A DNA stretch of 64,000 nucleotides, taken from contig JAZQWL010000010.1 of assembly GCA_045632305.1 (NCBI GenBank), forward strand, positions 3,399 through 67,398, written 5' to 3'. A model generated the notes under the pieces. That model was not told the DNA's origin. It did not search any database and saw nothing but the letters and a program-made list of their open reading frames with translations. Within the stretch, counting starts at the first letter, position 1. Every line of letters begins with the position of its first letter. The stretch comes from Eubacteriales bacterium (GTDB lineage: Bacteria; Bacillota; Clostridia; Oscillospirales; CAG-272). This document shows, piece by piece, positions 1 to 64,000 of the stretch. The position numbers and the translations under genes are program-made.

Positions 1-2
1 TT

Positions 3-134
3 GGCGGCAGAGAAGAGGACATTCCTTACCTTGCGCATACCGCCGCGTACGGAAACGGAAACGGTGGCACACTCGGTAGCTTCGTTGTGCTTCACGAGGA
101 AGACATGGCAAATATTTATAGATTGATGCTTTAA
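3..134 (+). CDS. C-terminal fragment of an unidentified protein (gene begins upstream of the window)
   Basis: Frame is open from the window edge to TAA 132-134 (...GTLGSFVVLHEEDMANIYRLML*). A strong terminator hairpin follows directly. Family not recognised. Confidence 0.3.
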   Translation, partial: GGREEDIPYLAHTAAYGNGNGGTLGSFVVLHEEDMANIYRLML

Positions 135-168
135 AAAAGCGCTATCACCAATCGGTGATAGCGCTTTG
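133..168. terminator. bidirectional intrinsic terminator between convergent genes
   Basis: Perfect 12-bp stem AGCGCTATCACC/GGTGATAGCGCT (138-165) with loop AATC. An A-run lies on one side and a T-run on the other. Confidence 0.65.
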
Positions 169-172
169 AGTT

Positions 173-616
173 TTATTTGATTTCGTTTGCGAATTCTTTG
201 GCTTCCTTTGCAAGCTCGATGGCTTCTTCGTTTGCCTTTTCTGCATCCTCGCAAGCTGCGTTGAAGTTTTTCATTACCTCCTCGGGGGTGAGGGTGAATT
301 CGGGCGCGGGGGTTTTCTTTGCTTCGGTTTTTGCTTTATATTCGGCGTTGAGGCGGGCAAGCTCGATAAGGTAGACGTCGATCTTATTTACGCATGTGCC
401 GATCTTTTCGGTAAGCTCTGCCTGTACTGCTTCATCGTCGGTCTTGAGCTTTTTATAAACGTACGCCCCGAGGAATTTATATTCGTCGGAGATATTTTTT
501 CTCTTTGCGATAATCTTGATTTTGAGTGTGGCAAGCTCGCCGAGCTCCTCGCCCTTTTTAGCTGCCTTTTTGGCGATTTCCATAGCGTCGTTATAAATTT
601 TATTGAAGTCTGACAT
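173..616 (-). CDS. hypothetical Lys/Glu/Ala-rich, probably coiled-coil protein
   Basis: 147-aa ORF ending at the terminator. Compositionally protein-like. No family recognised. Confidence 0.5.
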   Translation of the reverse strand: MSDFNKIYNDAMEIAKKAAKKGEELGELATLKIKIIAKRKNISDEYKFLGAYVYKKLKTDDEAVQAELTEKIGTCVNKIDVYLIELARLNAEYKAKTEAKKTPAPEFTLTPEEVMKNFNAACEDAEKANEEAIELAKEAKEFANEIK

Positions 617-746
617 AATTTTTCTCCTATGTCTTTTATTTCTTGAATTTATTATAACCTTTTTTTACCCGTTTGTCAAGCGGTATAATTTTTCGCATCG
701 CGCGCAAAATATGTGTAGAATATTTGAAAAGCGAGGGGGTGTTTTC

Positions 747-1190
747 TTGGACATTCAAAATGAAAATTACAAAAAATACGCCAAGGCGCACGCGCCGAAA
801 TCCAAGGTGCTGACAAATACGATAAAGGCATTTTTATCGGGAGGACTCATTTGCGCTATCGGTCAGGCGTTGAAGGTTTTATATTCGGGATTCGGACTTG
901 AGGAGCGTGACGCCTATATGGCGGTATCCATAACGTTTGTATTTATTGCGGCAGCTCTCACAGGACTTGGAATTTTCCCGAAGATCGCCAAGCACGCGGG
1001 GGCGGGAACTATCGTGCCCATTACGGGATTTGCAAACTCGGTGACCTCGGCGGCGATAGATTCCAAAAACGAGGGTTGGGTGCTTGGCATGGGCTCGAAG
1101 ATATTTACGGTTGCGGGGCCTGTGCTTTTGTATGCGGTTCTGTCGGGTACTGCATACGGGATAATTTATTTTATCAGCACGCTTTTTTGA
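747..1190 (+). CDS. spoVAC: stage V sporulation protein AC (SpoVAC/SpoVAE family membrane protein)
   Basis: Carries SpoVAC-like blocks (KAFLSGGLICAIGQ, HAGAGTIVPITGFANS, GSKIFTVAGPVLLY), and its size of about 147 aa fits. I moved the start to TTG 747 because a GAGGGGG RBS lies 7 nt upstream. ATG 711 is an alternative start. The 603 start in the ORF track overlaps the upstream gene. Confidence 0.8.
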   Translation: MDIQNENYKKYAKAHAPKSKVLTNTIKAFLSGGLICAIGQALKVLYSGFGLEERDAYMAVSITFVFIAAALTGLGIFPKIAKHAGAGTIVPITGFANSVTSAAIDSKNEGWVLGMGSKIFTVAGPVLLYAVLSGTAYGIIYFISTLF

Positions 1191-1677
1191 GTATTTTAAG
1201 GGCGGCATCGGCGTCTCTTGACACAATCAGAACGGCGTAGTTTTGAATGCTTATCACTTTTGCGCTGTCGGTATATTCCGTAAAATTCTCACCGTAAAGC
1301 TTCTTTATAGAATCAATGCGGGAGGCAAGCATTCGAGAGGTGTCAATCAGGGCTTCGGGTGTAGCGCAATATATTGCGGCGAACTCGCAAGGGTGCGACC
1401 CGCTTGGCACAAAGATACTGTATGACACCCAATCCTTCTTATACCGTTCGATATTCGGCTCTCCAAAATAGGCGGAAATCAGGCGGTCGGACAGGTAATT
1501 TTTATCGGTCGGATCGAGATCCGAGGAGTATATTTTGCCCGCGGGGAGGCCCATTTCCGATTCGCACAGGGCGGAGACAATTGGCTCTGTTTTGGGTATC
1601 TCGGGCGGTTTTGCGCAGGAGACGGTTGAGAACGGCAAAAAAAGGGCAATGATCAGTAAAATGACACGTTTTGACAT
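1174..1677 (-). CDS. putative lipoprotein (DUF4358-like)
   Basis: Signal peptide with lipobox (LPFSTVS-C). The C-terminal half resembles DUF4358-type Clostridial lipoproteins, judged from memory. Confidence 0.55.
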   Translation of the reverse strand: MSKRVILLIIALFLPFSTVSCAKPPEIPKTEPIVSALCESEMGLPAGKIYSSDLDPTDKNYLSDRLISAYFGEPNIERYKKDWVSYSIFVPSGSHPCEFAAIYCATPEALIDTSRMLASRIDSIKKLYGENFTEYTDSAKVISIQNYAVLIVSRDADAALKILKKAC

Positions 1678-1771
1678 ATATACCTCGCGTGGTTTTTATT
1701 ATATTGATATGACAATGCAAGTCGGTATATACTATTGTAAATTCTGCATTTTGCACTCTGCGCTCTGCACT

Positions 1772-1790
1772 AAAAAAAGCCCTTGCGGGC
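1772..1790 (-). terminator. intrinsic terminator after rlmH
   Basis: On the minus strand, GCCCGCAAGGGC is followed by TTTTTTT. Confidence 0.55.
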
Positions 1791-1794
1791 TTTT

Positions 1795-2277
1795 TTATTT
1801 ATGATATTTTGTTCCTTTGATTATGGTCATGCATCTATAGACCGCTTCGAGCAGAATGGGGCGCATGAGCTGATGCGGAAAGGTGAGCTTGGAGACGGAA
1901 AGCTTTATATCCGCTACGTTTTTTACACTGTCATGCAGTCCGTGTGACGAGCCGATGACAAACACGATCTCGCTTGTTGTGGAGAACGCGCGGTCGATTT
2001 TTTCTGCAAGCTCCTCGCTTGAGAATTGCTTGCCTTCAACACACATAATAATTTTATATGAGCGGTCGGGAATGGCGGAGAGGATCATTTTTGCTTCCTC
2101 TGAGAGTGCCTTTGATATCTCGGCATCCGAGGGATCCTGCGGCACCTTATATTCCTTTAAGTTGATATTTTCAACGCGGCAGAATCCGGAGAGCCGTTTT
2201 TCATATTCTGCAACCGCTTCTCGAAGATAGCTTTCCTTGAGCTGACCGACGGTTATGAATTTAATCGTTGCCATCAT
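1795..2277 (-). CDS. rlmH: 23S rRNA (pseudouridine1915-N3)-methyltransferase RlmH
   Basis: 160 aa with SPOUT/RlmH-type sequence along the full length (ITVGQLKE..., VFVIGSSHGL, LSKLTFPHQLMR). Confidence 0.85.
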   Translation of the reverse strand: MMATIKFITVGQLKESYLREAVAEYEKRLSGFCRVENINLKEYKVPQDPSDAEISKALSEEAKMILSAIPDRSYKIIMCVEGKQFSSEELAEKIDRAFSTTSEIVFVIGSSHGLHDSVKNVADIKLSVSKLTFPHQLMRPILLEAVYRCMTIIKGTKYHK

Positions 2278-3073
2278 TTCCTCCTACAAGCCACACGGGG
2301 CACTTGGGGGCTGCCACGGTGAGATTTATTTCGGGATCTGCGATAGCGCAGAGGGTCTCGTTATACGCCACGTCGGGGCGGTTGTTTTCCTCGCTCAGAT
2401 GCGCGAGCATGATGTTTTTTGTGCCGTTTACCGAAAGAAGGGCTGCCAGAGCCGCGCATTCGGGGTTTGCGAGGTGTCCGCGCTTTGAATGTATACGGAG
2501 CTTAAGCTCATAAGGGTATCTACCCTCCATGAGCATTATCTCGTCGTGATTTGATTCGATGATTACGCTCTCACAACCGAGGAGGTTGTCGCGCACCTCG
2601 TCCGTAACGTATCCGATATCCGTGGCAAATCCGATGCTTTTTTCTCCGTTTCCGTCGGCAAACGAAAGCTTGTATCCGACAGATCCGCAGCTGTCGTGCG
2701 GTGTCGGGAATGCCTTGATCTTAAGGCCGTTTATTTTTACCTCGAAATTCGGATCATCGTGAAGGATCATTTTGGAGAAAAGCGCCTCATCGCGAAGACC
2801 GTAGAATTTTTTCTTTGCGCAGGAGAGGAGAATATGAATGTCGGAGGAATATTTGTGAGAAAACGTCTGAAGCGCCGAGGTGTGGTCGGTATGCTCGTGA
2901 GTGATAAATATTGCGTCGATATCATTGGGGGATACGCCTATAGAGTCGAGCGCTTTACATAAGTTTTTTGCGCTCTTGCCCGCGTCTATGAGAATATTGG
3001 CGCCGCCCGCGGAAATGTACGTACAGTTACCGCCCGAGCCCGAGTATAGGCAGCATATTTTATAATTTGCCAT
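2261..3073 (-). CDS. MBL-fold metallo-hydrolase (YycJ/WalJ-like)
   Basis: HxHxDH motif (ITHEHTDH). N-terminus LYSGSGGNCTYI is typical of the YycJ group. Confidence 0.8.
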   Translation of the reverse strand: MANYKICCLYSGSGGNCTYISAGGANILIDAGKSAKNLCKALDSIGVSPNDIDAIFITHEHTDHTSALQTFSHKYSSDIHILLSCAKKKFYGLRDEALFSKMILHDDPNFEVKINGLKIKAFPTPHDSCGSVGYKLSFADGNGEKSIGFATDIGYVTDEVRDNLLGCESVIIESNHDEIMLMEGRYPYELKLRIHSKRGHLANPECAALAALLSVNGTKNIMLAHLSEENNRPDVAYNETLCAIADPEINLTVAAPKCPVWLVGGNDGND

Positions 3074-3074
3074 G

Positions 3075-3521
3075 TTAACCTCCTATAAGCTGCGAGAAAA
3101 TGCCGCTAAGATAGGGGTCCCATACAAACAGAATGAGCGCGTCCACACCGATGGGGCAGAGGAAGGGAATTATTACGTACATAAGCCATTGTGATTTTCT
3201 TATCCGTTCCTCGCCGTCCTGTATGTAAGCTGCCTTTTTTTCGGCATCCCAGACGTCGGGGAGCATTTCGATTGTTATACCCTTTCGGGTAAACGCGCGG
3301 TTATAGACTATATAGACAACAAGTGACGCGCCGAATATCGCCATGTACGCAATATGAGTTACAAATTGCGCAATAGGTGGGAGGGAAGGAACCACTCCGA
3401 AGTATATGAGAATATTTATAAAAGAGAGCGCGGCGATAATTCCCGCCTTTTTTCGCGCTTCGGGGAATACCGATTTTTTGGGCTGCCCTCTTTTTATATC
3501 GTGGAGATTTCGTTTTTTCAT
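3075..3521 (-). CDS. hypothetical integral membrane protein
   Basis: 148 aa with 3-4 hydrophobic helices. Tightly packed between flanking genes. Confidence 0.5.
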   Translation of the reverse strand: MKKRNLHDIKRGQPKKSVFPEARKKAGIIAALSFINILIYFGVVPSLPPIAQFVTHIAYMAIFGASLVVYIVYNRAFTRKGITIEMLPDVWDAEKKAAYIQDGEERIRKSQWLMYVIIPFLCPIGVDALILFVWDPYLSGIFSQLIGG

Positions 3522-3531
3522 ATTAAAGTCC

Positions 3532-4815
3532 TTAAATAATCTTTATCGCTCCATGCTGACGGATCTGGAGAGTGAGGCAAGCGCCTTCACCGAACGCCGC
3601 GTTCATAAGGGTTGCAAAGCCCTCGGCGTCCTCCGACTTTACGTATGCCTGAATTGTGCCCGCAAAGCCGCCACCGTGAACTCTGTACGCGCCATCTCTA
3701 CTGTTAAGATACGCTTCGGCAAGCGAAAGCGCAATGGAAAGCCCCTGCTCGCGAATATTTTTTACGGTATAAACGTTCTGAAGGTAGCAGAATGAGGATT
3801 TTCCCGATGCTATAACGTTTTCAAAATAAAGTGCGAGATCGCCATCCTCAAGCGCCTTTTTCTGCGCCGTTACGCGCTTGTTTTCCGAGAAAAAGTGGAT
3901 AGCGCGCAAAATCGCGCGGTCTCCGAGCTTTTCGCGCAGAGCGGGAATGCTTGCTATAACGTCGGCCTCACATGTCTCTCGGAGGACGTTCTTGCCGAAA
4001 TAGTGGGCAATGGATTTCATTTCGTTTGGAATGGCGGCGTAATCGTCTGTAAGGTCTGCGTGATTTCCGCCCGTGTCCACGATGCAGAGCTTGTATCCCG
4101 CCGCGGTCAGATCGAAGCTCATGGGTTCAATTTCAGGCGCGCTTGTATCCCCAAAGTCAATAGCTACGATGCCTCCGTGGGCGCAGGCAACCTGGTCCAT
4201 AAGACCGCAGGGCTTACCGAAGAAATTATTTTCCGCCCATTGAGCGAGCTTTGCGATCTCGACATTGTCAATTTTGCCGCAGTTATAGAAATAATTGAGA
4301 ATATTTCCGATCATTACCTCAAATGCCGCGGACGAGGAAAGTCCTGAGCCCTTGAGTACGTCGGACGTTACGTATGCGTCAAATCCGCCCGTCGTAAATG
4401 CGTGATCCGAAAAGCCGCGGCACATTCCCGCGATAATAGAAGCGGACGTGCCGAACATATTTGTGTCGGGGGAGGTGTATTCGCTGATATTTACCGTGAT
4501 CTCATCGTAACCGCAGCTCTTTACTCTGACAAGAGAATCCTCTCTTTTTGCCGCTACGGCAATAATATCGAGATTTATCGATGCGGCTATAACACAGCCG
4601 CGGTTGTGGTCGGTGTGATTGCCTGAAAGCTCGCTTCTGCCCGAAACCGAGAAAACCGAGATCTCGCGTTCAGCCCCGTAAAGTGAGGCGAATTCGTTGA
4701 TTGCTGAAATGTATCTTCGCTTTTGAAGATCGAGCTTGTCGCGTCCGTAAAGCTCGCAAAGAGTACGGTCAAGACGTCCGTCTTCAATATGGGAAATAAG
4801 AGACGTGAGTATCAT
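3532..4815 (-). CDS. galK: galactokinase-family GHMP kinase
   Basis: Galactokinase signature GRSELSGNHTDHNRG and GHMP ATP loop GSGLSSSAAFEV. Confidence 0.75.
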   Translation of the reverse strand: MILTSLISHIEDGRLDRTLCELYGRDKLDLQKRRYISAINEFASLYGAEREISVFSVSGRSELSGNHTDHNRGCVIAASINLDIIAVAAKREDSLVRVKSCGYDEITVNISEYTSPDTNMFGTSASIIAGMCRGFSDHAFTTGGFDAYVTSDVLKGSGLSSSAAFEVMIGNILNYFYNCGKIDNVEIAKLAQWAENNFFGKPCGLMDQVACAHGGIVAIDFGDTSAPEIEPMSFDLTAAGYKLCIVDTGGNHADLTDDYAAIPNEMKSIAHYFGKNVLRETCEADVIASIPALREKLGDRAILRAIHFFSENKRVTAQKKALEDGDLALYFENVIASGKSSFCYLQNVYTVKNIREQGLSIALSLAEAYLNSRDGAYRVHGGGFAGTIQAYVKSEDAEGFATLMNAAFGEGACLTLQIRQHGAIKII

Positions 4816-4831
4816 TTTTTATCCTTCCGAA

Positions 4832-5077
4832 TTAATATTCGTTTTTGATTTTTGTAAGGCAGTCCTCACAGATGCGCTTGCCGTTGAAATATACGACGTT
4901 GTTTGCGTTGTCACAGAAAATGCACGCGGGGTGATACTTCTGAAGAACGATTCTGTTGTCATCGGCAAAGATCTCGATAGCGTCGCCGCTTGCGATCTCC
5001 ATTGACTGTCTGATATTGATGGGAAGAGTGATTCTTCCAAGCTCGTCAACCTTTCTTACTACTCCGATGGGCTTCAT
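4832..5077 (-). CDS. AbrB/SpoVT-family transition-state regulator with C-terminal Cys4 cluster
   Basis: N-terminal swapped-hairpin motif VRKVDELGRITLPINIRQ. C-terminus has CIFC...CEDC. Confidence 0.8.
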   Translation of the reverse strand: MKPIGVVRKVDELGRITLPINIRQSMEIASGDAIEIFADDNRIVLQKYHPACIFCDNANNVVYFNGKRICEDCLTKIKNEY

Positions 5078-5116
5078 AATTATTGCCTCCTTTGATCAAT
5101 TTTTTACTATACGTAT

Positions 5117-5145
5117 ATTATACCATAGCGAAATATGTCTGTCAA
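5117..5145 (-). promoter_or_regulatory. sigma-A promoter of the abrB-family gene
   Basis: Minus strand reads TTGACA-17 nt-TATAAT, with TG two nt upstream of the -10 (extended -10). Confidence 0.6.
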
Positions 5146-5271
5146 CACAGAAAAATGGAAATTAATGTAAAAATATGTAAAATTTTGTAAATGAAAACTT
5201 GCTCAAGCGAGGATTAAAGTGTCACCCGTCAAGTCAAGAATAATCAAAAAAATCAAAAGGAGGGCTAATTT

Positions 5272-5547
5272 ATGCTTAAGGGCGCGCAGAAGAGAATGAT
5301 AGTTGTGAAAACGGCAGACAGCCGAATTTTCGAGGAGGCGTATTTTATGGTCAAGACGAACTATGATTGCGAGGAGCTTGATATGGTGGCGGAGGCGGAG
5401 CGGATAGTAGAATCCGCGATGCCAAGCGGGAAGAGGAAAAAGGGGGCGGACGGAGGAAAACGAAATCTTTTATTCGGGATTGTCGGCATGATCGTGGGCG
5501 CTGCGGTCGGAGTTCTTGCTACTTTGATTTTTGTAATTCTTATATAA
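5272..5547 (+). CDS. hypothetical small protein with C-terminal transmembrane anchor
   Basis: GGAGGG RBS lies 8 nt upstream of the ATG. 91 aa with a C-terminal hydrophobic helix. Confidence 0.5.
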   Translation: MLKGAQKRMIVVKTADSRIFEEAYFMVKTNYDCEELDMVAEAERIVESAMPSGKRKKGADGGKRNLLFGIVGMIVGAAVGVLATLIFVILI

Positions 5548-5549
5548 CC

Positions 5550-5578
5550 TTGACAAAACGGAAATTTGGGTGTATAAT
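5550..5578 (+). promoter_or_regulatory. sigma-A promoter upstream of the RNase J leader
   Basis: TTGACA (5550-5555), 17-nt spacer, TATAAT (5573-5578). Predicts a 5' UTR of about 155 nt. Confidence 0.6.
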
Positions 5579-5741
5579 TATCTGTGATGTAAATGCATAT
5601 TTACTTAGACTTTTGGCCGCAGAGGTCGGCTTTATATATTTACAGTTTAAAATACACGAGTTCCGATTCTGTCGCAGAATATGGCAGAATTACGAGAGCT
5701 CTTTTCCGTGATGCGGAAAAACACAGAGAAAGGAGTATTTG

Positions 5742-7865
5742 ATGGCAAAATCAAATCAGTCAAAGGCAAGCGCCAGAGCGCATGAGGAAATTAAAGAAGC
5801 TCGCGCCGAGGCCAATGAATTTATGAGTGAGAGTAAGGCAAATCCCAAGGTTCCGAATTATGCCAAGACCAAAAAGGCGAGCGGTAAGAATGCGAAGCCC
5901 AAGACAGCTGATACGCCCGTAACCCCTAAGGCGGTCAATGAAAACGGTAAGGTCAAGGCGAAAACTCACGCAAGAAAAAAGAAGAGCGCTCAGCTTACAA
6001 ACGAAGCGGCGACGGCAGAAATAGATGCAATGCTCGCAAGAATTTTTGACGTGGAGCCCGAACCTTCCGCGGCAGCTCCCGTTGCTTCAAAGGGTAAAAA
6101 AGCGGCTACCGCCGTTGAAAAATACAACAAGGACAACGTATCTGTAAAGGAACGAGGCACTCGCGCCGTGAGCACGCGTCCGAAACGCGAGGTCAGTGAG
6201 ATTTCGGGAAAGGTGAAGATCATTCCCCTGGGCGGACTTAACGAGGTCGGAAAGAATATGACGGTTATCGAGTACGGAGACGATATTATCATCGTTGACT
6301 GCGGTCTCGGTTTTCCTGACGAGGAGATGCCCGGTGTTGACCTGGTAATTCCCGACACGACTTACCTTGAAGCGAACAGGGACAAAATACGCGGTCTTGT
6401 GCTTACTCACGGTCATGAGGATCATATCGGAGCTATTCCGTACGTTCTTCGCAATATCAATCCCCCGATCTACGGCACTCGCCTGACGCTCGGAATTCTT
6501 AAAAACAAGCTCAAGGAGGTATCACTCCCGAATAACCCGAAGCTCATCTGCGTGAACGCGGGAGATAATATCAAGCTCGGCAAGCTTTCGTGCGAATTTA
6601 TTCACGTAAATCACTCGATTGCGGACGCCTGCGCGCTTGCTATCAGAACACCTCTTGGAATCATTCTTCATTCGGGTGACTTCAAGCTCGATCTTACGCC
6701 CATTGACGGCGAGATCATGGATCTTACAAGACTTGGTGAGATCGGTCGCGAGGGAGTTCTGCTCCTTATGTGCGAATCCACAAACGCTCACCGTCCGGGA
6801 TCCACCCCGTCCGAGAGGAAGGTAGGAGCATCGCTTGATTATCTCTTTACTATGCATAAGGACAAGAGGATCGTTATAGCGACGTTTTCCTCGAACGTTC
6901 ATCGAGTTCAGCAGATAATCGATAATTCTTACCGTCACGGACGCAAGGTTGCCATTACGGGAAGAAGTATGCTCAACGTTATCGGAGCGGCTATGGAGCT
7001 TGGCTATATGAACGTTCCTGACGGAGTTCTTATCGACCTTGCGGAGGTTAAGAAATACAGCCCCCACGAGGTAACGCTCATTACTACGGGAAGCCAGGGC
7101 GAGCCCATGAGCGCGCTTTACAGAATGGCATTCAGTGAGCACAGAGAGGTTCAGCTTGGAGCCAGTGACGTGGTTATCTTATCATCGAGCGCGATCCCCG
7201 GCAACGAAAAGCTCATAGGCAACATTGTAAACGAGCTTCTCAAGCTCGGCGCGAAGGTTATTCACGACGCGTCGGTTGAGGTACATGTTTCGGGACATGC
7301 GTGTCAGGATGAAATAAAGCTTCTTATGGCACTGACAAAGCCGAAATATTTTATGCCCGTTCACGGCGAATACAAGCATATGGCGGCAAACCGTGAGCTT
7401 GCGCTTCACATGGGCATAGAGCCGAAAAATATTTTCGTTTCGGACATCGGTAAGGTGCTTGAGATCGATAAATATGATGCCAAGTGGGGAGGTAGCGTTC
7501 AGGCAGGCAAGGTGCTGGTTGACGGCTCTGGCGTCGGAGACGTCGGAAGCGTTGTGCTTCGTGACAGAAAGCTTCTCTCTCAGGACGGACTTATCGTTAT
7601 CGTTGCAAGCGTCAGTGTTGACGGCGGCTACGTTCTGGCAGGCCCTGACATAGTTTCGCGCGGCTTCGTTTACGTAAGGGATTCCGAGGATCTTATGGAG
7701 GAGATGAAGCACGTAGCGGTCGATTCCATGATGGAGAGCTTGCAGAGAACTAATAATGCGGATTGGTTCAAGATCAAAAACAAGGTCAAGGACGATATGG
7801 CGAAATTTATTTTTTCAAAAACTCGCCGCAGACCTATGATCATTCCGATCATAATGAATATTTAA
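5742..7865 (+). CDS. rnj: ribonuclease J with a ~155-aa basic low-complexity N-terminal extension
   Basis: Beta-CASP MBL motifs (IIPLGGLNEVGKNMTVIEY, LTHGHEDHIGAIPY, HVSGHA). ATG 5742 lies 7 nt after AAAGGAG. Confidence 0.9.
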   Translation: MAKSNQSKASARAHEEIKEARAEANEFMSESKANPKVPNYAKTKKASGKNAKPKTADTPVTPKAVNENGKVKAKTHARKKKSAQLTNEAATAEIDAMLARIFDVEPEPSAAAPVASKGKKAATAVEKYNKDNVSVKERGTRAVSTRPKREVSEISGKVKIIPLGGLNEVGKNMTVIEYGDDIIIVDCGLGFPDEEMPGVDLVIPDTTYLEANRDKIRGLVLTHGHEDHIGAIPYVLRNINPPIYGTRLTLGILKNKLKEVSLPNNPKLICVNAGDNIKLGKLSCEFIHVNHSIADACALAIRTPLGIILHSGDFKLDLTPIDGEIMDLTRLGEIGREGVLLLMCESTNAHRPGSTPSERKVGASLDYLFTMHKDKRIVIATFSSNVHRVQQIIDNSYRHGRKVAITGRSMLNVIGAAMELGYMNVPDGVLIDLAEVKKYSPHEVTLITTGSQGEPMSALYRMAFSEHREVQLGASDVVILSSSAIPGNEKLIGNIVNELLKLGAKVIHDASVEVHVSGHACQDEIKLLMALTKPKYFMPVHGEYKHMAANRELALHMGIEPKNIFVSDIGKVLEIDKYDAKWGGSVQAGKVLVDGSGVGDVGSVVLRDRKLLSQDGLIVIVASVSVDGGYVLAGPDIVSRGFVYVRDSEDLMEEMKHVAVDSMMESLQRTNNADWFKIKNKVKDDMAKFIFSKTRRRPMIIPIIMNI

Positions 7866-8058
7866 CCGCCGATCGCAGAAAAAAACTGATATATTATTAA
7901 ATAATTTGTATATAAATAATAAAAGTTTTACGATTATTCATAATCAGTTCAATATGCCTTCACTTAATCGTTGTATAATAACACATATTTGTGAAATTAT
8001 ACCCAAATTGTAATTTCAGGAAAATAAAGCCCGCGTATGCGGCATGGAGGAAAATAAA

Positions 8059-9777
8059 ATGGGAAAAGGTAGCAGAAACAAGCTCGATAGAGCTCAGGCG
8101 CAGATCGACAGCCCTGAGGCATATCTTGCAGAAAGACGTAAGCTCAACAAAAAAAATCAGAAGAAGACAGGCCTTGGCGTAACGATCACATGTATCGTTC
8201 TCGTTGCTGCAATTCTTCTTTCAATCGCGTTCTTCGCGCTTAGCGCAACAGGCGTGTTCGCTCGTATGACAAACACGATCCAGACAGAAAACTTCGTAGT
8301 AACTGAGTCCATGATGCAGTTCTTCTACAACGAGTATATTCTCAACTGGGTTAACAACAGCACAAACCAGATGTACATTATGTACGGTATGATCGATTTC
8401 TCCGGTGACCTCAGAACTCAGAAGTGCACTATTGCAGAATCCGGCACATGGTACGATTACTTTTTGGCAGGCGCTATTGATAACGCAACTATGTACCTCG
8501 AATACGCTGAGGGTGCAAAGGCAGCAGGCTTTTCTCTCGACGACGAGGATTACAAGGAGATCAACGAGACTGTTAAGGCAATGAAGAAGGCGCTCAAGGA
8601 GAGCGGCGAGACAATTTCCGACAGATACGGTGATTCCGTTTCCGCAACAGACGTAAAGAAGTGCTATGAGCTTATCTATCTCGCATCCAAGTTCAACGAT
8701 GCAAAGATGGAACAGCTTGAAGCGGCGGCTCGCGCTGACGATGCGAAGGTATTGGCATATCCTGAAGCACACAAGTCTGAATATTATTCCGCAAAGTACA
8801 TTTCTTACACTATCACAGTAAGAAGCGATGACGTAAAGCTCAGAAACGAAGCTCTTCTTGAGGAAGCAAAGGCAGAGGCAAAGGCAAACGCAGAGGCGAT
8901 TGCAGCTGCAAAGGATACAGAGGCATTCTTCGAGCTTATCAAGGAACACCTTGCAAAGGTTGAAGAAACAACAACTTCCACAGAGGGCGCAACAACTGCA
9001 GCGGCTACAACCGCAAAGGAACCCAAGTACGAGGATTACACGAAGGAAGCTACTTACGGTGAATCCAGCGATCTTGAAAAGTGGCTCTTCGTTGAAACAG
9101 CTCAGGAAAACGACGCTAAGGTTATTGAAGAAAGCTCCACCGAAAACAAGAAGGCATCCGACGGTACAACAAAGAAGGTTGACGTATACAAGTACACAGC
9201 ATACATGGTAATCAGCCCCAAGGCGCTTGACACAGACCTCACACTCAAGCTCGGTTACATCATTTCTTCCGATAAGGCAATTGTCGAAGAGCTCAGAGCA
9301 GCATTCCTCGCAGGCGATACAAAGACAGCTGCAGCTCTCGATGAGATCGGCCAGGCGAAGTTCAAGGAGCTTAGCGAGGCAGGAAGCACGATCCAGCTCG
9401 GATCCGGCTCAAGTAAGAATGCTAAGTCCGACTCCTTCAAGACGTCCTACAAGGAATTTGACGCATGGCTCAATTCTCAGGATAGAAAGCCCGGAGACCT
9501 TTCCGATGTTATCACGATTGCTCCTACTAAGGATGGCGCTACAACTTATTACATCGTAGGTTATTTTGAAGATACATCCGATCCCGTATGGAAGGCACAG
9601 GCCATCGGCGCTATCGTTGGCGAAGGTATGGATGAGTGGTACAAGGGCGTTGACGGCAACGGCGGTCAGCTTGCTTTGACACCCATCGAAAAGAACGAGC
9701 GCTCTCTTAAGGGTATCAACGTTTCCAAGTATTTCCTTAATCTTGCTTATAATTTGATGGCAGGAATGAATGCCTGA
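8059..9777 (+). CDS. membrane-anchored extracytoplasmic protein, loosely PrsA/SurA-N-like, no clear PPIase motif
   Basis: GGAGG RBS before ATG 8059. Basic N-tail, single TM, large Ala/Lys/Glu-rich ectodomain. The end region (WLxxQDRKPGD...YYIVGYF) recalls Clostridial PrsA-like proteins. Confidence 0.45.
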   Translation: MGKGSRNKLDRAQAQIDSPEAYLAERRKLNKKNQKKTGLGVTITCIVLVAAILLSIAFFALSATGVFARMTNTIQTENFVVTESMMQFFYNEYILNWVNNSTNQMYIMYGMIDFSGDLRTQKCTIAESGTWYDYFLAGAIDNATMYLEYAEGAKAAGFSLDDEDYKEINETVKAMKKALKESGETISDRYGDSVSATDVKKCYELIYLASKFNDAKMEQLEAAARADDAKVLAYPEAHKSEYYSAKYISYTITVRSDDVKLRNEALLEEAKAEAKANAEAIAAAKDTEAFFELIKEHLAKVEETTTSTEGATTAAATTAKEPKYEDYTKEATYGESSDLEKWLFVETAQENDAKVIEESSTENKKASDGTTKKVDVYKYTAYMVISPKALDTDLTLKLGYIISSDKAIVEELRAAFLAGDTKTAAALDEIGQAKFKELSEAGSTIQLGSGSSKNAKSDSFKTSYKEFDAWLNSQDRKPGDLSDVITIAPTKDGATTYYIVGYFEDTSDPVWKAQAIGAIVGEGMDEWYKGVDGNGGQLALTPIEKNERSLKGINVSKYFLNLAYNLMAGMNA

Positions 9778-9883
9778 AAATGACATAAACAACAACGAAA
9801 TGGCGGGAAATATTCCTGCCATTTTGCTCGATTTGAACATATAATAAAAAAGAAAGTTCCAAGACCCGAAAGGAGTATTTAAA

Positions 9884-10570
9884 GTGATACTTGAATCAAA
9901 GGAAACTACCGTCGCGTACAGATGTCCCGACTGCGGTGTGGGTATCATGAGCATCGTCGGTCTTTTCACTCTTTCCGCAGACATGATAAAGCTTAAGTGC
10001 TCATCCTGTGGCAAAAGTGAAATGAGCGTGGTGTACGACAAGGCGAACAATACCGTTCGTCTCTCCATCCCCTGCATCTTTTGCGGAAAGCCACACACGT
10101 ATAACGTAAGCACCACATTGTTCTTCAATAAGGAATTTCTGGCGCTCCAATGCCCGTACTCGAATATCGATATCGGATTTATCGGGGAGAGCAATAACGT
10201 CAAGGCGGCGCTTGCCGAGAATGAGCTTGAGCTTGTGCGCCTCATGGAGGAAAACGGAATAGCATCACTTTCGGATATTCAAAAGGAAAACAAGGTCGAC
10301 CTTCCCGATACCCAGCTTATGGATATCATCCTTTATATTATTAAAGACGTTGATGCGGAAGGAAAAATATACTGCAAGTGCCATCCGTCGGGACATCCCC
10401 CGATTTCTGACGGTGAGCTTGACAGAGAAGAGGAGCTCTACGACGTAGAGCTTGCAGAAAACGGTATTGTGATCACGTGCAGAGAATGTGGCGCGTCAAG
10501 GACTATCCCTACGGACTCCTTGCTTGCGGCAAACGCATTCCTCAATATTGATTCCATTACCCTCGAATAA
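9884..10570 (+). CDS. hypothetical zinc-ribbon protein (several CxxC pairs)
   Basis: GTG start with an AAAGGAG RBS. Cys pairs are CPDCG, CSSCG, CIFCG and CRECG. No family recognised. Confidence 0.5.
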   Translation: MILESKETTVAYRCPDCGVGIMSIVGLFTLSADMIKLKCSSCGKSEMSVVYDKANNTVRLSIPCIFCGKPHTYNVSTTLFFNKEFLALQCPYSNIDIGFIGESNNVKAALAENELELVRLMEENGIASLSDIQKENKVDLPDTQLMDIILYIIKDVDAEGKIYCKCHPSGHPPISDGELDREEELYDVELAENGIVITCRECGASRTIPTDSLLAANAFLNIDSITLE

Positions 10571-10605
10571 ATCGTAAATTACCTATTGTTTAAAGGAGAA
10601 ATAAA

Positions 10606-12411
10606 ATGAAAAAGATATTTTCCTTAGTTCTTGCATTTTTAATGGTTGTTACAGCATTCGCTTCCTTCACCGTGTACGCAGCTGACGGAGAGGCGGGCAA
10701 CTGGGAAATGCATCTCGACGCATTTGACGAGTCAAAGCTTGCTTCAGGCGGTGAAATATTTGTGTCGACTCCCGGCTATAATTACACGGACGATGGCTTT
10801 GAGGTCATTCCCGCAAAATATACGGGCACTCAGGCAAAGTATACTGTAATCAGTAAAGAAAAGTACAGCGCAAAGAATTTCTCGGTCAAGATAAGAATTG
10901 ATGAATTTGATATTTCCGGCGACGCGTGGCTCAGCTTCACATTCTGGAGCGAAAAGAACGGTCTGGCGCAGGGAAGCGGCTCGGGTGAATACGGCTACGG
11001 TTGGACGTCACTTATAAAGGACTGTGTTGAAGGCGGCACACGTGACGGAAACCTTTCCGTTTTTGAGGCGTACAGCCAGGGTACAAAAGCTCAACCGGGC
11101 GGATTTCAGAAGCTTTCCTCGGCTGACTTCACTCCCGTTAACACGGACGGAAAGCAGATCGTAGAATTTAAGGTTGAAAATCATAACGTATTTATAAACG
11201 GCGTTCAGCTTGATCAGACAAGCGCCGCAAGTCTTCGTAACGCATTCAGAACGGAATCCTTCCAGGCGTATTTTGGCATTTCCGTAAAGAGCGGTACTGC
11301 GGGCAAGCCTATTAAGTTTACGATTCTTGAGGTGAACGGAGAAAAGCCCACGGGTAGTGATTCGCTCTCTCCTGTAAACAGAGGTAAGACCTATGGCGAG
11401 ATGAAGGATCCTTCAACGATTCCCGCAGGTACGCCCGGTATTCTTCTTGACGGTACACTCGCAAATCAGAACAGCAAGCTCCCCTCGATCACAAACGGCT
11501 CCGCATCCGCAACGGATAACGGCGGAATTAAGATTACGGCAAGCTCTCTTAATTGCTCCGCTAATTTTGCGGTTAATGATAGCTACAGCGTTGACGTCAA
11601 CGATTTCCCCTACGTTGCGATAGTTTTGAAAAACTTCTGCACTTGCGGACGCGAGGACGGTCTTACAATCGCTGAAAACTGTTATTTCAAGGAAAACGGT
11701 GACATTTATTATTGTGTGGGTGATATTATCTCTCCCGACGAAGAGCATAAGCTCACTGTAAACGCAAATAATATGGTCGACGTATCTCCCGCTGACAGCG
11801 AGGATTATTATCTTCTTGTTTATGCCAAGATAGACACATCCGAGCTCGAAAATGAGGACGTGCGTATCAACAGTGTTAAATTCGATTTCCGCAACATGAA
11901 GCCCACACAGGGCATTGACAGCTTTGAAATCGAATTTGCGGGCTTCTTTAGAAGCGTTAAGGATATGGTTTCCTTTGCTACAAGCGAAGGCCTTTCGCTC
12001 ATAGATGACGAGATCTCTTACGAGGATCCTGAGGAACCTACAGAAGAGCCCACAGAAGAGCCCACAGAAGAGCCCACTGAAGAGCCCACTGAAGAGCCCA
12101 CCGAAGAGCCCACTGAGGAACCTACAGAGGAACCCACAGAAGCTCCGACCGAAGAACCCACAACAGAAGAGCCGACTGAAGAGCCCACAGAGGCGCCGAC
12201 AGACGCTCCTGCGACCGAAGAGCCCACAGAAGCTCCTGCAGAGCCCGAGACTGAGGCGTCGACGGGTAACGGTGAGAATACTACTACCGCCGCGACGGGC
12301 AACGAGAGTAAGGGCTGCGGCTCCGCTATCGGAATGGGTGTTGTTGCCATGATCACAACTGCTTGTGTTTCCGGTATTATCACATTCGGAAAGAAAAAGA
12401 AAAACAAATAA
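10606..12411 (+). CDS. secreted/cell-surface protein, paralog A: signal peptide, conserved ectodomain, (EEPT)n linker, C-terminal GCGS + TM + basic tail
   Basis: AGGAGA RBS. Signal peptide ends ...TVYA-AD. Homologous over its whole length to 12705-14408. C-terminus is KGCGSAIGMGVVAMITTACVSGIITFGKKKKNK. Confidence 0.8.
   Translation: MKKIFSLVLAFLMVVTAFASFTVYAADGEAGNWEMHLDAFDESKLASGGEIFVSTPGYNYTDDGFEVIPAKYTGTQAKYTVISKEKYSAKNFSVKIRIDEFDISGDAWLSFTFWSEKNGLAQGSGSGEYGYGWTSLIKDCVEGGTRDGNLSVFEAYSQGTKAQPGGFQKLSSADFTPVNTDGKQIVEFKVENHNVFINGVQLDQTSAASLRNAFRTESFQAYFGISVKSGTAGKPIKFTILEVNGEKPTGSDSLSPVNRGKTYGEMKDPSTIPAGTPGILLDGTLANQNSKLPSITNGSASATDNGGIKITASSLNCSANFAVNDSYSVDVNDFPYVAIVLKNFCTCGREDGLTIAENCYFKENGDIYYCVGDIISPDEEHKLTVNANNMVDVSPADSEDYYLLVYAKIDTSELENEDVRINSVKFDFRNMKPTQGIDSFEIEFAGFFRSVKDMVSFATSEGLSLIDDEISYEDPEEPTEEPTEEPTEEPTEEPTEEPTEEPTEEPTEEPTEAPTEEPTTEEPTEEPTEAPTDAPATEEPTEAPAEPETEASTGNGENTTTAATGNESKGCGSAIGMGVVAMITTACVSGIITFGKKKKNK
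12028..12240 (+). repeat. 12-bp in-frame tandem repeat encoding (E-E-P-T)n
   Basis: gaagagcccaca-type units repeat about 15 times with synonymous or near-synonymous variation inside paralog A. Confidence 0.85.
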
Positions 12412-12614
12412 TACTACATAAAGTAGAAAACGGCGTTTTGTCTTCGGCAGAGCGCTGTTTTTGTATATAAAAAACAAACAAAATGTTCAATTATTAACCG
12501 ATTGTTTATAAAAAATCGCACAAAAACGCGTTTGTTTTTCGCGTGTGATAAAATCTGTTTTGCGGTAGGTTAAAACTCCCAAAAATATTATTATATATAT
12601 GTGCATTTTGTCTA

Positions 12615-12643
12615 TTTACTTAATTTGGAATTTGTGTTATAAT
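12615..12643 (+). promoter_or_regulatory. sigma-A promoter of paralog B
   Basis: TTTACT-17 nt-TATAAT, about 60 nt upstream of the AGGAGA RBS. Confidence 0.5.
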
Positions 12644-12704
12644 TACTGTGAACAAGTGTTTTTAGAAAAACACAAATATTAATTTCTAAAGGAGAAATTC
12701 TAAA

Positions 12705-14408
12705 ATGAGAAAGATTCTTTCCATCATTCTTGCATCTCTTATGATTCTTTCCACATTTGCTATGATTTCCGTATCCGCTGATGAGGCAGCTTCGGGAACA
12801 GAAGGTAACTGGGAAGTTCACCTTGATGCATTTGAGGAAGCAAAGAAAGAAAATGGCGAGGAGGTTTTCCAGCCCCTCCCCGGTTATCACTATACCGATG
12901 ATGGCTTTGAAATTAAGCCCGCTGAATACAATAACGTTCAGGCAAAGTATACTGTAATCAGTAAGACAAAGTACAGCTCCAAGAACTTTTCTATCAAGAT
13001 CCGTCTTGATGACTATTCTACAGAGGGCGATAGCTGGGTAAGCTTCAGCTTCTGGAGCGAAAAGCACGGTCTCGCTCAGGGTTCTACAAACTCTGACGGC
13101 TCCTTCGGTTACGGTTGGTACTCCCTCCTCCGTGACGTACTTGATCCCTATGAGGAAAGAGACGGCAAGCTCTCTTACATGCAGACCTACAACTCCGGTA
13201 CAAAGGCACAGCCCGGTGGTAACTTCACAATGGAAACCATTGAGTTTGAGCCCGACGTTGATGAAAACGGTATCCAGTACCTCACTTTTGAAGTAAAGAA
13301 CTATATCATCTTTATCAACGGTGTTGAGGTTGGTTCTACAACTAACGCTGCTAAGGCGCTCAGAAACGCGTTCAAGGATGACTCCTACCTTGCATACTTC
13401 GGTATTTCCGTAAAGAGCGGCTTGGCTAATACTCCTATCAAGTTCACAATTACTGAGGTTGATGGCGTTAAGCCCACAGGTACTGACAGCCAGGAGCCCG
13501 AAACAAAGACAAGAGAATACGGTGATATGATCGATGCATCCACAATTCCCGCAGGTACTCCCGGCGTTCTTTTCGATGCATCCATGGAAAAGCAGAACGT
13601 TAAGATGCCCTCCACATCCAAGTGCATTGTTGACTTCAACGAGGATGAATCCGCATTCAAGATCACAGCTTACGATATGATCGGTTCTATCGGCTTCTCC
13701 GTTAAGGACGATTATTCCGTTGATGTTAAGGATTTCCCCTACGTAGCAATTCTTTTGAAGAATTACTGCTCTTGCGAGCCCACAGAAGGCGTTTCTATGT
13801 CTGAAAACTGCGGCTTCGATGAAGAAGCAGGTATCTACTACTGCGCAGGTGACGTTCTTGCTCCCGATGATAAATACAAGTTTGTTCTCACAGGCGACGA
13901 TATGGTAGACGTATCTCCCGACGGAGCAGAGGATTATTATACTATCTTCTGGCAGAAGATCGATACATCAGTATTCGAAGAGGATGAGGACGGCAACAGA
14001 ATCCACTCTCTCCGTTTTGACTTTGCATACATCACTCCTATGCAGGAATTCGAGATCATCTCCGCAGGTTACTTCAAGAACAGGGAAGACATCGTTTCCT
14101 TCCTTACAGCAGCCGGCTATAACATTTCCATCGAGGATATGGGCGGTGCAGAAGATGATAACGAAGGTGAGCCCGGCGGCGTAGAAGAGGAAACAACTGA
14201 GCCCAACTACGATAATACTCCCGAGGATTTCACTGACGAAGGTGAAGAAGAAACAACAAAGAAGAAGGAAAACAAGACAACAGCTGCTTCTAACGATGAA
14301 GACAAGAAGGGCGGTTGCGGTTCTGTAGTTGGTATGGGCGCAGTTGCTATTATTGCAACAGCTTCCGTAGCAGGCGCAGTTATCTTCAAGAAGAGAAAAG
14401 AAGATTGA
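12705..14408 (+). CDS. secreted/cell-surface protein, paralog B: signal peptide, conserved ectodomain, acidic linker, C-terminal GCGS + TM + basic tail
   Basis: Signal peptide ends ...SVSA-DE. Collinear similarity to paralog A (GNWE.HLDAF, QAKYTVISK.KYS.KNFS.KIR, FWSEK.GLAQGS, FPYVAI.LKN.C.C). C-terminus is KGGCGSVVGMGAVAIIATASVAGAVIFKKRKED. Confidence 0.8.
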   Translation: MRKILSIILASLMILSTFAMISVSADEAASGTEGNWEVHLDAFEEAKKENGEEVFQPLPGYHYTDDGFEIKPAEYNNVQAKYTVISKTKYSSKNFSIKIRLDDYSTEGDSWVSFSFWSEKHGLAQGSTNSDGSFGYGWYSLLRDVLDPYEERDGKLSYMQTYNSGTKAQPGGNFTMETIEFEPDVDENGIQYLTFEVKNYIIFINGVEVGSTTNAAKALRNAFKDDSYLAYFGISVKSGLANTPIKFTITEVDGVKPTGTDSQEPETKTREYGDMIDASTIPAGTPGVLFDASMEKQNVKMPSTSKCIVDFNEDESAFKITAYDMIGSIGFSVKDDYSVDVKDFPYVAILLKNYCSCEPTEGVSMSENCGFDEEAGIYYCAGDVLAPDDKYKFVLTGDDMVDVSPDGAEDYYTIFWQKIDTSVFEEDEDGNRIHSLRFDFAYITPMQEFEIISAGYFKNREDIVSFLTAAGYNISIEDMGGAEDDNEGEPGGVEEETTEPNYDNTPEDFTDEGEEETTKKKENKTTAASNDEDKKGGCGSVVGMGAVAIIATASVAGAVIFKKRKED

Positions 14409-14445
14409 TTTTAAATCATATTGATTTTTAATCTCAAAATCAATA

Positions 14446-14473
14446 CCCCGCGAAAATTCGCGGGGTGTTTTTT
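14446..14473 (+). terminator. intrinsic terminator after paralog B
   Basis: CCCCGCG...CGCGGGG stem followed by TGTTTTTT. Confidence 0.7.
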
Positions 14474-14516
14474 GATAAATTTATACCAAAATAAGGGATT
14501 TTTTTACGATAACCTA

Positions 14517-14545
14517 TTGAAAGAAAGCAAAAATAGTGATATAAT
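14517..14545 (+). promoter_or_regulatory. sigma-A promoter of ilvE
   Basis: TTGAAA-17 nt-TATAAT. The leader is only about 30 nt. Confidence 0.6.
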
Positions 14546-14580
14546 CATATACATAGATAACCCGAAGGGACGTGATATTT

Positions 14581-15606
14581 ATGGATAAGAAAAATATAAA
14601 TTGGAGCGAGCTTGGTTTCGGTTACGTAAAGACCGACAAGAGATACGTTTCTTATTATAAGGACGGCAAGTGGGACGACGGTCAGCTTACCGAGGACGAT
14701 ATGATAACACTTAGCGAATGCGCTTGCGTTTTCCAGTACTGTCAGACCTGCTTTGAAGGACTCAAGGCGTACACAACTGCCGATGGGAAGATAGTTGCAT
14801 TCCGCCCCGATCTCAATGCAGAGAGAATGGCTCAGTCTGCCGACAAGCTCAAGATGCCGATCTTCCCCGAGGAAAGATTTGTTGATGCTGTTGTAAAGAC
14901 GGTTCGTGCAAATAAGGAATTTGTGCCTCCATACGGCTCGGGCGCGACGCTTTATCTTCGCCCTTATATGATGGGAACGAATCCCGTAATCGGCGTAAAG
15001 CCCGCTACGGAATTTCAGTTCAGAATTTTCGCGACGCCCGTAGGCCCTTATTTCAAGGGTGGCGTTCGTCCTCTTAAGCTCCGCATTTCGGATCTTGACA
15101 GAGCCGCGCCCTATGGCACGGGACATATCAAGGCGGGACTTAACTACGCGATGAGTCTTTACAATATCGTAGACGCGCACGACAAGGGATTTGACGAAAA
15201 TATTTACCTTGATCCTAAAACTCATACGAAGATCGAGGAAACGGGCGGCGCAAATATTATATTCATTACAAAGGACGGCAAGGTTGTTACACCTAAGTCG
15301 AACAGCATTTTGCCCTCTATTACAAGACGCTCGCTTCTTTACGTTGCGAAGGAATATCTCGGTCTTGAGGTTGAGGAAAGAGAAGTCGACGTAAACGAGC
15401 TTGAGGACTTTGCGGAATGTGGCCTCTGCGGTACTGCGGCGGTAATTTCTCCTGTGGGCATGATCGTTCACGGCGATAAGGAGATCGCGCTTCCTTCGGG
15501 AATGAACGATATGGGGCAGGTAACGAAGAAGCTCTATGACACTCTTACGGGAATTCAGATGGGTAGAATCCCTGCTCCCGAGGGTTGGATTACGGTAATC
15601 GAATAA
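14581..15606 (+). CDS. ilvE: branched-chain amino acid aminotransferase
   Basis: Class IV aminotransferase sequence (NWSELGFGYVKTD..., LRPYMMGTNPVIGV, GTGHIKAGLNY, GTAAVISPV). ATG 14581 preferred, placed after GAAGGGA. Confidence 0.85.
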   Translation: MDKKNINWSELGFGYVKTDKRYVSYYKDGKWDDGQLTEDDMITLSECACVFQYCQTCFEGLKAYTTADGKIVAFRPDLNAERMAQSADKLKMPIFPEERFVDAVVKTVRANKEFVPPYGSGATLYLRPYMMGTNPVIGVKPATEFQFRIFATPVGPYFKGGVRPLKLRISDLDRAAPYGTGHIKAGLNYAMSLYNIVDAHDKGFDENIYLDPKTHTKIEETGGANIIFITKDGKVVTPKSNSILPSITRRSLLYVAKEYLGLEVEEREVDVNELEDFAECGLCGTAAVISPVGMIVHGDKEIALPSGMNDMGQVTKKLYDTLTGIQMGRIPAPEGWITVIE

Positions 15607-15610
15607 AATA

Positions 15611-15640
15611 AAAATCCCGATTGCAAGATCGGGATTTTTT
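15611..15640 (+). terminator. intrinsic terminator after ilvE
   Basis: ATCCCGAT.../...ATCGGGAT stem followed by TTTTTT. Confidence 0.7.
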
Positions 15641-15662
15641 GGAAAGAAGGTTGAGGTTTTCT

Positions 15663-16403
15663 GTGATACAGGATCTGCATTCACATACTTATTATTCGTT
15701 TTGCGGCGAGGATACTCCCGAGGCGGTGGTTGAAGCGGCGATAAATGGCGGCATAGAGGTGCTTGGAATAACCGACCACAATCATGGAATCGGAAACGCA
15801 ACAACACAGGTGTTTTTTCACGGCAACAAAATTGAAAAATACGATTATGAGCGCACGCTCAGACGTTATTTTGACCATATAAATCTCATTAAAGAAAAAT
15901 ATGACGGAAAAATACAAATTTTGCGCGGTATAGAGCTTTGCACAAAGAATTTGCAGAGGCATTTCCTCCCCGATAACGCGGACGTCTCGTTTTTTGATTA
16001 TTGTTTGATAGAAAATATTGACGAGGCGGACAGTGTTACGAATAACGATATTTTTTCTTATGCGGAACGGCTCGGAACTGTCTGCGGTGTCGCGCATACG
16101 GATATGTTTGCCTATATAAAATCGCGCGGCGAGGATGCGTATAAATATTTCAAGAGAATGGCGGATATGGGTATTTTCTGGGAAATGAACGTAAACCTCG
16201 ATACGATCCACGGCGGCAGGGAGCATAAATATATGCTTGACTTTTTCTCAAACGAAGAACAAAAGGCAATTGTTCGTGAATCGGGAGTTCGTCTTTCGGT
16301 TGGCTTTGACGGACACAGAGTTTACGATTATAAGCCCGATAGAATAGCGTATTATTGTAACAAAATAAGCGAGATGGGTATTAAGCTCGCGTTTGAAGAA
16401 TAA
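15663..16403 (+). CDS. PHP-domain phosphoesterase (histidinol-phosphatase-like family)
   Basis: N-terminal DLHSHTYYS and ITDHNHG PHP motifs. Start moved to GTG 15663 because the upstream part of the ORF overlaps the ilvE terminator. Confidence 0.65.
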   Translation: MIQDLHSHTYYSFCGEDTPEAVVEAAINGGIEVLGITDHNHGIGNATTQVFFHGNKIEKYDYERTLRRYFDHINLIKEKYDGKIQILRGIELCTKNLQRHFLPDNADVSFFDYCLIENIDEADSVTNNDIFSYAERLGTVCGVAHTDMFAYIKSRGEDAYKYFKRMADMGIFWEMNVNLDTIHGGREHKYMLDFFSNEEQKAIVRESGVRLSVGFDGHRVYDYKPDRIAYYCNKISEMGIKLAFEE

Positions 16404-16437
16404 AAAACGGTGTTGGAAATCCAACACCGTTTTTTTT
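16404..16437. terminator. intrinsic terminator hairpin (bidirectional shape)
   Basis: AACGGTGTTGG/CCAACACCGTT stem flanked by an A-run and a T-run. Confidence 0.7.
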
Positions 16438-16481
16438 GTAGATTTGTTCTGTGCCAAAGCAGTAAAAGACTGATTGGGTTT

Positions 16482-16661
16482 GGATGCAGAAGGCGTGATC
16501 GCGAGAACGTAGCCGTACAAGGGTACGGCAGAGACCGCGAGCCCGACTAAAACGCCACAAAAAAATGAGGAAAACCGCAGACTTGTCTGCGGTTTTCAAC
16601 TTTAAAAAGAAATATACTTTAAATTTTGATAAAACTGTGTAAATCTTTTTGTGTGGCGTTT
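16482..16661. ncRNA. unclassified structured intergenic element, copy 1 (homologous to 52153-52324)
   Basis: About 118 nt aligns to copy 2. It shares a nested hairpin, a long-range helix with compensatory changes, and a GC hairpin. Strand of expression unresolved. Confidence 0.5.
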
Positions 16662-16678
16662 GTTCTGCGCCAAAGCAA

Positions 16679-17182
16679 TCAGTCTTCAATTACTTCCATT
16701 TTGTCGATTACAACCGCACACTTCGGAACATCACTGAAGTAGGAATAGTTACCCGTCTTAACGTCCGCAATCGCGTCAACAACCTCAATACCTTCAATAA
16801 CCGCACCGAATGCCGCATACTGTGTGTCGAGGTGGGGAGCATCCTTGTGCATAATAAAGAACTGTGAGGACGCGGAGTTGGGATCCATTGTACGAGCCAT
16901 GGAGAGAACGCCGCGCTTGTGCTTGATGTCGTTCGCCATAAAGCCGTTTCTGATGAATTCGCCCTTGATCGACTTTGCTTCAACGTGGTCGAAGCTTTCG
17001 TCAAATCCACCGCCCTGAATCATAAAGCCCGCGATTACTCTGTGGAAGATAAGTCCCGAGTAGAAGTCGCTCTGTACAAGAGAAAGAAAGTTTTCAACCG
17101 TCTTGGGTGCCTTTTCGGGGTAGAGCTCAACTGTCATCTCACCGAAATCTCTCACTGTTATTTTTACCTTTGGATTGTTCAT
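16679..17182 (-). CDS. ppiB: peptidyl-prolyl cis-trans isomerase, cyclophilin type
   Basis: Cyclophilin motifs (FHRVIAGFMIQGGGF, LSMARTMDPNSASSQFFI). Start at the second ATG (17182), after AGGAAC. Confidence 0.85.
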   Translation of the reverse strand: MNNPKVKITVRDFGEMTVELYPEKAPKTVENFLSLVQSDFYSGLIFHRVIAGFMIQGGGFDESFDHVEAKSIKGEFIRNGFMANDIKHKRGVLSMARTMDPNSASSQFFIMHKDAPHLDTQYAAFGAVIEGIEVVDAIADVKTGNYSYFSDVPKCAVVIDKMEVIED

Positions 17183-17213
17183 TTTTGTAGTTCCTTTCGA
17201 TATGTTAAATGTT

Positions 17214-17591
17214 TTATTCAATACTGTAGCCGATGCGGAAAAGCTGCGTTATGCGCTCGAAGTTTCCTTTTAAGTGAAGGTAGCCGAAAAGTGTTTCCAT
17301 ACCCGTTGCGGCACGATATTCGCTAACTGTGGCGCTTTTGGGAACGTTTCCGCCCGCTTTGTTGCGACCTCGCTTGAAGATTGCCTCTTCTTCTTCGCTC
17401 AGGTGGGGGAGTATATTTCGCATTGCCTGCGCCTGCGCGCCCGCCTTTACAAATTCGAGGGACTTTGAGTTAAGCCGCCCCGAGCTTGTGATATTCATAT
17501 TTACAAGATGCTCGCGCACAAGGAGCTCGATTACCGAGTCGCCGAGATACGCCAAGGCATCCGTTGTTATTTCTTCGAAATTTATTGACAT
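17214..17591 (-). CDS. mrnC: mini-ribonuclease 3
   Basis: LAYLGDSVIELLVREHL motif and a size of about 125 aa. ATG 17591 is preceded by GAGGAA. Confidence 0.8.
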   Translation of the reverse strand: MSINFEEITTDALAYLGDSVIELLVREHLVNMNITSSGRLNSKSLEFVKAGAQAQAMRNILPHLSEEEEAIFKRGRNKAGGNVPKSATVSEYRAATGMETLFGYLHLKGNFERITQLFRIGYSIE

Positions 17592-17593
17592 GT

Positions 17594-18331
17594 TTATTCC
17601 TCGCATCTGTCATCGGGGTTGTTTTCAAGCAGTATATCCTGTGAAAAATCCTCGTTCGATTCCTCAGCCGCCTTCTTTGCCGCCCTTTCAGCTGCCTTTT
17701 TTGCTTTTTTACTTGCCTTTTTATCCTCATCGGATAAGTCGTCGTTCTTTTTCTCTCCGCTTGCGTCATCGGGCAGAATTTCGCTTACGGTTTCCTTGAG
17801 AAGGGCCTTTGACATGCATTTGAAATAATCGGCAAGAGTTGAGAGGGAAAGGCAGAGAAGAAGTGTGTCAAGGGGCTCGTCAGGGGAGAGATCTCCTTGT
17901 CCCATAAGCTTTTCAGCGTTTTCCTGCGCGAGCTGTCGCGAGGTTTCCTTTGTCTTTATATAGCTTTCATACAACGTGTAGAGATCCTCGGCAGCACCCT
18001 CGCGCTTTTTATAAATGCAATCCATAATGCTTTTTATCTCAGCTATGGAAAGCGTGTTTTTAAGTGAGTTTGTAAGGAGGATCTGGATAATTTGCTCCTT
18101 ACTGTAGGTCTTACCCTTGAGCGGGGATATGAGCTCCGCCTTCGAGTAGTTGTTTACCATAGTTTTTGTCGGTATGCGATCCGAAAAAATTTCAGAGCCC
18201 TGCGCGGTTTTGTCCGATATGAGCTTGATGATCTGATCGAGATACAGATCGAGAGACGGAATCTCTTTTATCGACAAGTCGGCATCGTTTGTCGCCTGAA
18301 ACAGTATGGAGTTGATTTTCTCTTGGTTCAT
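17594..18331 (-). CDS. DUF1836-family protein with acidic/basic C-terminal tail
   Basis: N-terminal half resembles DUF1836 (LTKTM(V/I)NNY(S/T)K...SP.KGK.YSKEQI). Assignment made from memory. Confidence 0.55.
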   Translation of the reverse strand: MNQEKINSILFQATNDADLSIKEIPSLDLYLDQIIKLISDKTAQGSEIFSDRIPTKTMVNNYSKAELISPLKGKTYSKEQIIQILLTNSLKNTLSIAEIKSIMDCIYKKREGAAEDLYTLYESYIKTKETSRQLAQENAEKLMGQGDLSPDEPLDTLLLCLSLSTLADYFKCMSKALLKETVSEILPDDASGEKKNDDLSDEDKKASKKAKKAAERAAKKAAEESNEDFSQDILLENNPDDRCEE

Positions 18332-18430
18332 AAATCTGTATTTCCTCCAATGTTGACGAAATTAATTGTTACGTACTATTATAAACCATATTGAAAACTA
18401 ATTCAAGGGGTAGGAGAAAACTTTTTGTGT

Positions 18431-19576
18431 TTATTTGAAGAATTTTTCAATATTTTCTCTTGGAGCATTCGTGCTTCCCTGAATCATTTTTTCAGATCCG
18501 CCGCCGCGAGAAGACAGCTCGTCCTTCATTTTTGCGGCGATTTCGCGCATATTTACGCTATTTGAAGCCGCAATATATTTATAGCCGTCCTTGTCATTGC
18601 CCACAAAGCAAGCGCAGATACCACCGCATTTCTGCATAGCGGAGTTTACAAGCTCACGCGCGTCGTTTGTATCAAGGTCGTCCTCGAAAATGCAGATGTC
18701 CCCGTCGGTCTCATTGATTGAACCGAGCTTGTATGAGCGAAGCTCACGCTTTGCAAAATAAAGCTTTTCGCGGTAGCCGTCGATGGTTTCCGTAAGGCGA
18801 CGCGTCGCATCGAAAACCTCGTTTTGCTTTACCGAGAGCATATTTGAAATCGCCTTGCACTGATTATATTTTTCTCTGTAATCATAGAGCGCAGCCATGC
18901 CGCAAACAACGTTCAGACGCACGCCGCCCTTGTGTCTTATAAAGTCGAGAATTTTGATGATTCCGACCTCGCCCGTGTTGTAAACGTGGGGGGCGCAGCA
19001 AGCACAAATGTCCACACCGTCAATAACTACAAGGCGTGTATTTTCAAGGTTTTCAAGCTTTGAGCGGTAGGAAATACCTGCAAGCTCCTCGTCCGTCGGA
19101 TAGTAGCATTTTATGGGGTGGCATTCGTAGATCACGCGGTTTGCAAGCTCCTCGATCTCGTCGAGCTGCTCGCGTGTAAGCTCGCCTGAAAAATCTACCG
19201 TCATACCCTCGCGCGAGAGGTGAAAGCCCACGTTTTCGTAGCCGTATTTCTTATGTACCAATCCTGAAATTATATGCTCGCCCGTGTGGTTCTGCATATT
19301 GTAATAACGGTGGGAGAAGTCGATTTCACCGTGAACGGTTGAGCCGACCGTAAGTGGCGCGTCGCAGACGTGGAAGATTTTACCCGCGCGTTCAACTACG
19401 TTTTCAACTTTCGCATCTCCGAGAGCACCGACGTCGCTCGTCTGTCCGCCCTCATTTGGGAAAAATGCAGTCTTGTCAAGAAGAATTTCGTATTTTCCGT
19501 CTGTTAAATCACATGAAATTACCTCTGCGTCAAAGGAGCAGAGCTTTGAATCTTTGTCAAATAATCTTTCTGTCAT
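18431..19576 (-). CDS. alaX: alanyl-tRNA editing protein AlaX-L (editing domain + DHHA1)
   Basis: HTGEHI and CCAPHV zinc motifs of the AlaRS editing domain, plus C-terminal GGGS (DHHA1). Start set at ATG 19576, because the ORF upstream of it overlaps a terminator. Confidence 0.75.
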   Translation of the reverse strand: MTERLFDKDSKLCSFDAEVISCDLTDGKYEILLDKTAFFPNEGGQTSDVGALGDAKVENVVERAGKIFHVCDAPLTVGSTVHGEIDFSHRYYNMQNHTGEHIISGLVHKKYGYENVGFHLSREGMTVDFSGELTREQLDEIEELANRVIYECHPIKCYYPTDEELAGISYRSKLENLENTRLVVIDGVDICACCAPHVYNTGEVGIIKILDFIRHKGGVRLNVVCGMAALYDYREKYNQCKAISNMLSVKQNEVFDATRRLTETIDGYREKLYFAKRELRSYKLGSINETDGDICIFEDDLDTNDARELVNSAMQKCGGICACFVGNDKDGYKYIAASNSVNMREIAAKMKDELSSRGGGSEKMIQGSTNAPRENIEKFFK

Positions 19577-19580
19577 ATTT

Positions 19581-19614
19581 TTAAAAAGTGAGGTGTTGCG
19601 GGTGCAACACCTCA
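19581..19614 (-). terminator. intrinsic terminator after the glycoside hydrolase gene
   Basis: 11-bp stem TGAGGTGTTGC/GCAACACCTCA followed (minus sense) by CTTTTT. Confidence 0.65.
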
Positions 19615-19628
19615 AAGTGTTTTTATTT

Positions 19629-22355
19629 TCAGATAAGGGATGTATGTACGAAGCTGTACTTCTTTGTAAAGCATCCACCGTGGAAGCCGTTCCAGAGGCA
19701 ACCCTCATCATAGAAGCAAGGAGGAGCAACGGAAAGAAGCTCTCCTGCGGGATGGTGGTGGGGACCTAAGAGGTTACGGAGGTTGTTTACAAGAGTAATC
19801 TCGATTTCGTTTTCGCCAACTACGAGGTATTCGGAGAGATCAACGGAGAAGGGAGCCCAGAGAACCTTGGCTACGAGCTTGCCGTTAACCTTAACTCTAA
19901 CCGCATTTACGCCGCGACGAATAAATTCGAACTTGTAATCTGTGGAATCGAGGTTGAACTTCTTATTAAGTGTAAGCTCGCCTGCGAAGAAGGGGAAGCC
20001 CTGCTTTTCGATCTCGTGGAGAGTAACCGTCTTCTTGGGAGCGTCAACTGTGAACTTGCCGTCGAAGTGAACTGCGTAGCCGGGAGTGTCAACGAAGCTG
20101 CCGTCCATACGAACGGAGAAGTCACCTACAAGGTACATAGCTTCGATTTCCATATCGTATGTGAGCTTGTTCTTTTCGGATTCGAAAATCTTGGACTTTT
20201 CCATGTTTTCGTAAACCTCGGGTGACTGAACGAAGTGAGTATAGAGCTCAATTACGTTTTCACCTGTTGTCATATAACCCGAAACGTCGAGCTTTCTGAA
20301 TGCGATATCGCGGAAGTAACCGCAATCACGCTGCTCAAGCTCGCGACCGTTGATAACGATCTTGAATATCTCGGGAGTTTCGCAAGCCAAGTAAAGCTCT
20401 GCGGGAACGTAGTCCATATTTACCTTGAATGCACACTTGATATCAACAGGGCGACCGAGTGCGTAAGCACGTGATGCAACGTTGAGAATGTAGCCGTCCT
20501 CCTGCTGAAGCTCACCGTCGAACCAGTAGTCGCAGAAGTCGAGCGTAAGCGCGTTTTCGGTAGCGTTCTTTACGTTCCATTCGCCCTCAAGGGAGATGGG
20601 AGCAAGTGTCTTTTCTTCCTTCTTTTCGGACTTTTTCGTACCGTCCTCAATAACGATAAGAGAACCGTACTGAGGGAATGTATATTCGCCGCAGAAGTCG
20701 ATCTTCTCACTTGTTACAATATCAATAGCGTAGCTGCCGCGTGTAATAACTGCCTTTTCCTCGGACTCGTTTGTGTTAACAAAATAGTGCATTGTGAAAT
20801 CAGGGAATTCACGTGTTGTGTATGTGATCTTGGGATTGTCGATAATATCGTTTGCCTCAAGCTCGTCAACGGACTCAACGATGCGTCCGCCCTGTGCCTT
20901 AAATTCAGCAAGAAGCTTTTCGGTGTTTTCAAGATACATGTGGTGGCGAGGAGTTACAACTGTGTCGTATTCCATTTCACCAATAATGAGCTTGCCACCT
21001 TCAACGCGACCGTGTCTTTCCATCATGATCTCGTCACCGAAGTGGAAAGGAATGTGCTTTGCTTCGAGCTTCATCATTGCCTCAACCTGTACTATGTTGT
21101 AGAAGTCAAGACCGGGATTGGCCGCATTGTCGAAGCATACCCAAGCGGAGGTCATGTTGTGCATGCAGAGAGTGTTTACCTTCACCTTACCTTCAGCGAG
21201 GAGCATACCGACTCTAGACATAGCGTCGTTGAATTCACGGTAGTCTGCCCACCAGGGCTGCTGGCAATACATTGCCGGAGGATAGTCTCTCTTGCGGATA
21301 CCGCGGAGGGAATAGCCCTCAAGGTGCTGGCAGAGGAGGTTGATACCGCGTACCATCATCCATTCGTAGTTTCTCTTGAGCTCGTCAAAGCCAACGTTGT
21401 GACCGCAAAGAGCGAATGTTTCGGAGAGGATCTGCTTTTTTCCTGTCTGCGCGGCAACGGATGCTACCTGATAGTGTGTAAAGCAGGGGAAGATATTACG
21501 TCCGAGCCAGTCCATACCGGGGATGTCCATGTACTCATAGTGAGGCATGCATGCGCCGTTGGAGATAAGCTGACAGCCGAGGTTTTCTTCAAGAACCAAG
21601 TGACCTGTGAACTTGAGGTTATGCGCGTGGCACCATTCGTAGATCTGCTTGTTGAACGCTTCGGAGAAGAGCTCTGTGATAAGCTTCCAGAACTTAACTC
21701 TTGCCTGAGGGAAGCCGTCCTTCTGGATATAGAGCTTGGGAAGGATCTCGTAGATGCTCTCGCCGTACGCCGCCTCGTATGCTGCGGGGAGAGTCAAGCT
21801 CCACGGAATGCCGTTTCTTGAGATCTGGGGCTCGTCCGTGAAGAAGCCGTCGAACTCAGAGCCGTATCTTGCATAATAGGGCTCGTAAATTTCATTTATA
21901 AAGTCTGCGATAACCTCTTTGTCGAGCGTGTCAACGTAGAAGGGGTTAACGTCATAGTAGAAGCAATATTCGTCATCAATGTGGATGATGCGGTGCTCGG
22001 GGATATTGGATCTGTCAGCGTCCTTAGGCATGTAGCGAAGATACTTCTGCCAGTATTTCTCACCCTTACCGTTTACAAGACCGCCGCCGAAGCCGGAGGG
22101 CCAGCCGTTTTCATCGTATGCCCACGCGTGCATGCCTCTTTCCTTTGCGTCCTCAACACAAGCGGTAACGTTTTCGAACCATTCCTCACCCATGTATTCT
22201 GTCTGAAGACCGCCTCGAGCGTGCATAAAGTAACCGCCGATGCCAACCTCATCCATCATCTTTGTCTGACGGAGAGTTTCGTCAACCGTGAGCTTTTCGT
22301 TCCAAGACCAGAAGGGCACAGGACGGTATTTTTTGTCAACATTCTTAAAATCCAT
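19629..22355 (-). CDS. large putative glycoside hydrolase (GH106-like / jelly-roll glycosylhydrolase-like family; family uncertain)
   Basis: 908 aa. N-terminus RPVPFWSWNEKL...GIGGYFMHARGGL is typical of this uncharacterised GH group. No signal peptide. Confidence 0.55.
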   Translation of the reverse strand: MDFKNVDKKYRPVPFWSWNEKLTVDETLRQTKMMDEVGIGGYFMHARGGLQTEYMGEEWFENVTACVEDAKERGMHAWAYDENGWPSGFGGGLVNGKGEKYWQKYLRYMPKDADRSNIPEHRIIHIDDEYCFYYDVNPFYVDTLDKEVIADFINEIYEPYYARYGSEFDGFFTDEPQISRNGIPWSLTLPAAYEAAYGESIYEILPKLYIQKDGFPQARVKFWKLITELFSEAFNKQIYEWCHAHNLKFTGHLVLEENLGCQLISNGACMPHYEYMDIPGMDWLGRNIFPCFTHYQVASVAAQTGKKQILSETFALCGHNVGFDELKRNYEWMMVRGINLLCQHLEGYSLRGIRKRDYPPAMYCQQPWWADYREFNDAMSRVGMLLAEGKVKVNTLCMHNMTSAWVCFDNAANPGLDFYNIVQVEAMMKLEAKHIPFHFGDEIMMERHGRVEGGKLIIGEMEYDTVVTPRHHMYLENTEKLLAEFKAQGGRIVESVDELEANDIIDNPKITYTTREFPDFTMHYFVNTNESEEKAVITRGSYAIDIVTSEKIDFCGEYTFPQYGSLIVIEDGTKKSEKKEEKTLAPISLEGEWNVKNATENALTLDFCDYWFDGELQQEDGYILNVASRAYALGRPVDIKCAFKVNMDYVPAELYLACETPEIFKIVINGRELEQRDCGYFRDIAFRKLDVSGYMTTGENVIELYTHFVQSPEVYENMEKSKIFESEKNKLTYDMEIEAMYLVGDFSVRMDGSFVDTPGYAVHFDGKFTVDAPKKTVTLHEIEKQGFPFFAGELTLNKKFNLDSTDYKFEFIRRGVNAVRVKVNGKLVAKVLWAPFSVDLSEYLVVGENEIEITLVNNLRNLLGPHHHPAGELLSVAPPCFYDEGCLWNGFHGGCFTKKYSFVHTSLI

Positions 22356-22517
22356 CTCGATCTCCTTTATTTGAATGAATTTGTTTTTTTGTTTAAAATT
22401 GGCACAATATACCGCTTATAATTATACAACACGGATATGTGCTTTGTCAATATTTTTATATATAAATTTCCTTGATTTGCAAGAAAATCGGGCAGCTTTG
22501 ACAGCCGCCCGACGGGT

Positions 22518-23042
22518 TTAGGTGTTGAAGTAATCAAGGTGCGCGAAATTGATCTGCTCAGCAAGCAGATTCCAGGTTTTTTTGTCTACGTTTCCTGTGG
22601 GGATAATTCCATTTTTTTCCTGAAATTTTCGAACTGCGCGGGCAGTTTCCTCGCCGAATTTTCGGTCGATTTCTACCTCTCCGAAGTCGTAGTAGGCGTC
22701 AAGTGAGTCTAAGATCATCTGAATGATCCCGACACCGTAGCCGACGTCCCCGACCTTGTAAAAGAAGCCGTCGGGACGCGCGGGGAACACCAGAAGTCCT
22801 TCAGCTATAGAGTTTTCATCGACTGATTCAAGATATTTCAGATACAGAAGATCCCACGTTTTTCTGTCTGCTATGCCGTTTGGCGTAAGCTCGTATTTTC
22901 TTTGAAAGGCGCGCAAGGCATCGCGTGTGCGCTCCTCAAAAATTCCGTCGATCACCACCTTCGGAATGTCGTTGTCGTGGTAAGCAAGCTGCCTTAGGTA
23001 CGTCTGCAGCATAATGGTCGCTTCTCGGTTATTTTGTCTCAT
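22518..23042 (-). CDS. peptidoglycan-binding (PG_binding_1) repeat protein
   Basis: Two LRxFQxxxGLxPxGxxDxxTW-type repeats. Confidence 0.7.
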   Translation of the reverse strand: MRQNNREATIMLQTYLRQLAYHDNDIPKVVIDGIFEERTRDALRAFQRKYELTPNGIADRKTWDLLYLKYLESVDENSIAEGLLVFPARPDGFFYKVGDVGYGVGIIQMILDSLDAYYDFGEVEIDRKFGEETARAVRKFQEKNGIIPTGNVDKKTWNLLAEQINFAHLDYFNT

Positions 23043-23056
23043 TTCTTACCTCCAAA

Positions 23057-24451
23057 TCACTGTGGCGCAAAGCCGGGGTACTGTCCCTCGTTAAGTCGTG
23101 TCCCGTTGTAAAGATCACTGTAAAGTCGCGCTATTTCAAGCCAAGTTACAGGCCCTACGATACCGTTCGGCTCAAGCCCGAAAAGTGTTTGCGCCGCCTT
23201 GACTGCATTTTCGGTCTGATATCCGAAATAGCCCGTGGGATTTAGGGGCGGGATCTCGGAATAATACTGGGAGATATAACGCAGATATTCCTGCAGCACA
23301 CGAACGTCCTCGGATTCGATACCCACCCGCAAAAATACGCCCGGGAATGGGATAGCGTTGCCCTCGGTATACTTTACGGGAATGGTGTTTACAATGCCGA
23401 GATACGCGTCGTAGATGGCGTTCCAGGTCGCTTCTCCGACCACTCCGTCGGGGGTAAGCCCGAAGGTGTTTTGAGCGGAAATTACTGAGCTTCTCGTTCC
23501 TTCACCGAACACGCCGTCAATGGCGGTAGGCGTTATTGTATCGTAGAATTGCGATATGTACGCAAGGTAATATTGAAGCGAAGAAACACCGATTCCCGTG
23601 TCGCCAAGCTGCAGAGTCGAGGGGAACTGATTTGTCACTTCCTCAAGTGCAATTCCCTCGGAGCTTACGTCGTTGAGTCGCTTTACGCTTGCGTAAATTT
23701 TCTGGATCTCGTACCACGTCGCCTTGCCGATGATCCCGTCGGGTGTGAGATTGAAAATGCGTTGGAATTCCTTTACGGCTTCCTCGGTGTCAAACGAGAA
23801 GATACCGTACGGAGCGGGTATTTTCGGGATCGCGGGGAAGTTGTCGGATATACGATTCAGCCGTATTTGAATGCGGCGCACATTGTCGCCCGTATCTCCA
23901 AGCTGCAGGGGGAAACGAGGGTAGCTTTGAGTTACTCCGCGTATCTCGTCCGCCTCCGCGATGTTTATATCGTCGCCGTAGTAATATTGCAGAATTTCGT
24001 ATGGGGTAAGTCCTCGTTCGGCAAGATCGACAGAGCCCCATTGAGAAAGTCCGTTGCACGTGACCTCGATCCCGTCGCAGTAGGTCGCAAAGAGCGGTTC
24101 GACGTTGTTCCCGCGCACAATGTAGTTGTCGAAAATTTCGTTTACAATCTCGCTTACATTGGAGAAAATATCCCTGCCGTTGACAAATGATTGGTCGATC
24201 GCGATGGAATTCGTAATGTCGAAATCGTATCCGCGTGAGCGGTAGTATTCGGTGTAGATTCTGTTGAGCGCAAAGGAAATCTGCGCGTAAATATTCGCTC
24301 TCAGCGCGCTCTCGGGCCATGTCGGATATATCTCGCTTGATGCGACGTTTGCTATGTAGTCCGCAAAGGGGAGGGTAACGTTTTGCGCGTTTGAATCGGG
24401 AGGGCCGAGGTGAACGGTCACAAATTCGGGAATGTACGGTGTATTGGGCAT
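23057..24451 (-). CDS. sleC: SleC-like spore cortex-lytic enzyme (catalytic region + three PG-binding repeats)
   Basis: The block DYIANVASSEIYPTWPESALRANIYAQISFALNRIYTEYYRSRGYDFDIT closely resembles Clostridial SleC as I remember it. PG_binding_1 repeats follow. Confidence 0.7.
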   Translation of the reverse strand: MPNTPYIPEFVTVHLGPPDSNAQNVTLPFADYIANVASSEIYPTWPESALRANIYAQISFALNRIYTEYYRSRGYDFDITNSIAIDQSFVNGRDIFSNVSEIVNEIFDNYIVRGNNVEPLFATYCDGIEVTCNGLSQWGSVDLAERGLTPYEILQYYYGDDINIAEADEIRGVTQSYPRFPLQLGDTGDNVRRIQIRLNRISDNFPAIPKIPAPYGIFSFDTEEAVKEFQRIFNLTPDGIIGKATWYEIQKIYASVKRLNDVSSEGIALEEVTNQFPSTLQLGDTGIGVSSLQYYLAYISQFYDTITPTAIDGVFGEGTRSSVISAQNTFGLTPDGVVGEATWNAIYDAYLGIVNTIPVKYTEGNAIPFPGVFLRVGIESEDVRVLQEYLRYISQYYSEIPPLNPTGYFGYQTENAVKAAQTLFGLEPNGIVGPVTWLEIARLYSDLYNGTRLNEGQYPGFAPQ

Positions 24452-24466
24452 AAAAACCTCCGTTTC

Positions 24467-24913
24467 TTATTCGAGATTTGAGTTTTCGGTCTCGTAAAAT
24501 CTTGAATCGAGCGTTCCGTCCGAGCCGTTTTCCGAAAGGGGAATAAGATCGACGTTCTGTATCGCCGTGATACCGTCAAAGATGGGTACGTTTACGTAAT
24601 ATTGATTGTAAAATCCGTCGTATTGCGCGTCAATATTGTACGTGGTGTAGGACTTTCCGTTTCCGGGCGAGAGAGAAGAGGAGCGGGGAGGTGCGGGAAG
24701 AGGGATCTTATCCGTCCTTCCCGAGGAATTGGTTTTTGAGGTAATGATAAGGGAGCCGTTTTCCCCACCGTTTTCATAGTTGAAAATTCTCACGGTCGCG
24801 CCCGTGATCGGTATTGCGCCGCGCGCGGTCGTAACGCTTACGATAACGTATCCGACGCCCGTGTTTTTCATTTCTGCCGTGAGATCCTGTTCGGAATTTT
24901 TCTTACTGATCAT
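24467..24913 (-). CDS. protein resembling the N-terminal pre/pro region of SleC (carboxypeptidase-regulatory-like fold), encoded as a separate ORF
   Basis: VSVTTARGAIPITGATVRIF...SSGRTDKIPLPAP parallels the SleC N-terminus. Its own stop is followed by GGAGG and the ATG of the next gene. Confidence 0.55.
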   Translation of the reverse strand: MISKKNSEQDLTAEMKNTGVGYVIVSVTTARGAIPITGATVRIFNYENGGENGSLIITSKTNSSGRTDKIPLPAPPRSSSLSPGNGKSYTTYNIDAQYDGFYNQYYVNVPIFDGITAIQNVDLIPLSENGSDGTLDSRFYETENSNLE

Positions 24914-25137
24914 AAATTCTGCCTTTCGTAAAAGTTTGCTTTATTAGTTGTATATGCGTATCGGGATGTAATGTTTCGCTTCATTTTCCCACTTTGTGGG
25001 AAAGCGTGCTCGAAAAATGTAAAAAAATCTTAAAAAAATGCGGGAAAAAGGCATTTTGTTCACAAATTAAACATTAATTTCGCTATATATTATGATATAA
25101 TAATTATAACTATCTATTTAAGGCGAGGCATGTCCCT

Positions 25138-25974
25138 ATGGGAAAAACGTACGACAAACAAAATCTTAAAAGTGCATATAGATTTTCGATAATTGCGATC
25201 TTCGTGTTTTACGCGTTGTATTTAGTTACCGTTCCGATACTGCTCGGCGTGAATGCGGACGCCGCGTATAAAAACACTCTGATCCCTCAGCTTGTAAAGC
25301 TTATGGGAAAGATATTCGAGGTGTGCGGTATAGCGGTTATTTATGCGATCTCCATTTTCTCGGTTTACAGACGCGGCAGAGCGGGAATCGGCTCGGGATA
25401 TCTTCTGTGCGGTATTACCGCGCTTGTGAAGTGTCTTTTCGCGCAGACGGTGTATTGGCTTGTAAGCGGTGGAATTCCCGCGTTCAACAACGGACTTATC
25501 GGCGAGCTTATCTGGCTTGTGGTATTGCCCGCCGTGCTTGAGCTTGCGCAGTTTACGGTTTTCTTTATGATCGCCGCAAGAAGGATACTTAATTACCGAC
25601 GCGGGTATGAGATCGGTCGCGACGCGGCAAGGTCGAAGGGTGCGGAATATCCTTCCATCGATACGTGGGTATATCCGTTTGACGGAGCGTTTGACTTTAA
25701 AAACCCCTTGCTTTTCGGAGGGCTTGTCGGAGGATTTGTTATCACGGTATCGAAGGTTGTGCTCTCGATCCTTGAGGAGATCGATATGGCGATAAACGGT
25801 CTTGTAATCAAAAATGCAGGCGATCTGCTTTTGTCGGTCGGCGGCTTTGTAAGCGACTTTGCGTGCGGAATTCTGGCGTACACGGTAATTGTTTTTGTAA
25901 TAATCAAAGCGTTCGATCTTAACGGAAAAAATAAGAAAGAATCATCAAAGGAGAATAATCATGAAGGACATTAA
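25138..25974 (+). CDS. hypothetical polytopic membrane protein
   Basis: 278 aa with about 6 hydrophobic helices. No family recognised. Confidence 0.5.
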   Translation: MGKTYDKQNLKSAYRFSIIAIFVFYALYLVTVPILLGVNADAAYKNTLIPQLVKLMGKIFEVCGIAVIYAISIFSVYRRGRAGIGSGYLLCGITALVKCLFAQTVYWLVSGGIPAFNNGLIGELIWLVVLPAVLELAQFTVFFMIAARRILNYRRGYEIGRDAARSKGAEYPSIDTWVYPFDGAFDFKNPLLFGGLVGGFVITVSKVVLSILEEIDMAINGLVIKNAGDLLLSVGGFVSDFACGILAYTVIVFVIIKAFDLNGKNKKESSKENNHEGH

Positions 25975-27400
25975 AAGAAATCTTACAATGCTTACGGACT
26001 TTTACGAGCTTACGATGAGCAACGGATATTTTCTTTGTGGAATAAAGGACAGAATAGTTTATTTCGACGTGTTTTACAGAAATAATCCCGACGGCAGCGG
26101 ATATGCCGTTGCGGCAGGACTTGAGCATGTCGTTGAATACGTTCAGGATCTTAAGTTTGATGATGAGGATATTGCATATCTTCGCTCCAAAAAGCTTTTC
26201 TCTGAGGAATTCCTTGAGTATCTCAGAACGTTTAAATTTACGGGAGACATGTGGGCAATTCCCGAAGGAACGATAGTTTTCCCAGGCGAGCCGCTTATCA
26301 CCGTTCGCGCTCCTGCCATTGAGGCGCAGTTTATCGAGACGTTTATTCTCATGGTTATAAATCACGAGTCGCTTATCGCGACAAAGGCGGCAAGAATCAC
26401 AAGAGCCGCAAAGGGACGCGCGGTTTCCGAGTTCGGCTCCCGTCGCGCGCAGGGTGCGGATGCGGCGATGTACGGCGCAAGAAGTGCGTATATCGGCGGA
26501 TGTAATTCCACGGCGTGCGCGATTTCCGACGAGATATTCGGAGTTCCCGCAACGGGTACTATGGCTCATGCGTGGGTGCAGATGTTTGATACCGAGTATG
26601 AGGCGTTCAAGACCTATTGCGAGATATATCCCAATAACGCAACGCTTCTCGTTGACACCTACAACGTAATTGAGTCGGGTGTTCCGAATGCTATTCGCGT
26701 ATTCAACGAGGTATTGAAGCCCCGCGGAATTGAGAATTGCGGTATTCGAATCGACTCGGGTGATATAACTTATCTTTCGAAAAAGGTAAGAAAGATGCTT
26801 GACGATGCGGGCTGGACGAAGTGCAAGATCATAGTTTCCAACTCGCTTGACGAATACATAATAAGAGAGCTCATCCGTCAGGGCGCGGAGGTTGACGCGT
26901 TCGGCGTGGGCGAGCGTCTTATCACATCAAAGAGCCATCCTGTTTTCGGAGCGGTTTATAAGCTTTGCGCTATTGAGGACGGGGAGGGTAACGTTATCCC
27001 CAAGATCAAGATAAGCGAAAACGTAGGAAAGATCACGACGCCCCATTTCAAGAAGGTATACAGACTTCGCGGAAGAGACACGGGCAAGGCGGAGGCAGAC
27101 CTTATCTGTCTTTACGATGAGACGGTTGACGATACAAAGCCCATCGAGATATTCGATCCCGAGCATACCTGGAAGAGAAAGGTTATTGACAATTTTGTGG
27201 CGGAGGAGCTTCTTGTCAAGGTGTTTGACAAAGGTCAGCTTTGCTACAAGCTTCCCACTCTTGAGGAGATCCGCGCGCATCATAAGGCGGAGATCGAGGG
27301 CATGTGGGACGAGGTAAAGAGATTTACAAATCCTCACAACTATTACGTTGACCTCTCCGAAAAGCTCTGGGATATCAAGTATAAGATGCTCAGAAGATAA
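25961..27400 (+). CDS. pncB: nicotinate phosphoribosyltransferase
   Basis: LTDFYELTMSNGYF N-terminus, GTMAHAWVQ motif, 479 aa. Confidence 0.85.
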   Translation: MKDIKRNLTMLTDFYELTMSNGYFLCGIKDRIVYFDVFYRNNPDGSGYAVAAGLEHVVEYVQDLKFDDEDIAYLRSKKLFSEEFLEYLRTFKFTGDMWAIPEGTIVFPGEPLITVRAPAIEAQFIETFILMVINHESLIATKAARITRAAKGRAVSEFGSRRAQGADAAMYGARSAYIGGCNSTACAISDEIFGVPATGTMAHAWVQMFDTEYEAFKTYCEIYPNNATLLVDTYNVIESGVPNAIRVFNEVLKPRGIENCGIRIDSGDITYLSKKVRKMLDDAGWTKCKIIVSNSLDEYIIRELIRQGAEVDAFGVGERLITSKSHPVFGAVYKLCAIEDGEGNVIPKIKISENVGKITTPHFKKVYRLRGRDTGKAEADLICLYDETVDDTKPIEIFDPEHTWKRKVIDNFVAEELLVKVFDKGQLCYKLPTLEEIRAHHKAEIEGMWDEVKRFTNPHNYYVDLSEKLWDIKYKMLRR

Positions 27401-27444
27401 TTTTTGTTTGCGCTTCAGTTTAATTTTTTGAAAGGTGTAATAAA

Positions 27445-28398
27445 ATGCCGGATAAATTTCAGACACTTTGGGAAAATATAGTTAAATTTTTTCAGAATTA
27501 CATCGTTTTCCCGATATCAAATATTACATTTATAGACTTTTTGGATATTTTGGTGCTTTCGGTACTGATCTATACGGTCTATAAGTTCATACGTGAAAGA
27601 CATGCTACACGTCTTGCAATGGGTGTAGGACTTATCCTTTTGGTTTACGTTGTAAGCGACCTTTTGAATATGATCGCGATAAGCTCGATCCTTAAGAATT
27701 TCTATGCGGTCGGCATTATGGCTATCTGCATAATTTTCCAGCCCGAGCTTCGTGACGTTCTTGAAAACGTTGGTTCTACCTCCGCATACTTCAAAAAGAA
27801 GGCGAAGCGTGTAAGCGGCGAGGACGAAAAGACCTTGCAGACGGTGGAGGAAATCTCTGCCGCCGCCTTTGAGCTTTCCCAGAAGGGAGAGGGTGCGCTT
27901 ATCGTAATTGAGAGATTCGGTCGACTTCGCAATCAGATGAGCGAGGGAACAAAGATCGACGCGATCGTATCGAGGCAGCTCCTTTGCAATATCTTTGTAA
28001 ACAAGTCCCCCCTTCATGACGGAGCGGTAATTATACGCGACGGAAGAATTCTTGCCGCATCAAGTAAGTCAAAGACGATCTCCGAAAATACTGAGATAGC
28101 AGAGGGACTCGGTACAAGACACAGAGCCGCGCTCAGAATAAGCGAGGTGAGTGATGCGGTGGTGGTTGTAGTTTCCGAGGAAACGGGTTCGATCTCTATC
28201 GCTAACAATAAGATTCTCAAGCGCGACTATAATGATATAGGCGCTAACGGTACTCATAAATCTACCGACCTTCGCGACGACCTGTTCCAGCTTATGACAG
28301 GTAAGACGGTTCAGGATATGGTTTCCAATTCCGTAAAGGATGAGACATTGGTTCTTAACGACGAGCTTCGAGAAGTTTCCGAAGCGGACGACGAATAA
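27445..28398 (+). CDS. cdaA: diadenylate cyclase CdaA
   Basis: Three N-terminal TM helices plus a DAC domain (LHDGAVIIRDGRI, GTRHRAALRISE, VVVVSEETGSISIA). Confidence 0.9.
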   Translation: MPDKFQTLWENIVKFFQNYIVFPISNITFIDFLDILVLSVLIYTVYKFIRERHATRLAMGVGLILLVYVVSDLLNMIAISSILKNFYAVGIMAICIIFQPELRDVLENVGSTSAYFKKKAKRVSGEDEKTLQTVEEISAAAFELSQKGEGALIVIERFGRLRNQMSEGTKIDAIVSRQLLCNIFVNKSPLHDGAVIIRDGRILAASSKSKTISENTEIAEGLGTRHRAALRISEVSDAVVVVVSEETGSISIANNKILKRDYNDIGANGTHKSTDLRDDLFQLMTGKTVQDMVSNSVKDETLVLNDELREVSEADDE

Positions 28399-28419
28399 TT
28401 TTGTTCGGAGGAATATTGA

Positions 28420-29478
28420 ATGAAGCAGCACGATTTCATAAAGGACTCTGATGCAAACGGCGGCGAAAACATAATAATCGCTCACGCAAAAAAGCGAAAG
28501 CTTGATATTATCGTGTGGATCGTTTGTTTGGCATTGGCGTTTGTATTGTGGATATATTTTGTTAATATGAACGACGACGATGCCACTGCCGAGATCAAGG
28601 TAACGCTTGACGTTGTAGGCAAGGACGCATTGAGCGACGCTACGGGACAGATGGTCTACGGACTTGATACCAAGGAGGTAACTATCGTTGTCAAGGGCAC
28701 TAACAGAGATTTGAAAAAATACGGCTCTGCCGATTATAAGGCGTCTATTGACGTAAGCAAGATCTCGGGCTCGGGAAAGCATATACTCGACGTAATTCCC
28801 GACATTCCCGAGGATACGGGACTCAAGCTTTCCGTTGAAAGCGTACAGCCCCAGAACGTAATCATTTATTCCGACGTTGTTGTTACGGAAAGCGTTGATT
28901 TTGAGGTTGTGGGTACGGGAATTCAGGCGCAGGATCCGTATAAGCTCGGAAATATAACCAAGAGCACGGATAAGGTGCAGATAACGGGCCCCAAGATCAT
29001 CGTTGACTCCATTCGTAACGGCGGTAAGGCGCAGTTCAGGATCTCCGAGTCCGCGCCTCTTCTCGCCAGCAAGGAATATATGGGCTTCTCGCTTGATTTT
29101 TGTGATCGAAACGGAGAATACATCATTTACGACGAATCAATAATTACTTATACAACAAGCGATATCAAGGTTACAGTACCTGTATATCTTGAAAAGTCAC
29201 TGTCTCTGTCACTTATATCTGACGGCGTGATCGTTAACGATCAGTACAACGTCAGCATCGAGATCGACGGAAAGCCGAGCGAGGCAATAAGCATCGTTGG
29301 TGAGCCGACCCGTATGTCGCGTCCCGACGTTCCGTCGGGCTTCAAGATCCAACTGACCGAAGAGGACGTTGATAGCGGAAGCAAGGTCGTGACCTTTACC
29401 AAGGAGGACCTGCCGTCGGATATTTATTTCGATGACGGAAGCACGGTTGTGGTTATTATAACGAAAAAGAACAGTTGA
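28420..29478 (+). CDS. cdaR: CdaA regulator CdaR (YbbR-domain protein)
   Basis: TM anchor plus repeated YbbR-like beta domains. Conserved position directly after cdaA. Confidence 0.75.
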   Translation: MKQHDFIKDSDANGGENIIIAHAKKRKLDIIVWIVCLALAFVLWIYFVNMNDDDATAEIKVTLDVVGKDALSDATGQMVYGLDTKEVTIVVKGTNRDLKKYGSADYKASIDVSKISGSGKHILDVIPDIPEDTGLKLSVESVQPQNVIIYSDVVVTESVDFEVVGTGIQAQDPYKLGNITKSTDKVQITGPKIIVDSIRNGGKAQFRISESAPLLASKEYMGFSLDFCDRNGEYIIYDESIITYTTSDIKVTVPVYLEKSLSLSLISDGVIVNDQYNVSIEIDGKPSEAISIVGEPTRMSRPDVPSGFKIQLTEEDVDSGSKVVTFTKEDLPSDIYFDDGSTVVVIITKKNS

Positions 29479-29480
29479 GT

Positions 29481-31085
29481 ATGACAAAAAAGAAATATAT
29501 ACTTGACGGAGTGAAGGCGGATATAGAGCTTTCGGACGGCGAGATATTGGATATAGCCAAAAAGAAGCTTCGCGCATGCGGAGTTGACGGCGGCTCGTAC
29601 GATATCTGCCTCTATAAAAAGTCAATCGACGCCAGACGGCGCGACGGCATCAAATTCGTCTGCTCGTTTACGCTTACTCCGAAAAACAACAAGGCGATAA
29701 GAGTTCGCACAGACGCCTTAAAGCTCCGTGAGCTTTATGCTACGGATTTTGCGGTGGGCGAGATAAAGCCCGTCCCGACAAATCCGCCGCTTGTGGTCGG
29801 AATGGGTCCTGCGGGACTTTTCTCGGCTCTGCTTTTGGCGGAGAGCGGTTTTAAGCCGATAATTATCGATCGTGGCGACAGCGTTTTTGACAGAGTGGCG
29901 GCGGTTGACAAATTTTATAGCACGGGCGCGCTTGATACCGAGTCGAATATTCAGTTCGGTGCGGGCGGAGCGGGAACGTTTTCCGATGGAAAGCTTCTTA
30001 CCAGAATCAACGATCCGCTTGTAAATTACGTGCTTGAAAGATTGCATTTCTTCGGCGCGCCCGACGAGATCATGACCAAGGCAAAGCCGCACATCGGGAC
30101 GGACAAGCTCCGTCTTGTGGTGCAGAATTTGCTTGACAGGATCGAGAGCTTGGGCGGCAGGGTGATTTACAGATGCAAGCTTGAGGATATTACCGAGACG
30201 GGTGAGGGCATCGTCGCTCATACGACAAAGGGAGATTTCCTTTGTTCGTCGTGTGTTCTGGCTCTCGGCCACAGCGCGAGGGATACCTGCAGAAAGCTGC
30301 TTGAAAAGGAATTTATGATAGTTCCCAAGCCGTTTTCCGTGGGCGTGAGAATCGAGCATCTGAGAAAAGATATTGAATACGGACTTTACGGTGAGTACGC
30401 GGGGCATAAAAACCTCGGCGCGGCAGAGTACGCTCTGTCGGATACAACGGGAGATCGCGGAGTTTATACGTTCTGTATGTGTCCCGGCGGTGAGGTCATG
30501 GCTGCGGCGTCCGAGGAGGGCGGCGTGGTTGTAAACGGAATGAGTCACTACGCGCGCGACGGACGAAATTCAAATTCGGCTATCGCGGTTTCCGTAAAGC
30601 TCTCCGATATAGAAAAGCATGAGGGAAGCGACGTGCTTGGCGCGATCGAATTCCAGAGAAAAATTGAGAGAGCCGCGTTTTCTTTGGGAGGCGGAGATTA
30701 TTCCTGCCCACTTCAGACGGTTGGCGATTTTCTTGGCGGAAAGAGGGGAACTTCCCCGACAAGAGTTACTCCCACGTATATGGGAGGTAACAAATATAAA
30801 TTGGCCGAAATGGACGGTGTTTTGCCTCCGTTCGTATGTGAGAGATTAAGATTCGGTATTTCGGCATTTGATAAAAAAATACATGGCTTTGCGGCTCCCG
30901 ACGCGATTTTGCTCGGAGCGGAAACAAGAACATCCTCCCCCCTCAGAATCATGCGAGGCGAGGATATGCAGGCCATTGGCAAAAAGAATATTTACCCTTG
31001 CGGCGAGGGAGCCGGCTATGCCGGCGGTATTACGAGCGCCGCGGTTGACGGAGTGAAGGTAGCGCTTGCTATTCTTCGCAAATAA
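29481..31085 (+). CDS. FAD-dependent oxidoreductase (COG2509-type)
   Basis: GMGPAGLFSAL dinucleotide fold, GAGGAGTFSDGKL, C-terminal GEGAGYAGGI. Confidence 0.75.
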   Translation: MTKKKYILDGVKADIELSDGEILDIAKKKLRACGVDGGSYDICLYKKSIDARRRDGIKFVCSFTLTPKNNKAIRVRTDALKLRELYATDFAVGEIKPVPTNPPLVVGMGPAGLFSALLLAESGFKPIIIDRGDSVFDRVAAVDKFYSTGALDTESNIQFGAGGAGTFSDGKLLTRINDPLVNYVLERLHFFGAPDEIMTKAKPHIGTDKLRLVVQNLLDRIESLGGRVIYRCKLEDITETGEGIVAHTTKGDFLCSSCVLALGHSARDTCRKLLEKEFMIVPKPFSVGVRIEHLRKDIEYGLYGEYAGHKNLGAAEYALSDTTGDRGVYTFCMCPGGEVMAAASEEGGVVVNGMSHYARDGRNSNSAIAVSVKLSDIEKHEGSDVLGAIEFQRKIERAAFSLGGGDYSCPLQTVGDFLGGKRGTSPTRVTPTYMGGNKYKLAEMDGVLPPFVCERLRFGISAFDKKIHGFAAPDAILLGAETRTSSPLRIMRGEDMQAIGKKNIYPCGEGAGYAGGITSAAVDGVKVALAILRK

Positions 31086-31219
31086 ATTTCGGTTGCAAGG
31101 ACAAACCGTCCTTGCAACCCATATAACTTTGAAAAAAATAAAAATAAGGATATATGTTTTGACGAGCAGCTCGGTAATGGACAAATCTGCCGAACTGCGG
31201 TATAAGACACGGTGAAAAA

Positions 31220-33409
31220 ATGAATAAGAGCACAAACTCAAAGAACAAGCTTTGGTCTGTGTTGTACGATGAAGCTTCGTCTGAGGCAAAAGGCGCGATA
31301 TCCGAGATATCCTCGGGTTTAGGGCTTTCTTTGACCTGCGCGAAAATTCTTTACAACAGAGGCGCGAAAAACGCTGCAGATGCAAAGCAATTCCTTTCCA
31401 CAAGTGTGGATAAGCTCCATTCCCCCTTCCTTATGAAGGACATGGATCTTGCGGTTGCAAGAATTTCCGATGCGCTTGAACGTGACGAGAGGATCACGAT
31501 CTACGGCGACTATGACGTTGACGGAGTAACCTCCGTTACGCTCCTGTATCTCTATCTCAAGAGCATCGGCGCATGCGTTGATTACTATATTCCCTCAAGA
31601 GAGGGCGAGGGCTACGGACTTTCCAAGGGCGCGATCGATACGCTTAAGGAGCAGGGAACCGAGCTTATTATCACGGTTGATACGGGTATAACGGCAAAGG
31701 AAGAGACCGAGTACGCAAAGACGCTTGGAATCGAGACTGTTGTAACCGACCATCACGAATGTCTGTCAACTCTGCCCGAGGTTTGCGCGGTAGTAAATCC
31801 TCACAGACCCGATTGCACCTATCCGTTCTCCGAGCTTGCGGGCGTCGGCGTTGTATTCAAGCTCGTTTGCGCGATGGAGATCTCAAGAAATCCCAAGCTC
31901 CCCGTTGATCAGGTTCTCGAGAGGATCTGTAACGAATATTCCGATCTTGCCGCGCTCGGCACGGTGGCGGACGTTATGCCTCTTTGTGATGAAAATCGCG
32001 CTATCGTTGGCATGGGACTTAAACGGATGTCGAGCGAACCGAGAGTGGGACTTGCGGCGCTTATCGAGGCGTCTACCAATATTGCAAACGCAAAGCCCGT
32101 TGTATCTAAATTCGCATCCGCGCCCAAAAGAAGAAAGATCGACGCGGGATATATCGGCTTCGGTATTGCCCCGAGGATCAACGCGGCGGGCAGAATCAGT
32201 AACGCTACTAAGGCGGTTGAGCTTCTTCTTTGTGAAAATCCCGTGAAGGCATACGACGCGGCGGTTGAGCTTTGCGAAATAAATATTCTCCGTCAGACGG
32301 AGGAAAATAAAATTGCCGAGAGCGCATACGAGATAGTTGACAGCACCCACGATTTTGATAACGATAAGATAATCGTTATCGCGGGCGACCATTGGCACCC
32401 CGGAATTATCGGTATCGTTGCTTCTCGCGTGACCGAAAAGTACGGACTTCCCGCCATTCTCATTTCTTTTGACGGCGCTATGGGTGATGAGCCCTCTCCG
32501 TATGATATCGGTAAGGGATCGGGCAGAAGCGTCAAGGGAATAAATCTCTGTGACGGGCTTAAGGCGTGTGAGGACTGTCTTGAAAAGTACGGCGGTCATG
32601 AGCTTGCGGCGGGACTTTCCGTGCGTCGTGACAGAATAGATGAATTCAAGAAAAAGATAAATCAGTTTGCAAGAGAGACGCTTGGTGATACGGAGCTTGT
32701 CGAGAGAACCGTTGCCGATTGTACCTTAGGTCTTGCGGATGCGAACATGGCGCTTGCGGATGAGCTTGCGCTCTTCGAGCCGTTTGGCGTAGCAAACCCC
32801 ACTCCTCAGTTTATGATGAGCGATCTTACGGTTCAGAGCGTGTTTGCGATCGGAGGCGGAAAGCATACAAAGCTTATTCTTTCCGACGGAGAAAGCAGTA
32901 TTCAGGCGGTGATGTTCGGTGTCGGCGGCTTTGACTTCAAGTTCATGAGAAACGACCGAGTTGATATTGTCTGCAAGCTCAACATAAATGAATTCCGCGG
33001 AGAAAAAACGGTGCAGCTGCTCATTGGCGATATCCGTCTCTCAAGTGAATTTCAAAAAGAGGTAGAGGACGGAGAGAAGGTTTACGCCGAAAAAGCTTCC
33101 GTCGGTATTTCCTTTGCACCGTCGGACGGGCTTTTGCGCGCGGACGTCGTATCGGTTTACAGATTTTTGAAGGACACGGTTATCGACAGCATAAGCTATA
33201 CCGATCTTTTGAGAATCGTTAACAGTGAAAATTACAAGAGAATAAGCTATATAAAGCTTCGTCTCATTCTTGACGTTTTGTGCGAGATCAAGGTGCTCGC
33301 CATTTCGGATAACGGTGACGGAAGCATAAAGATCGACGTGTTTTCAAACGCAAAGAAAACACAGCTCGAATTATCTCCTACATACAGGGAGTTTGAATTG
33401 AGTAATTAA
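31220..33409 (+). CDS. recJ: single-stranded-DNA-specific exonuclease RecJ
   Basis: DHH motifs (IYGDYDVDGVTS, ITVDTG, VTDHH) and DHHA1 (GGHELAAG). Confidence 0.9.
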   Translation: MNKSTNSKNKLWSVLYDEASSEAKGAISEISSGLGLSLTCAKILYNRGAKNAADAKQFLSTSVDKLHSPFLMKDMDLAVARISDALERDERITIYGDYDVDGVTSVTLLYLYLKSIGACVDYYIPSREGEGYGLSKGAIDTLKEQGTELIITVDTGITAKEETEYAKTLGIETVVTDHHECLSTLPEVCAVVNPHRPDCTYPFSELAGVGVVFKLVCAMEISRNPKLPVDQVLERICNEYSDLAALGTVADVMPLCDENRAIVGMGLKRMSSEPRVGLAALIEASTNIANAKPVVSKFASAPKRRKIDAGYIGFGIAPRINAAGRISNATKAVELLLCENPVKAYDAAVELCEINILRQTEENKIAESAYEIVDSTHDFDNDKIIVIAGDHWHPGIIGIVASRVTEKYGLPAILISFDGAMGDEPSPYDIGKGSGRSVKGINLCDGLKACEDCLEKYGGHELAAGLSVRRDRIDEFKKKINQFARETLGDTELVERTVADCTLGLADANMALADELALFEPFGVANPTPQFMMSDLTVQSVFAIGGGKHTKLILSDGESSIQAVMFGVGGFDFKFMRNDRVDIVCKLNINEFRGEKTVQLLIGDIRLSSEFQKEVEDGEKVYAEKASVGISFAPSDGLLRADVVSVYRFLKDTVIDSISYTDLLRIVNSENYKRISYIKLRLILDVLCEIKVLAISDNGDGSIKIDVFSNAKKTQLELSPTYREFELSN

Positions 33410-33440
33410 AGCCGAAATATTCGGCGGAACGGAGTAAGGT

Positions 33441-35681
33441 ATGGAGAACAGTGCGAACATACCGCATACAAATATAGATCGCTTATGTGACCTGCTCAGG
33501 GTTACGGGCAAAAACTATGACATAGACAAAATAAAGCGCGCTTACGAGTACGCCTACAAGCTGCACGAGGGACAGTTCCGCGCAAGTGGTGAGGCGTATA
33601 TTTCCCATCCCGTTGCGGTTGCGGAGATAGTTGCGGGTCTTGAGCTTGACACGGATTCCATCTGTGCGGCGCTCCTTCACGATACGGTGGAGGACTGTTC
33701 GGATAAGACCGACCTTAATGAGATAAAGAAGCAGTTTGGCGAGGAAGTTGCTCTTCTGGTTGACGGACTTACGAAGCTTGTCTCCCTTCAGGTAGAGGAT
33801 AAGGAGGAGAGACAGATCGAGAGCTTGCGTAAAATGCTTCTCGCGATGTCTCGTGACGTACGAGTAATTTTCATCAAGCTCTGCGACCGACTTCACAATA
33901 TGAGAACGCTCTCTGCTAAAAGAGAGGATAAGCGTCGCCTGACGGCTCTTGAGACTATGGAGGTCTACGCCCCCTTGGCGCACCGTCTCGGTATGCAGAA
34001 GATCAAGCAGGAGCTTGAAAATATTGGTATTTCTTACCTTGACCCTATCGGCTACGGTCAGGTCAAGGAGGATATTGAGCTTAAATACGGCAAGAACGTA
34101 AACTTTATTGAGAACGTAAGAAACAGCATTTCCGAAACACTTAATACGAGTGGTATAAAATATGCGCTTGAGGGAAGAATCAAGACCGCGTACAGTATTT
34201 ATAAAAAGATGTTCAAGCAGAACAAGTCGTTCGATGAGATCTATGACTTTTACGCGCTCAGAATCATTGTTGACACAGAGCTTGAATGCTACACCGTGCT
34301 TGGTATGATCCACGAGATGTTCAATTCCATACCCGGTAGATTCAAGGACTATATTTCCACTCCTAAGCCCAACATGTACCGCTCGCTTCATACGACGGTT
34401 ATCGGTCGTGACGGTATTCCTTTCGAGGTTCAGATAAGAACCTGGGAAATGCACCACATGGCGGAATACGGTATTGCGGCGCATTGGAAGTACAAGTCGG
34501 GAGCATCCTCAAAGGAGGATATGGACAAGAAGCTCGAATGGATCAGAAAGCTTATTGAGGCAGAGGACGACGTAAAGGATTCTGCAGAATTCTATCACGC
34601 CTTCAAGACGGATATTTTCCACGATGAGGTGTTTGTGTTCACTCCCAAGGGCGACGTTATCGCGCTCGCGCAGGGCTCTACGGTTATTGACTTTGCGTAT
34701 GCGATCCATTCCGCGGTTGGTAACAGAATGATCGGCGCTAAGGTAAACGGCTCTATCGTTTCCATCGACCGTGTGGTTGAAAACGGTGAGATCGTTGAGA
34801 TCCTTACGTCCTCGAGCGTCAAGGGTCCGAGCCGAGATTGGCTTAATATCGTAAAGACGAGTGAAGCGAGAAACAAGATCCGTCAGTGGTTCAAGAAGGA
34901 AACGCGAGCGGAGAATATGATCGTCGGAAAGAATATGTTCGACGGCGAGATCAAGAAGTATATCACAAAGCCGGGCGAGCCCGAAAAGCTGGAGATCGCA
35001 ACCGCCATAGCCGAGAGGATCGGCTTTGCTTCGGCGGATGACCTTTATAACGCGCTCGGTTACGGCGGTGTTTCCATACAGAAGGTTACAAACAAGCTCA
35101 AGGAAGAGACCGCGAAGAGAAACAGTGTTGAAGCGGCTCCCGTTGAGGTTACCGAGGAATCCATCGTTACTAAGACGAAGCCGAAAAACGTCAAGTCCAA
35201 CAGCGGTATTATCGTCGACGGTGAGAGCGGCTGTGCGGTTAAGTTTGCCAAGTGCTGCAATCCCTTGCCCGGAGACGACGTTATCGGATTTATTACGAAG
35301 GGCTACGGCATTTCCATTCATAAGAAGGACTGTCCGAACGCTATCTCGGGCAGAAATAATCCCGAGAGTCGCGACAGATGGATAAGCGCGCATTGGGAAA
35401 CCCCCGAGGATACGGGCGTATCGCGTAACGTTTACGAGGCGCTCCTTCAGGTGTTCACCGAGGATAAGATCGGTATGCTCGCGAATATCGCGGTAGCGCT
35501 TGCCGATATGAAGGTTATGATCCTTCAGGTTAACTCCAGAAAGAAGACGAATGGTGATTTTATCATCGATCTGAAGGTAAGCTGTAAGAATATCGATCAC
35601 TACTATTCCATCGTATCAAGACTTCGCACGCTTGACGGCGTGCTTGACGTAGTGCGAGGATTCTCGGCTCAAAAAATATAA
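33441..35681 (+). CDS. relA: bifunctional (p)ppGpp synthetase/hydrolase
   Basis: HD domain (HPVAVAEIV, LHDTVED), synthetase block (YRSLHTTV), TGS and ACT regions. 746 aa. Confidence 0.9.
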   Translation: MENSANIPHTNIDRLCDLLRVTGKNYDIDKIKRAYEYAYKLHEGQFRASGEAYISHPVAVAEIVAGLELDTDSICAALLHDTVEDCSDKTDLNEIKKQFGEEVALLVDGLTKLVSLQVEDKEERQIESLRKMLLAMSRDVRVIFIKLCDRLHNMRTLSAKREDKRRLTALETMEVYAPLAHRLGMQKIKQELENIGISYLDPIGYGQVKEDIELKYGKNVNFIENVRNSISETLNTSGIKYALEGRIKTAYSIYKKMFKQNKSFDEIYDFYALRIIVDTELECYTVLGMIHEMFNSIPGRFKDYISTPKPNMYRSLHTTVIGRDGIPFEVQIRTWEMHHMAEYGIAAHWKYKSGASSKEDMDKKLEWIRKLIEAEDDVKDSAEFYHAFKTDIFHDEVFVFTPKGDVIALAQGSTVIDFAYAIHSAVGNRMIGAKVNGSIVSIDRVVENGEIVEILTSSSVKGPSRDWLNIVKTSEARNKIRQWFKKETRAENMIVGKNMFDGEIKKYITKPGEPEKLEIATAIAERIGFASADDLYNALGYGGVSIQKVTNKLKEETAKRNSVEAAPVEVTEESIVTKTKPKNVKSNSGIIVDGESGCAVKFAKCCNPLPGDDVIGFITKGYGISIHKKDCPNAISGRNNPESRDRWISAHWETPEDTGVSRNVYEALLQVFTEDKIGMLANIAVALADMKVMILQVNSRKKTNGDFIIDLKVSCKNIDHYYSIVSRLRTLDGVLDVVRGFSAQKI

Positions 35682-35704
35682 GTAATTAAGGAATCAAGGA
35701 TAAA

Positions 35705-36163
35705 ATGAAAGCAGTTTTACAGAGAGTAAAGAAGGCGTCGGTTGAGGTCGACGGTAAAATCGTGGGTGAATGCGGGGAAGGTCTTATGATACTTCTCGGC
35801 GTTGCTCAGGGTGATACCGAGCTTGAGGCGGACGCGCTTGCAAAGAAGATTTTGGCGCACAGAATATTTACCGATGAAAACGGTAAGATGAATCTTTCGG
35901 TTCGCGATATCAACGGAGAGGCACTTGTAATTTCTCAGTTTACGCTTATGGCGAATTACCGCCACGGCAACCGCCCCGAATTTCTGGCGTCCGCGCCCCC
36001 GAGTGAGGCGAATCGCCTTTACGAGTATTTCAAGGGATTGCTCTCTAAAGAATTAAAGCACGTCGGAAGCGGTGTTTTCGGCGCGCACATGGACGTTTCC
36101 CTTATTAATCACGGCCCCGTTACTATCGTTATGGATAGCGACGTATTACTGAAAAAAGGATAA
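35705..36163 (+). CDS. dtd: D-aminoacyl-tRNA deacylase
   Basis: MKAVLQRV...SQFTL...GNRP...NHGPVT motifs. 152 aa. Confidence 0.9.
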   Translation: MKAVLQRVKKASVEVDGKIVGECGEGLMILLGVAQGDTELEADALAKKILAHRIFTDENGKMNLSVRDINGEALVISQFTLMANYRHGNRPEFLASAPPSEANRLYEYFKGLLSKELKHVGSGVFGAHMDVSLINHGPVTIVMDSDVLLKKG

Positions 36164-36170
36164 TAGAGAA

Positions 36171-37664
36171 ATGAAAGTATATATTGACGGAAATATAAAT
36201 CAATACTACGTGCAGATGCTGTGTATGATATTTTTCCCGGGCGCAAAATTCTCTCAGAACGAGGAGGAGAACGGGGAAAATCCCGTGCTTCACCTGACCT
36301 ACCGTGAGGATAATGATGGCGCGCACGCGTATGCCAAGGTGTATCTTGGTGAAAAAAGCGCGGAGAGTGAGCGTCATCACGCAAGAAGAGAGGATATAAG
36401 CTCCGACAGATTAAAGAAGATCGCCGTCGGTGACGCGGTTATTTCTGCTTGCGGAGACCTGCTCGGCTACCGTCCCTCATGGGGAATGCTCGTCGGTGTC
36501 CGTCCCTCGAAGGTGGCGACCGAGATGCTCAAGAGCGGAATGTCGAAGACCAGAGTTAAAAAGCAGCTGACAAGCGACTATTTCGTGATCCCGAAGAAGG
36601 CGGCGCTTGCGACTGAGGTTGCGCTCAATGAGGACAAGCTTATCGGTACACCCGGTAAAAAGGATTGCAGCGTTTACATATCCATTCCGTTCTGCCCGAC
36701 AAGATGCGCGTATTGCTCGTTTGTTTCATACACCTCAAAGCGCCTTCTCGATACGATCCCCGAGTATCTTGTGCAGATGAAGAGGGAGCTTGTCGCTACC
36801 TTTGACTTCATAAAGAAAATGGGGCTTAATCTTAAGACGGTCTACATAGGCGGTGGTACGCCTACAACTCTTGACGAGGTTCAGCTTGCCGATCTGCTTT
36901 CAACCATTAACGATAATATTGACGTAACGAAGCTTGAGGAATTTACGCTCGAATGCGGCAGACCCGATACGATCAATGAGGAAAAGCTTCGCATTGCAAA
37001 GCAGTATGGAGTGGGCAGAATAAGCGTAAATCCCCAGATCATGAACGACGAGGTGCTAAAAACCGTTGGACGCGCGCATGATACGGAATGCTTCATTCGC
37101 GCTTATGAGATCGCGAGAAAATCGGGAATTCCGATCATAAACTGCGACCTTATCGCGGGACTTCCCGGGGACAAGTTCAAGACCTTCTCGGATTCTTTCG
37201 ACAAGATTCTTGCTCTCCGTCCTGAAAATATAACCGTGCATACGTTTACGGTAAAGAACGCGAGCGACGTGCGCCGTTATGACAAAAACGTTTATTCCAT
37301 GCGCGGCGGTGACGTTGGTAAGAGTGTCGATTACTCGCAGATCAAGGCGCAGCACGACGGATATATTCCTTACTATATGTACCGTCAGAAGAATACTGTC
37401 GGCAATTTTGAAAACGTAGGACTTTCTCTGCCCGGTTGCGAGGGACTTTACAACATCTACATGATGGAGGAGGTTCATTCTATTTTCGCGGTGGGCGCGG
37501 GAGCGGTGTCGAAGTTTGTCGATTACAGTCCATCTGACGGGAAGGAAAGAACTATCGAGAGAGTGTTCAATCTGAAATATCCTTACGAATATCTCGCCGA
37601 GGACAGAACCGAGGAAAAGCTCAAGGCGGCAGAAAAATTCTATATTGAGCATAATTTGGTTTAA
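36171..37664 (+). CDS. HemN-family radical SAM protein (HemZ-like coproporphyrinogen dehydrogenase family)
   Basis: CPTRCAYCSF radical-SAM cluster motif. About 500 aa with the HemZ-type N-terminal extension. Confidence 0.7.
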   Translation: MKVYIDGNINQYYVQMLCMIFFPGAKFSQNEEENGENPVLHLTYREDNDGAHAYAKVYLGEKSAESERHHARREDISSDRLKKIAVGDAVISACGDLLGYRPSWGMLVGVRPSKVATEMLKSGMSKTRVKKQLTSDYFVIPKKAALATEVALNEDKLIGTPGKKDCSVYISIPFCPTRCAYCSFVSYTSKRLLDTIPEYLVQMKRELVATFDFIKKMGLNLKTVYIGGGTPTTLDEVQLADLLSTINDNIDVTKLEEFTLECGRPDTINEEKLRIAKQYGVGRISVNPQIMNDEVLKTVGRAHDTECFIRAYEIARKSGIPIINCDLIAGLPGDKFKTFSDSFDKILALRPENITVHTFTVKNASDVRRYDKNVYSMRGGDVGKSVDYSQIKAQHDGYIPYYMYRQKNTVGNFENVGLSLPGCEGLYNIYMMEEVHSIFAVGAGAVSKFVDYSPSDGKERTIERVFNLKYPYEYLAEDRTEEKLKAAEKFYIEHNLV

Positions 37665-37731
37665 ACCTTGGTAATTTATGCATATATTGATAAGTACAGC
37701 TTATTTAAAAATTAATGAAAGGCGGTAAGCT

Positions 37732-38637
37732 ATGAAAACACAAATAATCAGCGGTCGACTTACGGTTGACAGAAAATTTATAGAAAACTGTGATAAGAAA
37801 TTTGACGAAGCGTTGTCTCTTGCCGCACACAGAGTTTTTTCGGGAGAGGAAAAGATAATCGGTCTTACGGGTCCGACCTGCTCGGGAAAAACTACGGCGG
37901 CTAACAAGCTAAAATCAATAGTTGAGGAAATGGGGAAGAAAATGCAGGTCATCTCGCTTGACGATTTCTTCAAGGACGAATTTTCAAAGCAGAAGATCGA
38001 CAGAAACACGTCGGACGCTGACGGACTCGATTTCGACTCCCCCGACACCATGGATATGCCTCTTCTCTCGGAATTCGTTCACGATCTCTTCTCGAAGGGA
38101 AGAGCGATGAAGCCCACGTTTGATTTTAAAACGGGAACGCGCCCCGAGTACAACGAGATCGTAAGACACGAAGATGACGTTTTCGTATTCGAGGGAATTC
38201 AGGTGCTTTATCCCGAGGTGGTAAAGCTGCTTGGCAGTGAGGGAAGTAAGACGCTCCTCGTGTGTCCTCAGAGCGCGATAAAGATTGGTGAGAGAGTATT
38301 TGAGCCGAATGAGATACGTCTTCTTCGCAGAATAGTTCGCGATAAGAATTTCAGAGATACCAACGCGAATTTCACCATGTCCCTTTGGGAGAGTGTAAGA
38401 CGTAACGAGGAGAACAATATTTTCCCGAACGTTGGGGAAAACTGCGTTATAGTTGACACGACTCAGGCGTATGAGATCAATATTTTGAAGCCGTATCTTT
38501 TGACGGATCTTGAGATCATTACTCCCGACAGTAAGCATTACGAGACCAGAATGCAGATAGAGGAAAAGCTTCGCGGCATTGGCGACGCGGACAGCGCGTT
38601 TATCGGCAAGAACTCACTTTATAAGGAATTTGTATAA
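37732..38637 (+). CDS. uridine kinase/PRK-like P-loop nucleoside kinase family protein
   Basis: Walker A GLTGPTCSGKTT. Remainder is Udk-like. Specificity unknown. Confidence 0.55.
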   Translation: MKTQIISGRLTVDRKFIENCDKKFDEALSLAAHRVFSGEEKIIGLTGPTCSGKTTAANKLKSIVEEMGKKMQVISLDDFFKDEFSKQKIDRNTSDADGLDFDSPDTMDMPLLSEFVHDLFSKGRAMKPTFDFKTGTRPEYNEIVRHEDDVFVFEGIQVLYPEVVKLLGSEGSKTLLVCPQSAIKIGERVFEPNEIRLLRRIVRDKNFRDTNANFTMSLWESVRRNEENNIFPNVGENCVIVDTTQAYEINILKPYLLTDLEIITPDSKHYETRMQIEEKLRGIGDADSAFIGKNSLYKEFV

Positions 38638-39926
38638 TGAAAACTTTAATTAAAAACGTACACTTAACCGAAAAATACGGATTTGGAAATAATACTGTAA
38701 ATATTCTCATCGACGGAGAGTTTATAAAATACGTGGGCATTGACTCGGATTTTGAGGGCGTTGAGCGTGTGATCGAGGGCAACGGAAATCTCGTTATTCC
38801 CGGATTTTACAACGCGCATTGCCATAGCTCCATGACGCTTTTCCGCGGATACGGAGACGATCTTCCGCTTGATACGTGGCTTAATACGAGAATTTTCCCC
38901 GCGGAAGAGAATCTTAACGGCGAGAGAACGTACTATGGCACAATGCTTGCGGTAGCGGAAATGCTTCGCGGAGGTATCGTATCGTTCTCCGATATGTATA
39001 TGTTTATGGACTCGGTTGCCGAGGCGGTAAACAAGACGGGAATCAAGGCAAATCTTGCTCGCTCCATTGTTTCCTTTGATAAGGACATTGAAATGAAGAA
39101 CGATTTCCGTACGCTTGAATCCATTGAATTTGCAAAGAAGTGGCACGGTGCGAACGGTGGCAGAATTATGGTGGATATGTCCCTCCACGCGGAATATACA
39201 AACGTAGAGAAGTGCGCAAGATACGTCGGTGAATACGCCAAGGAGCATGGACTCCGTATGCAGTTCCACCTCTCCGAAACAGAAAAGGAACACAGAGAAT
39301 GTATCGGCAGACACGGACTTACTCCTACTGAATTTTTCCTCAAGGCAGGCGTGCTTGACGTACCCTCAACCGCGGCTCACTGCGTATATCTTACGGAAAA
39401 CGATATGGATATTTTGGCAGAGAAGGGAACCTACGTGGCGCACAATCCCGTAAGTAACTTAAAGCTCGGAAGCGGTATTATGCCTTATTCTCTTATGAGA
39501 GCGCACGGAGTAAATATTGCGCTCGGCACTGACGGAGTTGCATCCAATAACCGTCTTGACATGATCCGCGAGCTTCAGTTTGCCGCTCTTATCCACAAGG
39601 GTAACGAAAGAAACGCGGCGGCTACAAACGCAAGAGATATTATCGATATTGCAACCGTGAACGGCGCGAAGTCCCAGGGACGTGACGATTGCGGTGAGAT
39701 CAAGGCGGGCTATCGCGCTGACCTCGTAATGATCGATATGAGCGCGTTCAATAATATCCCTGTATACAATTATGAATCCGCGCTTACTTACAGCGTAAAG
39801 ACCGAGGACGTTTGTCTTACGATGATCGACGGTGACATACTTTACCGTGACGGCGAATATACTACAATAGATAAGGAACGCCTTAAGTTCGAATTTGCGG
39901 ACGTGGTTTCCCACTACTTCGATTGA
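38637..39926 (+). CDS. mtaD: amidohydrolase, 5'-methylthioadenosine/S-adenosylhomocysteine deaminase-like
   Basis: PGFYNAHCHSSMTLFRGYGDDLPLDTWL, HLSET and GTDG metal-ligand motifs. Confidence 0.75.
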   Translation: MKTLIKNVHLTEKYGFGNNTVNILIDGEFIKYVGIDSDFEGVERVIEGNGNLVIPGFYNAHCHSSMTLFRGYGDDLPLDTWLNTRIFPAEENLNGERTYYGTMLAVAEMLRGGIVSFSDMYMFMDSVAEAVNKTGIKANLARSIVSFDKDIEMKNDFRTLESIEFAKKWHGANGGRIMVDMSLHAEYTNVEKCARYVGEYAKEHGLRMQFHLSETEKEHRECIGRHGLTPTEFFLKAGVLDVPSTAAHCVYLTENDMDILAEKGTYVAHNPVSNLKLGSGIMPYSLMRAHGVNIALGTDGVASNNRLDMIRELQFAALIHKGNERNAAATNARDIIDIATVNGAKSQGRDDCGEIKAGYRADLVMIDMSAFNNIPVYNYESALTYSVKTEDVCLTMIDGDILYRDGEYTTIDKERLKFEFADVVSHYFD

Positions 39927-39962
39927 TGCCGTCATAAAGCAGTCTGACGGCGGGAGGGTGCT

Positions 39963-41519
39963 TTGCCGAAGCTGTTGAATAATCGCGGTGTCAATACGTT
40001 CTTGTCGGGAGTGCTGAGTCTTAGCGCCTCGACGGTGATAGTTAAAATAATAGGACTTGTATATAAAATTCCCATGCTCGGCCTCGTTGGAGGCGAGGGC
40101 ATGGGATATTTCAATTCTGCGTATGAAATTTACGCGCTATTGTGTATTGTGTCTATCACGGGTCTGCCCGTCGCGATGTCGGTAATAATTTCGCGCGGGG
40201 AAAAAAGGGATGCTAACGGAGTGTTTTCTCTCGCTCTTTATCTGTTCAGCGCGATCGGTATATCCTTGGCGGTGCTTATGGCTATTACGTCGCGCGAGAT
40301 ATCCGTGTACCTGAAGAGCGAAAAGGCGCTCTATTGCATTCTGGCGATAGCTCCGTCGCTCGCCTTCGTGTGTATGGGAAGCGCCTATAAGGGTTATTTT
40401 CAGGGAATATCGGACATGAGGCCAATATGTGTGTCGGGTATCATTGAGGCGGCCTCAAAGCTTGTTTTCGGGCTTCTCATGGCGGGTATTGCAGTAAAGC
40501 TTGGTCTTCCGAATCATACCGTTGCCGCGTTCGGTGTTTTTTCCATAAGCATCGGAAGCTTGATAAGTCTTTTATATTTTGCGATCTATAAAAAGAAAAC
40601 CGATAAAGAGCTTTTTATGGGCGAAAAATTAAAATTCGGCAAGGATCAAAGGCGTAAGATTTTGCGCGAGCTTGTAAAGATATCCCTCCCCGCAACTCTG
40701 TCCGCGTTTCTTATAAGTCTTACGCGCGTGATCGATATGATAATGATCTTAAGACGGCTTCAGGATATCGGATACAGTAGCGCGGAAGCCAACACGATGT
40801 ACGGGAGCTTCACCGCTATGGCGATACCCATTTTTTCACTTGCCTCTGCGCTTGTGGCGTCGATAACCGTACCTCTTATTCCCGAGCTTTCAAGGTCGGC
40901 AGCTCTTGGGGATATTCGGGGGCAGGAGGAGAAAATTTCCTGCGCTATCAGCTTGAGTGCGTATATCAGCTGTCCTGCTATGATCGGTATTTCTCTTTTT
41001 TCGCGAGAGATATTGGAGCTTATATTCATAGGGCAGAGCGATGGGATCGCCATTACCTATCCGCTCCTTTCGTGCCTCGGCCTGTCCGTACTGTCGAGCG
41101 TGCTTATAACTTTGACAAATGCAATGCTTCAGGCGTACGGTCGGGCGGGCATGCCGATAATATCGATGTCGGCGGGCTGCACAGTCAAGATAATCCTCGG
41201 TTATTTTCTAATAGGGAATGAGGATATCAATATTTTAGGCGCGCCCGTAGGCACATTCTTTTGTGACCTTATAATTTGCATTTTGAATTTTATTTTTATT
41301 TCACACAGCTTTCGGGGAAAGATCAGCTTCAAAAAAACTCTGCTTCAACCTACTACGTGCGCCGCATTGGCGATATTACCCGTGTATTTTGTAGCGCGAG
41401 CGGTTGGAAATCGGATTTCGGGAAGCATCCTTACGATTGTATCGATCGGAGTCGCGGGGCTTCTGTATCTTATCCTTGCGGGCAGGAAAATACTGAAATT
41501 AAAAGACCTCGGAGGATAA
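39963..41519 (+). CDS. MOP-superfamily flippase (SpoVB/MurJ-like polysaccharide biosynthesis protein)
   Basis: 518 aa with about 14 TM helices. N-terminus resembles SpoVB-type proteins. TTG start. Confidence 0.65.
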   Translation: MPKLLNNRGVNTFLSGVLSLSASTVIVKIIGLVYKIPMLGLVGGEGMGYFNSAYEIYALLCIVSITGLPVAMSVIISRGEKRDANGVFSLALYLFSAIGISLAVLMAITSREISVYLKSEKALYCILAIAPSLAFVCMGSAYKGYFQGISDMRPICVSGIIEAASKLVFGLLMAGIAVKLGLPNHTVAAFGVFSISIGSLISLLYFAIYKKKTDKELFMGEKLKFGKDQRRKILRELVKISLPATLSAFLISLTRVIDMIMILRRLQDIGYSSAEANTMYGSFTAMAIPIFSLASALVASITVPLIPELSRSAALGDIRGQEEKISCAISLSAYISCPAMIGISLFSREILELIFIGQSDGIAITYPLLSCLGLSVLSSVLITLTNAMLQAYGRAGMPIISMSAGCTVKIILGYFLIGNEDINILGAPVGTFFCDLIICILNFIFISHSFRGKISFKKTLLQPTTCAALAILPVYFVARAVGNRISGSILTIVSIGVAGLLYLILAGRKILKLKDLGG

Positions 41520-41536
41520 CTCCGAGGTCTTTTCTA

Positions 41537-42448
41537 TTACGGTGCAACGAGCTTTCTTATCATATCTGTGATGACGAGATCACGGTGGATATAATAAATG
41601 TAGCTCATCGGCTTGCCCGCAGGATTGTCGATGTATTTGAGGTCTTCGGTTACGTTGGGCGCGTGAACGAACTTGGGCGCCATAACTCTGAAGTCCTTGT
41701 TGAAGATGAATGCCGCTGCGCAGGAGTCCCACATTGAACGCGACCAGGGTGTTCCCGCAAAGTGCTTTTCGGTATCCTGAATTGTATTTTGTACAAGATA
41801 ATCGCAGAGCTTGTTTTTACCGAGCAGCCAATGCTCAAGCTCGGGACGGGAAATACGCACGCCACTTGCAACTCCTCGGCAGGGAACCTGAATGAGGGGC
41901 ACGATAGCGTCAAAAACTACGTTTACGCCTACGATATCCTGGCTCATATTGAACTCGTTTGTATCGTGGAAGTCGCGTCCGTGACCGCCGAGCCATACGA
42001 TAACGATATTATTGCAAATCGAGGGATCAATAATTATCGCGGATGCGATATCGGTGATCGCCGCAATGCCCACTACGTAGAGAGGATTTTCGGGGGAGTA
42101 ATTTTTAGCTCGCGCGACAAGATCAAGCGCGGCGTCCGAAATGATCGGAACGTCCTTATGCTTAAGATATTCGGTTGAGCCGTGGAAAACGGGGACCTGT
42201 CTGTCCATGAGGTTGAGGAGCTTGTGTATCTCGTCATAGCTCTTGAGCATTCCGTCCTCGGGTCCTGTGGACTTATCGTTTGTAAACGGCGCGGCATAAA
42301 TTGCTTTTACCTCGCACTGAAGCGGGGATTTGAGCAAATACGCTATAGCAAACTGGTCATCTATTTCATTGTATGCATCCGTGTCGATAACGACGTCAAC
42401 CTTGCGGTCGGGAGCATATAGATTTTTCAATATTTGGGCGCTTGTCAT
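41537..42448 (-). CDS. nucleoside hydrolase (IUNH family)
   Basis: VVIDTDAYNEIDDQFAI aspartate cluster at the N-terminus. Confidence 0.8.
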   Translation of the reverse strand: MTSAQILKNLYAPDRKVDVVIDTDAYNEIDDQFAIAYLLKSPLQCEVKAIYAAPFTNDKSTGPEDGMLKSYDEIHKLLNLMDRQVPVFHGSTEYLKHKDVPIISDAALDLVARAKNYSPENPLYVVGIAAITDIASAIIIDPSICNNIVIVWLGGHGRDFHDTNEFNMSQDIVGVNVVFDAIVPLIQVPCRGVASGVRISRPELEHWLLGKNKLCDYLVQNTIQDTEKHFAGTPWSRSMWDSCAAAFIFNKDFRVMAPKFVHAPNVTEDLKYIDNPAGKPMSYIYYIHRDLVITDMIRKLVAP

Positions 42449-42486
42449 ATATTTTCTCCAATTATTGTGGGGGTGTGCGTGTGTTT

Positions 42487-42999
42487 TTAACCTTTTGCCT
42501 CTGCGGTTATTCTTTGGTATATAAATGCTTCAACTGAGTCGTAGGGAATATCGAAAACCGATGCAAATTCGCTGTAAAGACAGAATTTTGCGCGCTTTTC
42601 ATATTCCGCGTCGGTTTCGCTGAGTCGCTTCTTGCACTTAATAACCGTTTCGCGGCGTGTATGTACTGATTTTATGATACTCACGTAATTTTCAAGATTT
42701 CCCGATGAGAGGGCTTCCTTATATTTATCCCTGCGAGCGCGCTCGTATTCAACGGTAAGCTCGGGAATATAAGGTATCCTGTCTATTATGGCATACGCCT
42801 CGTCTTGACTTATAAGGTGTCTCATGATAACTCTGTCGTTGCACGTGGGTGTCATTATGATATTACTGGCGGATTCGTAAAGGGGTCGCAACAGATAGAA
42901 CGTTCTTGTGTCATTCTTATCCACAGGCGATTTGCAATATTCGGCAACGGTGTAAACGCCGCTGTTACCGTACACTATTAAATCTCCTATGTTAAACAT
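42487..42999 (-). CDS. CarD/CdnL/TRCF-domain transcription factor family protein
   Basis: N-terminal MFNIGDLIVYGNSGVYTV Tudor-like motif. 170 aa. Confidence 0.65.
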   Translation of the reverse strand: MFNIGDLIVYGNSGVYTVAEYCKSPVDKNDTRTFYLLRPLYESASNIIMTPTCNDRVIMRHLISQDEAYAIIDRIPYIPELTVEYERARRDKYKEALSSGNLENYVSIIKSVHTRRETVIKCKKRLSETDAEYEKRAKFCLYSEFASVFDIPYDSVEAFIYQRITAEAKG

Positions 43000-43217
43000 G
43001 CTGTTACCGTCCTTTCACAAATTGCCACAGGTGTCGAATTCAGATCATACATATTAATTATACCATAGATCGCATAAATATTAAAGTGTGATTTTGCACA
43101 AAAAAATAATAAATTTTTTGTTGAAATCTTTTAAATTTCGTAAGGATTTCTTGCATATTTTGATTGTACTCCGTCAATAATGTTTTTGCAATGCAAACAA
43201 TACAAAGGAGAAGAAAA

Positions 43218-43664
43218 ATGAGCGAAGAAAACACCAAGGAAGTATCGATGCTTGAGAACCTTTATAAGAACACTAAAATGGGCTCGGATTCCGCTATCAA
43301 GATACTCGATAAAGCAGACGGCAGGGAATTCAAGGGCGCAATAACCGAGCAGCTTAACGGCTACGAGCGTTTTTCCGAGAGGATCAGTAACCGCCTTCAC
43401 GAGCTTGGTTACAAGGAAAAGGAGGAGGGCATCATATCGAAAATGGGTGTGTCCATCGGCATGGCTATGAATACGATCATGGATTCGAGCGACAGTCACT
43501 TGGCACAGATGACGGTCGAGGGCTCGACTATGGGAATCACGGATACGCTGAAGATCTTGCGGGATTACGAAAACACGAACGTTTCCGAGTGCGCTATTAA
43601 AATTGCAAGGGACATCGTCAGCTTTGAGGAAAAGAACGTTGAGACTATGAAGGGCTTTATCTGA
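43218..43664 (+). CDS. hypothetical helical protein
   Basis: AAAGGAG RBS before ATG 43218. 148 aa. No family recognised. Confidence 0.5.
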   Translation: MSEENTKEVSMLENLYKNTKMGSDSAIKILDKADGREFKGAITEQLNGYERFSERISNRLHELGYKEKEEGIISKMGVSIGMAMNTIMDSSDSHLAQMTVEGSTMGITDTLKILRDYENTNVSECAIKIARDIVSFEEKNVETMKGFI

Positions 43665-43671
43665 ATCATAA

Positions 43672-43700
43672 AAAAGGATGAGCGTCGCTCATCCTTTTTT
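43672..43700. terminator. bidirectional intrinsic terminator
   Basis: AAAGGATGAGC/GCTCATCCTTT stem with flanking A- and T-runs, between convergent genes. Confidence 0.7.
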
Positions 43701-43702
43701 CT

Positions 43703-44137
43703 TTATTTTTCAAGATAATGTTTAAGGTAAAGGATCGCTTCTCTGTATCCGTCGATGCCAAGTCCCATAAAGGTTTTTACCGCTACAAGCGAAACGTAGG
43801 AGATCTGTCTGAAGCCCTCTCTTTTCGACACGTCGGAGATATGCACCTCGACGGTGGGAATGCCGACCGCCTTGAGCGCGTCGAGAATTGCGATCGAGGT
43901 ATGAGTGTATGCTGCGGGATTTATAACGATACCGTCAAAAATCTTGTATGCGTACTGAATTTTATCTACGATCGCACCTTCGTGGTTGGATTGATAGATC
44001 TCAAAATCAATATTATTCTCTGAGCAGGTCGCCTTTACGAGCTTGCACAGCTCGGAATAATTTTGTTTTCCGTAAAGCTCGGGCTCGCGTATGCCGAGCA
44101 TGTTGAGATTAGGGCCGTTAATAATTAAAAGGTTCAT
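43703..44137 (-). CDS. aroQ: type II 3-dehydroquinate dehydratase
   Basis: LLIINGPNLNMLGIREPE.YG and SNHEG motifs. Start at ATG 44137. Confidence 0.9.
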   Translation of the reverse strand: MNLLIINGPNLNMLGIREPELYGKQNYSELCKLVKATCSENNIDFEIYQSNHEGAIVDKIQYAYKIFDGIVINPAAYTHTSIAILDALKAVGIPTVEVHISDVSKREGFRQISYVSLVAVKTFMGLGIDGYREAILYLKHYLEK

Positions 44138-44147
44138 AACTTTCACC

Positions 44148-45227
44148 TCATCTGTCAAGTAGAATATCGTAGATCGCAATCGCTGCCGCCGCTTCAAATA
44201 CGGGGACTGCGCGCACTACAACGCAGGGATCGTGTCTGCCGCTTATTTTGAGCTTCACGTTTTCCATTTTGGAGAGCGAAACGCTGTTTTGCTCTTTTGC
44301 TATGGAGGGTGTGGGCTTCATTGCGGCGCGGAATATTACGGGCATACCGCTTGTCATACCGCCAAGTATTCCGCCGCAGTTGTTGGTCCTTGTGAAGATC
44401 GAACTGCCGTCGGTGTAGAATTCATCGTTGTTTTCCGATCCGCGCAGTGCGGCTGAGCCGAAGCCAAGACCGAATTCAATGCCCTTAACCGAGGGAATGC
44501 CGAATACAAATGATGAAATTCTGCCCTCAATTCCGTCGAAGATATGCTCGCCGTGACCGGGAGCAAGTCCCGTGATCGCGGTTTCAACAACGCCGCCGAC
44601 GGAATCACCGTCAAGGCGCGCTTCGTCGATGATCGCCTTTATTTTTTCGCCCGCTTCTTCCGATATGGTGGGGAATTCCTTTCCTGCGAGCGAGGTCATC
44701 TGTTCTTCGGGATCTATGGGATCGAAGCGCTTATCGGTAACGCTTCCGACAGAGCAGACGTGCGACGCTATTTTGATATTTTGTTCTTTTAAGATCTGCA
44801 AGCATATTCCGCCCGCAACGCACATAAGAGCGGTAAGTCTGCCCGAGAAATGCCCGCCGCCGCGAAGGTCGACGTTATCGCCGTATTTCATTTTTGCGGC
44901 ATAATCCGCGTGGGAGGGGCGGGGAATATCTGTCAGTGACGAGTAGTCGGACGAATGCTGATTTGTGTTGAAGATAGCGCATTCGATCCTATCTCCCGTT
45001 GTTACGCCGTTTTCGTCAAGTCCTGAGGAAAACACGGGGACGTCGGGCTCTTTTCTTTGCGTGGAGTATTTGTTCTGCCCGGGCGCTCTTCGTGACATGA
45101 AGGCGCAAAGCTCGTCGGTGTCGATCTTGTGATCTGCGGGAATACCGTCAAGAGTCATATAGATCTTTTCGTCGTGCGAGCCGCCGAAGATGCTCAGCTT
45201 GAGATTTTTTCCGTAGGTTGTAGACAT
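44148..45227 (-). CDS. aroC: chorismate synthase
   Basis: GGSHD..., RPSHADY and GRHDPC motifs. Confidence 0.9.
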   Translation of the reverse strand: MSTTYGKNLKLSIFGGSHDEKIYMTLDGIPADHKIDTDELCAFMSRRAPGQNKYSTQRKEPDVPVFSSGLDENGVTTGDRIECAIFNTNQHSSDYSSLTDIPRPSHADYAAKMKYGDNVDLRGGGHFSGRLTALMCVAGGICLQILKEQNIKIASHVCSVGSVTDKRFDPIDPEEQMTSLAGKEFPTISEEAGEKIKAIIDEARLDGDSVGGVVETAITGLAPGHGEHIFDGIEGRISSFVFGIPSVKGIEFGLGFGSAALRGSENNDEFYTDGSSIFTRTNNCGGILGGMTSGMPVIFRAAMKPTPSIAKEQNSVSLSKMENVKLKISGRHDPCVVVRAVPVFEAAAAIAIYDILLDR

Positions 45228-45230
45228 AAT

Positions 45231-46490
45231 TTAAACCTCTTTTGCGTGCGTTAATATATCGAAATCGTGTTTGAAATTAGGGTAGGATTTGTTTATAGCT
45301 TCAAATCCGCTTATAGTAACGGGATTTTCACAAACGGTTGATGCGATAGCACCGCTCATAGCGATTCTGTGATCGTTTGCGGAATCGATATTGCCGCCCA
45401 AAAGCGCGGGGACACCTATGATCTGCATTCCGTCGTCGGTGGGGGTAACGTTGCCACCCAAGGCGGAGATCATTTGGCACGTGCTGCGGATTCGGTCGCT
45501 CTCCTTGATCTTAAGTCGTGCTGCGTTGTAAATTACCGTTTTCCCGTCGGCTACCGATGCCACGGTTGCGATTATCGGCACAAGGTCGGGAATTTGAGAC
45601 GCGTCAAGCTCTATGGCATAAAGCTCGCCTCGGCAAACCGTAACGGAGTTGCCGCATTTCGAGATTTTTGCACCCATTTTCTCTAAAACGTCAAGGATCG
45701 CGCGGTCTCCCTGCGAGGAATTGAGATCGAGTCCCGTGACTGTTACGGGCATGTCACTCAAAGCCCCTGCGCACAGAAAGAACGCCGCGTTCGACCAGTC
45801 GCCTCCGACAACAGTTTCCTTAGGAGAGGCGAATCTTCCCTTGGAGCTTATTATAAATTTGTTATCTTCGCAAACGATATTTCCGCCAAAGAGGGAAATT
45901 GCGTCGAGCGTCATATCAATATAGTTTTTGGATTCGATTTTGCCTTCAAGCGTTAAGGTTGAATTTCCCTCAAGTATAGATAGGGCAAACAGAAGTCCGC
46001 TTATAAATTGAGAAGATACGTTTGCTGCTATTTTGTAGTCGCCACTTTTGAGCTTTCCACTGATGCAGAAAGGATTTTCACCCTGAGGCGACATCTGTAT
46101 TCCGTTATCCGAAAGAAGCTCGTAGAGAGGGGATAGCGGACGCTCGGGAAGGCGGCCGTGCATTGTGATTTTTGCGCTGACGCCCAATGCCGCGATTATT
46201 GGAATGAGAAATCTAAGTGTGGAGCCCGATTCACCGCAATCGAGTGCCGCGTTGCCACTGGGCGTTGAGATGGGCTCGACGAGAAAGCCATCAGTTGTTC
46301 TTTTTATATTCGCGCCAAGTGAATTGAGGCAAGAAACCGTAGCGTCTATATCGTTGTTTGTATCAGTACAGATTATTCTTGTAGAGGAGTCCGACAGAGC
46401 GGCGCAGATAAGCTGTCGATGCGCCTCGCTCTTGGAGGAGATCGCTCGAATCTCGCCCGAAAGAGAGGGCATATTGAAGGTAATATCCAT
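45231..46490 (-). CDS. aroA: 3-phosphoshikimate 1-carboxyvinyltransferase (EPSP synthase)
   Basis: SKSEAHR, GESGSTLRF and DHRIAMS motifs. Confidence 0.9.
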   Translation of the reverse strand: MDITFNMPSLSGEIRAISSKSEAHRQLICAALSDSSTRIICTDTNNDIDATVSCLNSLGANIKRTTDGFLVEPISTPSGNAALDCGESGSTLRFLIPIIAALGVSAKITMHGRLPERPLSPLYELLSDNGIQMSPQGENPFCISGKLKSGDYKIAANVSSQFISGLLFALSILEGNSTLTLEGKIESKNYIDMTLDAISLFGGNIVCEDNKFIISSKGRFASPKETVVGGDWSNAAFFLCAGALSDMPVTVTGLDLNSSQGDRAILDVLEKMGAKISKCGNSVTVCRGELYAIELDASQIPDLVPIIATVASVADGKTVIYNAARLKIKESDRIRSTCQMISALGGNVTPTDDGMQIIGVPALLGGNIDSANDHRIAMSGAIASTVCENPVTISGFEAINKSYPNFKHDFDILTHAKEV

Positions 46491-46492
46491 CT

Positions 46493-47539
46493 TTATACTC
46501 CCATCTCAAGAATTTTCGGAAGCTCGTTCATGCTGACACGGTAAAGCTTTGTGTCGCCTATCGAATAGGGAAGAACGAGATTTATGCCGCTTGATCCGAC
46601 CTTTTTGTCGGAGACCGCAACTCTGTAAATTTCATCGGGAGTGAAGGGGCATTCCGTCGGGAGATTGTAGAGCTTTAAGATGCTTTTGATCTCTTCAAGC
46701 TCTCCGCTAGAAAGGTAGCCCATTTTGTTTGAAATTTTACCGACGTAATACATGCCGATAGCTACGGCAGAGCCGTGAGAAATTTCAAAGCCCGAGTTCT
46801 GCTCGATCGTGTGAGCGATCGTGTGACCGAGATTTAATAGCTGTCGCATACCCGTGTCGCGTTCATCAATATTGACGATGTCGCGCTTGTTCTTGACGCA
46901 GTTTTCAATTATATCGTCGATGCAGTCAATGCCATCCTTGAGCTTATCAAATAAGGGGCGATCGTTTATGATTCCGTACTTAATAACCTCGGCGCATCCG
47001 TCCGCGAAAATGTCATCGGGGAGGGTATCAAGCGCCGTAGGATCGCAGAGCACGAGGGAGGGCTGATAGAACGCGCCCGCCAGGTTTTTACCCGCGTCGA
47101 GATTTATAGCGGTCTTGCCTCCAACCGAGGAGTCAACCATAGAGAGCAGAGTTGTGGGAATCTGTACAAATTCGATGCCGCGAAGGTAGCTTGAGGCAAC
47201 AAAGCCCGCAAGGTCGCCTACAACACCGCCGCCGAGAGCAACTATAATGTCGGTACGGGAGATCTTATGGTTTGCAAGGAAGTTGAGAATCGCAATGAAA
47301 TTTTCGGCACTCTTTGAGTCTTCGCCGTGCGGGATTACGTATTTTAAAACCTCGAAACTATTGTCGCATAAGGATTTTTCAACCTTTGCAGAGTAGAGCG
47401 CGTCTACCGTATCGTCGGTAATTATTACCGCGTTTTTGGATTTTGTAATCTCGCGAACGTATCTGCCGCAGGTATCTATTAAATTGTTTTCTATGAGAAT
47501 ATTGTAATTTCTTGTGGCGTTTACGTTTACAATTTTCAT
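46493..47539 (-). CDS. aroB: 3-dehydroquinate synthase
   Basis: LGGGVVGDLAGF, VQIPTTLL and LNLGHTIAH motifs. Confidence 0.9.
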   Translation of the reverse strand: MKIVNVNATRNYNILIENNLIDTCGRYVREITKSKNAVIITDDTVDALYSAKVEKSLCDNSFEVLKYVIPHGEDSKSAENFIAILNFLANHKISRTDIIVALGGGVVGDLAGFVASSYLRGIEFVQIPTTLLSMVDSSVGGKTAINLDAGKNLAGAFYQPSLVLCDPTALDTLPDDIFADGCAEVIKYGIINDRPLFDKLKDGIDCIDDIIENCVKNKRDIVNIDERDTGMRQLLNLGHTIAHTIEQNSGFEISHGSAVAIGMYYVGKISNKMGYLSSGELEEIKSILKLYNLPTECPFTPDEIYRVAVSDKKVGSSGINLVLPYSIGDTKLYRVSMNELPKILEMGV

Positions 47540-47541
47540 TT

Positions 47542-48786
47542 TTATCCTCTGATTAAAGTTATAATTTTTTCAACACAAGTGGTGATGTCGCTATCGTTTT
47601 CAACCACTATGTCGGCGAATTTTTCGTACAAGGGTAGGCGTTTTTCGTACATTTTTTGAAGATCGGCGCCTATCGAGAGCGGTCTTCCGTCGCGGGAGAG
47701 CTTATCTATATCTCGTTTTATAAATACGATAATTCCGTTCTGGTGAAGTGGCTCGTAATTGTCGGAAACCGTCACCGCGCCGCCGCCTGTGGAAATGATT
47801 TTTCCGCTTTGCTTTCCCGCATTTTTTATCTCGTTATGCTCAAGCGAGCGGAAAACACCCTCGCCAAAGGTCGAGAATATCTCGGGGATGGTCATTTTTG
47901 AATTTTTCACGATCTCCTCATCCGTGTCGATAACTTCTCGTTCAAGCGTCTGTGCAAGTGCTTGGGCAACGGTTGATTTGCCGCATCCGGGCATACCGAT
48001 AAGAACGATGTTGAGGGTTTTTTCTTCAATTATTTTCTTGATTCTGTCGATCTCTCGGTCGGGAATCTGCTCGCCTGTGAATATTTCCGAGGCGCGCTTT
48101 GCTTGTGCTACGAGCATTGTAAGTCCGCCGAACGCGGGAATGGAAAGTCTTTCCGCATCGAGGAGAAGCTTTGTTTTAGACGGGTTGAAGACAATGTCAA
48201 ATACGCCCTTGATATCTTTGAATTTTTCAAGATCAATTTTACATTCAAGGTTGTTCGGATACATGCCGACGGGGCTTGTGTTGATGATAATATCCGCGTC
48301 GCCGTGAAGGGAGTAAACGTTGTCGTAATTAACCTCGCCTTGACGGGAAACGCAAACGATACAACTTGCGCCGAGGAAATTGCAAACTGCTCGCGCGGTA
48401 AGAAATGAGCCGCCGCTGCCGAGAATAAGGACTTTTTTGCCCGAGAGGTCGATGTTGCTTGATTTTATAAGATAGGACAGTCCGTAGAAGTCGGTGTTGT
48501 CGCCTCTGAGCTTGCCTTCCTTTGTGTGAGTAATGCAGTTGACACAACCGATGGCGCGCGCCTCGTCGGAAATTTCGTCGAGGTATTCCATAACGGCAAC
48601 CTTGTACGGAATCGTTACGTTGGCGCTTGTGTATTTATCGGATTTTATAAATGATTCCAGGTCCTCTCGCTTGATTTCCGCTAAAGAATACGGGTAGTCC
48701 GCAAGATGGGAATGTATCATGGGGGAAAAGCTATGAGAGAGCTTTTCGCCTATAAGTACACAGTTTTGATTTTTCGCCTTTACCAT
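47542..48786 (-). CDS. aroE/aroK: fused shikimate dehydrogenase (N-terminal) / shikimate kinase (C-terminal)
   Basis: AroE part has GEKLSHSFSP, NVTIPYK and GSGG. AroK part has Walker A IGMPGCGKST. Single 414-aa ORF. Confidence 0.85.
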   Translation of the reverse strand: MVKAKNQNCVLIGEKLSHSFSPMIHSHLADYPYSLAEIKREDLESFIKSDKYTSANVTIPYKVAVMEYLDEISDEARAIGCVNCITHTKEGKLRGDNTDFYGLSYLIKSSNIDLSGKKVLILGSGGSFLTARAVCNFLGASCIVCVSRQGEVNYDNVYSLHGDADIIINTSPVGMYPNNLECKIDLEKFKDIKGVFDIVFNPSKTKLLLDAERLSIPAFGGLTMLVAQAKRASEIFTGEQIPDREIDRIKKIIEEKTLNIVLIGMPGCGKSTVAQALAQTLEREVIDTDEEIVKNSKMTIPEIFSTFGEGVFRSLEHNEIKNAGKQSGKIISTGGGAVTVSDNYEPLHQNGIIVFIKRDIDKLSRDGRPLSIGADLQKMYEKRLPLYEKFADIVVENDSDITTCVEKIITLIRG

Positions 48787-48804
48787 AGCTTCCTCCGTTT
48801 TAGT

Positions 48805-49953
48805 TTAAATAATTTCGTTGTACGCGCCAAGGAGCTTAAAGTCCTCGCCCCTCGCCTCAAGATCGCAGAGAAGGTCGCGCAATCTTTCGGAATAAACCGA
48901 AACCGTGAAGTCGAAGTAGAACATAAATTCAAAATCGCGGTCGGGGATGGGGGACGATTCCAGCTTTGTCATATCAATGCCGAGCGCGTTGAAGCAGGAA
49001 AGCGCGCGATAAAGCTCACCCGGACGGTTCTTGGTGACAAGCATAAGCGTCAGCTTGTCCGCTCCGGGATAGATTTCGGGCTTCTTTGAAATGCAGATAA
49101 ATCTTGTATGGTTGTTTCCGCTATCCTGAATGGACGGCGCGATATTTGTAAGGGAATAAAGCTCACCGCAAGCGCGCGAGGAGATTGCTGCAAGATCACG
49201 TCTGCCGCTCTCTTTGACGAGCTTTGCCGCCATAGCGGTATTTTGGCAAACAGTTACCTTTATGCTCGGGTGTTTTGATAAGAATCCCGCGCATTGGCTT
49301 ATCGCCTGCTCGTGGGAGATGATTTCCGTAATGTCATCGAGAGACACGCCTTGATTTACAAGGAGATTGTGGTCGATCTTAAGACGTACAGAGCGAACAA
49401 TGTTGAAGTTGTGAGAGAGCATAAGCTCGTAAACCTTCTTAACCGATCCCGCCGTGCTGTTTTCAATGGGAAGCACACCGTAGTCGCATTCACCATGCTC
49501 GATCGCCTCGAAAACGTTTTCAAACGTCTTGTAAAAGCTTATATCGGGCAGGGAAAAGAGCTTTGTCGCCGCAATCTGCGAGTATGCGCCCTCAACGCCC
49601 TGACACGCCACGTGAGCACGCGTGGGAAATTCCTTTTTGGTGGAATTAAGGGACGCCTTTATTTGTTTGTAGATTTGAGATTCCGAATTTAGTATCTTGT
49701 GTTGATACGCCTTCGATACGTCGAGCATCGTGTTGTAGAGCGTGAGCGCATAAGTGTCAAGCCCTTCGCCCGCCATATTGCAGATCTTTGTGAGAAGCGC
49801 GCGCTCGCGTTCGGGATCGAATACGGGGAGATCATGCTCCGCCTTGTACTGCGCAACCGATGAGGCGCAAGCCATTCTTCTTTTGAAAAGCTCGACGATC
49901 TCGCGGTCTATTTCGTTTATTTCTTCTCGGATTTCTGATAAGTTAAGTTCCAT
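48805..49953 (-). CDS. pheA: bifunctional chorismate mutase / prephenate dehydratase
   Basis: N-terminal CM_2 helix region (IREEINEIDREIVELFKRR), PDT domain and C-terminal ACT (TRFICIS, ESSPIP). Confidence 0.85.
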   Translation of the reverse strand: MELNLSEIREEINEIDREIVELFKRRMACASSVAQYKAEHDLPVFDPERERALLTKICNMAGEGLDTYALTLYNTMLDVSKAYQHKILNSESQIYKQIKASLNSTKKEFPTRAHVACQGVEGAYSQIAATKLFSLPDISFYKTFENVFEAIEHGECDYGVLPIENSTAGSVKKVYELMLSHNFNIVRSVRLKIDHNLLVNQGVSLDDITEIISHEQAISQCAGFLSKHPSIKVTVCQNTAMAAKLVKESGRRDLAAISSRACGELYSLTNIAPSIQDSGNNHTRFICISKKPEIYPGADKLTLMLVTKNRPGELYRALSCFNALGIDMTKLESSPIPDRDFEFMFYFDFTVSVYSERLRDLLCDLEARGEDFKLLGAYNEII

Positions 49954-49963
49954 TTTGTATCCT

Positions 49964-50812
49964 TTAAGAATCTATTTCTTCTTTTGCAATTCGTCCGTCG
50001 CGGAGGAGACGGAGCATTTTTTCCTTGTCGCCGTGCTCAAGCGCGTCCTTGTATTCTTCGAGTGAATTGATTATCGTGTCAAGCTCGTATATAAGCGGCT
50101 CGGCATTTTCAAAGAAAAGCTCCGTCCACATCTGTTCGTTGAGCCATGCAACGCGTGTCATGTCGCGATAGCTTCCCGCAGAAAATCCCTTGTGCTCGCG
50201 AGCCGTAGGGCTTTTTACGTACGCGTTGGAAACCACGTGCGCAAGCTGGGATGTAAAGGCGATGAGCTTGTCGTGTTTTTTTGCGTCAACGTAGGAGAAT
50301 CTTCCGAATCCCGCAGGGAGGAGAAGCTCCTTTACGCGGGAGATAAGCTCGATATCATTGAAATTCGGAGGCACGATAACCATGGGCGCACCTCGGAACA
50401 TGTCTGCTTTGGAGTTCTTGTAGCCCGAGAACTGCGTGCCCGCCATGGGGTGACCGCCAACGAACGTAAATCCGTGCTTTTTGGCAAGCGCAAAGCCGGC
50501 TTCGCAAACCTTTGCTTTTGTGCCGCAGAGGTCCATAATTATTGTGCTTTCGCTGAACAGATGGGCGTTCTTTTCCATATATTCGACCGTCGCTTCGGGA
50601 TAAAGACCGATAAAGATTATGTCGCATTCGGGAATCGTGCGCTCGTCAAGAGGCGCATCAACAACTCCTGACATGATTGAAAAGTCGAGAATGGAACGGC
50701 TTCTGTTCTGTGCAAATATTTGAATGTCCTGTGAGTTTTCTACGGCGTAGACTCTGTAAGCTCGCGCAAGTGAGCCGCCTATGAGTCCGAGGCCTACGAT
50801 ACCTATTTTCAT
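49964..50812 (-). CDS. tyrA: prephenate dehydrogenase
   Basis: MKIGIVGLGLIGGSLA Rossmann motif and GGHPMAG motif. Confidence 0.85.
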   Translation of the reverse strand: MKIGIVGLGLIGGSLARAYRVYAVENSQDIQIFAQNRSRSILDFSIMSGVVDAPLDERTIPECDIIFIGLYPEATVEYMEKNAHLFSESTIIMDLCGTKAKVCEAGFALAKKHGFTFVGGHPMAGTQFSGYKNSKADMFRGAPMVIVPPNFNDIELISRVKELLLPAGFGRFSYVDAKKHDKLIAFTSQLAHVVSNAYVKSPTAREHKGFSAGSYRDMTRVAWLNEQMWTELFFENAEPLIYELDTIINSLEEYKDALEHGDKEKMLRLLRDGRIAKEEIDS

Positions 50813-50824
50813 ATAAGTTACCTG

Positions 50825-51826
50825 TTACATGCAATTTTTGATTTTGTTTACGGATGTCATAACATCGCTAAACTGTTCGGGTGTGAGTGACTGCGCGCCG
50901 TCGCAGAGTGCCGCCTTGGGATTGTTGTGAACCTCGATCATAAGTCCGTGCGCTCCTGCTGCTACCGCCGCCTGAGCCATGGGCTTTACAAGTCGCTGTG
51001 AGCCCGTAGCGTGGCTGGGGTCGACGATTACGGGAAGATGTGTCAATTCCTTGAGCACGGGAACGCAAGCCAAGTCGAGAACGTTTCTTGTGTACTGTGA
51101 GTCGAAGGAACGAATACCGCGCTCGCAGAGAATGATATTTTCGTTACCGCCTGCCATAATATATTCCGCGGACATAAGCCATTCTTTAATAGTTGCAGAC
51201 AAGCCGCGCTTCAAGAGAATGGGCTTCTTTGTTTTGCCAAGCTCCTTTAAAAGCTCAAAGTTCTGCATGTTGCGGGCGCCAACCTGAATTACGTCAACGT
51301 CCTCGAAAAGAGGGAGGTGATGAGCGCTCATGATCTCGGTCACAATGGGAAGCCCCGTTTCCTTTTTTGCCGCAAGGAGATATTCAATACCAGTGTCCGC
51401 AAGACCCTGGAAATCGTACGGAGAGGTTCTCGGCTTGAATGCGCCGCCACGGAGCATTGTAGCGCCCGCTGCCTTAACTGCCTTTGCAATTTCAATTACC
51501 TGTTCTTCGGATTCAACCGAGCAGGGACCCGCCATAACCGCGAAAATGTCGCCGCCAACGCTTGTGTTACCGACGCTTACAATAGTGTCCTCGGGGTGGA
51601 ATTTTCTGTTTGCGCTCTTGAACGGCTCGGAAATTCTTCTTACCGCCTCAACAATATCGAGAGAGCGGAGAAGATCCTCGTCAATTTTCGACGTATCACC
51701 GACAAGTCCTACGATAGTTGTAAATTCACCCGCGGAGAGGTGAACGGAAAGTCCCTGGGATTCGATCCAGTGTGTGAGCTTTTCTATCTGTTCGCGGCTG
51801 GTACCCTGTCTTATAATAGCAATCAT
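50825..51826 (-). CDS. aroF: 3-deoxy-7-phosphoheptulonate (DAHP) synthase, type I-beta with N-terminal regulatory domain
   Basis: AGPCSVES, LRGGAFKPRTSPY and DPSH motifs. Has a ~70-aa N-terminal ACT/FL-like extension. Confidence 0.9.
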   Translation of the reverse strand: MIAIIRQGTSREQIEKLTHWIESQGLSVHLSAGEFTTIVGLVGDTSKIDEDLLRSLDIVEAVRRISEPFKSANRKFHPEDTIVSVGNTSVGGDIFAVMAGPCSVESEEQVIEIAKAVKAAGATMLRGGAFKPRTSPYDFQGLADTGIEYLLAAKKETGLPIVTEIMSAHHLPLFEDVDVIQVGARNMQNFELLKELGKTKKPILLKRGLSATIKEWLMSAEYIMAGGNENIILCERGIRSFDSQYTRNVLDLACVPVLKELTHLPVIVDPSHATGSQRLVKPMAQAAVAAGAHGLMIEVHNNPKAALCDGAQSLTPEQFSDVMTSVNKIKNCM

Positions 51827-51845
51827 TGTGTTATCCTCGCTTTTT

Positions 51846-51890
51846 TAAAAGTAAAACGGCACTCCACAGGGATTTTTTCTGTGGAGTGCC
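51846..51890 (-). terminator. leader terminator (attenuator) immediately upstream of aroF
   Basis: 12-bp stem GGCACTCCACAG/CTGTGGAGTGCC followed by GTTTTACTTTT. It ends about 20 nt before the aroF RBS. Confidence 0.7.
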
Positions 51891-51965
51891 TAATCTTGAG
51901 AATCTATGGCACAAAAGAATCTGAATTCTTTTTTCGCATCAAAAATCACCTTTACTTAATTGTTA

Positions 51966-52040
51966 TCAGCAATAAAAGTAAAAGTAATAATATACTGTTG
52001 CGAAAATAGTGGAAGCCATAACGTTTCTCGCTTTCTTCAT
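51966..52040 (-). CDS. candidate aromatic leader peptide MKKARNVMASTIFATVYYYFYFYC
   Basis: 24 codons plus tandem stops TGA TAA. Seven consecutive Tyr/Phe codons lie between the operon promoter and the leader terminator. The SD is weak, and ATG at codon 8 is an alternative start. Confidence 0.55.
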   Translation of the reverse strand: MKKARNVMASTIFATVYYYFYFYC

Positions 52041-52052
52041 TATATTACATAT

Positions 52053-52081
52053 AGTCTATCACTATTTTTTAGGTTTGTCAA
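52053..52081 (-). promoter_or_regulatory. sigma-A promoter of the aro operon leader
   Basis: Minus strand reads TTGACA-17 nt-TAGACT. Confidence 0.55.
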
Positions 52082-52109
52082 GTCCTTTTGATATTTTTCT
52101 GTCGATTTT

Positions 52110-52138
52110 TTAACGTTTTGTATTTAAATAAATATAAT
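52110..52138 (+). promoter_or_regulatory. candidate sigma-A promoter driving plus-sense transcription of repeat-element copy 2
   Basis: TTAACG-17 nt-TATAAT. The conserved block begins about 15 nt downstream of the -10. Confidence 0.45.
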
Positions 52139-52144
52139 GGCTGA

Positions 52145-52324
52145 AGGAATTTAGATGCAGAAGTCGTGATCGGGCAATCGTAGCCGTACTTGGTACGGCA
52201 GAGAGCCTGATCTCGGCTAATGTGCCACATAAAATGGAGAAACCCGACGGATGTCGGGTTTCAACAATAAATGTATTACCTTTGAATTTAACATTGACAT
52301 CGACTGCCTTTTTGAGTGGCACAT
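52145..52324 (+). ncRNA. unclassified structured intergenic element, copy 2 (homologous to 16482-16661)
   Basis: Same architecture as copy 1, with its own candidate promoter. A G-T wobble in helix P1 favours plus sense. The GC hairpin at 52241-52262 may act as a terminator shared with asnS. Confidence 0.5.
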
Positions 52325-52348
52325 GTTCTGCGCTAAATTCTTCTGCCA

Positions 52349-53743
<1,395 letters not shown>

Positions 53744-53856
53744 AATTTTTACCCTTTCTTAGATAAAAAAGTAAACTCTAACCTTTATTATATAACATTT
53801 TTTTGAAAAATTCAAGACATTTTATAAAATTCTTCCATTAAATGTCAAGTAAATTG

Positions 53857-53888
53857 CAAAAAATGCCCGATTGCTTACACAATCGGGC
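53857..53888 (-). terminator. intrinsic terminator after ktrA
   Basis: GCCCGATT.../...AATCGGGC stem followed (minus sense) by ATTTTTT. Confidence 0.65.
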
Positions 53889-53895
53889 GTATTGA

Positions 53896-54561
53896 TTATT
53901 TGTTGAGCTTTTGAATTGATTCTGCGGATGCGAGAATGATAAGCTCCATATCCGAATCAAGCGGCATCTGGGGATTAATGTTTATGCTCACCTCGTCACC
54001 CTTGCGGATCGCAACGATATTGATAGAATACTTTTTACGCAGATTCAACTCGATCAGGGATTTGCCCACCCATTCGTCGCGCACGTCGATCTGCACCATG
54101 GAAATATTGTCGGAGAGCACCATCATGTCGACAAAGCCCGAGCTTAACAGATTCTTCGCCATTCTTTTTCCCGAATCGTTCTCGGGGAATACAACTCTGT
54201 CCGCGCCGACCCTTTTGAGTATTTTTCTGTGCATCTCGTCCTTGCATTTTACGATGACGTTGGGAACTCCACGCTCCTTGCAGAGCATCGTAGCAAGCAC
54301 GCTTGCCTGAAAATTGTCCGCCATGGCGATAATGACGGTTTCAATACTGTGAATACCTATCTGCTCGAGCACGTCGGGATTTGTAACGTCGGCGCATTTG
54401 CAGATGGGAATATCCTTCATTGCCTCTTCGACCTTTTCGGGCTCGACGTCGATGGCGAGCACATCGGCTCCGTTTTTGTAGAGCGTTTCTGCGACCGCCT
54501 TGCCGTATCTGCCAAGACCGAATATCGCGTACGTTTTATTTGAAGTGTTTTTCTTTTTCAT
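53896..54561 (-). CDS. ktrA: potassium uptake protein, TrkA/KtrA-type NAD-binding peripheral subunit
   Basis: IFGLGRYGKAVA Rossmann (TrkA-N) plus TrkA-C. ATG 54561 lies after GGGGGT. Confidence 0.8.
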   Translation of the reverse strand: MKKKNTSNKTYAIFGLGRYGKAVAETLYKNGADVLAIDVEPEKVEEAMKDIPICKCADVTNPDVLEQIGIHSIETVIIAMADNFQASVLATMLCKERGVPNVIVKCKDEMHRKILKRVGADRVVFPENDSGKRMAKNLLSSGFVDMMVLSDNISMVQIDVRDEWVGKSLIELNLRKKYSINIVAIRKGDEVSININPQMPLDSDMELIILASAESIQKLNK

Positions 54562-54578
54562 GATGTTACCCCCAAGGA

Positions 54579-55934
54579 TCATCCTACGCTGATCTCTTCC
54601 GTAGGATGGGAAATAAGATTTTTACCCGTTTTTTTGATATTGAACGCTATAGCCAGGGAAATGGGCCCGATTCTGCCAAGATACATAGTCGCCGCGACTA
54701 TTAATTTTCCCGCGTTGTTGAGCATGGGAGTTACTCCGCGGGTAAGACCTACGGTCGAGGTCGCGCTGACCGCCTCGTATATTATATTTATCGCGTCCGC
54801 CTCGGGTGTCACGGCGGAGAGCAGAACTGATGACGTTATTATGATCGACATAGCCATAAAGATCACGCCGAGCGCCTTGCCAAGGGATTCCTTTGAAATT
54901 CCTCTGCCGAAAAGCACGGTCTGTTCCTTGCTTCTTATCGCCGCTATCGCGGAGGTCGCCACGATGATGACAGTCACGGTCTTGACACCGCCTGCAGTAC
55001 CTACGGGAGATCCGCCGATAAACATAAGGACTATAGAAACGATAGACGTGGATTCACGGAACAGCTCCTGAGGTACCGTAAAGAAGCCCGCGGTTCGCGT
55101 GGTGACGGATTGGAAGAAGGATACCTGGATTTTGTCGAACAGGTTCAATGCGCCAAGAGTTTCGGGATTGCTGTATTCTAAGAGGAATACGAGCAGAGCG
55201 CCGATGAAAGTAAGCAAAAGAGTTGAGACGATCACTATTTTTGAGTGAAGTGAGAGAGAGAGGAAGGGCTTTTTCGGCTTTTCCTTCATAATTCTCAAAA
55301 TATCCCACCATACGATATAGCCCACGCCGCCTATGATGATGAGCGCGCAGGTTACAAGGTTTACTATGGGGTTTGTTGCGAAGGAGACAAGACTGTCGGG
55401 GCCTAAAATATCGATTCCCGCGTTGCAGAATGCGGAAATTGAATTAAAGAGAGCGTACCAGATGCCCAAAGCTCCGTATTTCGGAATAAACACCGTCATG
55501 TACAGAAGAGCGCCCGCGCCCTCAACGATGAGAGTGCCGATTATGACCTTCTTGACGAACTTCACAATGCCCGACAGGGAATTGAGGTTGAAAGCGTCCT
55601 GGATGAGCAATCTGTTGCCAAGTCCTATTCTTTTTTGAAGCGCTATCATAACTCCCGACATTACGGTTATAACACCGAGACCTCCGACTTGAATGAGCAC
55701 AAGCAGAACTATCTGACCGAAAACACTCCAATGCGAAAACGTGGGAAGAGTTACAAGCCCCGTTACGCAGGTGGCTGTCGTCGAGGTAAAGAGAGCGTCG
55801 ATAAACGGCGTCGCCTCGCCCGATCTTGTGCTTATAGGAAGCATGAGCATAAGAGTGCCTACAAGTATTACCGACAAAAAGCTCAGCATTATGATATGAG
55901 AGGTTGATAGCTTTATTTTCTTTGATTTTTTCAT
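54579..55934 (-). CDS. ktrB: potassium transporter, TrkH/KtrB-type membrane subunit
   Basis: About 450 aa polytopic protein with repeated pore-loop segments (TTATCVTGL, FCNAGI, TRTAGF, STVGL). ATG 55934 preferred. Confidence 0.8.
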   Translation of the reverse strand: MKKSKKIKLSTSHIIMLSFLSVILVGTLMLMLPISTRSGEATPFIDALFTSTTATCVTGLVTLPTFSHWSVFGQIVLLVLIQVGGLGVITVMSGVMIALQKRIGLGNRLLIQDAFNLNSLSGIVKFVKKVIIGTLIVEGAGALLYMTVFIPKYGALGIWYALFNSISAFCNAGIDILGPDSLVSFATNPIVNLVTCALIIIGGVGYIVWWDILRIMKEKPKKPFLSLSLHSKIVIVSTLLLTFIGALLVFLLEYSNPETLGALNLFDKIQVSFFQSVTTRTAGFFTVPQELFRESTSIVSIVLMFIGGSPVGTAGGVKTVTVIIVATSAIAAIRSKEQTVLFGRGISKESLGKALGVIFMAMSIIITSSVLLSAVTPEADAINIIYEAVSATSTVGLTRGVTPMLNNAGKLIVAATMYLGRIGPISLAIAFNIKKTGKNLISHPTEEISVG

Positions 55935-55968
55935 AAAAACCTCATTGTATTTTAGCATATACAAAATA

Positions 55969-55997
55969 ATTATATCACGATGATAAGTATTTGTCAA
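55969..55997 (-). promoter_or_regulatory. sigma-A promoter of ktrB-ktrA
   Basis: Minus strand shows perfect TTGACA-17 nt-TATAAT. Leader is about 35 nt. Confidence 0.65.
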
Positions 55998-56112
55998 TCT
56001 TTTGAAAAGCACAGTCGGAAGATTTTGCTATTCAGTTTTTTGCAGGATTTTTTATCAGGCGTCAAAATATGGGTAATATAAGCATATATGAACATGTGAG
56101 GTGATGCTTGTC

Positions 56113-57822
56113 ATGAAAAAAATTTTTGTAATATTTCTTGTACTGATCTCGGTTTTTGCCTTTTCGGGATGCTCCGATCGGCACGACGCGGAGGATGGGG
56201 ACAAGGAGCAGAATATAAATTATAACTGCGAAATAGCGGTGAAGGGGAAGGAGCAGAAAATTGCGGTTTCCTGGAATAAGAATGCGGATATAAAACGGGT
56301 GGATATAAAGATAAGTCACGGAGACATGACCGTGTTGGATACAACTATAAGAGGCGAGACGCTTAGAAACGGGTATGCCGAGGCAGACGTGTTTTACGGC
56401 AGACACAACGTAAGCGTCACGGTTGTGGGTGAGGACGGAAAAATCGAGCAGGTAAATCAAGAGGTGTCTCTTTTTTGCGATGAATACGTTATAGCTCCGA
56501 TATCGGGATCCATGCCTCAGCTATATTTTACGCTTTATATGAATGAGATCACAAACGATTACAGGATACCTGCATTCGTGTGGCTTACCCGTCCCGACAG
56601 CTGGAATTGGGAAAAGCTGCCTGCAAACGTTTATCCTATGCCCACAGTTGAGCTCGATGAGGTTCTTATGCATAACAATTATGATAAAATGGTCGAGGTG
56701 ACGGACGCGTATATAGAGGAGCTTTATTCTGTAAATCCCGATTCGAAATTCAAGCTGTATATCAACGATTTCAATATGTATCTGTACCCCAAGCTGATGG
56801 CGGCGAACGGGATTCCCGAGGAGAATTACGAGGTGTTTTTACTGTCCGACGGCGGCTCGTCATACAGGGAATTCAACCGAGCGTTCAACAGTGACGATAA
56901 GAATTTTGACGCCGACGTTAAATACGCCGAAATGGCAGAGAAGCTTGATCTCTTACTTGATGAGGTAAGGGAGATCAAGGATTATAATTGGATATACGAT
57001 TTTACGGTGGATACGAACGAGATAAGGCAGTACGCTTACGTTGCGGCAAAGGAAAAGGATAACGTCGAATGGTGGGTGTTGCGCCCGAGAGCCAATCAAA
57101 CGTTTTTCTCTCCCGATGAGGAGTTTTTAAATAACGCGATGACCGCCGACGTCACAACAAGACCTGAGGAAAGTGAGAATCCCGTTATTGTAGAAAGAAA
57201 TTTCGCCACTCCCTTGAATTTAATGAACGATGAGCAGAGGGTGGCGCTCAAGGAGTTTTACAACTTTAAGGATGAAATGTTTTCCGAGGCGGTAGCGCAG
57301 GGGAAGAGGGTCATGATGTTTCTCGGCTCGTGGGCGGATGAGATAAACGAGCCGGATTTCCATGCCTACGTCAAATTTATGAAAAACTATTTCGGTGACG
57401 GCTTTGTGTATTATTATAAGGGGCATCCGTCGACGCCCACGTCAAATTATCCGACAAAGCAGGCAGAGCTGTCAGCGCTTGGGCTTGTAGACGTGGAATC
57501 ATCAATAAACGCGGAGCTGATTTTATTCTTTTACCCCAACGTCTATATGTGTGGATACAATTCCTCGACCTTTATGTCGGCACATAAGGATGAGATGGTG
57601 TGCGCTATCTTCGGTATGAGAGCGGAGGAATGCCGTGAGGATTATAAGAGCAGGGTAGGACTTTTTGTATCGAAAATAACCGATTTTACAGAGTTTCCCG
57701 AATGCGAGGGCAGCTCGCACGAGTATTTTCTCATTGAATACAACAGAATTCCGTCCGAGTATGAATACAGCATCTACGACGCGACGGCGGACGAGATTAT
57801 CGGAGGCCCTGTGAAAACTTAA
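56113..57822 (+). CDS. lipoprotein with GT80 (bacterial sialyltransferase)-like motifs and an N-terminal Ig-like segment
   Basis: Lipobox VFAFSG-C. Motifs LLSDGGSSY, YYYKGHPSTP and CGYNSSTFMS are collinear with the DDG, GHP and SS motifs of Pasteurella/Photobacterium GT80 enzymes, judged from memory. Confidence 0.5.
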   Translation: MKKIFVIFLVLISVFAFSGCSDRHDAEDGDKEQNINYNCEIAVKGKEQKIAVSWNKNADIKRVDIKISHGDMTVLDTTIRGETLRNGYAEADVFYGRHNVSVTVVGEDGKIEQVNQEVSLFCDEYVIAPISGSMPQLYFTLYMNEITNDYRIPAFVWLTRPDSWNWEKLPANVYPMPTVELDEVLMHNNYDKMVEVTDAYIEELYSVNPDSKFKLYINDFNMYLYPKLMAANGIPEENYEVFLLSDGGSSYREFNRAFNSDDKNFDADVKYAEMAEKLDLLLDEVREIKDYNWIYDFTVDTNEIRQYAYVAAKEKDNVEWWVLRPRANQTFFSPDEEFLNNAMTADVTTRPEESENPVIVERNFATPLNLMNDEQRVALKEFYNFKDEMFSEAVAQGKRVMMFLGSWADEINEPDFHAYVKFMKNYFGDGFVYYYKGHPSTPTSNYPTKQAELSALGLVDVESSINAELILFFYPNVYMCGYNSSTFMSAHKDEMVCAIFGMRAEECREDYKSRVGLFVSKITDFTEFPECEGSSHEYFLIEYNRIPSEYEYSIYDATADEIIGGPVKT

Positions 57823-57850
57823 TATTTGCTTAATAAAAAGCACTTAAAAC

Positions 57851-57883
57851 GAGAGAGACGCATGACGGTCTCTCTCATTTTTT
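57851..57883 (+). terminator. intrinsic terminator after the lipoprotein gene
   Basis: GAGAGAGAC/GTCTCTCTC stem followed by ATTTTTT. Confidence 0.7.
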
Positions 57884-57897
57884 GTAGAAATTTACTA

Positions 57898-57926
57898 TTG
57901 CAATTTTTAGTATTTAGGTATATAAT
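57898..57926 (+). promoter_or_regulatory. sigma-A promoter of the ABC exporter operon
   Basis: TTGCAA-17 nt-TATAAT. Confidence 0.6.
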
Positions 57927-57968
57927 ATTTAGGATGTGTATTTATACTTATTCAAGGAGATGGTACTT

Positions 57969-59732
57969 ATGATAAAAAGACTCGCGAAGTGTATTCGCGA
58001 ATACAAAAAGCCGTCGATTCTGACGCTTATTTTTATCGTGCTTGAGGTTATTATTGAAGTTCTCATACCGTTTATGGCGACGATTTTGATCGAGAAGGTT
58101 CAGATCGCTACCTCGGTGGGCGGAGATGCGGCTCGCGCGATGATAGGAGAAATAGTATTTTTGGGTGTTGTTCTTATTCTTATGGCGGCGGCATCGCTCA
58201 CGTGCGGCGGCGTTGCGGCAATGACCTGCGCCAAGGCATCGACGGGCTTTGCAAAGAATTTGAGACACGATATTTTTGAGAAGGTTCAGACCTTTTCGTT
58301 TGAGAACATAGACAGATTTTCGTCCACGTCTCTTGTGACTCGCCTTACGACCGACGTAGCCAACGTGCAGATGTCCTATATGATGATCATCCGTACGGCA
58401 ATAAGAGCGCCTCTTATGCTCATTTTTGCGATCATAATGGCGATCTTTGTAGGCGGTAAGCTCGCGTTCACGTTTGCGGTTATCGTTCCTTTCCTCACCT
58501 TCGGTCTTGTACTTGTGGCGCGTCTTGCGATGCCCGCATTCAGAAAGGTGTTCAAGAAGTACGATAAGCTCAACGAATCCGTTGAGGAAAACGTAAGAGG
58601 CATGAGAGTCGTTAAGGGATTCTCCCGTGAGGAGCATGAGATAGGCAAGTTCAAGAGAGCGGCAGACGATATTTGCGCAGATTTTACAAGAGCCGAGAGA
58701 ATCGTTGCTCTCAATACGCCCTTTATGCAGATATGCGCGTATTTTTCAATGATCTTCGTTACCTTCCTTGGCGCGAAGCTCGCAATTATAAACACCGACC
58801 TTGGCGGCGTTGCGACAATTTCCGCAATGCTTACGTACGGTATGCAGGTGCTTATTCAGCTTATGATGCTTTCCATGATATACGTAATTCTTACGATCTC
58901 TGCGGAGAGCGCAAAGAGAGTTTGCGAGGTGTTAGAGGAGGTTCCGTCTCTTTCTGATCCCAAAAACGCAATCGACGATGTCAAGGATGGCTCGATCGAC
59001 TTTGAATGCGTTAATTTCAAGTATGCCGAGGATGCAGAGGCGTTCTCGCTTGAGAAGGTGGATCTGCATATTGATTCGGGCATGACCGTCGGAATTATCG
59101 GCGGTACGGGAGCCAGCAAATCCACACTCGTTCAGCTTATCGCGCGTCTTTACGATGCGACCGAGGGCACAGTTAAGGTGGGCGGCGTTGACGTTCGCGA
59201 TTATAATATGGACACGCTTCGCAACGCGGTTGCCATGGTACTTCAGAAGAATCTTCTTTTCTCGGGCACTATCCGTGAAAATCTCAAGTGGGGTAATGAG
59301 GACGCAACCGACGAGGAGATAATCGAGGCGGCAAAGCTCGCTCAGGCGCACGATTTTGTAATGTCGTTCCCCGATGGCTATGATACGAAGATAGAGCAGG
59401 GCGGTACTAACGTTCCGGGCGGTCAGCGCCAGCGTCTTTGTATTGCCCGCGCGCTTCTCAAAAAGCCGAAAATTTTGATCCTTGACGACTCCACGAGCGC
59501 GGTCGATACAAAAACCGACGCGCTTATCCGCGGTGGATTCAGGTCATATATTCCCGAAACCACAAAGATCATTATCGCGCAGAGAATCGCGTCTGTTGAG
59601 GATGCGGATCTTATTCTCGTAATGGACAACGGCCGGGTTGTTTCGCGCGGAACTCACGATGAGCTTCTTGTATCCAGCGATATTTACCGCGAGGTATATG
59701 AGCAGCAGACGGGAGGTGCGGACAATGAGTAA
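57969..59732 (+). CDS. ABC exporter, fused permease/ATPase (heterodimer subunit 1)
   Basis: Six TM helices plus an NBD (GGTGASKST Walker A, VPGGQRQR signature, ILILDDSTS Walker B). ATG 57969 lies after AAGGAGA. Confidence 0.85.
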   Translation: MIKRLAKCIREYKKPSILTLIFIVLEVIIEVLIPFMATILIEKVQIATSVGGDAARAMIGEIVFLGVVLILMAAASLTCGGVAAMTCAKASTGFAKNLRHDIFEKVQTFSFENIDRFSSTSLVTRLTTDVANVQMSYMMIIRTAIRAPLMLIFAIIMAIFVGGKLAFTFAVIVPFLTFGLVLVARLAMPAFRKVFKKYDKLNESVEENVRGMRVVKGFSREEHEIGKFKRAADDICADFTRAERIVALNTPFMQICAYFSMIFVTFLGAKLAIINTDLGGVATISAMLTYGMQVLIQLMMLSMIYVILTISAESAKRVCEVLEEVPSLSDPKNAIDDVKDGSIDFECVNFKYAEDAEAFSLEKVDLHIDSGMTVGIIGGTGASKSTLVQLIARLYDATEGTVKVGGVDVRDYNMDTLRNAVAMVLQKNLLFSGTIRENLKWGNEDATDEEIIEAAKLAQAHDFVMSFPDGYDTKIEQGGTNVPGGQRQRLCIARALLKKPKILILDDSTSAVDTKTDALIRGGFRSYIPETTKIIIAQRIASVEDADLILVMDNGRVVSRGTHDELLVSSDIYREVYEQQTGGADNE

Positions 59733-61647
59733 GAAGATGCCTTCTATGGGCGGTAAGCCCAAGATGAATTTCTCGGCTCTCGGCAGGGTGCTCAAGCTCC
59801 TTTTCGGATTTTATCCCGTGCTGATGCCTTTGACTTGCGTATGTATTCTTCTGTCGGCGGGCGTGAGCGCAATGCCCGCGCTTTTCCAACAGAGAATATT
59901 TGCGGTGATCGATAAATTCGTAAAGAGCGGTGATACCTCGTGGGCTGCTGCAAAGGAAGAGATCCTTCCGCTTGTAATTACGCTTGCCTCACTTTACGTT
60001 ATAGCAATTATTCTGATTCTCATTCATACACAGCTTATGGCGTATATCACGCAGGGCTTCTTAAATAAGATGCGACACCGTATGTTCGAGAAGATGCAGA
60101 ATCTTCCTATCAGTTATTTTGACACTCACAAGCACGGCGATATCATGAGCTATTATACTAACGATATCGATACTCTCCGTATGCTTGTTTCTCAGTCTCT
60201 GCCTACGTTCATTCAGGCAGGAACGATCGTAATTACCGTATTCTTCATTATGATGTGGTACAGTATCTGGATGACGCTTATCATTTCTCTTGGCGTGTTT
60301 GCTATGATCATGGTATCAAAGAAGGTTGGCGGCGGCTCTGCCAAGTTCTTTATGCGTCAGCAGAAGTCCATTGCGGAGACCGAGGGATTTGTTCAGGAAA
60401 TGATGAACGGTCAGCGAGTTATCAAGGTATTCACCCATGAGGAGAAATGTCAGGAGGACTTTGATAAGATCAACGAGCAGCTCTGTGAGGACAGCTACAG
60501 AGCGCACGCGTACGCGAACTGCTTAGGTCCGATCATTATGAATATCGGTAACGTGCTTTACGTTATCTGCGCTATGGCGGGCGGTCTTTTCGTGCTTACG
60601 AACTGTCCTAATATTGCCATTTCGGGATTGCCCTTTACGATAGATATCGTTGTTCCTTTCCTTGGTATGACAAAGCAGTTTACAGGTAACGTAAACTCAC
60701 TTTCTCAGCAGATAAACTCCATCGTTATGTCGCTTGCGGGCGCGCAGAGAATCTTCACGCTTATGGATGAGATGCCCGAGGCGGACGAGGGATACGTAAC
60801 TCTCGTTAATGCAAGGGAGGACGAGAACGGTAACCTTTACGAGGTTCCCGAGCATACGGGTATCTGGGCTTGGAAGCATCCCCACCGTGACGGTACGCTC
60901 GATTACGTTCGTCTTCGCGGTGACGTTCGCATGGTTGACGTTGACTTCGGATATGAAGAGGGCAAGCAGGTGCTTTCTAACGTGTCGGTTTATGCCGAGC
61001 CCGGTCAGAAGGTTGCCTTCGTTGGCTCGACGGGTGCGGGCAAGACCACAATTACAAACCTTATCAACAGATTCTACGATATTGCCGACGGTAAGATCCG
61101 ATACGACGGCATCAATATCAACAAAATAAAGAAGAGCGATCTCCGTCGCTCGCTCGGTATAGTACTGCAGGAAACCAACCTCTTTACGGGAAGCGTTATG
61201 GACAATATCCGTTACGGTAATCTTGACGCGACGGACGAGGAATGTATCGCGGCGGCGAAGCTTGCGGGTGCAGATGACTTTATTACTCGCTTGCCCCACG
61301 GATATAATACCGAGCTTACAAATAACGGCGCAAATCTCTCCCAGGGACAGAGACAGCTCATCGCTATCGCACGCGCTGCGGTTGCAGATCCCCCCGTTAT
61401 GATCCTCGACGAAGCGACCTCCTCCATTGACACAAGAACCGAGGCGATCGTTCAGAGAGGTATGGATAAGCTCATGGAGGGCAGAACGGTATTCGTTATC
61501 GCTCACCGTCTTTCCACTATCATGAATTCCGACGTTATTATGGTTCTTGAAAAGGGACGGATAATTGAACGCGGCTCACACGAGAGCTTGCTTGATAAGA
61601 AGGGAACTTATTATCAGCTCTATACGGGCGCGTTTGAATTGGAGTAA
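59725..61647 (+). CDS. ABC exporter, fused permease/ATPase (heterodimer subunit 2)
   Basis: GSTGAGKTT Walker A, LSQGQRQL signature, MILDEATS Walker B. ATG 59725 overlaps the upstream stop, after GGGAGG. Confidence 0.85.
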   Translation: MSKKMPSMGGKPKMNFSALGRVLKLLFGFYPVLMPLTCVCILLSAGVSAMPALFQQRIFAVIDKFVKSGDTSWAAAKEEILPLVITLASLYVIAIILILIHTQLMAYITQGFLNKMRHRMFEKMQNLPISYFDTHKHGDIMSYYTNDIDTLRMLVSQSLPTFIQAGTIVITVFFIMMWYSIWMTLIISLGVFAMIMVSKKVGGGSAKFFMRQQKSIAETEGFVQEMMNGQRVIKVFTHEEKCQEDFDKINEQLCEDSYRAHAYANCLGPIIMNIGNVLYVICAMAGGLFVLTNCPNIAISGLPFTIDIVVPFLGMTKQFTGNVNSLSQQINSIVMSLAGAQRIFTLMDEMPEADEGYVTLVNAREDENGNLYEVPEHTGIWAWKHPHRDGTLDYVRLRGDVRMVDVDFGYEEGKQVLSNVSVYAEPGQKVAFVGSTGAGKTTITNLINRFYDIADGKIRYDGININKIKKSDLRRSLGIVLQETNLFTGSVMDNIRYGNLDATDEECIAAAKLAGADDFITRLPHGYNTELTNNGANLSQGQRQLIAIARAAVADPPVMILDEATSSIDTRTEAIVQRGMDKLMEGRTVFVIAHRLSTIMNSDVIMVLEKGRIIERGSHESLLDKKGTYYQLYTGAFELE

Positions 61648-61650
61648 GCT

Positions 61651-62235
61651 ATGCGTGACTTCGGCGTAAAGGTTTTTTGTTCCGCGATTCCCGAGGGTGA
61701 ATGTAATTTTGACGTTTATCCCGAGGAGAGAAGAGAAGAAATAAACTCCGTTCGGAACGGGCGGTTAAAAAAAGAAAAATTCCATGCCTGGAAGCTGCTT
61801 GAGATGGCGATTGAATCCCTCGGAATAAATTTCCGCGAGCTTGATTTTATAAAAAACGAAAACGGAAAATGGGTATGCGATAAGATTTGTTTTTCGCTTT
61901 CTCACACTGATCGCTTGGTTGCGGTTGCAGTGTCACAAAATGCGGTTGGAGTGGACATTGAGAAGGTATCTGACAGAGCGCAGAGAGTTGCAAAAAAGGT
62001 GTTTTCACAAAGCGAGCTTGATGCGTGTGACGGTGACGAGATCCTTTATACCACAAAGCTTTGGACACAGAAAGAGGCAATTTTCAAGACGCTTGACGAA
62101 GGGGTATTTTCTCCGCAGAGTATTGCAATTTCCGAGCATATTGTACAGACGCTTGAAATAGAGATCAACGGTGAAAAATACGTTATTTCTGTTGCGGGTG
62201 TCGGCGCGGAAAATGCAGAATTTTACAGTAAATAA
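61651..62235 (+). CDS. Sfp-type 4'-phosphopantetheinyl transferase
   Basis: FSLSHTDRLVAVAV, GVDIE and WTQKEAIFK motifs. Confidence 0.8.
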   Translation: MRDFGVKVFCSAIPEGECNFDVYPEERREEINSVRNGRLKKEKFHAWKLLEMAIESLGINFRELDFIKNENGKWVCDKICFSLSHTDRLVAVAVSQNAVGVDIEKVSDRAQRVAKKVFSQSELDACDGDEILYTTKLWTQKEAIFKTLDEGVFSPQSIAISEHIVQTLEIEINGEKYVISVAGVGAENAEFYSK

Positions 62236-62240
62236 AATTT

Positions 62241-62266
62241 ATGCCCGAGGCGATCGCCTCGGGCAT
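62241..62266 (+). terminator. hairpin (perfect 26-nt palindrome) after the PPTase gene
   Basis: ATGCCCGAGGCGATCGCCTCGGGCAT. The downstream U-tract is weak. Confidence 0.5.
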
Positions 62267-62273
62267 ATTCTTA

Positions 62274-62302
62274 TTGACATTTTAAAGGATTTGTGGTATA
62301 AT
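62274..62302 (+). promoter_or_regulatory. sigma-A promoter of the FTR-like/trxA pair
   Basis: TTGACA-17 nt-TATAAT with an extended -10 TG. Confidence 0.65.
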
Positions 62303-62336
62303 ATTTTTACAAATTTAAAGAAAGGACAGTACATTC

Positions 62337-62537
62337 ATGGCTATTAAAGTTAATCCTAATAAGGAAGTTGTTGATACAATAAGAGAAGGTCTCAAGAGAA
62401 CAGGCGGCTACTGCCCTTGCGTTCGCGAGCAGAGCGAGGATACAAAGTGTATGTGCAAGCAGTTCAAGGAGCAGATAAAGGACCCCGATTTCGAGGGCTA
62501 TTGTCATTGTATGCTTTATTACAAAACTAAAGATTAA
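62337..62537 (+). CDS. small ferredoxin-thioredoxin-reductase catalytic-subunit-like protein
   Basis: CPC...CMC...CHC cysteine pattern of the FTR beta-chain family. 66 aa. Confidence 0.65.
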   Translation: MAIKVNPNKEVVDTIREGLKRTGGYCPCVREQSEDTKCMCKQFKEQIKDPDFEGYCHCMLYYKTKD

Positions 62538-62548
62538 GGAGAAAATAT

Positions 62549-62854
62549 ATGGAGATCAAAATTACAAATGCTAATTTTCAGGCCGAGGTAATTGAATCCG
62601 ACAAGCCCGTGCTTATAGATTTTTACGCTACGTGGTGCGGCCCCTGTAAAATGATCGCCCCTTTTGTTGAGGAGATCGCAAACGAAAATCCCGACATTAA
62701 GGTTGGTAAGATCGACGTTGATGAGGAGGGCGCGCTTGCGACCGCCTTCGGAATCGTCAGCATCCCCACACTCGTTGTTGTAAAGGGTGGCGAGGTTGTG
62801 AACAAGGCAGTTGGTTACAGATCCAAGGATCAGATACTTAAGCTTTTGAAATAA
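62549..62854 (+). CDS. trxA: thioredoxin
   Basis: WCGPCK active site. 101 aa. Confidence 0.9.
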   Translation: MEIKITNANFQAEVIESDKPVLIDFYATWCGPCKMIAPFVEEIANENPDIKVGKIDVDEEGALATAFGIVSIPTLVVVKGGEVVNKAVGYRSKDQILKLLK

Positions 62855-62860
62855 AAAGTA

Positions 62861-62890
62861 GGGCGGGGGCTTGGCTCCCGCCGCTTTTTT
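62861..62890 (+). terminator. intrinsic terminator after trxA
   Basis: GGCGGGGGC/GCTCCCGCC stem followed by GCTTTTTT. Confidence 0.7.
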
Positions 62891-62907
62891 GCGTATTTTT
62901 GCACGAA

Positions 62908-63372
62908 TCATTAAAGCAAAAACACCGCATAGGCATTCGCCTACGCGGTATTTTTGGTCGAAGTGACACGATTCGAACTGAGATTTGTCGCGTCGCTTTC
63001 GCGACATCAAATGCTCCAAATCAAGAGAATGCAGGCATTCTCTTTGCAACAAAATCCAAATGGCTACCGCCGCCATTTGAATTTTCTGCACGTTCTCGCA
63101 TGTGTCATTAAAGCAAAAATACCGCGCAGGCATTCGCCTACGCGGTATTTTTGGTCGAAGTGACACGACTCGAACTGAGATTTGTCGCGTCGCTTCCGCG
63201 ACATCAAATGCTCCAAATCAAGAGAATGCAGACATTCTCTTTGCAACAAAATCCAAATGGCTACCGCCGCCATTTGAATTTTCTGCACGTTCTCGCATGT
63301 GTCATTAAAGCAAAAATACCGCGCAGGCATTCGCCTACGCGGTATTTTTGGTCGAAGTGACACGACTCGAAC
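62908..63372 (-). repeat. 197-bp tandem repeat (2 full units + 71-bp partial unit merging into tRNA-Pro). Each unit = ~125-nt hairpin-rich segment + last 24 nt of tRNA-Pro + terminator hairpin
   Basis: Unit starts at 62908, 63105 and 63302. Units A and B show about 6 mismatches. tRNA 3' fragments lie at 62955-62978 and 63152-63175. Terminator copies lie at 62917-62954, 63114-63151 and 63311-63348. Confidence 0.85.
63311..63348 (-). terminator. intrinsic terminator of tRNA-Pro
   Basis: Minus sense reads ATACCGCGTAGGC-GAAT-GCCTGCGCGGTAT followed by TTTTTG. The mismatch position is a G-U wobble only in minus sense. Confidence 0.7.
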
Positions 63373-63424
63373 GTGCAGCATCTTGCTCCCAAAGCAAGCG
63401 CGCTACCAATTGCGCCACACCTCG
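63349..63424 (-). tRNA. tRNA-Pro (anticodon UGG)
   Basis: Hand-folded 76-nt cloverleaf. Acceptor CGAGGTG/CACTTCG, D stem GCGC/GCGC, anticodon stem CTTGC/GCAAG with loop TTTGGGA, T arm GCACG-TTCGAGT-CGTGT, encoded CCA. Confidence 0.85.
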
Positions 63425-63439
63425 ATATTCAACTATGAT

Positions 63440-63468
63440 ATTATATCAAATATTTTTCAAATTGTCAA
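63440..63468 (-). promoter_or_regulatory. sigma-A promoter of tRNA-Pro
   Basis: Minus strand shows perfect TTGACA-17 nt-TATAAT, about 15 nt upstream of the tRNA 5' end. Confidence 0.7.
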
Positions 63469-63491
63469 CAACTTTCAAAATATTAATTATT

Positions 63492-63854
63492 TTATTTCCT
63501 TTTCGTTTTCGTCACCTCAAAGCTTGCATTTAAAAGAAATCTTACGATCTCATCGGGCGCGTCTTCGAGTATGATCGACACCCAGTGGAGCTTATTCATG
63601 TGGTATGCGGGATAGACTCCGTCGGTTGCATCGAATGATCCATGCATATCAAGGGGGAGCTTGACATTAACGACGTCAATTATTCTATTGCTGTTACCTA
63701 CAAGCTTGCTTTTCGGAACGCGCATACAGATACAGAACCACTTACGGCTATCCGTGTGGCGCATAACTGCAGTTTCAAAATCCTCTTCAAAGGGATAGTC
63801 GGGAAGTGTATTGTGGGTGCTTTTACAAATTTCAAAAAAATTATCGCGTGTCAT
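63492..63854 (-). CDS. MmcQ/YjbR-family DNA-binding protein
   Basis: PDYPFEEDFETAVMRH...KWF and HMNKLHWVSI motifs. 120 aa. Confidence 0.7.
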   Translation of the reverse strand: MTRDNFFEICKSTHNTLPDYPFEEDFETAVMRHTDSRKWFCICMRVPKSKLVGNSNRIIDVVNVKLPLDMHGSFDATDGVYPAYHMNKLHWVSIILEDAPDEIVRFLLNASFEVTKTKRK

Positions 63855-64000
63855 ATCGTCCTCGGTCTCGGTGAGTTTATGTATATATCATAACACAATT
63901 TTCGTTCAAAATCAACTTTCCACAGAAAAATGTTGCATTTTTGGAAAATTTGTGATATAATTACACGTGGAAAACTTATAAAAAGGAGTTTTTAGATATG

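Follow-up and report, generated by a model that had tools for sequence, protein, structure and literature searches.

What is the folded sequence that lies at the 3' end of ppiB and again at the 3' end of asnS in the 64-kb stretch of Clostridia DNA analyzed here (64,000 nucleotides; hereafter the window), and how did it come to be there? An earlier note, made from the sequence alone, had described the two stretches as alike over about 118 nt. Sensitive blastn confirms that they are real and alike (E ~1e-22) and extends the similarity to ~210 nt (16468-16684 and 52139-52347), with 67-69% identity over 211-253 nt and E values of 3e-22 to 4e-23; no third stretch in the 64-kb window comes close, and nhmmer with the family profile finds exactly two copies there. 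Folding z-scores of the copies on either strand lie between -8.7 and -9.7, the minimum free energies being -88.8 kcal/mol for the copy behind ppiB (copy 1; z = -8.7) and -95.5 kcal/mol for the copy behind asnS (copy 2; z = -9.6). Chance is excluded as the source of the resemblance. The window itself shows two copies only, which would suit a coincidental likeness or a decaying segmental duplication, but the E value, the at least 70 homologues described below, their covariation and the folding z-scores leave such an origin with practically no probability. The covariation across 70 homologues instead upholds the earlier view of a selected structure rather than a decaying repeat, and the supposed two-copy element proves to have at least 70 members.

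The fold is a three-way junction that consists of a closing helix (P0), an arm made of P1 and P2, and a helix (P3) that encloses one or two terminator-like hairpins (P4 and P5) flanked by A- and T-tracts. The features of copy 1 and of the DNA beside it are as follows.

16468..16684, plus strand (the folded strand): copy 1, full unit, found by blastn and nhmmer; a row of the 70-copy alignment A2
16468..16491, plus strand: P0 5' strand, arm GACTGATTGGGTTTG and box GATGCAGAA (16483-16492), holding the invariant bulged A and the U of the U.G pair
16490..16548, plus strand: P1-P2 arm, with P1 at ~16490-16505 pairing with 16535-16548
16512..16529, plus strand: P2 hairpin GCCGTAC-AAGG-GTACGGC
16550..16558, plus strand: P3 5' strand AAACGCCAC, pairing with 16653-16661
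16570..16597, minus strand: P4 GC hairpin, then CTCATTTTTT; terminator-like site for ppiB
16598..16652, plus strand: AT-rich variable segment (P5 region)
16653..16661, plus strand: P3 3' strand GTGGCGTTT
16662..16684, plus strand: P0 3' strand, box GTTCTGCGC (16662-16670) and copy-specific arm
16443..16462, plus strand: partial unit, a "solo" right-end box TTTGTTCTGTGCCAAAGCAG, direct repeat of 16659-16678
16403..16438, either strand: native bidirectional terminator of the host, outside the element, orthologous to the terminator directly 3' of ppiB at the empty site

The features of copy 2 are as follows.

52139..52347, plus strand (the folded strand): copy 2, full unit, found by blastn and nhmmer
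52139..52162, plus strand: P0 5' strand, GGCTGAAGGAATTTA and box GATGCAGAA
52183..52199, plus strand: P2 hairpin GCCGTAC-TTG-GTACGGC, with P1 at ~52161-52175 and 52205-52218
52220..52228, plus strand: P3 5' strand ATGTGCCAC, pairing with 52316-52324
52239..52262, minus strand: P4 hairpin, terminator-like for asnS, with minus-strand tail TCCATTTTAT
52316..52347, plus strand: right end, P3 3' strand GTGGCACAT, box GTTCTGCGC (52325-52333) and P0 arm

P0 is a closing helix of 24-27 bp, with duplex energies of -30.4 kcal/mol in copy 1 (16468-16491 with 16662-16684) and -27.5 kcal/mol in copy 2 (with 52325-52347). Its outer 15-17 bp differ in sequence from copy to copy, complementarity being kept within each copy; its inner 8 bp form a conserved box with a bulged A and an invariant U.G (T.G) pair that is present in 70 of 70 copies (P0 corresponds to pairs 12-27/264-278 of A2). 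The pairing of a GCAGAA box with TTCTGC, proposed earlier, likewise holds in 70 of 70 copies, but turns out to be just the inner end of this long helix. Six copies carry identical P0 arms in six different flanks, and the closing helix therefore belongs to the element; the same six copies led us to reject a guide RNA with an arm copied from the host flank.

In A2, 95.4% of paired cells are observed to pair vs. 83.5% in shuffles and 36-46% in slid controls, double changes occur in 27 of 40 pairs, and none of 500 shuffles reaches the observed values. The helices that had been drawn from the two window copies all survive this enlargement: P1, inside which lie a conserved 3x3 internal loop and the hairpin P2, has changes on both sides at 11 of its 14 pairs among the 70 homologues (96% of cells paired); the long-range helix P3 (AAACGCCAC/GTGGCGTTT in copy 1), first noticed for its compensated changes, has double changes at five of six pairs across the family; and the 7-bp hairpin P2 is real, but is not invariant as had been claimed, since it alternates among GCCGTAC/GTACGGC, GGCGTAC/GTACGCC and GCTGTAC/GTACAGC (pair 51/67 is CG in 28 copies and GC in 27) and only its top 4 bp (GTAC) are fixed. 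The presumed SD-like GAGG/GGAG, on the other hand, is a purine-rich linker that is absent from one large subfamily. The folded strand is the plus strand of the window, in agreement with the earlier reading: the fold contains 217 G.U vs. 31 A.C pairs on that strand (65 vs. 30 without three near-fixed columns), and RNAalifold gives -51.6 kcal/mol for the plus strand vs. -39.9 kcal/mol. In orthologous copies paired columns change ~3 times less than unpaired ones, with compensatory changes, and the copies are at least as conserved as the flanking genes; this high conservation could reflect a host function beyond tolerance, or gene conversion.

At least 70 family members were counted in MAGs and metagenomes of Clostridia from gut and rumen (17 loci in genomes and ~55 in metagenomes), with units of ~215-235 nt, and the host range is uncultured gut Oscillospiraceae/Ruminococcaceae-type Clostridia. 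The metagenome search pattern left the interior of the element unconstrained, so the conservation of the interior is not an artefact of the pattern. A search for further homologues and a table of the genes beside them had both been suggested in the earlier note; the at least 70 that turned up keep the proposed helices, and their neighbors are unrelated, with no recurrent protein. Copies adjoin unrelated genes, but occur also as tandem arrays and 1.1-mers and inside RNase P RNA; near-identical copies stand at unrelated loci within one metagenome, and both orientations are found within 8 kb in two loci (L006 and L053). The P5 segment, AT-rich in copy 1, is in another subfamily a long hairpin flanked by A-/T-tracts. 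The element is non-coding, with no conserved ORF and with loop lengths that differ by non-multiples of three; a small protein or toxin was rejected because frames are not conserved and loop lengths differ by 1-2 nt.

The element has apparently not been described before. Scanning the whole window against Rfam 15 at gathering thresholds, as had also been proposed, returned a tRNA as the sole match, and 28 family loci returned RNase P RNA and tRNAs and nothing else; a permissive scan of copy 1 gave sub-threshold noise (best 21 bits vs. a cut-off of 49), with the IS605-orfB-II model at 15.9 bits (cut-off 88, E = 2.9). The element thus has no Rfam match, consistent with the earlier reading, which did not recognize any named family in it. 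Phage, plasmid and viral-contig collections gave zero matches, and a limited literature search (Clostridia/Oscillospiraceae MITEs, terminators, P12 insertions, and REPIN/RAYT in Firmicutes) gave nothing relevant. Likeness to a hammerhead, a K-turn, group II domain V or an attC R box was rejected by eye.

The copies reside at gene 3' ends. A stop codon lies within ~35 nt in 40 of 51 evaluable copies (~78%), on the right only in 17, on both sides in 17 and on the left only in 6, and 17 of the 51 fill the whole spacer between convergent genes. Another terminator is found within 70 nt on the left in 9 of 63 copies and on the right in 3 of 63; a target directly 3' of a host terminator, true of copy 1, L014 and the asnS remnants, was rejected because it applies to only 9 of 63 copies overall. 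Under strict criteria, a hairpin with a T-run is present in 55 of 69 copies on the strand that ppiB and asnS use (minus) vs. 12 of 69 on the plus strand. The terminator scan scores P4 as a terminator on the strand of ppiB and asnS, in copy 1 on the minus strand and not on the plus; P4, and in one subfamily P5, is predicted to be an intrinsic (Rho-independent) terminator, and the GC hairpin has indeed the look of a terminator for the minus-strand gene beside it, as the earlier note had supposed. We suggest from these predictions that the present role of the element is most likely that of a transcription terminator. In two loci, L007 and L008, the copy sits self-paired at the tip of P12, a dispensable helix, in a complete RNase P RNA (RNaseP_bact_a, 209-212 bits over model positions 1-367), where the element is tolerated as a helix extension.

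The flanks of 36 aligned copies are A-rich on the left and T-rich on the right and show no clear target motif, and no target-site duplication was found at the ends of these copies or in the comparison of filled and empty ppiB sites. No conserved promoter lies upstream of the left end, a rightly placed site being present in 1 of 59 copies. Plus-strand -35/-10-like sites occur in the AT-rich segment of 25 of 59 copies, at positions that differ by subfamily, and in copy 1 this segment has such a site on the minus strand (16643..16616); the sites in the AT-rich segment may be noise from AT-richness.

Comparison of related loci shows gain and loss of the element at the 3' ends of genes: for ppiB as for asnS, there are loci without it, loci with a full copy and loci that retain a remnant. 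At ppiB, the empty site (L089) reads GAA TAA TAG and then the orthologous terminator, L093 retains a 37-nt remnant of the element, and the window has a full copy. In the ORF table, the ppiB stop codon (16679-16681) and last codon (16682-16684), both on the minus strand, fall inside copy 1; the product ends in ...MEIIE* (166 aa) in element-free relatives and in ...MEVIED* in the window and L093. Copy 1 therefore supplies the stop codon of ppiB itself, and it is the right (3') end that meets the gene, rather than the start of the element as had been described. The solo box, which sits between the native terminator and copy 1, repeats the right end (32 nt, 84% identity); L014, L025 and L046 are arranged in the same way, and the box is missing from the empty site in L089. 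At asnS, the right end of copy 2 stops 1 nt before the stop codon (52349-52351, minus strand), and the locus is empty in L095-L097, holds a 24-nt remnant in L001 and L094 and carries the complete unit in the window. The last base of a sigma-70-like site lies 1 nt ahead of copy 2. The intact native ppiB terminator beside copy 1 led us to reject insertion into a hairpin that the host already had; an invertible promoter (inverton) was rejected because copy 1 has the 3' end of a gene on either side and because the arms vary from locus to locus.

We consider it reasonably probable that the copies are a non-autonomous mobile repeat, REPIN-, BOX- or MITE-like, which spreads via a single strand in folded form; as a terminator cassette it would be tolerated, or else co-opted, by its hosts. 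The strand-specific fold, with its invariant U.G pair and a bulged A beside the three-way junction, points to a structure-reading enzyme: a trans-acting enzyme would recognize this fold in a single-stranded intermediate (ssDNA or RNA), by analogy with the logic of REPINs with RAYT, IS200/IS605 ends and attC sites. The internal T-run hairpins, and the closing helix with its T-rich flank, would stop transcription from the neighboring genes; given such a terminator role, insertions into the terminator zone would be harmless or useful, and would therefore be kept. For the 17 of 51 copies that fill a convergent spacer, simple insertion needs later loss of the old terminator. As to the intermediate, an IS200/IS605-like ssDNA route expects orientation to be tied to replication, and the pooled replication component of GC3 skew (~ -0.01) counts against that route. 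Orientation set by replication is not supported, given this near-zero skew and the opposite orientations side by side in L006 and L053; both window copies lie on the G-rich strand. An RNA intermediate is made less likely by the internal terminator-like hairpins, which should shorten full-length transcripts; invariant U.G pairs are a feature of RNA hairpins more than of DNA ones.

Nothing at the family loci examined links the element to a transposase, a recombinase or a reverse transcriptase; we found neither a longer, "autonomous" form nor a neighboring mobility gene, the recurrent neighbors being radical-SAM and ABC proteins, and the genes of the window are housekeeping only. A tblastn search of the window and all loci (incomplete genomes) with approximate Y1/RAYT-like queries, a weak test, gave nothing below E = 0.02, and no parent IS with the element's ends was found in ~0.5 Mb of family loci.

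Among known systems, REP/REPIN elements (BIMEs; RAYT Y1 HUH, mainly in Proteobacteria) are similar in many respects: they are short non-coding extragenic hairpin repeats at gene 3' ends and in convergent spacers, without target duplication, in tandem clusters, with compensatory changes that keep the hairpin, and presumed to be single-stranded substrates for a trans-acting enzyme. The element is likewise an extragenic hairpin repeat with co-varying arms, but it is ~220 nt long with a three-way junction and a conserved side arm rather than a simple REP doublet, its host is Clostridia, and its strand-specific G.U pattern and stop-codon placement are not REPIN hallmarks. BOX of pneumococcus, ERIC/IRU of enterobacteria, Correia of Neisseria and bcr1 of the Bacillus cereus group are also modular, non-coding and strongly folding sequences of 100-250 nt, co-transcribed with neighbors, often in 3' regions, and able to affect termination or mRNA stability, and the end modules of BOX (boxA/boxC) pair with each other; however, none has a sequence relation to the element, and Correia and bcr1 make target duplications (TA and TTTAT), which the element does not. 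These repeats are not known to show multi-helix covariation on a fixed strand, nor to sit on stop codons. The L007 and L008 copies replace a helix tip in a structural RNA by a long closing stem, as do rRNA intervening sequences and the STRR of cyanobacterial RNase P P12, although the element resides mostly at mRNA 3' ends; STRR insertions in helix P12 of cyanobacterial RNase P RNA were reportedly described by Vioque in 1997.

The ends of IS200/IS605 and PATEs, common in Clostridia, share with the element the lack of terminal duplication, strand-specific folding and, in IS200, an internal hairpin that blocks impinging transcription. They differ in having two separate subterminal hairpins instead of one closing helix and an orientation that follows the replication fork, as that of the element does not; no TnpA/TnpB lies near the element, and the Rfam IS605-orfB RNAs do not match it. 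Integron attC sites are imperfect hairpins read as folded single strands, with sequence free and structure kept, with extrahelical base(s) and a position right after the stop codon of the preceding gene. They carry an outer R box, RYYYAAC ... GTTRRRY, with crossover at G/TT; the conserved box of the element, in contrast, is at the inner and not the outer end of the helix, GATGCAGAAG / GTTCTGCGC do not fit RYYYAAC/GTTRRRY (compared by eye with the established consensus), and the element stands beside core housekeeping genes and an RNA gene, not cassettes, with no integrase nearby.

Three other origins compete with a folded mobile repeat, and the strand asymmetry, the covariation and the locus comparisons bear on each. 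A classical cut-and-paste MITE, in which P0 would be terminal inverted repeats bound as dsDNA by a DDE transposase encoded elsewhere and the inner fold a by-product, fits the presence/absence polymorphism and a short non-coding sequence in at least 70 copies with terminal inverted repeats of 24-27 bp. We nevertheless regard it as unlikely: there is no target-site duplication; the outer 15-17 bp of the repeats vary between subfamilies and yet stay complementary, unlike the constant arms that a sequence-reading protein should maintain; double-stranded recognition does not predict the strong asymmetry between G.U and A.C; the interior helices P1, P2 and P3 covary; and no IS with the ends GGGGCTG...GATGCAGAAG / GTTCTGCGC...CAGCCCC was found at any of the family loci. 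The earlier note had thought of a plus-sense sRNA or a 3'-UTR module; a dispersed repeat of at least 70 copies in many species is more than an sRNA gene or a 3'-UTR module tied to one gene. A family of trans-acting sRNA genes, each extending in the plus sense between the left arm and the GC hairpin, with a bidirectional terminator that also serves the neighboring gene, agrees with the plus strand as the folded one, with P4 (P5 in one subfamily) flanked by A-/T-tracts that could end a plus transcript, and with the one sigma-70-like site before copy 2; it is rendered rather improbable by the want of a conserved left-end promoter (1 of 59 copies) and by left-end flanks of unrelated host DNA. Moreover, an sRNA that ended at the putative terminator would lack the 3' strands of P0 and P3 and hence two of the four covarying helices; copies also lie inside RNase P RNA and overlap stop codons, and the gain, loss and reduction to remnants in sister strains at ppiB and asnS speak against a discrete sRNA gene.

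A cis element that evolved in the host, such as a 3'-UTR stabilizer, an RNase III site or a terminator that insulates convergent genes from each other, and that owes its spread chiefly to recombination and its retention to selection by the host, not to transposition, would account for the stop-codon adjacency with few other terminators nearby, and for orthologous copies that are conserved as well as or better than neighboring genes with compensatory changes in place; a helix of ~25 bp such as P0 would be a natural RNase III substrate. Such an origin seems to us improbable too, in that near-fixed G.U pairs are on the plus strand regardless of the direction of the neighboring gene, the host mRNA carries the other strand at both window copies, a single metagenome has near-identical copies at loci that are unrelated, RNase P RNA contains an inserted copy, and sister strains have lost copies with nothing in their place.

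The covariation of P0 and P3 might also arise from an RNA reading DNA (or a second RNA) and not from intramolecular helices, which we think doubtful. A plus-strand RNA would run from the left arm to the internal terminator and carry two antisense segments, the left arm with its box and the P3 5' strand, on either side of the P1-P2 arm; both segments could pair with one continuous stretch of 35-40 nt at the right end of the element, by analogy with donor-end recognition by the IS110 bridge RNA or with an omega-RNA-type guide. In a variant of this scheme, transcription would start in the AT-rich segment, and only an excised circle or a tandem array would bring the parts of the RNA together. If this is true, the element would supply the RNA component of a new RNA-guided mobility system, or would at least be the first example in Firmicutes of REPIN-like single-strand transposition, directed to the place where stop codon and terminator meet.

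If the folded mobile repeat that we favor is the right explanation, abundant and almost uncultured gut bacteria harbor a highly structured mobile element that no list includes so far and that reshapes the 3' ends of genes: it can donate a stop codon, replace a terminator, split convergent units and sit in RNase P RNA. Such 3' ends and remnants will then be misread in annotation as ordinary intergenic DNA. The orphan structured repeats HEARO and IS605-orfB RNAs later proved to be guide RNAs of IscB and TnpB, a precedent that makes the partner of the element worth finding. The family would also be a clear example of a selfish repeat put to use as a terminator, with empty, full and remnant states at hand for study.

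The two similar stretches described in the earlier note are present as it reported. Within the window, sensitive blastn pairs 16465-16674 with 52136-52337 (67-69% identity, E ~1e-22); no third stretch in the 64 kb comes close to this similarity, and a profile search with the whole family returns exactly two copies, copy 1 and copy 2. They lie in a core part of the chromosome of an Oscillospiraceae/Ruminococcaceae-type Clostridium (so named by the sources of the AsnS and PpiB relatives), and all of the ~50 window genes scanned are housekeeping genes. No Rfam family matches the element at gathering or permissive thresholds, in keeping with the first reading, which had recognised no named family. 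The only Rfam match in the window is a tRNA gene (63352-63424, minus strand, 63.5 bits).

The boxes and the long-range helix originally listed are borne out, but the extent is not: beyond the GATGCAGAAG and TGTTCTGCGC boxes, each copy continues for 15 nt more per side. These extra arms differ in sequence between copy 1 and copy 2 and are complementary inside each copy; the element is therefore closed by an additional helix, P0, and in the complete fold P0, the P1/P2 arm and P3 meet in a three-way junction.

Parts of the folded element
Copy 1 (16468-16684, + strand, behind ppiB): outer arm GACTGATTGGGTTTG pairs with CAAAGCAATCAGTC
Copy 2 (52139-52347, + strand, behind asnS): outer arm GGCTGAAGGAATTTA pairs with TAAATTCTTCTGCC
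P0: closing helix, 24-27 bp
P1/P2 arm: P1 with a conserved 3x3 internal loop, then the P2 hairpin
P3: the long-range helix of the earlier note, enclosing the GC hairpin P4 and the AT-rich segment P5

Against shuffled sequences, both copies fold with z of -8.7 to -9.7 on either strand, and the + strand is the more stable in each (-88.8 vs. -83.0 kcal/mol for copy 1; -95.5 vs. -82.5 kcal/mol for copy 2).

An alignment of 70 distinct copies confirms that the structure is under selection, as had been proposed: RNAalifold recovers P0, P1, P2 and P3; 27 of 40 pairs show both-sided changes; standard pairs fill 95.4% of cells vs. 83.5% after shuffling; and none of five measures reached its observed value in any of 500 shuffles. 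When pairing partners were slid by 1-3 columns, the figure was 36-46%. Even the P2 hairpin, thought invariant from two copies, has a pair that switches between CG (28 copies) and GC (27), and at the P3 pair 94/257, 39 copies have GC, 23 have AU and five have UA. The fold is strand-specific. On the window + strand all pairs together include 217 G.U vs. 31 A.C (A.C being G.U on the opposite strand), or 65 vs. 30 without three near-fixed columns; a single U.G pair beside a bulged A occurs in 70/70 copies; and the alifold energy is -51.6 in the + orientation and -39.9 in reverse. Whatever reads the structure reads one single strand. Loop lengths vary by 1-2 nt, so that no reading frame is conserved.

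The supposed two-copy element belongs to a sizeable family. A scan of one genome per species, with the P2 hairpin as query, gave 17 genuine loci, all in gut MAGs (human, horse, deer and other hosts) classed as Eubacteriales, Oscillospiraceae, ‘Ruminococcus’ and Clostridia; a metagenome scan, which required only two boxes at correct spacing and left the interior free, found 69 loci, ~55 of them true members sharing the same interior. Some loci (L003, L006, L047, L053, L073) carry two to three copies, copies in tandem, or copies in both orientations within 8 kb. Exact-pattern scans could not reveal the full breadth of the family. Diverged relatives with altered boxes (GAGCAGAAA; GGTCTGYGC) were seen at L016:6574-6800, L003:1412-1916 and L010:3223-3440, and the L003 units are in tandem with a period of 237 nt. 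Phage, plasmid and viral collections gave no match to the element, and literature searches found no description of it. In two different MAG species (L007:2005-2580, minus strand; L008:4631-5207, plus strand), the ~210-nt element sits at the tip of P12 in class-A RNase P RNA genes that are otherwise complete (209-212 bits over the full model), and this insert is conserved about as well as the ribozyme itself.

The element resides next to stop codons and in the spacers of convergent genes, in most cases without another terminator nearby. Among 51 copies with enough flank, 40 have the stop codon of a gene of at least 120 aa within ~35 nt: on the right side only in 17 (gene antisense to the folded strand), on both sides in 17 (between convergent genes, frequently with 0-10 nt to either end) and on the left only in six. 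Stop codons frequently fall inside the element arm; at L038:3736-6684, a 982-aa ORF extends into the element for 46 nt (15 codons) until it meets a stop, the element replacing the C-terminus of the gene. Other terminator-like hairpins lie within 70 nt on the left of 9/63 copies and on the right of 3/63. No target duplication is visible; the left flank is simply A-rich and the right flank T-rich, which extends the helix and provides T-runs in both directions. P4 scores as a terminator on the ppiB/asnS strand in copies 1 and 2; by strict criteria, a hairpin with T-run is present on that strand in 55/69 copies vs. 12 on the + strand, and in one large subfamily an A-tract precedes and a T-tract follows P5, which there forms a long hairpin.

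At both window loci the element has been gained, lost and reduced to remnants. A relative with PpiB 92% identical (L089) has an empty site, where ...ATT GAA TAA TAG leads directly into a terminator orthologous to window 16403-16438. The window gene ends ...ATT GAA GAC TGA, and GACTGA are the element's first bases, so the element supplies the last codon and stop of ppiB: PpiB has 166 aa ending IIE without the element and 167 aa ending VIED with it. In L093, a closer relative (94%), the element is cut down to its first 37 nt, stop codon included, followed by the same terminator. Copy 1 has an additional 20-nt solo right-end box between native terminator and unit, a 1.1-mer layout shared with L014, L025 and L046. 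Elsewhere around this gene, a PHP-domain ORF (15621-16403, plus strand) between the Aminotran_4 gene and ppiB is absent from L089, where the two genes converge across a 52-nt spacer; in a related strain (L090:2002-3500, PpiB 89% identical), TnpV, DUF6809 and sigma-70-like genes follow ppiB, which makes this another mobile insertion, of a different kind, behind the gene.

At asnS, the site is empty in relatives at 89-90% identity, strains at 99-100% identity have a 24-nt remnant (arm and box) ahead of a terminator, and the window has a full copy. The remnants (L001:4399-4437, L094:2696-2730) carry the outer arm GCTGATTTATTTAG where the window copy has GGCAGAAGAATTTAG, at the same site; this mismatch could reflect two independent insertions or gene conversion. 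In these strains, which are of the same species as the window (L001:4396-5628, L094:2696-3900), an HTH_3 gene and TM2/DUF2752 membrane genes lie between asnS and a DAHP-synthase gene; ~700 bp of this interval is missing at window 51827-52138, with a breakpoint near a repeated AAAGGACTTGACAAA promoter-like motif. A sigma-70-like site (52110-52138, plus strand; TTAACG-17-TATAAT, 10/12) ends 1 nt before the left end of copy 2, and copy 1 and most other copies have no equivalent.

The closing helix is part of the element. In one metagenome, identical arms (GGGGCTGCTTCATTTAG...) recur in six copies whose six flanks are unrelated, which rules out that the arms are host hairpins. Between sister species, orthologous copies change ~3x less in paired than in unpaired columns (4/80 vs. 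22/143 for L005/L009, one CG to TA double change among them), and the element is at least as conserved as neighbouring genes; at L015/L019 it is 93-100% identical, and the intergenic DNA to its left 53%. This indicates that resident copies are either under selection or homogenised by other copies.

We infer from these features that the element is mobilised in trans via a folded single strand of DNA or RNA. Such a route would explain why the arms are free to change while still pairing, why G.U pairs lie on one strand whatever the direction of the host gene, and why target duplication is missing. The internal terminators and the lack of a promoter speak against an RNA intermediate, and the lack of a replication bias speaks against an IS200-like single-stranded DNA route. 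Orientation shows no tie to replication: both window copies are on the G-rich strand, but copies of opposite orientation are found next to each other, and the pooled component of GC3 skew is close to zero. Clustering of 340 flanking ORFs found no recurrent mobility gene, the recurrent neighbours being radical-SAM and ABC proteins, and Y1/RAYT-like queries, a weak test, gave no match. Readings as a small-RNA gene, a DDE-type MITE or a purely host-evolved structure account for some of the data, but each of them fails specific tests, and the original reading as a two-copy sRNA or 3'-UTR module is too narrow. It is improbable that the covariation of P0 and P3 reflects a bridge-RNA-like or guide-like logic in which RNA recognises DNA at the element's own end. 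The element would persist because its internal hairpin or hairpins and its closing helix stop incoming transcription, a predicted activity by which it could take over from the local terminator.

In conclusion, we show that the element is a new, widespread, non-coding repeat with a multi-helix, strand-specific fold. It resembles REPIN, BOX and MITE elements as a structured repeat, but is unusual among them in its three-way junction, which bears a conserved arm, and in its strict strand specificity, stop-codon placement, predicted terminator cassette and insertion into RNase P RNA; its missing partner has a real chance of being interesting.

Follow-up and report, generated by a model that had tools for sequence, protein, structure and literature searches.

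A leader region with a Tyr/Phe codon run upstream of aroF in a Clostridial genome: a probable ribosome-mediated attenuator of the aromatic amino-acid operon and member of a leader family in Clostridia

The window, i.e., the whole stretch of 64,000 nucleotides that was analyzed, carries on its minus strand eight ORFs in the order aroF-tyrA-pheA-aroEK-aroB-aroA-aroC-aroQ, located directly downstream of a leader region. NCBIfam assignments confirmed that these ORFs form the eight-gene aro/pheA/tyrA operon starting with aroF that had been proposed in a first-pass annotation of the sequence. The operon encodes both tyrA and pheA and, according to NCBIfam, no trp genes. Its components are as follows:

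51838-51834 (-), SD of aroF, GAGGA
50825..51826 (-), aroF (DAHP synthase), first gene of the presumably regulated operon (NCBIfam NF006421, 492 bits)
43703..50812 (-), remainder of the operon after aroF (NCBIfam), consisting of the seven genes listed below
50812-49964 (-), tyrA (NCBIfam)
49953-48805 (-), pheA, chorismate mutase/prephenate dehydratase (NCBIfam)
48786-47542 (-), aroE-aroK fusion (NCBIfam)
47539-46493 (-), aroB (NCBIfam)
46490-45231 (-), aroA (NCBIfam)
45227-44148 (-), aroC (NCBIfam)
44197-43703 (-), aroQ (NCBIfam)

The region upstream of aroF had been suggested to contain a leader-peptide attenuator. Inspection of the sequence, folding and a promoter scan recovered all of the elements on which this suggestion was based, i.e., the promoter, a 24-codon ORF, seven Tyr/Phe codons, the hairpins and a 12-bp terminator, on the minus strand exactly where the first-pass annotation had placed them. 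Together with the elements assigned by the present analysis, the leader comprises:

52076..52081 (-), -35 hexamer TTGACA of the leader promoter (promoter scan; invariant in the relatives L081 and L001)
52053..52062 (-), extended -10 element GTGATAGACT, corresponding to TG-n-TAGACT (promoter scan and three-way alignment)
51966..52040 (-), leader ORF as first annotated, 24 codons plus TGA, MKKARNVMASTIFATVYYYFYFYC, with two stops after it (translation)
52035-52027 (-), SD-like GAAAGCGAG ahead of ATG 52019
52017..52019 (-), second in-frame ATG, the probable true start, giving a 17-aa peptide, MASTIFATVYYYFYFYC (alignment and family model)
51931..52008 (-), complete 1:2 (anti-antiterminator) hairpin, -22.2 kcal/mol (folding)
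51997..52006 (-), segment 1, UUUUCGCAAC, Phe-Ala-Thr codons, pairing with the 3' end of segment 2 (UGCGAAAA) (MFE fold)
51972..51992 (-), putative regulatory codons, seven consecutive Tyr/Phe codons (UAU UAU UAC UUU UAC UUU UAU), codons 17-23 of the ORF MKKARNVMASTIFATVYYYFYFYC (translation, folding)
51963..51968 (-), tandem stop codons UGA UAA, located in the loop of the 1:2 hairpin
51933..51950 (-), segment 2, 5' strand of the predicted antiterminator, GGUGAUUUUUGAUGCGAA (family homology, covariation in relatives)
51913..51932 (-), 8-bp spacer hairpin AAAAGAAU-UCAG-AUUCUUUU, within the antiterminator junction (folding)
51908..51912 (-), GUGCC, whose partner in the antiterminator fold is the GGCAC at the base of the terminator 5' arm (folding)
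51858..51890 (-), intrinsic terminator (3:4), 12-bp stem, 9-nt loop, -22.4 kcal/mol (folding)
51847..51857 (-), U-tract GUUUUACUUUU

The leader promoter (TTGACA-17-TAGACT with an upstream TG, 52081..52053, minus strand) is conserved in L001 and L081, the two closest relatives of the window by AroF (84-86% identical), and GTGnTAnACT is kept in the alignment of all three sequences. The ORF had been described as weakly equipped for initiation and, when read from ATG 52040, as perhaps nearly leaderless. The first part holds, as the SD of the window is degenerate (GCGAGA vs. GGAG in the aligned relatives). The second was corrected by the alignment and by the family model described below: the second in-frame ATG at 52019 aligns with the sole ATG of L081 and L001, each of which has a GGAG-type SD upstream, and the match of the family model begins at the same ATG. 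In addition, 8 codons separate this ATG from the first aromatic codon in the window, which equals the family median. Leader translation would thus probably begin at ATG 52019 and not at 52040, which removes the concern about a nearly leaderless ORF. In the whole window, the leader ORF was the single ORF with 7 of 7 aromatic residues; a second aromatic-rich ORF (10636-10583, minus strand) was rejected as it runs antisense to the 5' region (RBS and start) of a gene on the plus strand.

The leader folded with -64 kcal/mol, well below dinucleotide shuffles (z=-6.5). Folding recovered the hairpin that the aromatic codons form and that contains CUGAUAA in the loop; in the inner 1:2 hairpin, the Tyr/Phe codon run also serves as the 5' arm. 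A compensatory change was found at segment 1, which pairs as UUCGCA/UGCGAA in the window and as UUUGCA/UGCAAA in L081 and L001. Segment 2 is homologous to the family consensus GUGAUUUGUGCUGCAA, the conserved strand being GUGAUUUGUGCUGCA-like, and has two alternative partners: the codons within the aromatic run and immediately ahead of it, or the target of the predicted antiterminator, i.e., the terminator 5' arm plus loop (51890-51870). The U-tract of the window is interrupted (GUUUUACUUUU). It ends at 51847, 8 nt before the SD and 20 nt before the ATG of aroF, which revises an earlier placement about 20 nt ahead of the aroF RBS. The terminator of the window was missed by a simple scanner for terminators, probably as its 9-nt loop is longer than the 8 nt that the scanner allows.

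The first-pass annotation had proposed folding the leader for mutually exclusive structures and had arrived at no 2:3 antiterminator; this structure could now be resolved. It was revealed only when the nascent transcript was folded with a cut before the terminator 3' arm, where a fold of -16.6 kcal/mol paired 8 of the 12 nt of the terminator 5' arm, plus the loop. The pairing of GUGCC with GGCAC, previously put forward as a possible antiterminator, is present in this fold and contributes a minor part of it only. Equilibrium folding with ribosome-footprint constraints yielded the terminator in every case and no thermodynamic antiterminator. The switch must therefore operate kinetically, the terminator being favored at equilibrium whichever ribosome constraint was imposed.

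To judge the leader against related loci, the regions upstream of aroF were compared among Clostridia. A short ORF dense in Tyr/Phe (at least 5 aromatic residues in 8) was found together with a terminator in 120 of 153 usable aroF relatives. In the 33 negative loci, aroF probably does not stand first in its operon. The carriers span Oscillospiraceae, Lachnospirales, Christensenellales, and Peptostreptococcales, with named carriers in four orders of Clostridia. Carriers available in culture include Oscillibacter valericigenes Sjm18-20 (AP012044.1, L037), Hominicoprocola fusiformis CLA-AA-H269 (L013) and Pseudoflavonifractor sp. AF19-9AC (L014). The co-occurrence of in-frame Tyr/Phe run, hairpin and terminator in relatives, suggested earlier as a test of the attenuator, was thereby borne out. 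A terminator equivalent was present in all 64 leader-bearing loci of the first set, and the terminator was 90% paired with 6 compensatory pairs in alignment A3. Where the downstream gene was recognizable, tyrA followed next after aroF in 96 of 107 leader-bearing loci. The leaders contain 5-16 aromatic codons, and the composition of the runs is balanced between Phe (301) and Tyr (291) with Trp nearly absent (5), which fits an operon with tyrA and pheA and without trp genes.

A covariance model, R1, was built from 17 relatives with the window left out. It matched the window over its full length at 52019-51853 (minus strand) with 50.7 bits (E=6.9e-9), the sole significant match in the 64 kb. The next best had E=0.32, and the other matches in the window (E 0.3-2.5) were disregarded as not significant. 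In 99 loci, R1 gave 57 matches upstream of aroF, among which the score of the window is mid to low. As judged from these comparisons, the leader of the window is one member of an uncatalogued Clostridial family of Tyr/Phe leaders in front of aroF.

As the region has a GC content of 34% and TTT and TAT codons are common in such DNA, the ORF might have arisen by chance in AT-rich intergenic DNA beside an ordinary terminator. The controls speak against this explanation. At least 6 aromatic residues in 8 occurred in 57 of 81 forward-strand regions compared to 1 of 81 on the reverse strand, 5 of 1620 shuffles and 3 of 495 other tiles. Along with the conservation in 120 loci and the model match (E=7e-9), this enrichment leaves a chance ORF effectively refuted at the level of sequence.

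The run is also a near-repeat of UAY/UUU triplets and a hairpin arm, and the conserved element could accordingly be an RNA motif, with the ORF being incidental. In that case, a protein, a tRNA or a small ligand recognizing the U/A-rich triplets, in the manner of TRAP, T-box or riboswitch systems, would choose between terminator and antiterminator. However, the Tyr/Phe run lies inside an ATG-initiated in-frame ORF in 119 of the 120 loci, 109 of them with an SD, and the ATG and SD stand at a conserved distance (median 8 codons); the other two reading frames passed the same test in only 13 and 6 of the 120 loci. The position of the stop codon also appears tuned to segment 2, as in 54 of 56 members the ORF either reads through segment 2 or stops at most 13 nt from it. 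An RNA that binds a factor would need neither this spacing nor this tuning. No match to a T-box or any other Rfam family was obtained, even at E<=10, and we consider an RNA motif of this kind extremely unlikely.

The peptides themselves are extremely aromatic (F+Y median 8 per leader peptide), and conserved peptide sequences occur in some subfamilies (Oscillibacter type). This might point to ribosome arrest by the nascent peptide, either by sensing free Phe/Tyr or intrinsically, as with TnaC or SecM, instead of by a shortage of charged tRNA. However, 110 distinct peptides were counted among the 120, with length and sequence varying widely outside the run, and Tyr and Phe follow each other in no conserved order inside the run. 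Flanking residues that are conserved (F-A-A/T and ...SDLCC) coincide with RNA segments 1 and 2, and their conservation is thus explained at the RNA level. Furthermore, if an abundant amino acid caused the arrest, the operon would be switched on at a time when its product is in ample supply, opposite to what biosynthesis requires. Peptide-mediated arrest is therefore very unlikely in our view.

The alternative helices required for attenuation by a stalled ribosome were supported across the family. The 2:3 duplex had a median z of -1.9 vs. shuffles, and cognate segments paired at -14.1 kcal/mol compared to -10.4 kcal/mol for non-cognate ones (Wilcoxon p=1.6e-10). In a structure-blind MAFFT alignment, the 2:3 helix was 84.9% paired vs. 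27-52% when slid; it contained 4 compensatory pairs and its covariation score was reached by 0 of 500 shuffles. For the 1:2 duplex, the median z was -2.3, and helix 1:2 was 55-69% paired in alignment A3, indicating moderate support. Relative to the first aromatic codon, segment 1 of the family lies between about 26 nt upstream and 2 nt downstream, within the footprint of a stalled ribosome, and the last aromatic codon is mostly located 15-26 nt ahead of segment 2. RNAalifold returned zero pairs on a 27-sequence MAFFT alignment, which was too gappy, and a tighter alignment of 17 sequences with explicit structures was used in its place. A fixed-column count of the antiterminator on the model-derived alignment A4 was dropped, as the register of the partner shifts between terminator length classes.

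The family may be a real attenuator of which the window holds a decayed copy, i.e., a leaky and largely constitutive terminator with little response to Tyr/Phe. Several properties of the window are consistent with decay. Its own 2:3 pairing is present but not significant alone, as shuffling of segment 2 barely alters the antiterminator energy (z=-0.9), so that the support for this helix comes from the family. The SD is GCGAGA instead of the GGAG type of L081 and L001, and the match to the family model (50.7 bits) falls in the middle to lower part of the family scores. In addition, the stop codon is located 19 nt before segment 2, making the window one of the 2 exceptions among the 56 members; a terminating ribosome would hence not mask segment 2, and the leader would have to rely on ribosome release and formation of 1:2. 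On the other hand, the seven aromatic codons, the promoter, segments 1 and 2 and the terminator are all intact, and the nascent antiterminator pairs with two thirds of the terminator 5' arm as well as the loop. The 1:2 hairpin is strong, and the compensatory change preserves its pairing, which argues for continued selection. A decayed copy is therefore unlikely, albeit the alternative to which we give the most weight.

The conservation, the covariation and the cognate test support a ribosome-mediated attenuator in the style of pheL and trpL, as the first-pass annotation had proposed. We consider it highly probable on these grounds that the leader is a classical trpL/pheL-type transcription attenuator of the aroF-tyrA-pheA-aroEK-aroB-aroA-aroC-aroQ operon. 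The ORF with its codon run, the terminator and the three alternative helices are evident from the sequences compared, as are their conservation, covariation and geometry; we infer that the ORF is translated, that ribosomes stall on it and that readthrough responds to the supply of Tyr and Phe. In the proposed mechanism, transcription would start at the promoter 52081-52053 and a ribosome would translate the short leader, probably from ATG 52019. Under a shortage of charged tRNA-Tyr or tRNA-Phe, the ribosome would stall in the seven-codon run (51992-51972), where it would cover the 5' arm of 1:2 as well as segment 1 (51997-52006) and thereby leave segment 2 (51950-51933) free. Aided by GUGCC (51912-51908), the free segment 2 would pair with the emerging 5' arm and loop of the terminator (51890-51870), the antiterminator would preclude the terminator, and RNA polymerase would enter aroF. 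With both tRNAs charged, the ribosome would reach the tandem stops and depart, the 1:2 hairpin (-22.2 kcal/mol) would sequester segment 2, and the 12-bp terminator (-22.4 kcal/mol) would form and end transcription at the U-tract.

According to textbooks, amino-acid and tRNA-synthetase genes of Firmicutes are mainly controlled by T-boxes, with TRAP acting on trp, and classical leader-peptide attenuation is seen as largely proteobacterial and actinobacterial. A well-formed attenuator in front of the whole aromatic operon that recurs in about 120 of 153 loci and in four Clostridial orders would, if true, give classical attenuation, and not T-box or TRAP, the central role in how a major Firmicute lineage controls its aromatic amino acids. 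The earlier view of the leader as an unusual solution in Firmicutes thus holds in part: it appears to be the prevailing arrangement in this Clostridial clade, and predicted Firmicute precedents exist. Many of the carriers are abundant gut and rumen anaerobes, in which attenuation is probably the normal setting of shikimate-pathway expression. The prediction is that aro-operon expression tracks the charging of tRNA-Tyr and tRNA-Phe, which bears on the production of aromatic metabolites by gut microbes. We lean, with more reserve than for the attenuator itself, toward a broader reading, in which gut and rumen Clostridia control transcription of the aromatic operon mainly through this large, order-spanning and uncatalogued family, with a mixed Tyr and Phe run by which one leader integrates the charging of two tRNAs; classical attenuation would then take the central place there, and the family may share a lineage with uORFC-13-1 of Acholeplasma. 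The conserved segment 2, the terminator and the aromatic uORF offer an Rfam-type annotation family, which would account for many unannotated small ORFs rich in Tyr/Phe in metagenomes.

Exclusion of a T-box by an Rfam search had been recommended, and with Rfam 15 at the gathering threshold neither the window nor 40 related loci contained a T-box. At E<=10, the region 51700-52400 gave only unrelated matches at chance level, the best being SQ2397 with 19 bits vs. a gathering score of 100; no Rfam family was assigned, and 20 leader-bearing relatives gave no matches. The uORFC-13-1 motif was likewise absent from the Rfam 15 output. The curated leader-peptide families of Rfam include the proteobacterial Phe leader and a Lactococcus Leu/Phe leader. 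No description of the Clostridial Tyr/Phe leader family was found in the open-access literature. The mechanism is of a known kind, with precedents in pheL, in aroR-aroF and in the predicted uORFC-13-1, and the Clostridial family itself is absent from Rfam 15.

The mechanism of leader-peptide attenuation has been summarized earlier (PMC11802643; PMC9413887). With pheL-pheA and trpL-trp of E. coli, the leader of the window has in common a short ORF in which codons for the product are clustered, mutually exclusive 1:2, 2:3, and 3:4 helices, an intrinsic terminator before the first gene, and a segment 2 that would be freed by a stalled ribosome. Similarity in sequence or covariance model is lacking (no Rfam leader match at E<=10), and the hosts are a gammaproteobacterium and a Clostridial Firmicute, respectively. 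Moreover, the run of the window mixes Tyr and Phe codons where the E. coli leaders use one amino acid, and it would control the common pathway plus the tyrA and pheA branches instead of one branch gene. Upstream of the aroF operon of Corynebacterium glutamicum lies the aroR leader (Phe-Tyr-Phe), for which ribosome-mediated attenuation has been shown experimentally (Neshat et al., 2014, reviewed in PMC11802643). By description, both systems place a Phe/Tyr leader peptide before a DAHP synthase gene; aroR belongs to an actinobacterium and has three aromatic codons, in contrast to 5-16 in the Clostridial family. A response of aroR to Phe and not to Tyr has been reported (PMC11802643), and the mixed run of the Clostridial leaders would make it possible to test directly if two amino acids are sensed by a single leader.

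Among Firmicutes and related lineages, uORFC-13-1 is a predicted uORF directly upstream of aroF in a Firmicutes-related lineage, with attenuation as the proposed function (Brewer et al., 2021; PMC8632094). Besides a promoter, an RBS and a start codon, it comprises Phe codons within a U-run, another paired element and, adjacent to these, an intrinsic terminator; all 24 representatives described come from Acholeplasma or from environmental sequences without assignment, and they have 'at least one' Phe codon (PMC8632094). Compared by description only, the window agrees with it in having a uORF with Phe codons directly upstream of aroF and an adjacent terminator; the description of uORFC-13-1 includes neither a Tyr/Phe run nor an antiterminator, whereas the window has both. 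His-leader attenuators have been predicted by comparative genomics in the B. cereus group, Peptostreptococcaceae, and Erysipelotrichales (PMC9413887). They likewise combine leader peptide, terminator and antiterminator but concern another amino acid and operon and have a narrow taxonomic distribution. Finally, T-box leaders perform a common task, as they sense tRNA charging and choose between terminator and antiterminator upstream of aro, tyr, and trp genes (PMC2494555). A T-box does so by binding the tRNA directly, whereas in the leader of the window the proposed sensor is the translating ribosome.

Translation of the minus strand, a promoter scan and folding of the leader RNA located the following elements upstream of aroF, of which the promoter, leader ORF, codon run, hairpin and terminator lie as proposed in the first-pass annotation, and NCBIfam matches confirmed the genes:

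52081..52053, minus strand: promoter TTGACA-17-TAGACT with an upstream TG
52040..51966, minus strand: leader ORF of 24 codons, translated as MKKARNVMASTIFATVYYYFYFYC and followed by two stops
51992-51972, minus strand: seven consecutive Tyr/Phe codons (codons 17-23 of the leader ORF)
51932-51913, minus strand: 8-bp hairpin, from folding
51890-51858, minus strand: 12-bp terminator of -22.4 kcal/mol, from folding, followed by GUUUUACUUUU
53743-52349, minus strand: asnS (NCBIfam), the upstream neighbour of the leader
52262-52239, minus strand: terminator of asnS, 10-bp and GC-rich, with a T-run

The leader RNA (52052-51827) folded at -64 kcal/mol (z=-6.5 against dinucleotide shuffles), and its long hairpin has the aromatic codons as 5' arm and UGAUAA, with the stops, in the loop. 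The U-tract, which had been placed about 20 nt before the aroF ribosome binding site, instead ends 8 nt before the aroF Shine-Dalgarno (SD) sequence and 20 nt before the ATG. A simple terminator scanner overlooked this terminator, probably because of its 9-nt loop. As asnS has its own terminator, the aro leader is transcribed as an independent unit from a promoter of its own. The predicted eight-gene operon was likewise recovered and comprises aroF, tyrA, pheA (chorismate mutase/prephenate dehydratase), an aroE-aroK fusion, aroB, aroA, aroC and aroQ. The fusion is a single 414-aa ORF (47542-48786, minus strand) with shikimate dehydrogenase at about residues 1-250 and shikimate kinase at about 253-412. 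The listed aroQ ORF (43703-44197, minus strand) begins with TTG and overlaps the end of aroC (44148-45227, minus strand) by 50 nt; since the family match starts only at residue 20-23, the true start probably lies downstream. Upstream of asnS, the potassium-uptake genes trkA (TrkA_N/TrkA_C) and trkH (53896-56012, minus strand) have no bearing on the leader. Across the entire window, Rfam yielded a single match at gathering threshold, a tRNA gene at 63352-63424 (minus strand; RF00005, 63.5 bits). Another small ORF rich in aromatic codons, MQELRKISFSFYFSFKQ (10583-10636, minus strand), is antisense to the ribosome binding site and start of a gene on the plus strand at 10606 and was judged to be due to chance.

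The relatives consisted of 80 aroF loci from genomes (64-84% AroF identity) and 80 from metagenomes. The closest relatives of AroF (50825-51826, minus strand) in the collections searched, locus L001 from an uncultured Eubacteriales and the metagenomic locus L081, were only 84-86% identical. An identical AroF was absent from the gene catalogue, and these collections seem to contain no close representative of the source organism. A short ORF in which six or more residues out of eight are aromatic occurred, within the 300 nt preceding aroF, in 57 of 81 forward-strand regions compared to 1 of 81 on the reverse strand, and in 5/1620 shuffles and 3/495 other tiles of the same loci; in the metagenome set, 46 of 73 were positive. 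At a looser threshold (5/8 aromatic plus terminator), the Tyr/Phe run and the terminator co-occurred in 120 of 153 usable loci, bearing out the conservation expected for an attenuator. All 64 of 64 positives of the first set carried a strong hairpin with U-tract ending 14-114 nt before aroF. The runs contained 301 Phe and 291 Tyr, but only 5 Trp, and 119 of 120 lay within an ATG-initiated ORF (109 with SD), compared to 13 (3 with SD) and 6 (0 with SD) in the remaining two frames. With these counts, a chance ORF is hardly credible. The gene directly after aroF was tyrA in 96 of 107 positive loci having a recognisable downstream gene, and named carriers belong to the Oscillospiraceae (Eubacteriales), Lachnospirales, Christensenellales and Peptostreptococcales. 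Of the 33 negative loci (e.g., L020, L036, L096, L098, L106, L107, L125, L132), most had an ORF on the same strand whose end lay less than 130 nt before aroF; there, aroF is therefore probably internal to an operon, and a leader, if any, would sit further upstream. An Rfam scan detected no T-box in any of 20 low-scoring or leaderless loci.

Equilibrium folding of the window leader under ribosome-footprint constraints formed the terminator (segments 3:4) in every case, which leaves only a kinetic route for an antiterminator. With the nascent transcript truncated ahead of the terminator 3' arm and the aromatic codons occupied by a ribosome, the 3' arm of the first hairpin became free and paired with the terminator loop and 5' arm, providing the antiterminator (2:3) that the first-pass annotation had been unable to resolve. 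This switch logic recurs across the relatives and is clearer there than in the window. Their segment 2 is conserved, with the consensus GUGAUUUGUGCUGCAA; it is located at the leader stop codon or shortly behind it and pairs gaplessly with the terminator 5' arm and loop. The 2:3 duplexes had a median z of -1.9 against shuffled spacers, and cognate pairs averaged -14.1 compared to -10.4 kcal/mol for non-cognate ones (Wilcoxon p=1.6e-10). On a structure-blind MAFFT alignment of 17 leaders, the 14-bp 2:3 helix was 84.9% paired, compared to 27-52% when slid, with four compensatory pairs and a covariation score reached by 0/500 shuffles; the terminator was 90% paired with six compensatory pairs.

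Relative to the first aromatic codon, segment 1 lies between about 26 nt upstream and 2 nt downstream; it is made up of the codons that immediately precede the aromatic run, typically UUU GCA GCA (Phe-Ala-Ala), and of a portion of that run. It pairs with segment 2 (median z -2.3; 55-69% paired on the same alignment, a moderate support). This pairing explains the peptide motifs 'F-A-A/T' and '...SDLCC' as RNA constraints. The last aromatic codon mostly lies 15-26 nt before segment 2, so that a stalled ribosome would leave segment 2 free, and in 54 of 56 members the ORF either extends through segment 2 or ends at most 13 nt from it, so that a ribosome finishing translation would mask it. This geometry fits attenuation. 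A factor-binding RNA with an incidental ORF is highly improbable, as the statistics on reading frame, SD and stop codon run counter to it. Arrest caused by the nascent peptide is very unlikely, having the wrong regulatory sign and requiring less variable leader peptides.

Taken together, anatomy, conservation, covariation and geometry support the proposed reading, and classical ribosome-mediated attenuation is very probably the best explanation of the leader. Under a shortage of charged tRNA-Tyr or tRNA-Phe, the ribosome would stall within the aromatic run, cover segment 1 and free segment 2; the 2:3 antiterminator would form before the terminator 3' arm is made, and the polymerase would read into aroF. 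With both tRNAs charged, the ribosome would finish and leave, 1:2 would form and the 3:4 terminator would end transcription.

The window's copy can be aligned with L081 and L001 over promoter, start codon, segment 1, aromatic run, segment 2 and terminator. The true start of the ORF is probably not the first ATG (52040), as had been claimed, but the second (52019) common to both relatives, yielding the peptide MASTIFATVYYYFYFYC with a family-typical 8 codons before the aromatic run. The SD, already described as weak for the first ATG, is indeed degenerate. A covariance model of 17 relatives, excluding the window, matched 52019-51853 (minus strand; 50.7 bits, E=6.9e-9), its only significant match within the 64-kb window, and, among 99 loci, identified 57 leaders located upstream of aroF. 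Helix 1:2 is strong (-22.2 kcal/mol) and shows a compensatory change (UUCGCA/UGCGAA compared to UUUGCA/UGCAAA in L081 and L001). Folded as a three-way junction, the antiterminator reaches -16.6 kcal/mol, which alone is not significant (z=-0.9, segment 2 shuffled). A further weakness is the position of the stop codon, 19 nt before segment 2; in this the window is among just two exceptions in the 56 members, and repression must therefore rely on ribosome release followed by 1:2 formation. That this copy has decayed while the family is functional is rather unlikely.

An Oscillibacter-type subfamily (loci L025, L031, L035, L037, L038, L068, L093, L104, L109, L113) about 90-110 nt upstream of aroF shares the peptide ...AEYRYFSFTYF(Y/M)GKAYFGLAEN..., in which the aromatic codons are scattered instead of forming one uninterrupted run; the ORF continues through segment 2, and the amino-acid conservation probably reflects RNA pairing constraints. 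Locus L034 (1297-1420) matched the family model well (58.7 bits) with an ORF, MNVSIRMFRYFFTRTIS, of only four aromatic codons, as did L129.

No Rfam 15 model matched the Clostridial aroF leader, and a full-text literature search found no description of the family. Its proposed mechanism is the same as that of E. coli trpL and pheL and is as such unsurprising. Closer precedents are aroR of C. glutamicum, a Phe-Tyr-Phe leader upstream of aroF, which the minimal L034 and L129 leaders resemble more closely and for which, according to the account in PMC11802643, attenuation was demonstrated experimentally (Neshat et al., 2014); uORFC-13-1, a predicted uORF motif upstream of aroF with 24 examples from Acholeplasma and environmental sequences (Brewer et al., 2021, PMC8632094); and the His-leader attenuators predicted in several Firmicute lineages (PMC9413887). 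Thus, in principle, there is precedent both for attenuation at aroF and for attenuation by leader peptides in Firmicutes. A large Clostridial family with a long mixed Tyr/Phe run and a conserved segment 2, compared with uORFC-13-1 by description only, appears to be undescribed, and represents a clean regulatory device that is widespread in important gut anaerobes and open to testing.

Follow-up and report, generated by a model that had tools for sequence, protein, structure and literature searches.

A tandem array of tyrT-type layout behind the tRNA-Pro gene of a Clostridia gut bacterium

Behind the tRNA-Pro(UGG) gene of a Clostridia gut bacterium, the 3' end of the tRNA recurs in tandem, each time joined to a terminator and a hairpin-rich stretch. 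How did such an array arise, and what is selected in it? The locus was analysed within the window, i.e. the whole 64-kb stretch of DNA under study, in which tRNA-Pro(UGG) is the sole tRNA called by ARAGORN. With moderate confidence, we attribute the array to amplification of a tRNA trailer/terminator module by recombination, by analogy with the E. coli tyrT/tyrV repeats.

Layout of the array and differences between its copies

On the minus strand, a 197-nt unit follows the tRNA gene in 2.36 copies. It comprises the T-loop-to-CCA segment of the tRNA, a 17-bp terminator hairpin and a hairpin-rich trailer of 126 nt. TRF reports a period of 197, 2.4 copies and 97% matches over 62908-63372, and the tandem repeat starts inside tRNA-Pro. 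A 197-nt repeat of this kind is far beyond chance expectation. In minus-strand order, the 5' part of the tRNA is followed by S'1 and body 1, S'2 and body 2, and finally S'3. The features of the locus are as follows.

63492-63854, minus strand: YjbR/MmcQ-family gene upstream of the tRNA, the proximal boundary (PF04237 homologues)
63440-63468, minus strand: sigma-70 promoter of tRNA-Pro, TTGACA-17-TATAAT with TG extension (12/12 consensus positions)
63349-63424, minus strand: tRNA-Pro(UGG) gene, CCA encoded (ARAGORN; Rfam tRNA model, 63.5 bits)
63302-63372, minus strand: S'1, comprising 24 nt of tRNA 3' end (from the T-loop via 3' T-stem and 3' acceptor strand to CCA), the terminator and GCTTTAATGA (sequence, self-BLAST, D2 repeat family)
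63312-63349, minus strand: terminator hairpin 1, 17-bp stem A5UACCGCGUAGGC / GCCUGCGCGGUAU5 with a GAAU loop (RNAfold; I6/I7 inverted repeats)
63176-63301, minus strand: trailer body 1, 126 nt (fold z = -8.1; covariance model, 138 bits)
63242-63287, minus strand: H1ext of body 1, a 19-bp bulged hairpin
63220-63241, minus strand: H2 of body 1, a 9-bp hairpin
63179-63219, minus strand: arm 3 of body 1, GAUUUG..GUCGC-GGAA-GCGAC..CAAAUC
63105-63175, minus strand: S'2, identical to S'1, with its terminator hairpin at 63115-63152
62979-63104, minus strand: trailer body 2, with H1ext at 63045-63090, H2 at 63023-63044 and arm 3 at 62982-63022
62908-62978, minus strand: S'3, the third, partial copy with 4 differences, its hairpin at 62918-62955
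62885-62907, minus strand: tail after S'3 (D2 family, 86% over 94 nt; alignment with L018)
62862-62882, plus strand: intrinsic terminator belonging to the convergent thioredoxin operon and delimiting the locus distally (terminator scan)
62549-62854, plus strand: trx, in the thioredoxin operon convergent with tRNA-Pro (Pfam thioredoxin match on orthologues)

ARAGORN, TRF and self-BLAST confirm the original prediction of a tandem array whose units carry the 3' tail of tRNA-Pro plus its terminator. Each S' block is 71 nt long and consists of G+TTCGAGTCGTGTCACTTCGACCA, the 17-bp hairpin and GCTTTAATGA. The 24 nt of the tRNA 3' end, TTCGA[G/A]TCGTGTCACTTCGACCA, are present in 3/3 copies with CCA included, and the A of CCA is the first stem base of terminator hairpin 1. 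Identity to the genuine tRNA begins at 63372/63371, i.e. at the first T-loop base with one G ambiguous, in agreement with the earlier claim that homology starts exactly in the T-loop. At the other end, the edge of the array is not sharp because the ~23-nt tail still resembles the start of the body (14/23 positions, by eye); this tail may be native, diverged downstream sequence. Since the window ends 576 nt beyond the array, only one flank is covered. Neither BLAST nor a covariance model recovered additional copies from the 64 kb. Dispersed, REP/MITE-like scattering was likewise not seen, either here or across ~170 kb from the loci of relatives.

Between the two full units, 2/197 positions differ (99% identity), and both lie in hairpin loops: relative to body 1, body 2 carries a U to C change in the H2 loop and a GAAA for a GGAA tetraloop in arm 3, both of which are GNRA tetraloops. 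S'3 shows four differences, namely T-loop GAG to GAA and three changes in the terminator 3' arm, and S'2 equals S'1 at all four sites. Of the six mismatches in the earlier estimate of about 97% identity, only two separate the full units and the other four belong to the partial copy. The three changes in the terminator arm of S'3 all still pair on the minus strand (U-A, G.U and U.G), and the arm is the variant found in species-B relatives (see below). Maintenance of pairing in minus sense had been recognised before, albeit for two stem differences rather than three, and one of the resulting pairs is U-A instead of a wobble. The identity of S'1 and S'2 is compatible with crossing-over at the edge of the T-loop, or with gene conversion at a later stage. 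Conversely, one homologous crossover within S' would leave a hybrid unit, except where it took place in the first 6 nt.

Relatives and the structure of the trailer

In a distant relative, L027 (NCBI GCA_052830185.1), tRNA-Pro is followed by a different terminator, the whole trailer in one copy and then a tRNA fragment, GTTCGAGTCCCGTCA, behind which there is no terminator. The junction reads ..CAAATCTC[A/G] up to the breakpoint and GTTCGAG from there on, and thus falls on the same T-loop base as in the window. Trailer homologues were found in L011, L014, L026 and L027, with exactly one copy in each. The loci of a further related species, species B, hold a single trailer behind the same hairpin; H1 and H2 are retained there, arm 3 has decayed and the tRNA fragment is missing. 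Used as a query, a spurious ORF spanning the array recovered one additional species-B locus, L026, and no other. The unit number is consequently two in the window, one in L027 and one, truncated, in species B. At the level of sequence, the single-unit form is established in L027 and partly in species B. Because L027 has a single bracketed copy, the bracketed module appears to be old, with one extra unit in the window strain. The T-stem variant of the fragment matches that of the resident tRNA in both cases (GTCGTG in the window, GTCC[T/C]G in L027), so that either ongoing homogenisation or independent origins are needed.

The conspecific L018 shows a distal S' hairpin and tail, with no body at that end, before the contig ends. 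S'3 and the tail are only 85% identical to L018 whereas the flanks reach 98-99%; the S'3 region has therefore undergone horizontal exchange, which makes its history hard to read. A clean empty site with intact S' was not seen among the relatives' loci. Upstream, the sigma-70 promoter is kept in L011, L024, L027 and L041, and in the conspecific strains L020 and L021 a MatE gene lies between the YjbR/MmcQ-family gene and the tRNA. The MatE homologue P0134 proved to lie in an unrelated context, and the YjbR and ACPS proteins of the window returned no exact-protein record.

Downstream of tRNA-Pro, the relatives display an island hotspot in which variable cargo (HEPN_AbiU2, DUF4379 and others) is held between conserved borders. 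These cargo islands start 3-9 nt past CCA, within the terminator stem, and have no clear flanking repeats of the tRNA 3' end. Truncated tRNA-Pro 5' fragments occur in L026 and L028, where they adjoin a second tRNA-Pro, and in L024 and L041, where the sequences end before any second copy. Two side observations concern these loci. The conserved right border of the islands, X, has 10/13 positions in common with TTCGAGTCGTGTC; its reading as a degenerate T-loop fragment was set aside, as 3/4 of its substitutions are synonymous when read on the other strand, which makes a gene remnant more likely. In addition, the relatives' 5' tRNA fragments possibly end at the T-loop (..GGGAGCA[deletion]TGCAGG), which requires an assumed deletion.

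Folding energies favour the tRNA sense throughout. Terminator hairpins 1, 2 and 3 reach -27.4, -27.4 and -25.6 kcal/mol on the minus strand as compared to -22.7, -22.7 and -17.3 kcal/mol on the plus strand (RNAfold), and the trailer core -49.0 versus -38.2 kcal/mol. The trailers of the window and L027 differ by 14 substitutions, with 0/41 base pairs disrupted; none of 200,000 random-substitution trials kept all 41 pairs, and nine of the substitutions fall in unpaired columns (P=0.003). Across the trailer alignment 99.5% of cells are paired, with two compensatory pairs and two one-sided G-U changes, and each sequence has 2-3 G.U pairs in tRNA sense that correspond to A.C mismatches on the opposite strand. 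As the 41 pairs survive 14 substitutions and the G-U pairs fit the tRNA sense only, the trailer looks like a selected RNA structure in this sense, the lineages behind this being few (window, species B and L027). The trailer core is ~86% identical to L027 (hand count, alignment A1) against 71% for an intergenic control and 73-87% for CDSs, and a 130-nt stretch covering the 3' part of the terminator and the left part of the body is 95-96% identical to L011 against 83.5% for the intergenic control. The three hairpins per body proposed earlier are present, although the third, drawn as GTCGCG/CGCGAC, is better described by GAUUUG..GUCGC-GNRA-GCGAC..CAAAUC, the form favoured by L027.

The S' hairpin has the features of an intrinsic terminator (17 bp, -27.4 kcal/mol, followed by U5GCUUU). 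A- and U-tracts lie on either side of H1, which the terminator scan picked up on the plus strand. Judged by these features, the S' hairpin and H1ext with its A-/U-tract flanks look like a bidirectional terminator. In the predicted window fold, GUUC..GUGUCA of the tRNA fragment pairs with UGACAC..GAAC at the 5' end of the body, and this closing stem makes a four-way junction (-89.2 kcal/mol, z=-8.1). A coding role of the body was rejected for want of a conserved frame, since the H2 loop of L027 carries a 1-nt indel that throws the reading frame off and interrupts any body ORF. Likewise, no tpr-like small basic ORF was found, the unit ORFs not being conserved between the window and L027.

Origin of the array

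The reading we favour with moderate confidence, amplification of a trailer/terminator module by recombination, comprises two steps. In an old recombination event that broke at the first T-loop base on its left side, a second tRNA-Pro 3' end would have been placed behind ~126 nt of native downstream sequence, yielding the order tRNA - terminator - trailer - tRNA 3' fragment. More recently, exchange between the 71-nt S' repeats in the window strain, by unequal sister-chromatid crossing-over or gene conversion, would have added one more unit; the small number of differences between the full units (2/197) points to a recent date. The original prediction had listed unequal-crossover amplification among its readings, and the near-identical units and single-copy relatives support it for this last step. 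Transcription from the tRNA promoter probably reads through into the trailer module. Acting in series, the hairpins may terminate and stabilise read-through transcripts of the tRNA and protect the thioredoxin operon that converges on it, although read-through may be low given that a strong terminator precedes each trailer. By analogy with RttR of E. coli, a stable processed trailer RNA is possible as a by-product, and the extra unit is most likely a neutral copy-number variant.

A possible, albeit rather improbable, alternative is an integrase-made mini-element of the form attL-remnant-attR (CIME-like), generated by a tyrosine or serine recombinase with its crossover site in the T-loop of tRNA-Pro. 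Re-integration of an excised 197-bp circle or unequal att x att exchange, with catalysis in trans, would then account for the second unit. The breakpoint lies at the first T-loop base in the window and L027 alike, and the T-loop is a classical crossover sublocation, as in the Dehalococcoides ssrA islands (PMC3146451). Direct repeats including the tRNA 3' end bound each unit (S'-body-S'-body-S'; in L027 tRNA..body..T-loop fragment), with an att-like block at both array ends, and the definition of CIMEs and tandem accretion given for ICESt1-type elements fits formally (PMC5704250). A crossover at the T-loop edge also predicts that S'1 equals S'2 but not S'3, and the hotspot and truncated tRNA-Pro fragments of the relatives are in line with integrase activity at this locus.

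Against this stands the search for the enzyme and its element. No integrase, recombinase or transposase was detected among 50 ORFs (140 aa or longer) located upstream of 57.8 kb (Pfam, E<=1e-8); the last 6 kb were judged by the relatives' orthologues, which matched ABC-transporter, ACPS and thioredoxin families. The earlier statement that no integrase lies within 64 kb thus holds for the scanned ORFs and extends to the last 6 kb via orthologues. Equally, none of these enzymes is recorded in the 4-15 kb flanks of the relatives. The cognate integrase-bearing element that had been proposed as a check was not found in IMG/VR, INPHARED, PLSDB, the GTDB representatives or the relatives' flanks. IMG/VR gave zero matches for the junction, body, S', tRNA 3' 23-mer and degenerate core pattern, and blastn of the array against INPHARED phages and PLSDB plasmids gave none either. 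GTDB representatives gave zero matches for the body-right pattern, and the tRNA 3' 23-mer had one match among 185,579 representatives, a genuine tRNA in an unrelated Clostridia MAG from roe deer. In metagenomes, the 22-mer junction retrieved nothing but a fortuitous match within a coding sequence, the contig of which also bears a cluster of three tRNAs. Furthermore, the relatives' islands begin past CCA and are not bounded by clear tRNA 3' repeats, the 5 nt to the left of the T-loop (CTCAG) are not symmetric with the 3' T-stem (by eye), and the scar of an element is not expected to retain all hairpins under selection. The reading as att remnants put forward originally therefore gains from the breakpoint, the S'-body-S' bracket, the hotspot and S'1=S'2, and suffers from the missing integrase and cognate element. 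It is doubtful, moreover, that the 197-bp unit is the smallest known att-flanked mobilisable element, i.e. a gene-less att site plus structured RNA moved by a recombinase in trans; if true, this would explain the T-loop junction common with L027, the S'1=S'2 pattern and the hotspot.

We also consider it unlikely that the units are dedicated sRNA genes, each encoding a ~190-nt RttR analogue that depends on tRNA 3' end and terminator to be processed, to be stable or to function, with two paralogues increasing the dose. The structure is kept in tRNA sense, the arm-3 loop is GNRA in both units and in L027, the window fold closes the four-way junction described above, and E. coli RttR is processed from such a unit. 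However, L027 has a closing stem that differs and is weak, its fragment has no terminator behind it, and species B combines a decayed arm 3 with the absence of the tRNA fragment. Loops vary freely, so generic hairpins fit better than a base-pairing sRNA. No conserved promoter was found directly before the body (window scan; L027 by eye); an internal promoter candidate was rejected, as it matches at 9/12 positions only and is absent from L027 (by eye). Rfam offers no family beyond tRNA for the trailer in the window or the relatives, and cmscan of 62400-64000 at E<=10 gave 15 weak matches, none of which is RtT. With regard to tRNA mimicry, ARAGORN and the Rfam tRNA model see only the genuine gene, the units are devoid of the 5' T-stem and 5' acceptor strand (by eye), and no body complement to the 3' acceptor strand that could form a tRNA-like minihelix was noticed by eye. 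Of the RNA reading in the original prediction, the tRNA-sense hairpins kept by compensatory and G-U changes stand, whereas the minihelix, a tRNA-like unit and a conserved promoter do not.

Decayed tandem tRNA-Pro genes, i.e. old whole-gene duplicates whose 5' two-thirds drifted past recognition, are very improbable: the body weakly resembles, over a local stretch, the anticodon arm (CTTGATTTGGAGCA vs CTTGCTTTGGGAGCA, shuffle P=0.04) and relatives hold tandem and partial tRNA-Pro copies, but significance is not reached in L027 (P=0.53), for which reason the body as decayed tRNA was rejected, the hairpins appear selected rather than decayed, and identity breaks off abruptly at the T-loop. Wrong expansion of one unit during assembly is hardly credible; tandem repeats of ~200 bp are difficult for short-read assemblers and the array was found in no other assembly, but an artefact would yield identical copies, and these are distinguishable (two differences between the full units, four in the partial copy) in a structurally sensible manner.

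Comparison with known systems

Whatever its origin, the locus makes a tractable case for separating T-loop integrase action from ordinary recombination as the source of an array, and the conserved, strand-specific trailer with no Rfam match constitutes a small candidate RNA family. It also carries a practical warning, in that direct repeats of a tRNA fragment alone do not prove an integrated mobile element.

To our knowledge, CIMEs are kilobases long. The array shares with CIMEs and tandem accretions the direct repeats of the target gene 3' end that bracket the units, the tandem stacking, the lack of an own integrase, the T-loop breakpoint and the island hotspot around the locus in relatives. 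In contrast, its units are gene-less and span 197 bp, no cognate integrase-bearing element was present in the collections searched, the putative remnant has the appearance of a selected RNA structure, and the 71-nt shared block runs through the terminator. A second point of reference is provided by RNAs from tRNA 3' external transcribed spacers such as 3'ETS-leuZ of E. coli, which are structured, single-copy and located between tRNA and terminator. In both cases the trailer of a tRNA transcription unit encodes a structured RNA in tRNA sense, whereas here a terminator stands ahead of every trailer and the unit includes a tRNA fragment. Bidirectional intrinsic terminators resemble the locus in the GC-cored hairpins (S' and H1ext), the A-/U-tract flanks and the position between the convergent tRNA-Pro and trx operons. 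They differ in that they are usually single, while the hairpins here are serial, kept across lineages and repeated as a block with the tRNA fragment.

The closest likeness, and a classical precedent left out of the original prediction, is found in the tyrT/tyrV repeats of E. coli, which are of the same architecture. Knowledge of the repeats behind E. coli tyrT goes back to the 1970s, and 178-bp distal repeats of the tyrT/tyrV operon were reportedly described by Egan and Landy in 1978 and Rossi in 1981. In E. coli K-12 tyrV (NC_000913.3, re-checked), a 178-bp repeat is present in 3.1 copies behind the tRNA gene, as compared to 2.4 copies of 197 bp here. In both arrays the tandem units directly follow the tRNA gene on the same strand, each contains a 3' segment of the tRNA with CCA (24 nt long here and 19 nt in E. 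coli), the T-loop is where identity sets in, and the array closes with a partial unit that comprises the tRNA fragment. In both, the sequence past the partial unit is weakly like the unit start (by eye). rttR is annotated in unit 1 of the tyrV array, and according to the literature RttR is processed from the repeat unit that bears the tRNA fragment; the clostridial units, conversely, are described here from their sequence. The tyrT/tyrV repeats are the source of RttR (rtT RNA) and of the tpr ORF; PMC3318445 cites Bosl & Kersten 1991, and one recent source still calls the mode of action of RttR unknown.

The two arrays have no homology in sequence or structure, the tRNAs are Tyr and Pro, and the hosts belong to different phyla. 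Each unit in the window adds a strong intrinsic terminator and three conserved hairpins, and a conserved tpr-like ORF is absent. As far as sequence comparison goes, the array is an independent, non-homologous case of the tyrT-type layout in a Clostridia gut bacterium. Together, the clostridial and E. coli arrays suggest that the copying of tRNA 3' ends into their own trailers is a general occurrence rather than a one-off accident.

Layout of the tRNA-Pro array and its gene neighbourhood

The array occupies positions 62908-63372, with a period of 197 nt, 2.4 copies and 97% matches (Tandem Repeats Finder), between a YjbR-family gene and a convergent thioredoxin gene.

Features of the tRNA-Pro locus in the window
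63492-63854, minus strand: YjbR-family gene, one flank of the array
63468-63440, minus strand: tRNA-Pro promoter, 12 of 12 consensus positions matched
63349-63424, minus strand: tRNA-Pro(UGG), 63.5 bits (Rfam tRNA), sole tRNA gene of the window
63278-63305 and 63081-63108 (one per unit), minus strand: weak promoter-like match ATGACA-16-GAAAAT, 9/12, its -10 inside the 5' strand of H1ext (first hairpin of the body)
62549-62854, plus strand: thioredoxin gene, other flank of the array

Read in the sense of the tRNA, the order is tRNA 5' part, S'1-body1, S'2-body2, S'3, a tail, and the thioredoxin terminator. Each S' block (71 nt) begins with the final 24 nt of tRNA-Pro, i.e. T-loop, 3' T-stem, 3' acceptor strand and CCA, and continues with a 17-bp hairpin, which starts on the A of CCA, and GCTTTAATGA. 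The hairpin-rich body, or trailer, is 126 nt long. The two full units differ at 2 of 197 positions, both located in hairpin loops, and one inter-unit change (GGAA to GAAA) gives a GNRA tetraloop either way. S'3 deviates at four positions; three of these lie in the 3' arm of the terminator, and all three retain pairing in the tRNA sense. The terminator hairpins reach -27.4, -27.4, and -25.6 kcal/mol in this sense, compared to -22.7, -22.7, and -17.3 kcal/mol on the opposite strand. In the tail, about 23 nt 3' of S'3 are weakly similar to the body start, and no further array copies were found across the window. The original prediction had described this layout and its start in the T-loop correctly overall, with small corrections needed for the mismatch count (two differences between full units, three in the terminator arm of S'3).

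A Pfam scan of 50 ORFs of at least 140 aa, all upstream of 57.8 kb, returned housekeeping families (RNase J, RelA/SpoT, RecJ, aro pathway, class II aminoacyl-tRNA synthetase, TrkAH) and no integrase, recombinase or transposase. The content of the last 6 kb was judged from relatives' orthologues with ABC-transporter, ACPS, and thioredoxin matches. The earlier statement that no integrase lies within 64 kb holds to this extent, but it covers one side only, because the array is situated 576 nt from the window end. Long ORFs (420-908 aa) at 8044-9777, 12705-14408, 14545-15807, 18431-22355, and 56101-57822 gave no Pfam family at E<=1e-8, and for the last of these the relatives' orthologue likewise has no Pfam match on record.

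Relatives of the locus and a cargo hotspot

Contigs of relatives were gathered from ENA, Logan, NCBI, and JGI metagenome assemblies by exact-protein look-ups with thioredoxin, YjbR and MatE homologues. The MatE homologues carry the names Ruminococcaceae or Clostridia bacterium, and one related match is a roe-deer cecum MAG. The trailer is present in one copy in every trailer-bearing relative.

The distant relative L027 (NCBI GCA_052830185.1), whose coding flanks share 73-87% identity with the window, shows tRNA-Pro, a different terminator hairpin, the whole body, and then GTTCGAGTCCCGTCA, a fragment of T-loop and 3' T-stem, beyond which the sequence enters the stop of a convergent gene. The single trailer thus has 3' sequence of the tRNA on both sides, and the junction base is identical to that of the window (..CAAATCTC[A/G] followed directly by GTTCGAG). 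It follows that the bracketed layout is old, or moves as a unit. The tRNA fragments in the window and in L027 each carry the T-stem variant of their own genome's tRNA; hence the copies have been kept alike by recombination or arose separately.

Species B (L001-L017 and L026, coding flanks 77-94% identical) retains the 3' two-thirds of the S' hairpin, GCTTTAATGA and body nt 1-92, followed by a decayed third arm and a rhodanese gene. The conspecific strain L018 (flanks 98-99% identical) has the same right border, a partial hairpin, and a tail resembling the third copy of the window. Its distal S' hairpin and tail (4495-4579, compared to 62862-62946 in the window) are only 85% identical; given the flanks, this marks the locus as a hotspot of recombination and of islands, with a mosaic past. 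In the third hairpin of the window, the 3' arm agrees with the variant of species B rather than with that of L018, which suggests that sequence at the locus was recently exchanged horizontally.

In species B, variable cargo (e.g. DUF4379 plus a 242-aa protein, HEPN_AbiU2, a 406-aa protein, and others) lies between tRNA and hairpin. It is bounded by two conserved borders, with insertion 3-9 nt past CCA within the 5' arm of the hairpin, and no integrase was recorded in the assembled parts of these loci.

Features of tRNA-Pro loci in relatives
L011 5289-7751, L012 10858-12507, L014 10859-11700, L026 286-1755: cargo hotspot 3' of tRNA-Pro
L026 1-285, L028 5020-5312, L029 (same layout): cut 5' fragment of the native tRNA-Pro plus a second tRNA-Pro
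L024 1447-1560, L041 8223-8336: GC-rich insert of about 113 nt in the D-loop of the native tRNA-Pro 5' fragment

The hotspot cargo comprises a DUF4379/MTES_1575 protein with a 242-aa membrane protein, HEPN_AbiU2, a 406-aa protein, and a 200-aa protein. On the left it is bordered by AAATCGCGGTTTTGACC...terminator, on the right by X, which resembles the last ~31 codons of an opposite-strand gene (..KTREECEEKLAEL..stop) together with its own hairpin. In L026, L028, and L029 the native fragment ends after ..CTTTGGGAGCA, and about 160 nt with a promoter precede the second tRNA-Pro(UGG), which is complete but divergent. This layout looks like the mirror image of the 3'-fragment repeats in the window. 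If a deletion of 6-10 nt is assumed, the 5' T-stem strand (TGCAGG) may belong to the fragment as well, which would again place the break at the T-loop. The D-loop insert, GGACGTCGCCGAAGCGCCGCC...GTTGCAACGGGAA in place of 'TA', occurs in two independent assemblies (Logan SRR15093057 and NCBI GCA_964567085.1), whose contigs (L024 and L041) stop shortly past it. The insert has no Rfam match; folding predicts a high degree of structure, and comparison of the two copies shows one compensatory pair.

Further differences concern the flanks. The window is devoid of the MatE efflux gene that conspecific strains and species B carry between YjbR and tRNA-Pro (window 63476-63500 compared to L020 4150-4300 and L011 7928-9289). 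Its YjbR C-terminus reads ..TKTKRK-stop in place of ..TKTKRRKPAYDK-stop, and the MatE-less junction is also found in L024. The rhodanese gene 3' of thioredoxin in species B is missing from the window and L018.

Selection on the RNA hairpins of the trailer

The hairpins of the trailer are under selection as RNA in the tRNA sense. A unit folds far better than shuffles (z = -8.1 and -7.8 on the two strands), and comparison singles out H1ext (19 bp, one bulge), H2 (9 bp), and arm 3 (GAUUUG..GC..GUCGC-GNRA-GCGAC..GC..CAAAUC). Across six sequences pairing is retained in 99.5% of cells. Two pairs changed in a compensatory way (U.G to G-C in H1, C-G to U-A in arm 3), two more became G.U through a one-sided change, and a single break occurs. 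Between the window and L027, the 114-nt core shows 14 substitutions, nine of them in the ~34 unpaired columns (P = 0.003). None of 41 pairs is broken, an outcome matched by 0 of 200,000 random-substitution trials. This evidence is not circular, as the minimum-energy fold of L027 alone recovers the same helices.

Strand sense is apparent from the 2-3 G.U pairs per sequence, equivalent to A.C mismatches on the opposite strand; the reverse case is seen in one sequence only. Moreover, the core is more stable by 5-11 kcal/mol in the tRNA sense, and no ORF can be conserved given a 1-nt indel in the H2 loop. By hand count on the window/L027 alignment the core is ~86% identical, versus 71% for an intergenic control. 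A 130-nt stretch (3' part of the S' hairpin, GCTTTAATGA, and most of the body's first 92 nt) is 95-96% identical in species B, with a control of 83.5% for L011. The promoter-like match within the unit is present in species B and absent from L027 (both by eye), and for the latter reason it was not counted as a promoter. No Rfam family matches the trailer, and the array is a candidate for containing a new structured RNA.

Origin of the array and comparison with known systems

The comparisons demonstrate the array itself, a single-unit, ancestor-like form in a distant relative, and selection on tRNA-sense hairpins. In the reading we prefer, an old recombination in the T-loop would have placed a copy of the tRNA 3' end beyond the tRNA's own trailer, and exchange between the 71-nt S' repeats would have added one unit in the window strain. 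The hairpins would act at the RNA level on read-through from the very strong tRNA promoter, probably as a series of terminators and stabilisers facing the convergent operon; a processed trailer RNA may also arise. As a whole, this account has about an even chance of being right.

Formation of the array by an integrase is conceivable, albeit rather unlikely. The precise junction common to the window and L027 would fit, as would the hotspot character of the locus and the truncated tRNA-Pro 5' fragments in relatives, with an adjoining second complete tRNA-Pro in L026 and L028. At each of the four positions that set S'3 apart, S'2 is identical to S'1, which a single homologous crossover within S' would rarely give. 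Gene conversion among S' copies, evidently active because each fragment tracks the resident tRNA, could also render S'1 and S'2 identical and S'3 distinct. IMG/VR gave zero matches for the 23-mer of the tRNA 3' end, the S' block, the body-S' junction, and two body patterns, and the array had no blastn match among INPHARED phages and PLSDB plasmids. In the GTDB species representatives the body-right pattern was without match and the 23-mer hit one unrelated genuine tRNA; a metagenome scan returned a chance match only. A cognate integrative element was not found in these collections, in scans that demand exact or close matches and for a lineage that is poorly represented.

A reading of the units as dedicated sRNA genes overlaps with the preferred account and is, on its own, doubtful. 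A decayed tandem tRNA is very unlikely, and so is an assembly artefact, against which the distinguishable copies argue. Evidence that the unit is mobilised through its T-loop, or that the trailer RNA is widespread and functional, would make the locus more interesting.

The direct-repeat bracket resembles CIMEs and tandem accretion at tRNA or tmRNA genes (PMC5704250), including a case with T-loop insertion (PMC3146451). The array differs in size, in that no gene remnant or cognate element was found, and in its selected structure. Its layout matches the distal region of the E. coli tyrT/tyrV operon, re-examined here on NC_000913.3. A 178-bp repeat 3' of tyrV is present in 3.1 copies at 95% identity; every unit holds the final 19 nt of tRNA-Tyr (AATCCTTCCCCCACCACCA), and identity begins within the T-loop. 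The array terminates in a partial unit, the tRNA fragment, beyond which a weak resemblance to the unit start is seen by eye. The tyrT-tyrV spacer (1287329-1287537, 209 bp) contains a diverged (87%) partial copy of the repeat, 122 nt long, with the 19-nt tRNA-Tyr fragment, so that such copies lie on both sides of tyrV. The repeats were reportedly first described by Egan and Landy in 1978 and by Rossi et al. in 1981. Unit 1 is annotated with the 171-nt sRNA rttR and the small ORF tpr; RttR is encoded by one repeat unit of the tyrT operon (PMC3318445), and its mode of action is still termed unknown (bioRxiv 10.1101/2024.07.17.603846). Homology between the two arrays is absent, and the window array alone has an intrinsic terminator and three conserved hairpins per unit. 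It is a new, non-homologous variant of a known, poorly understood architecture.
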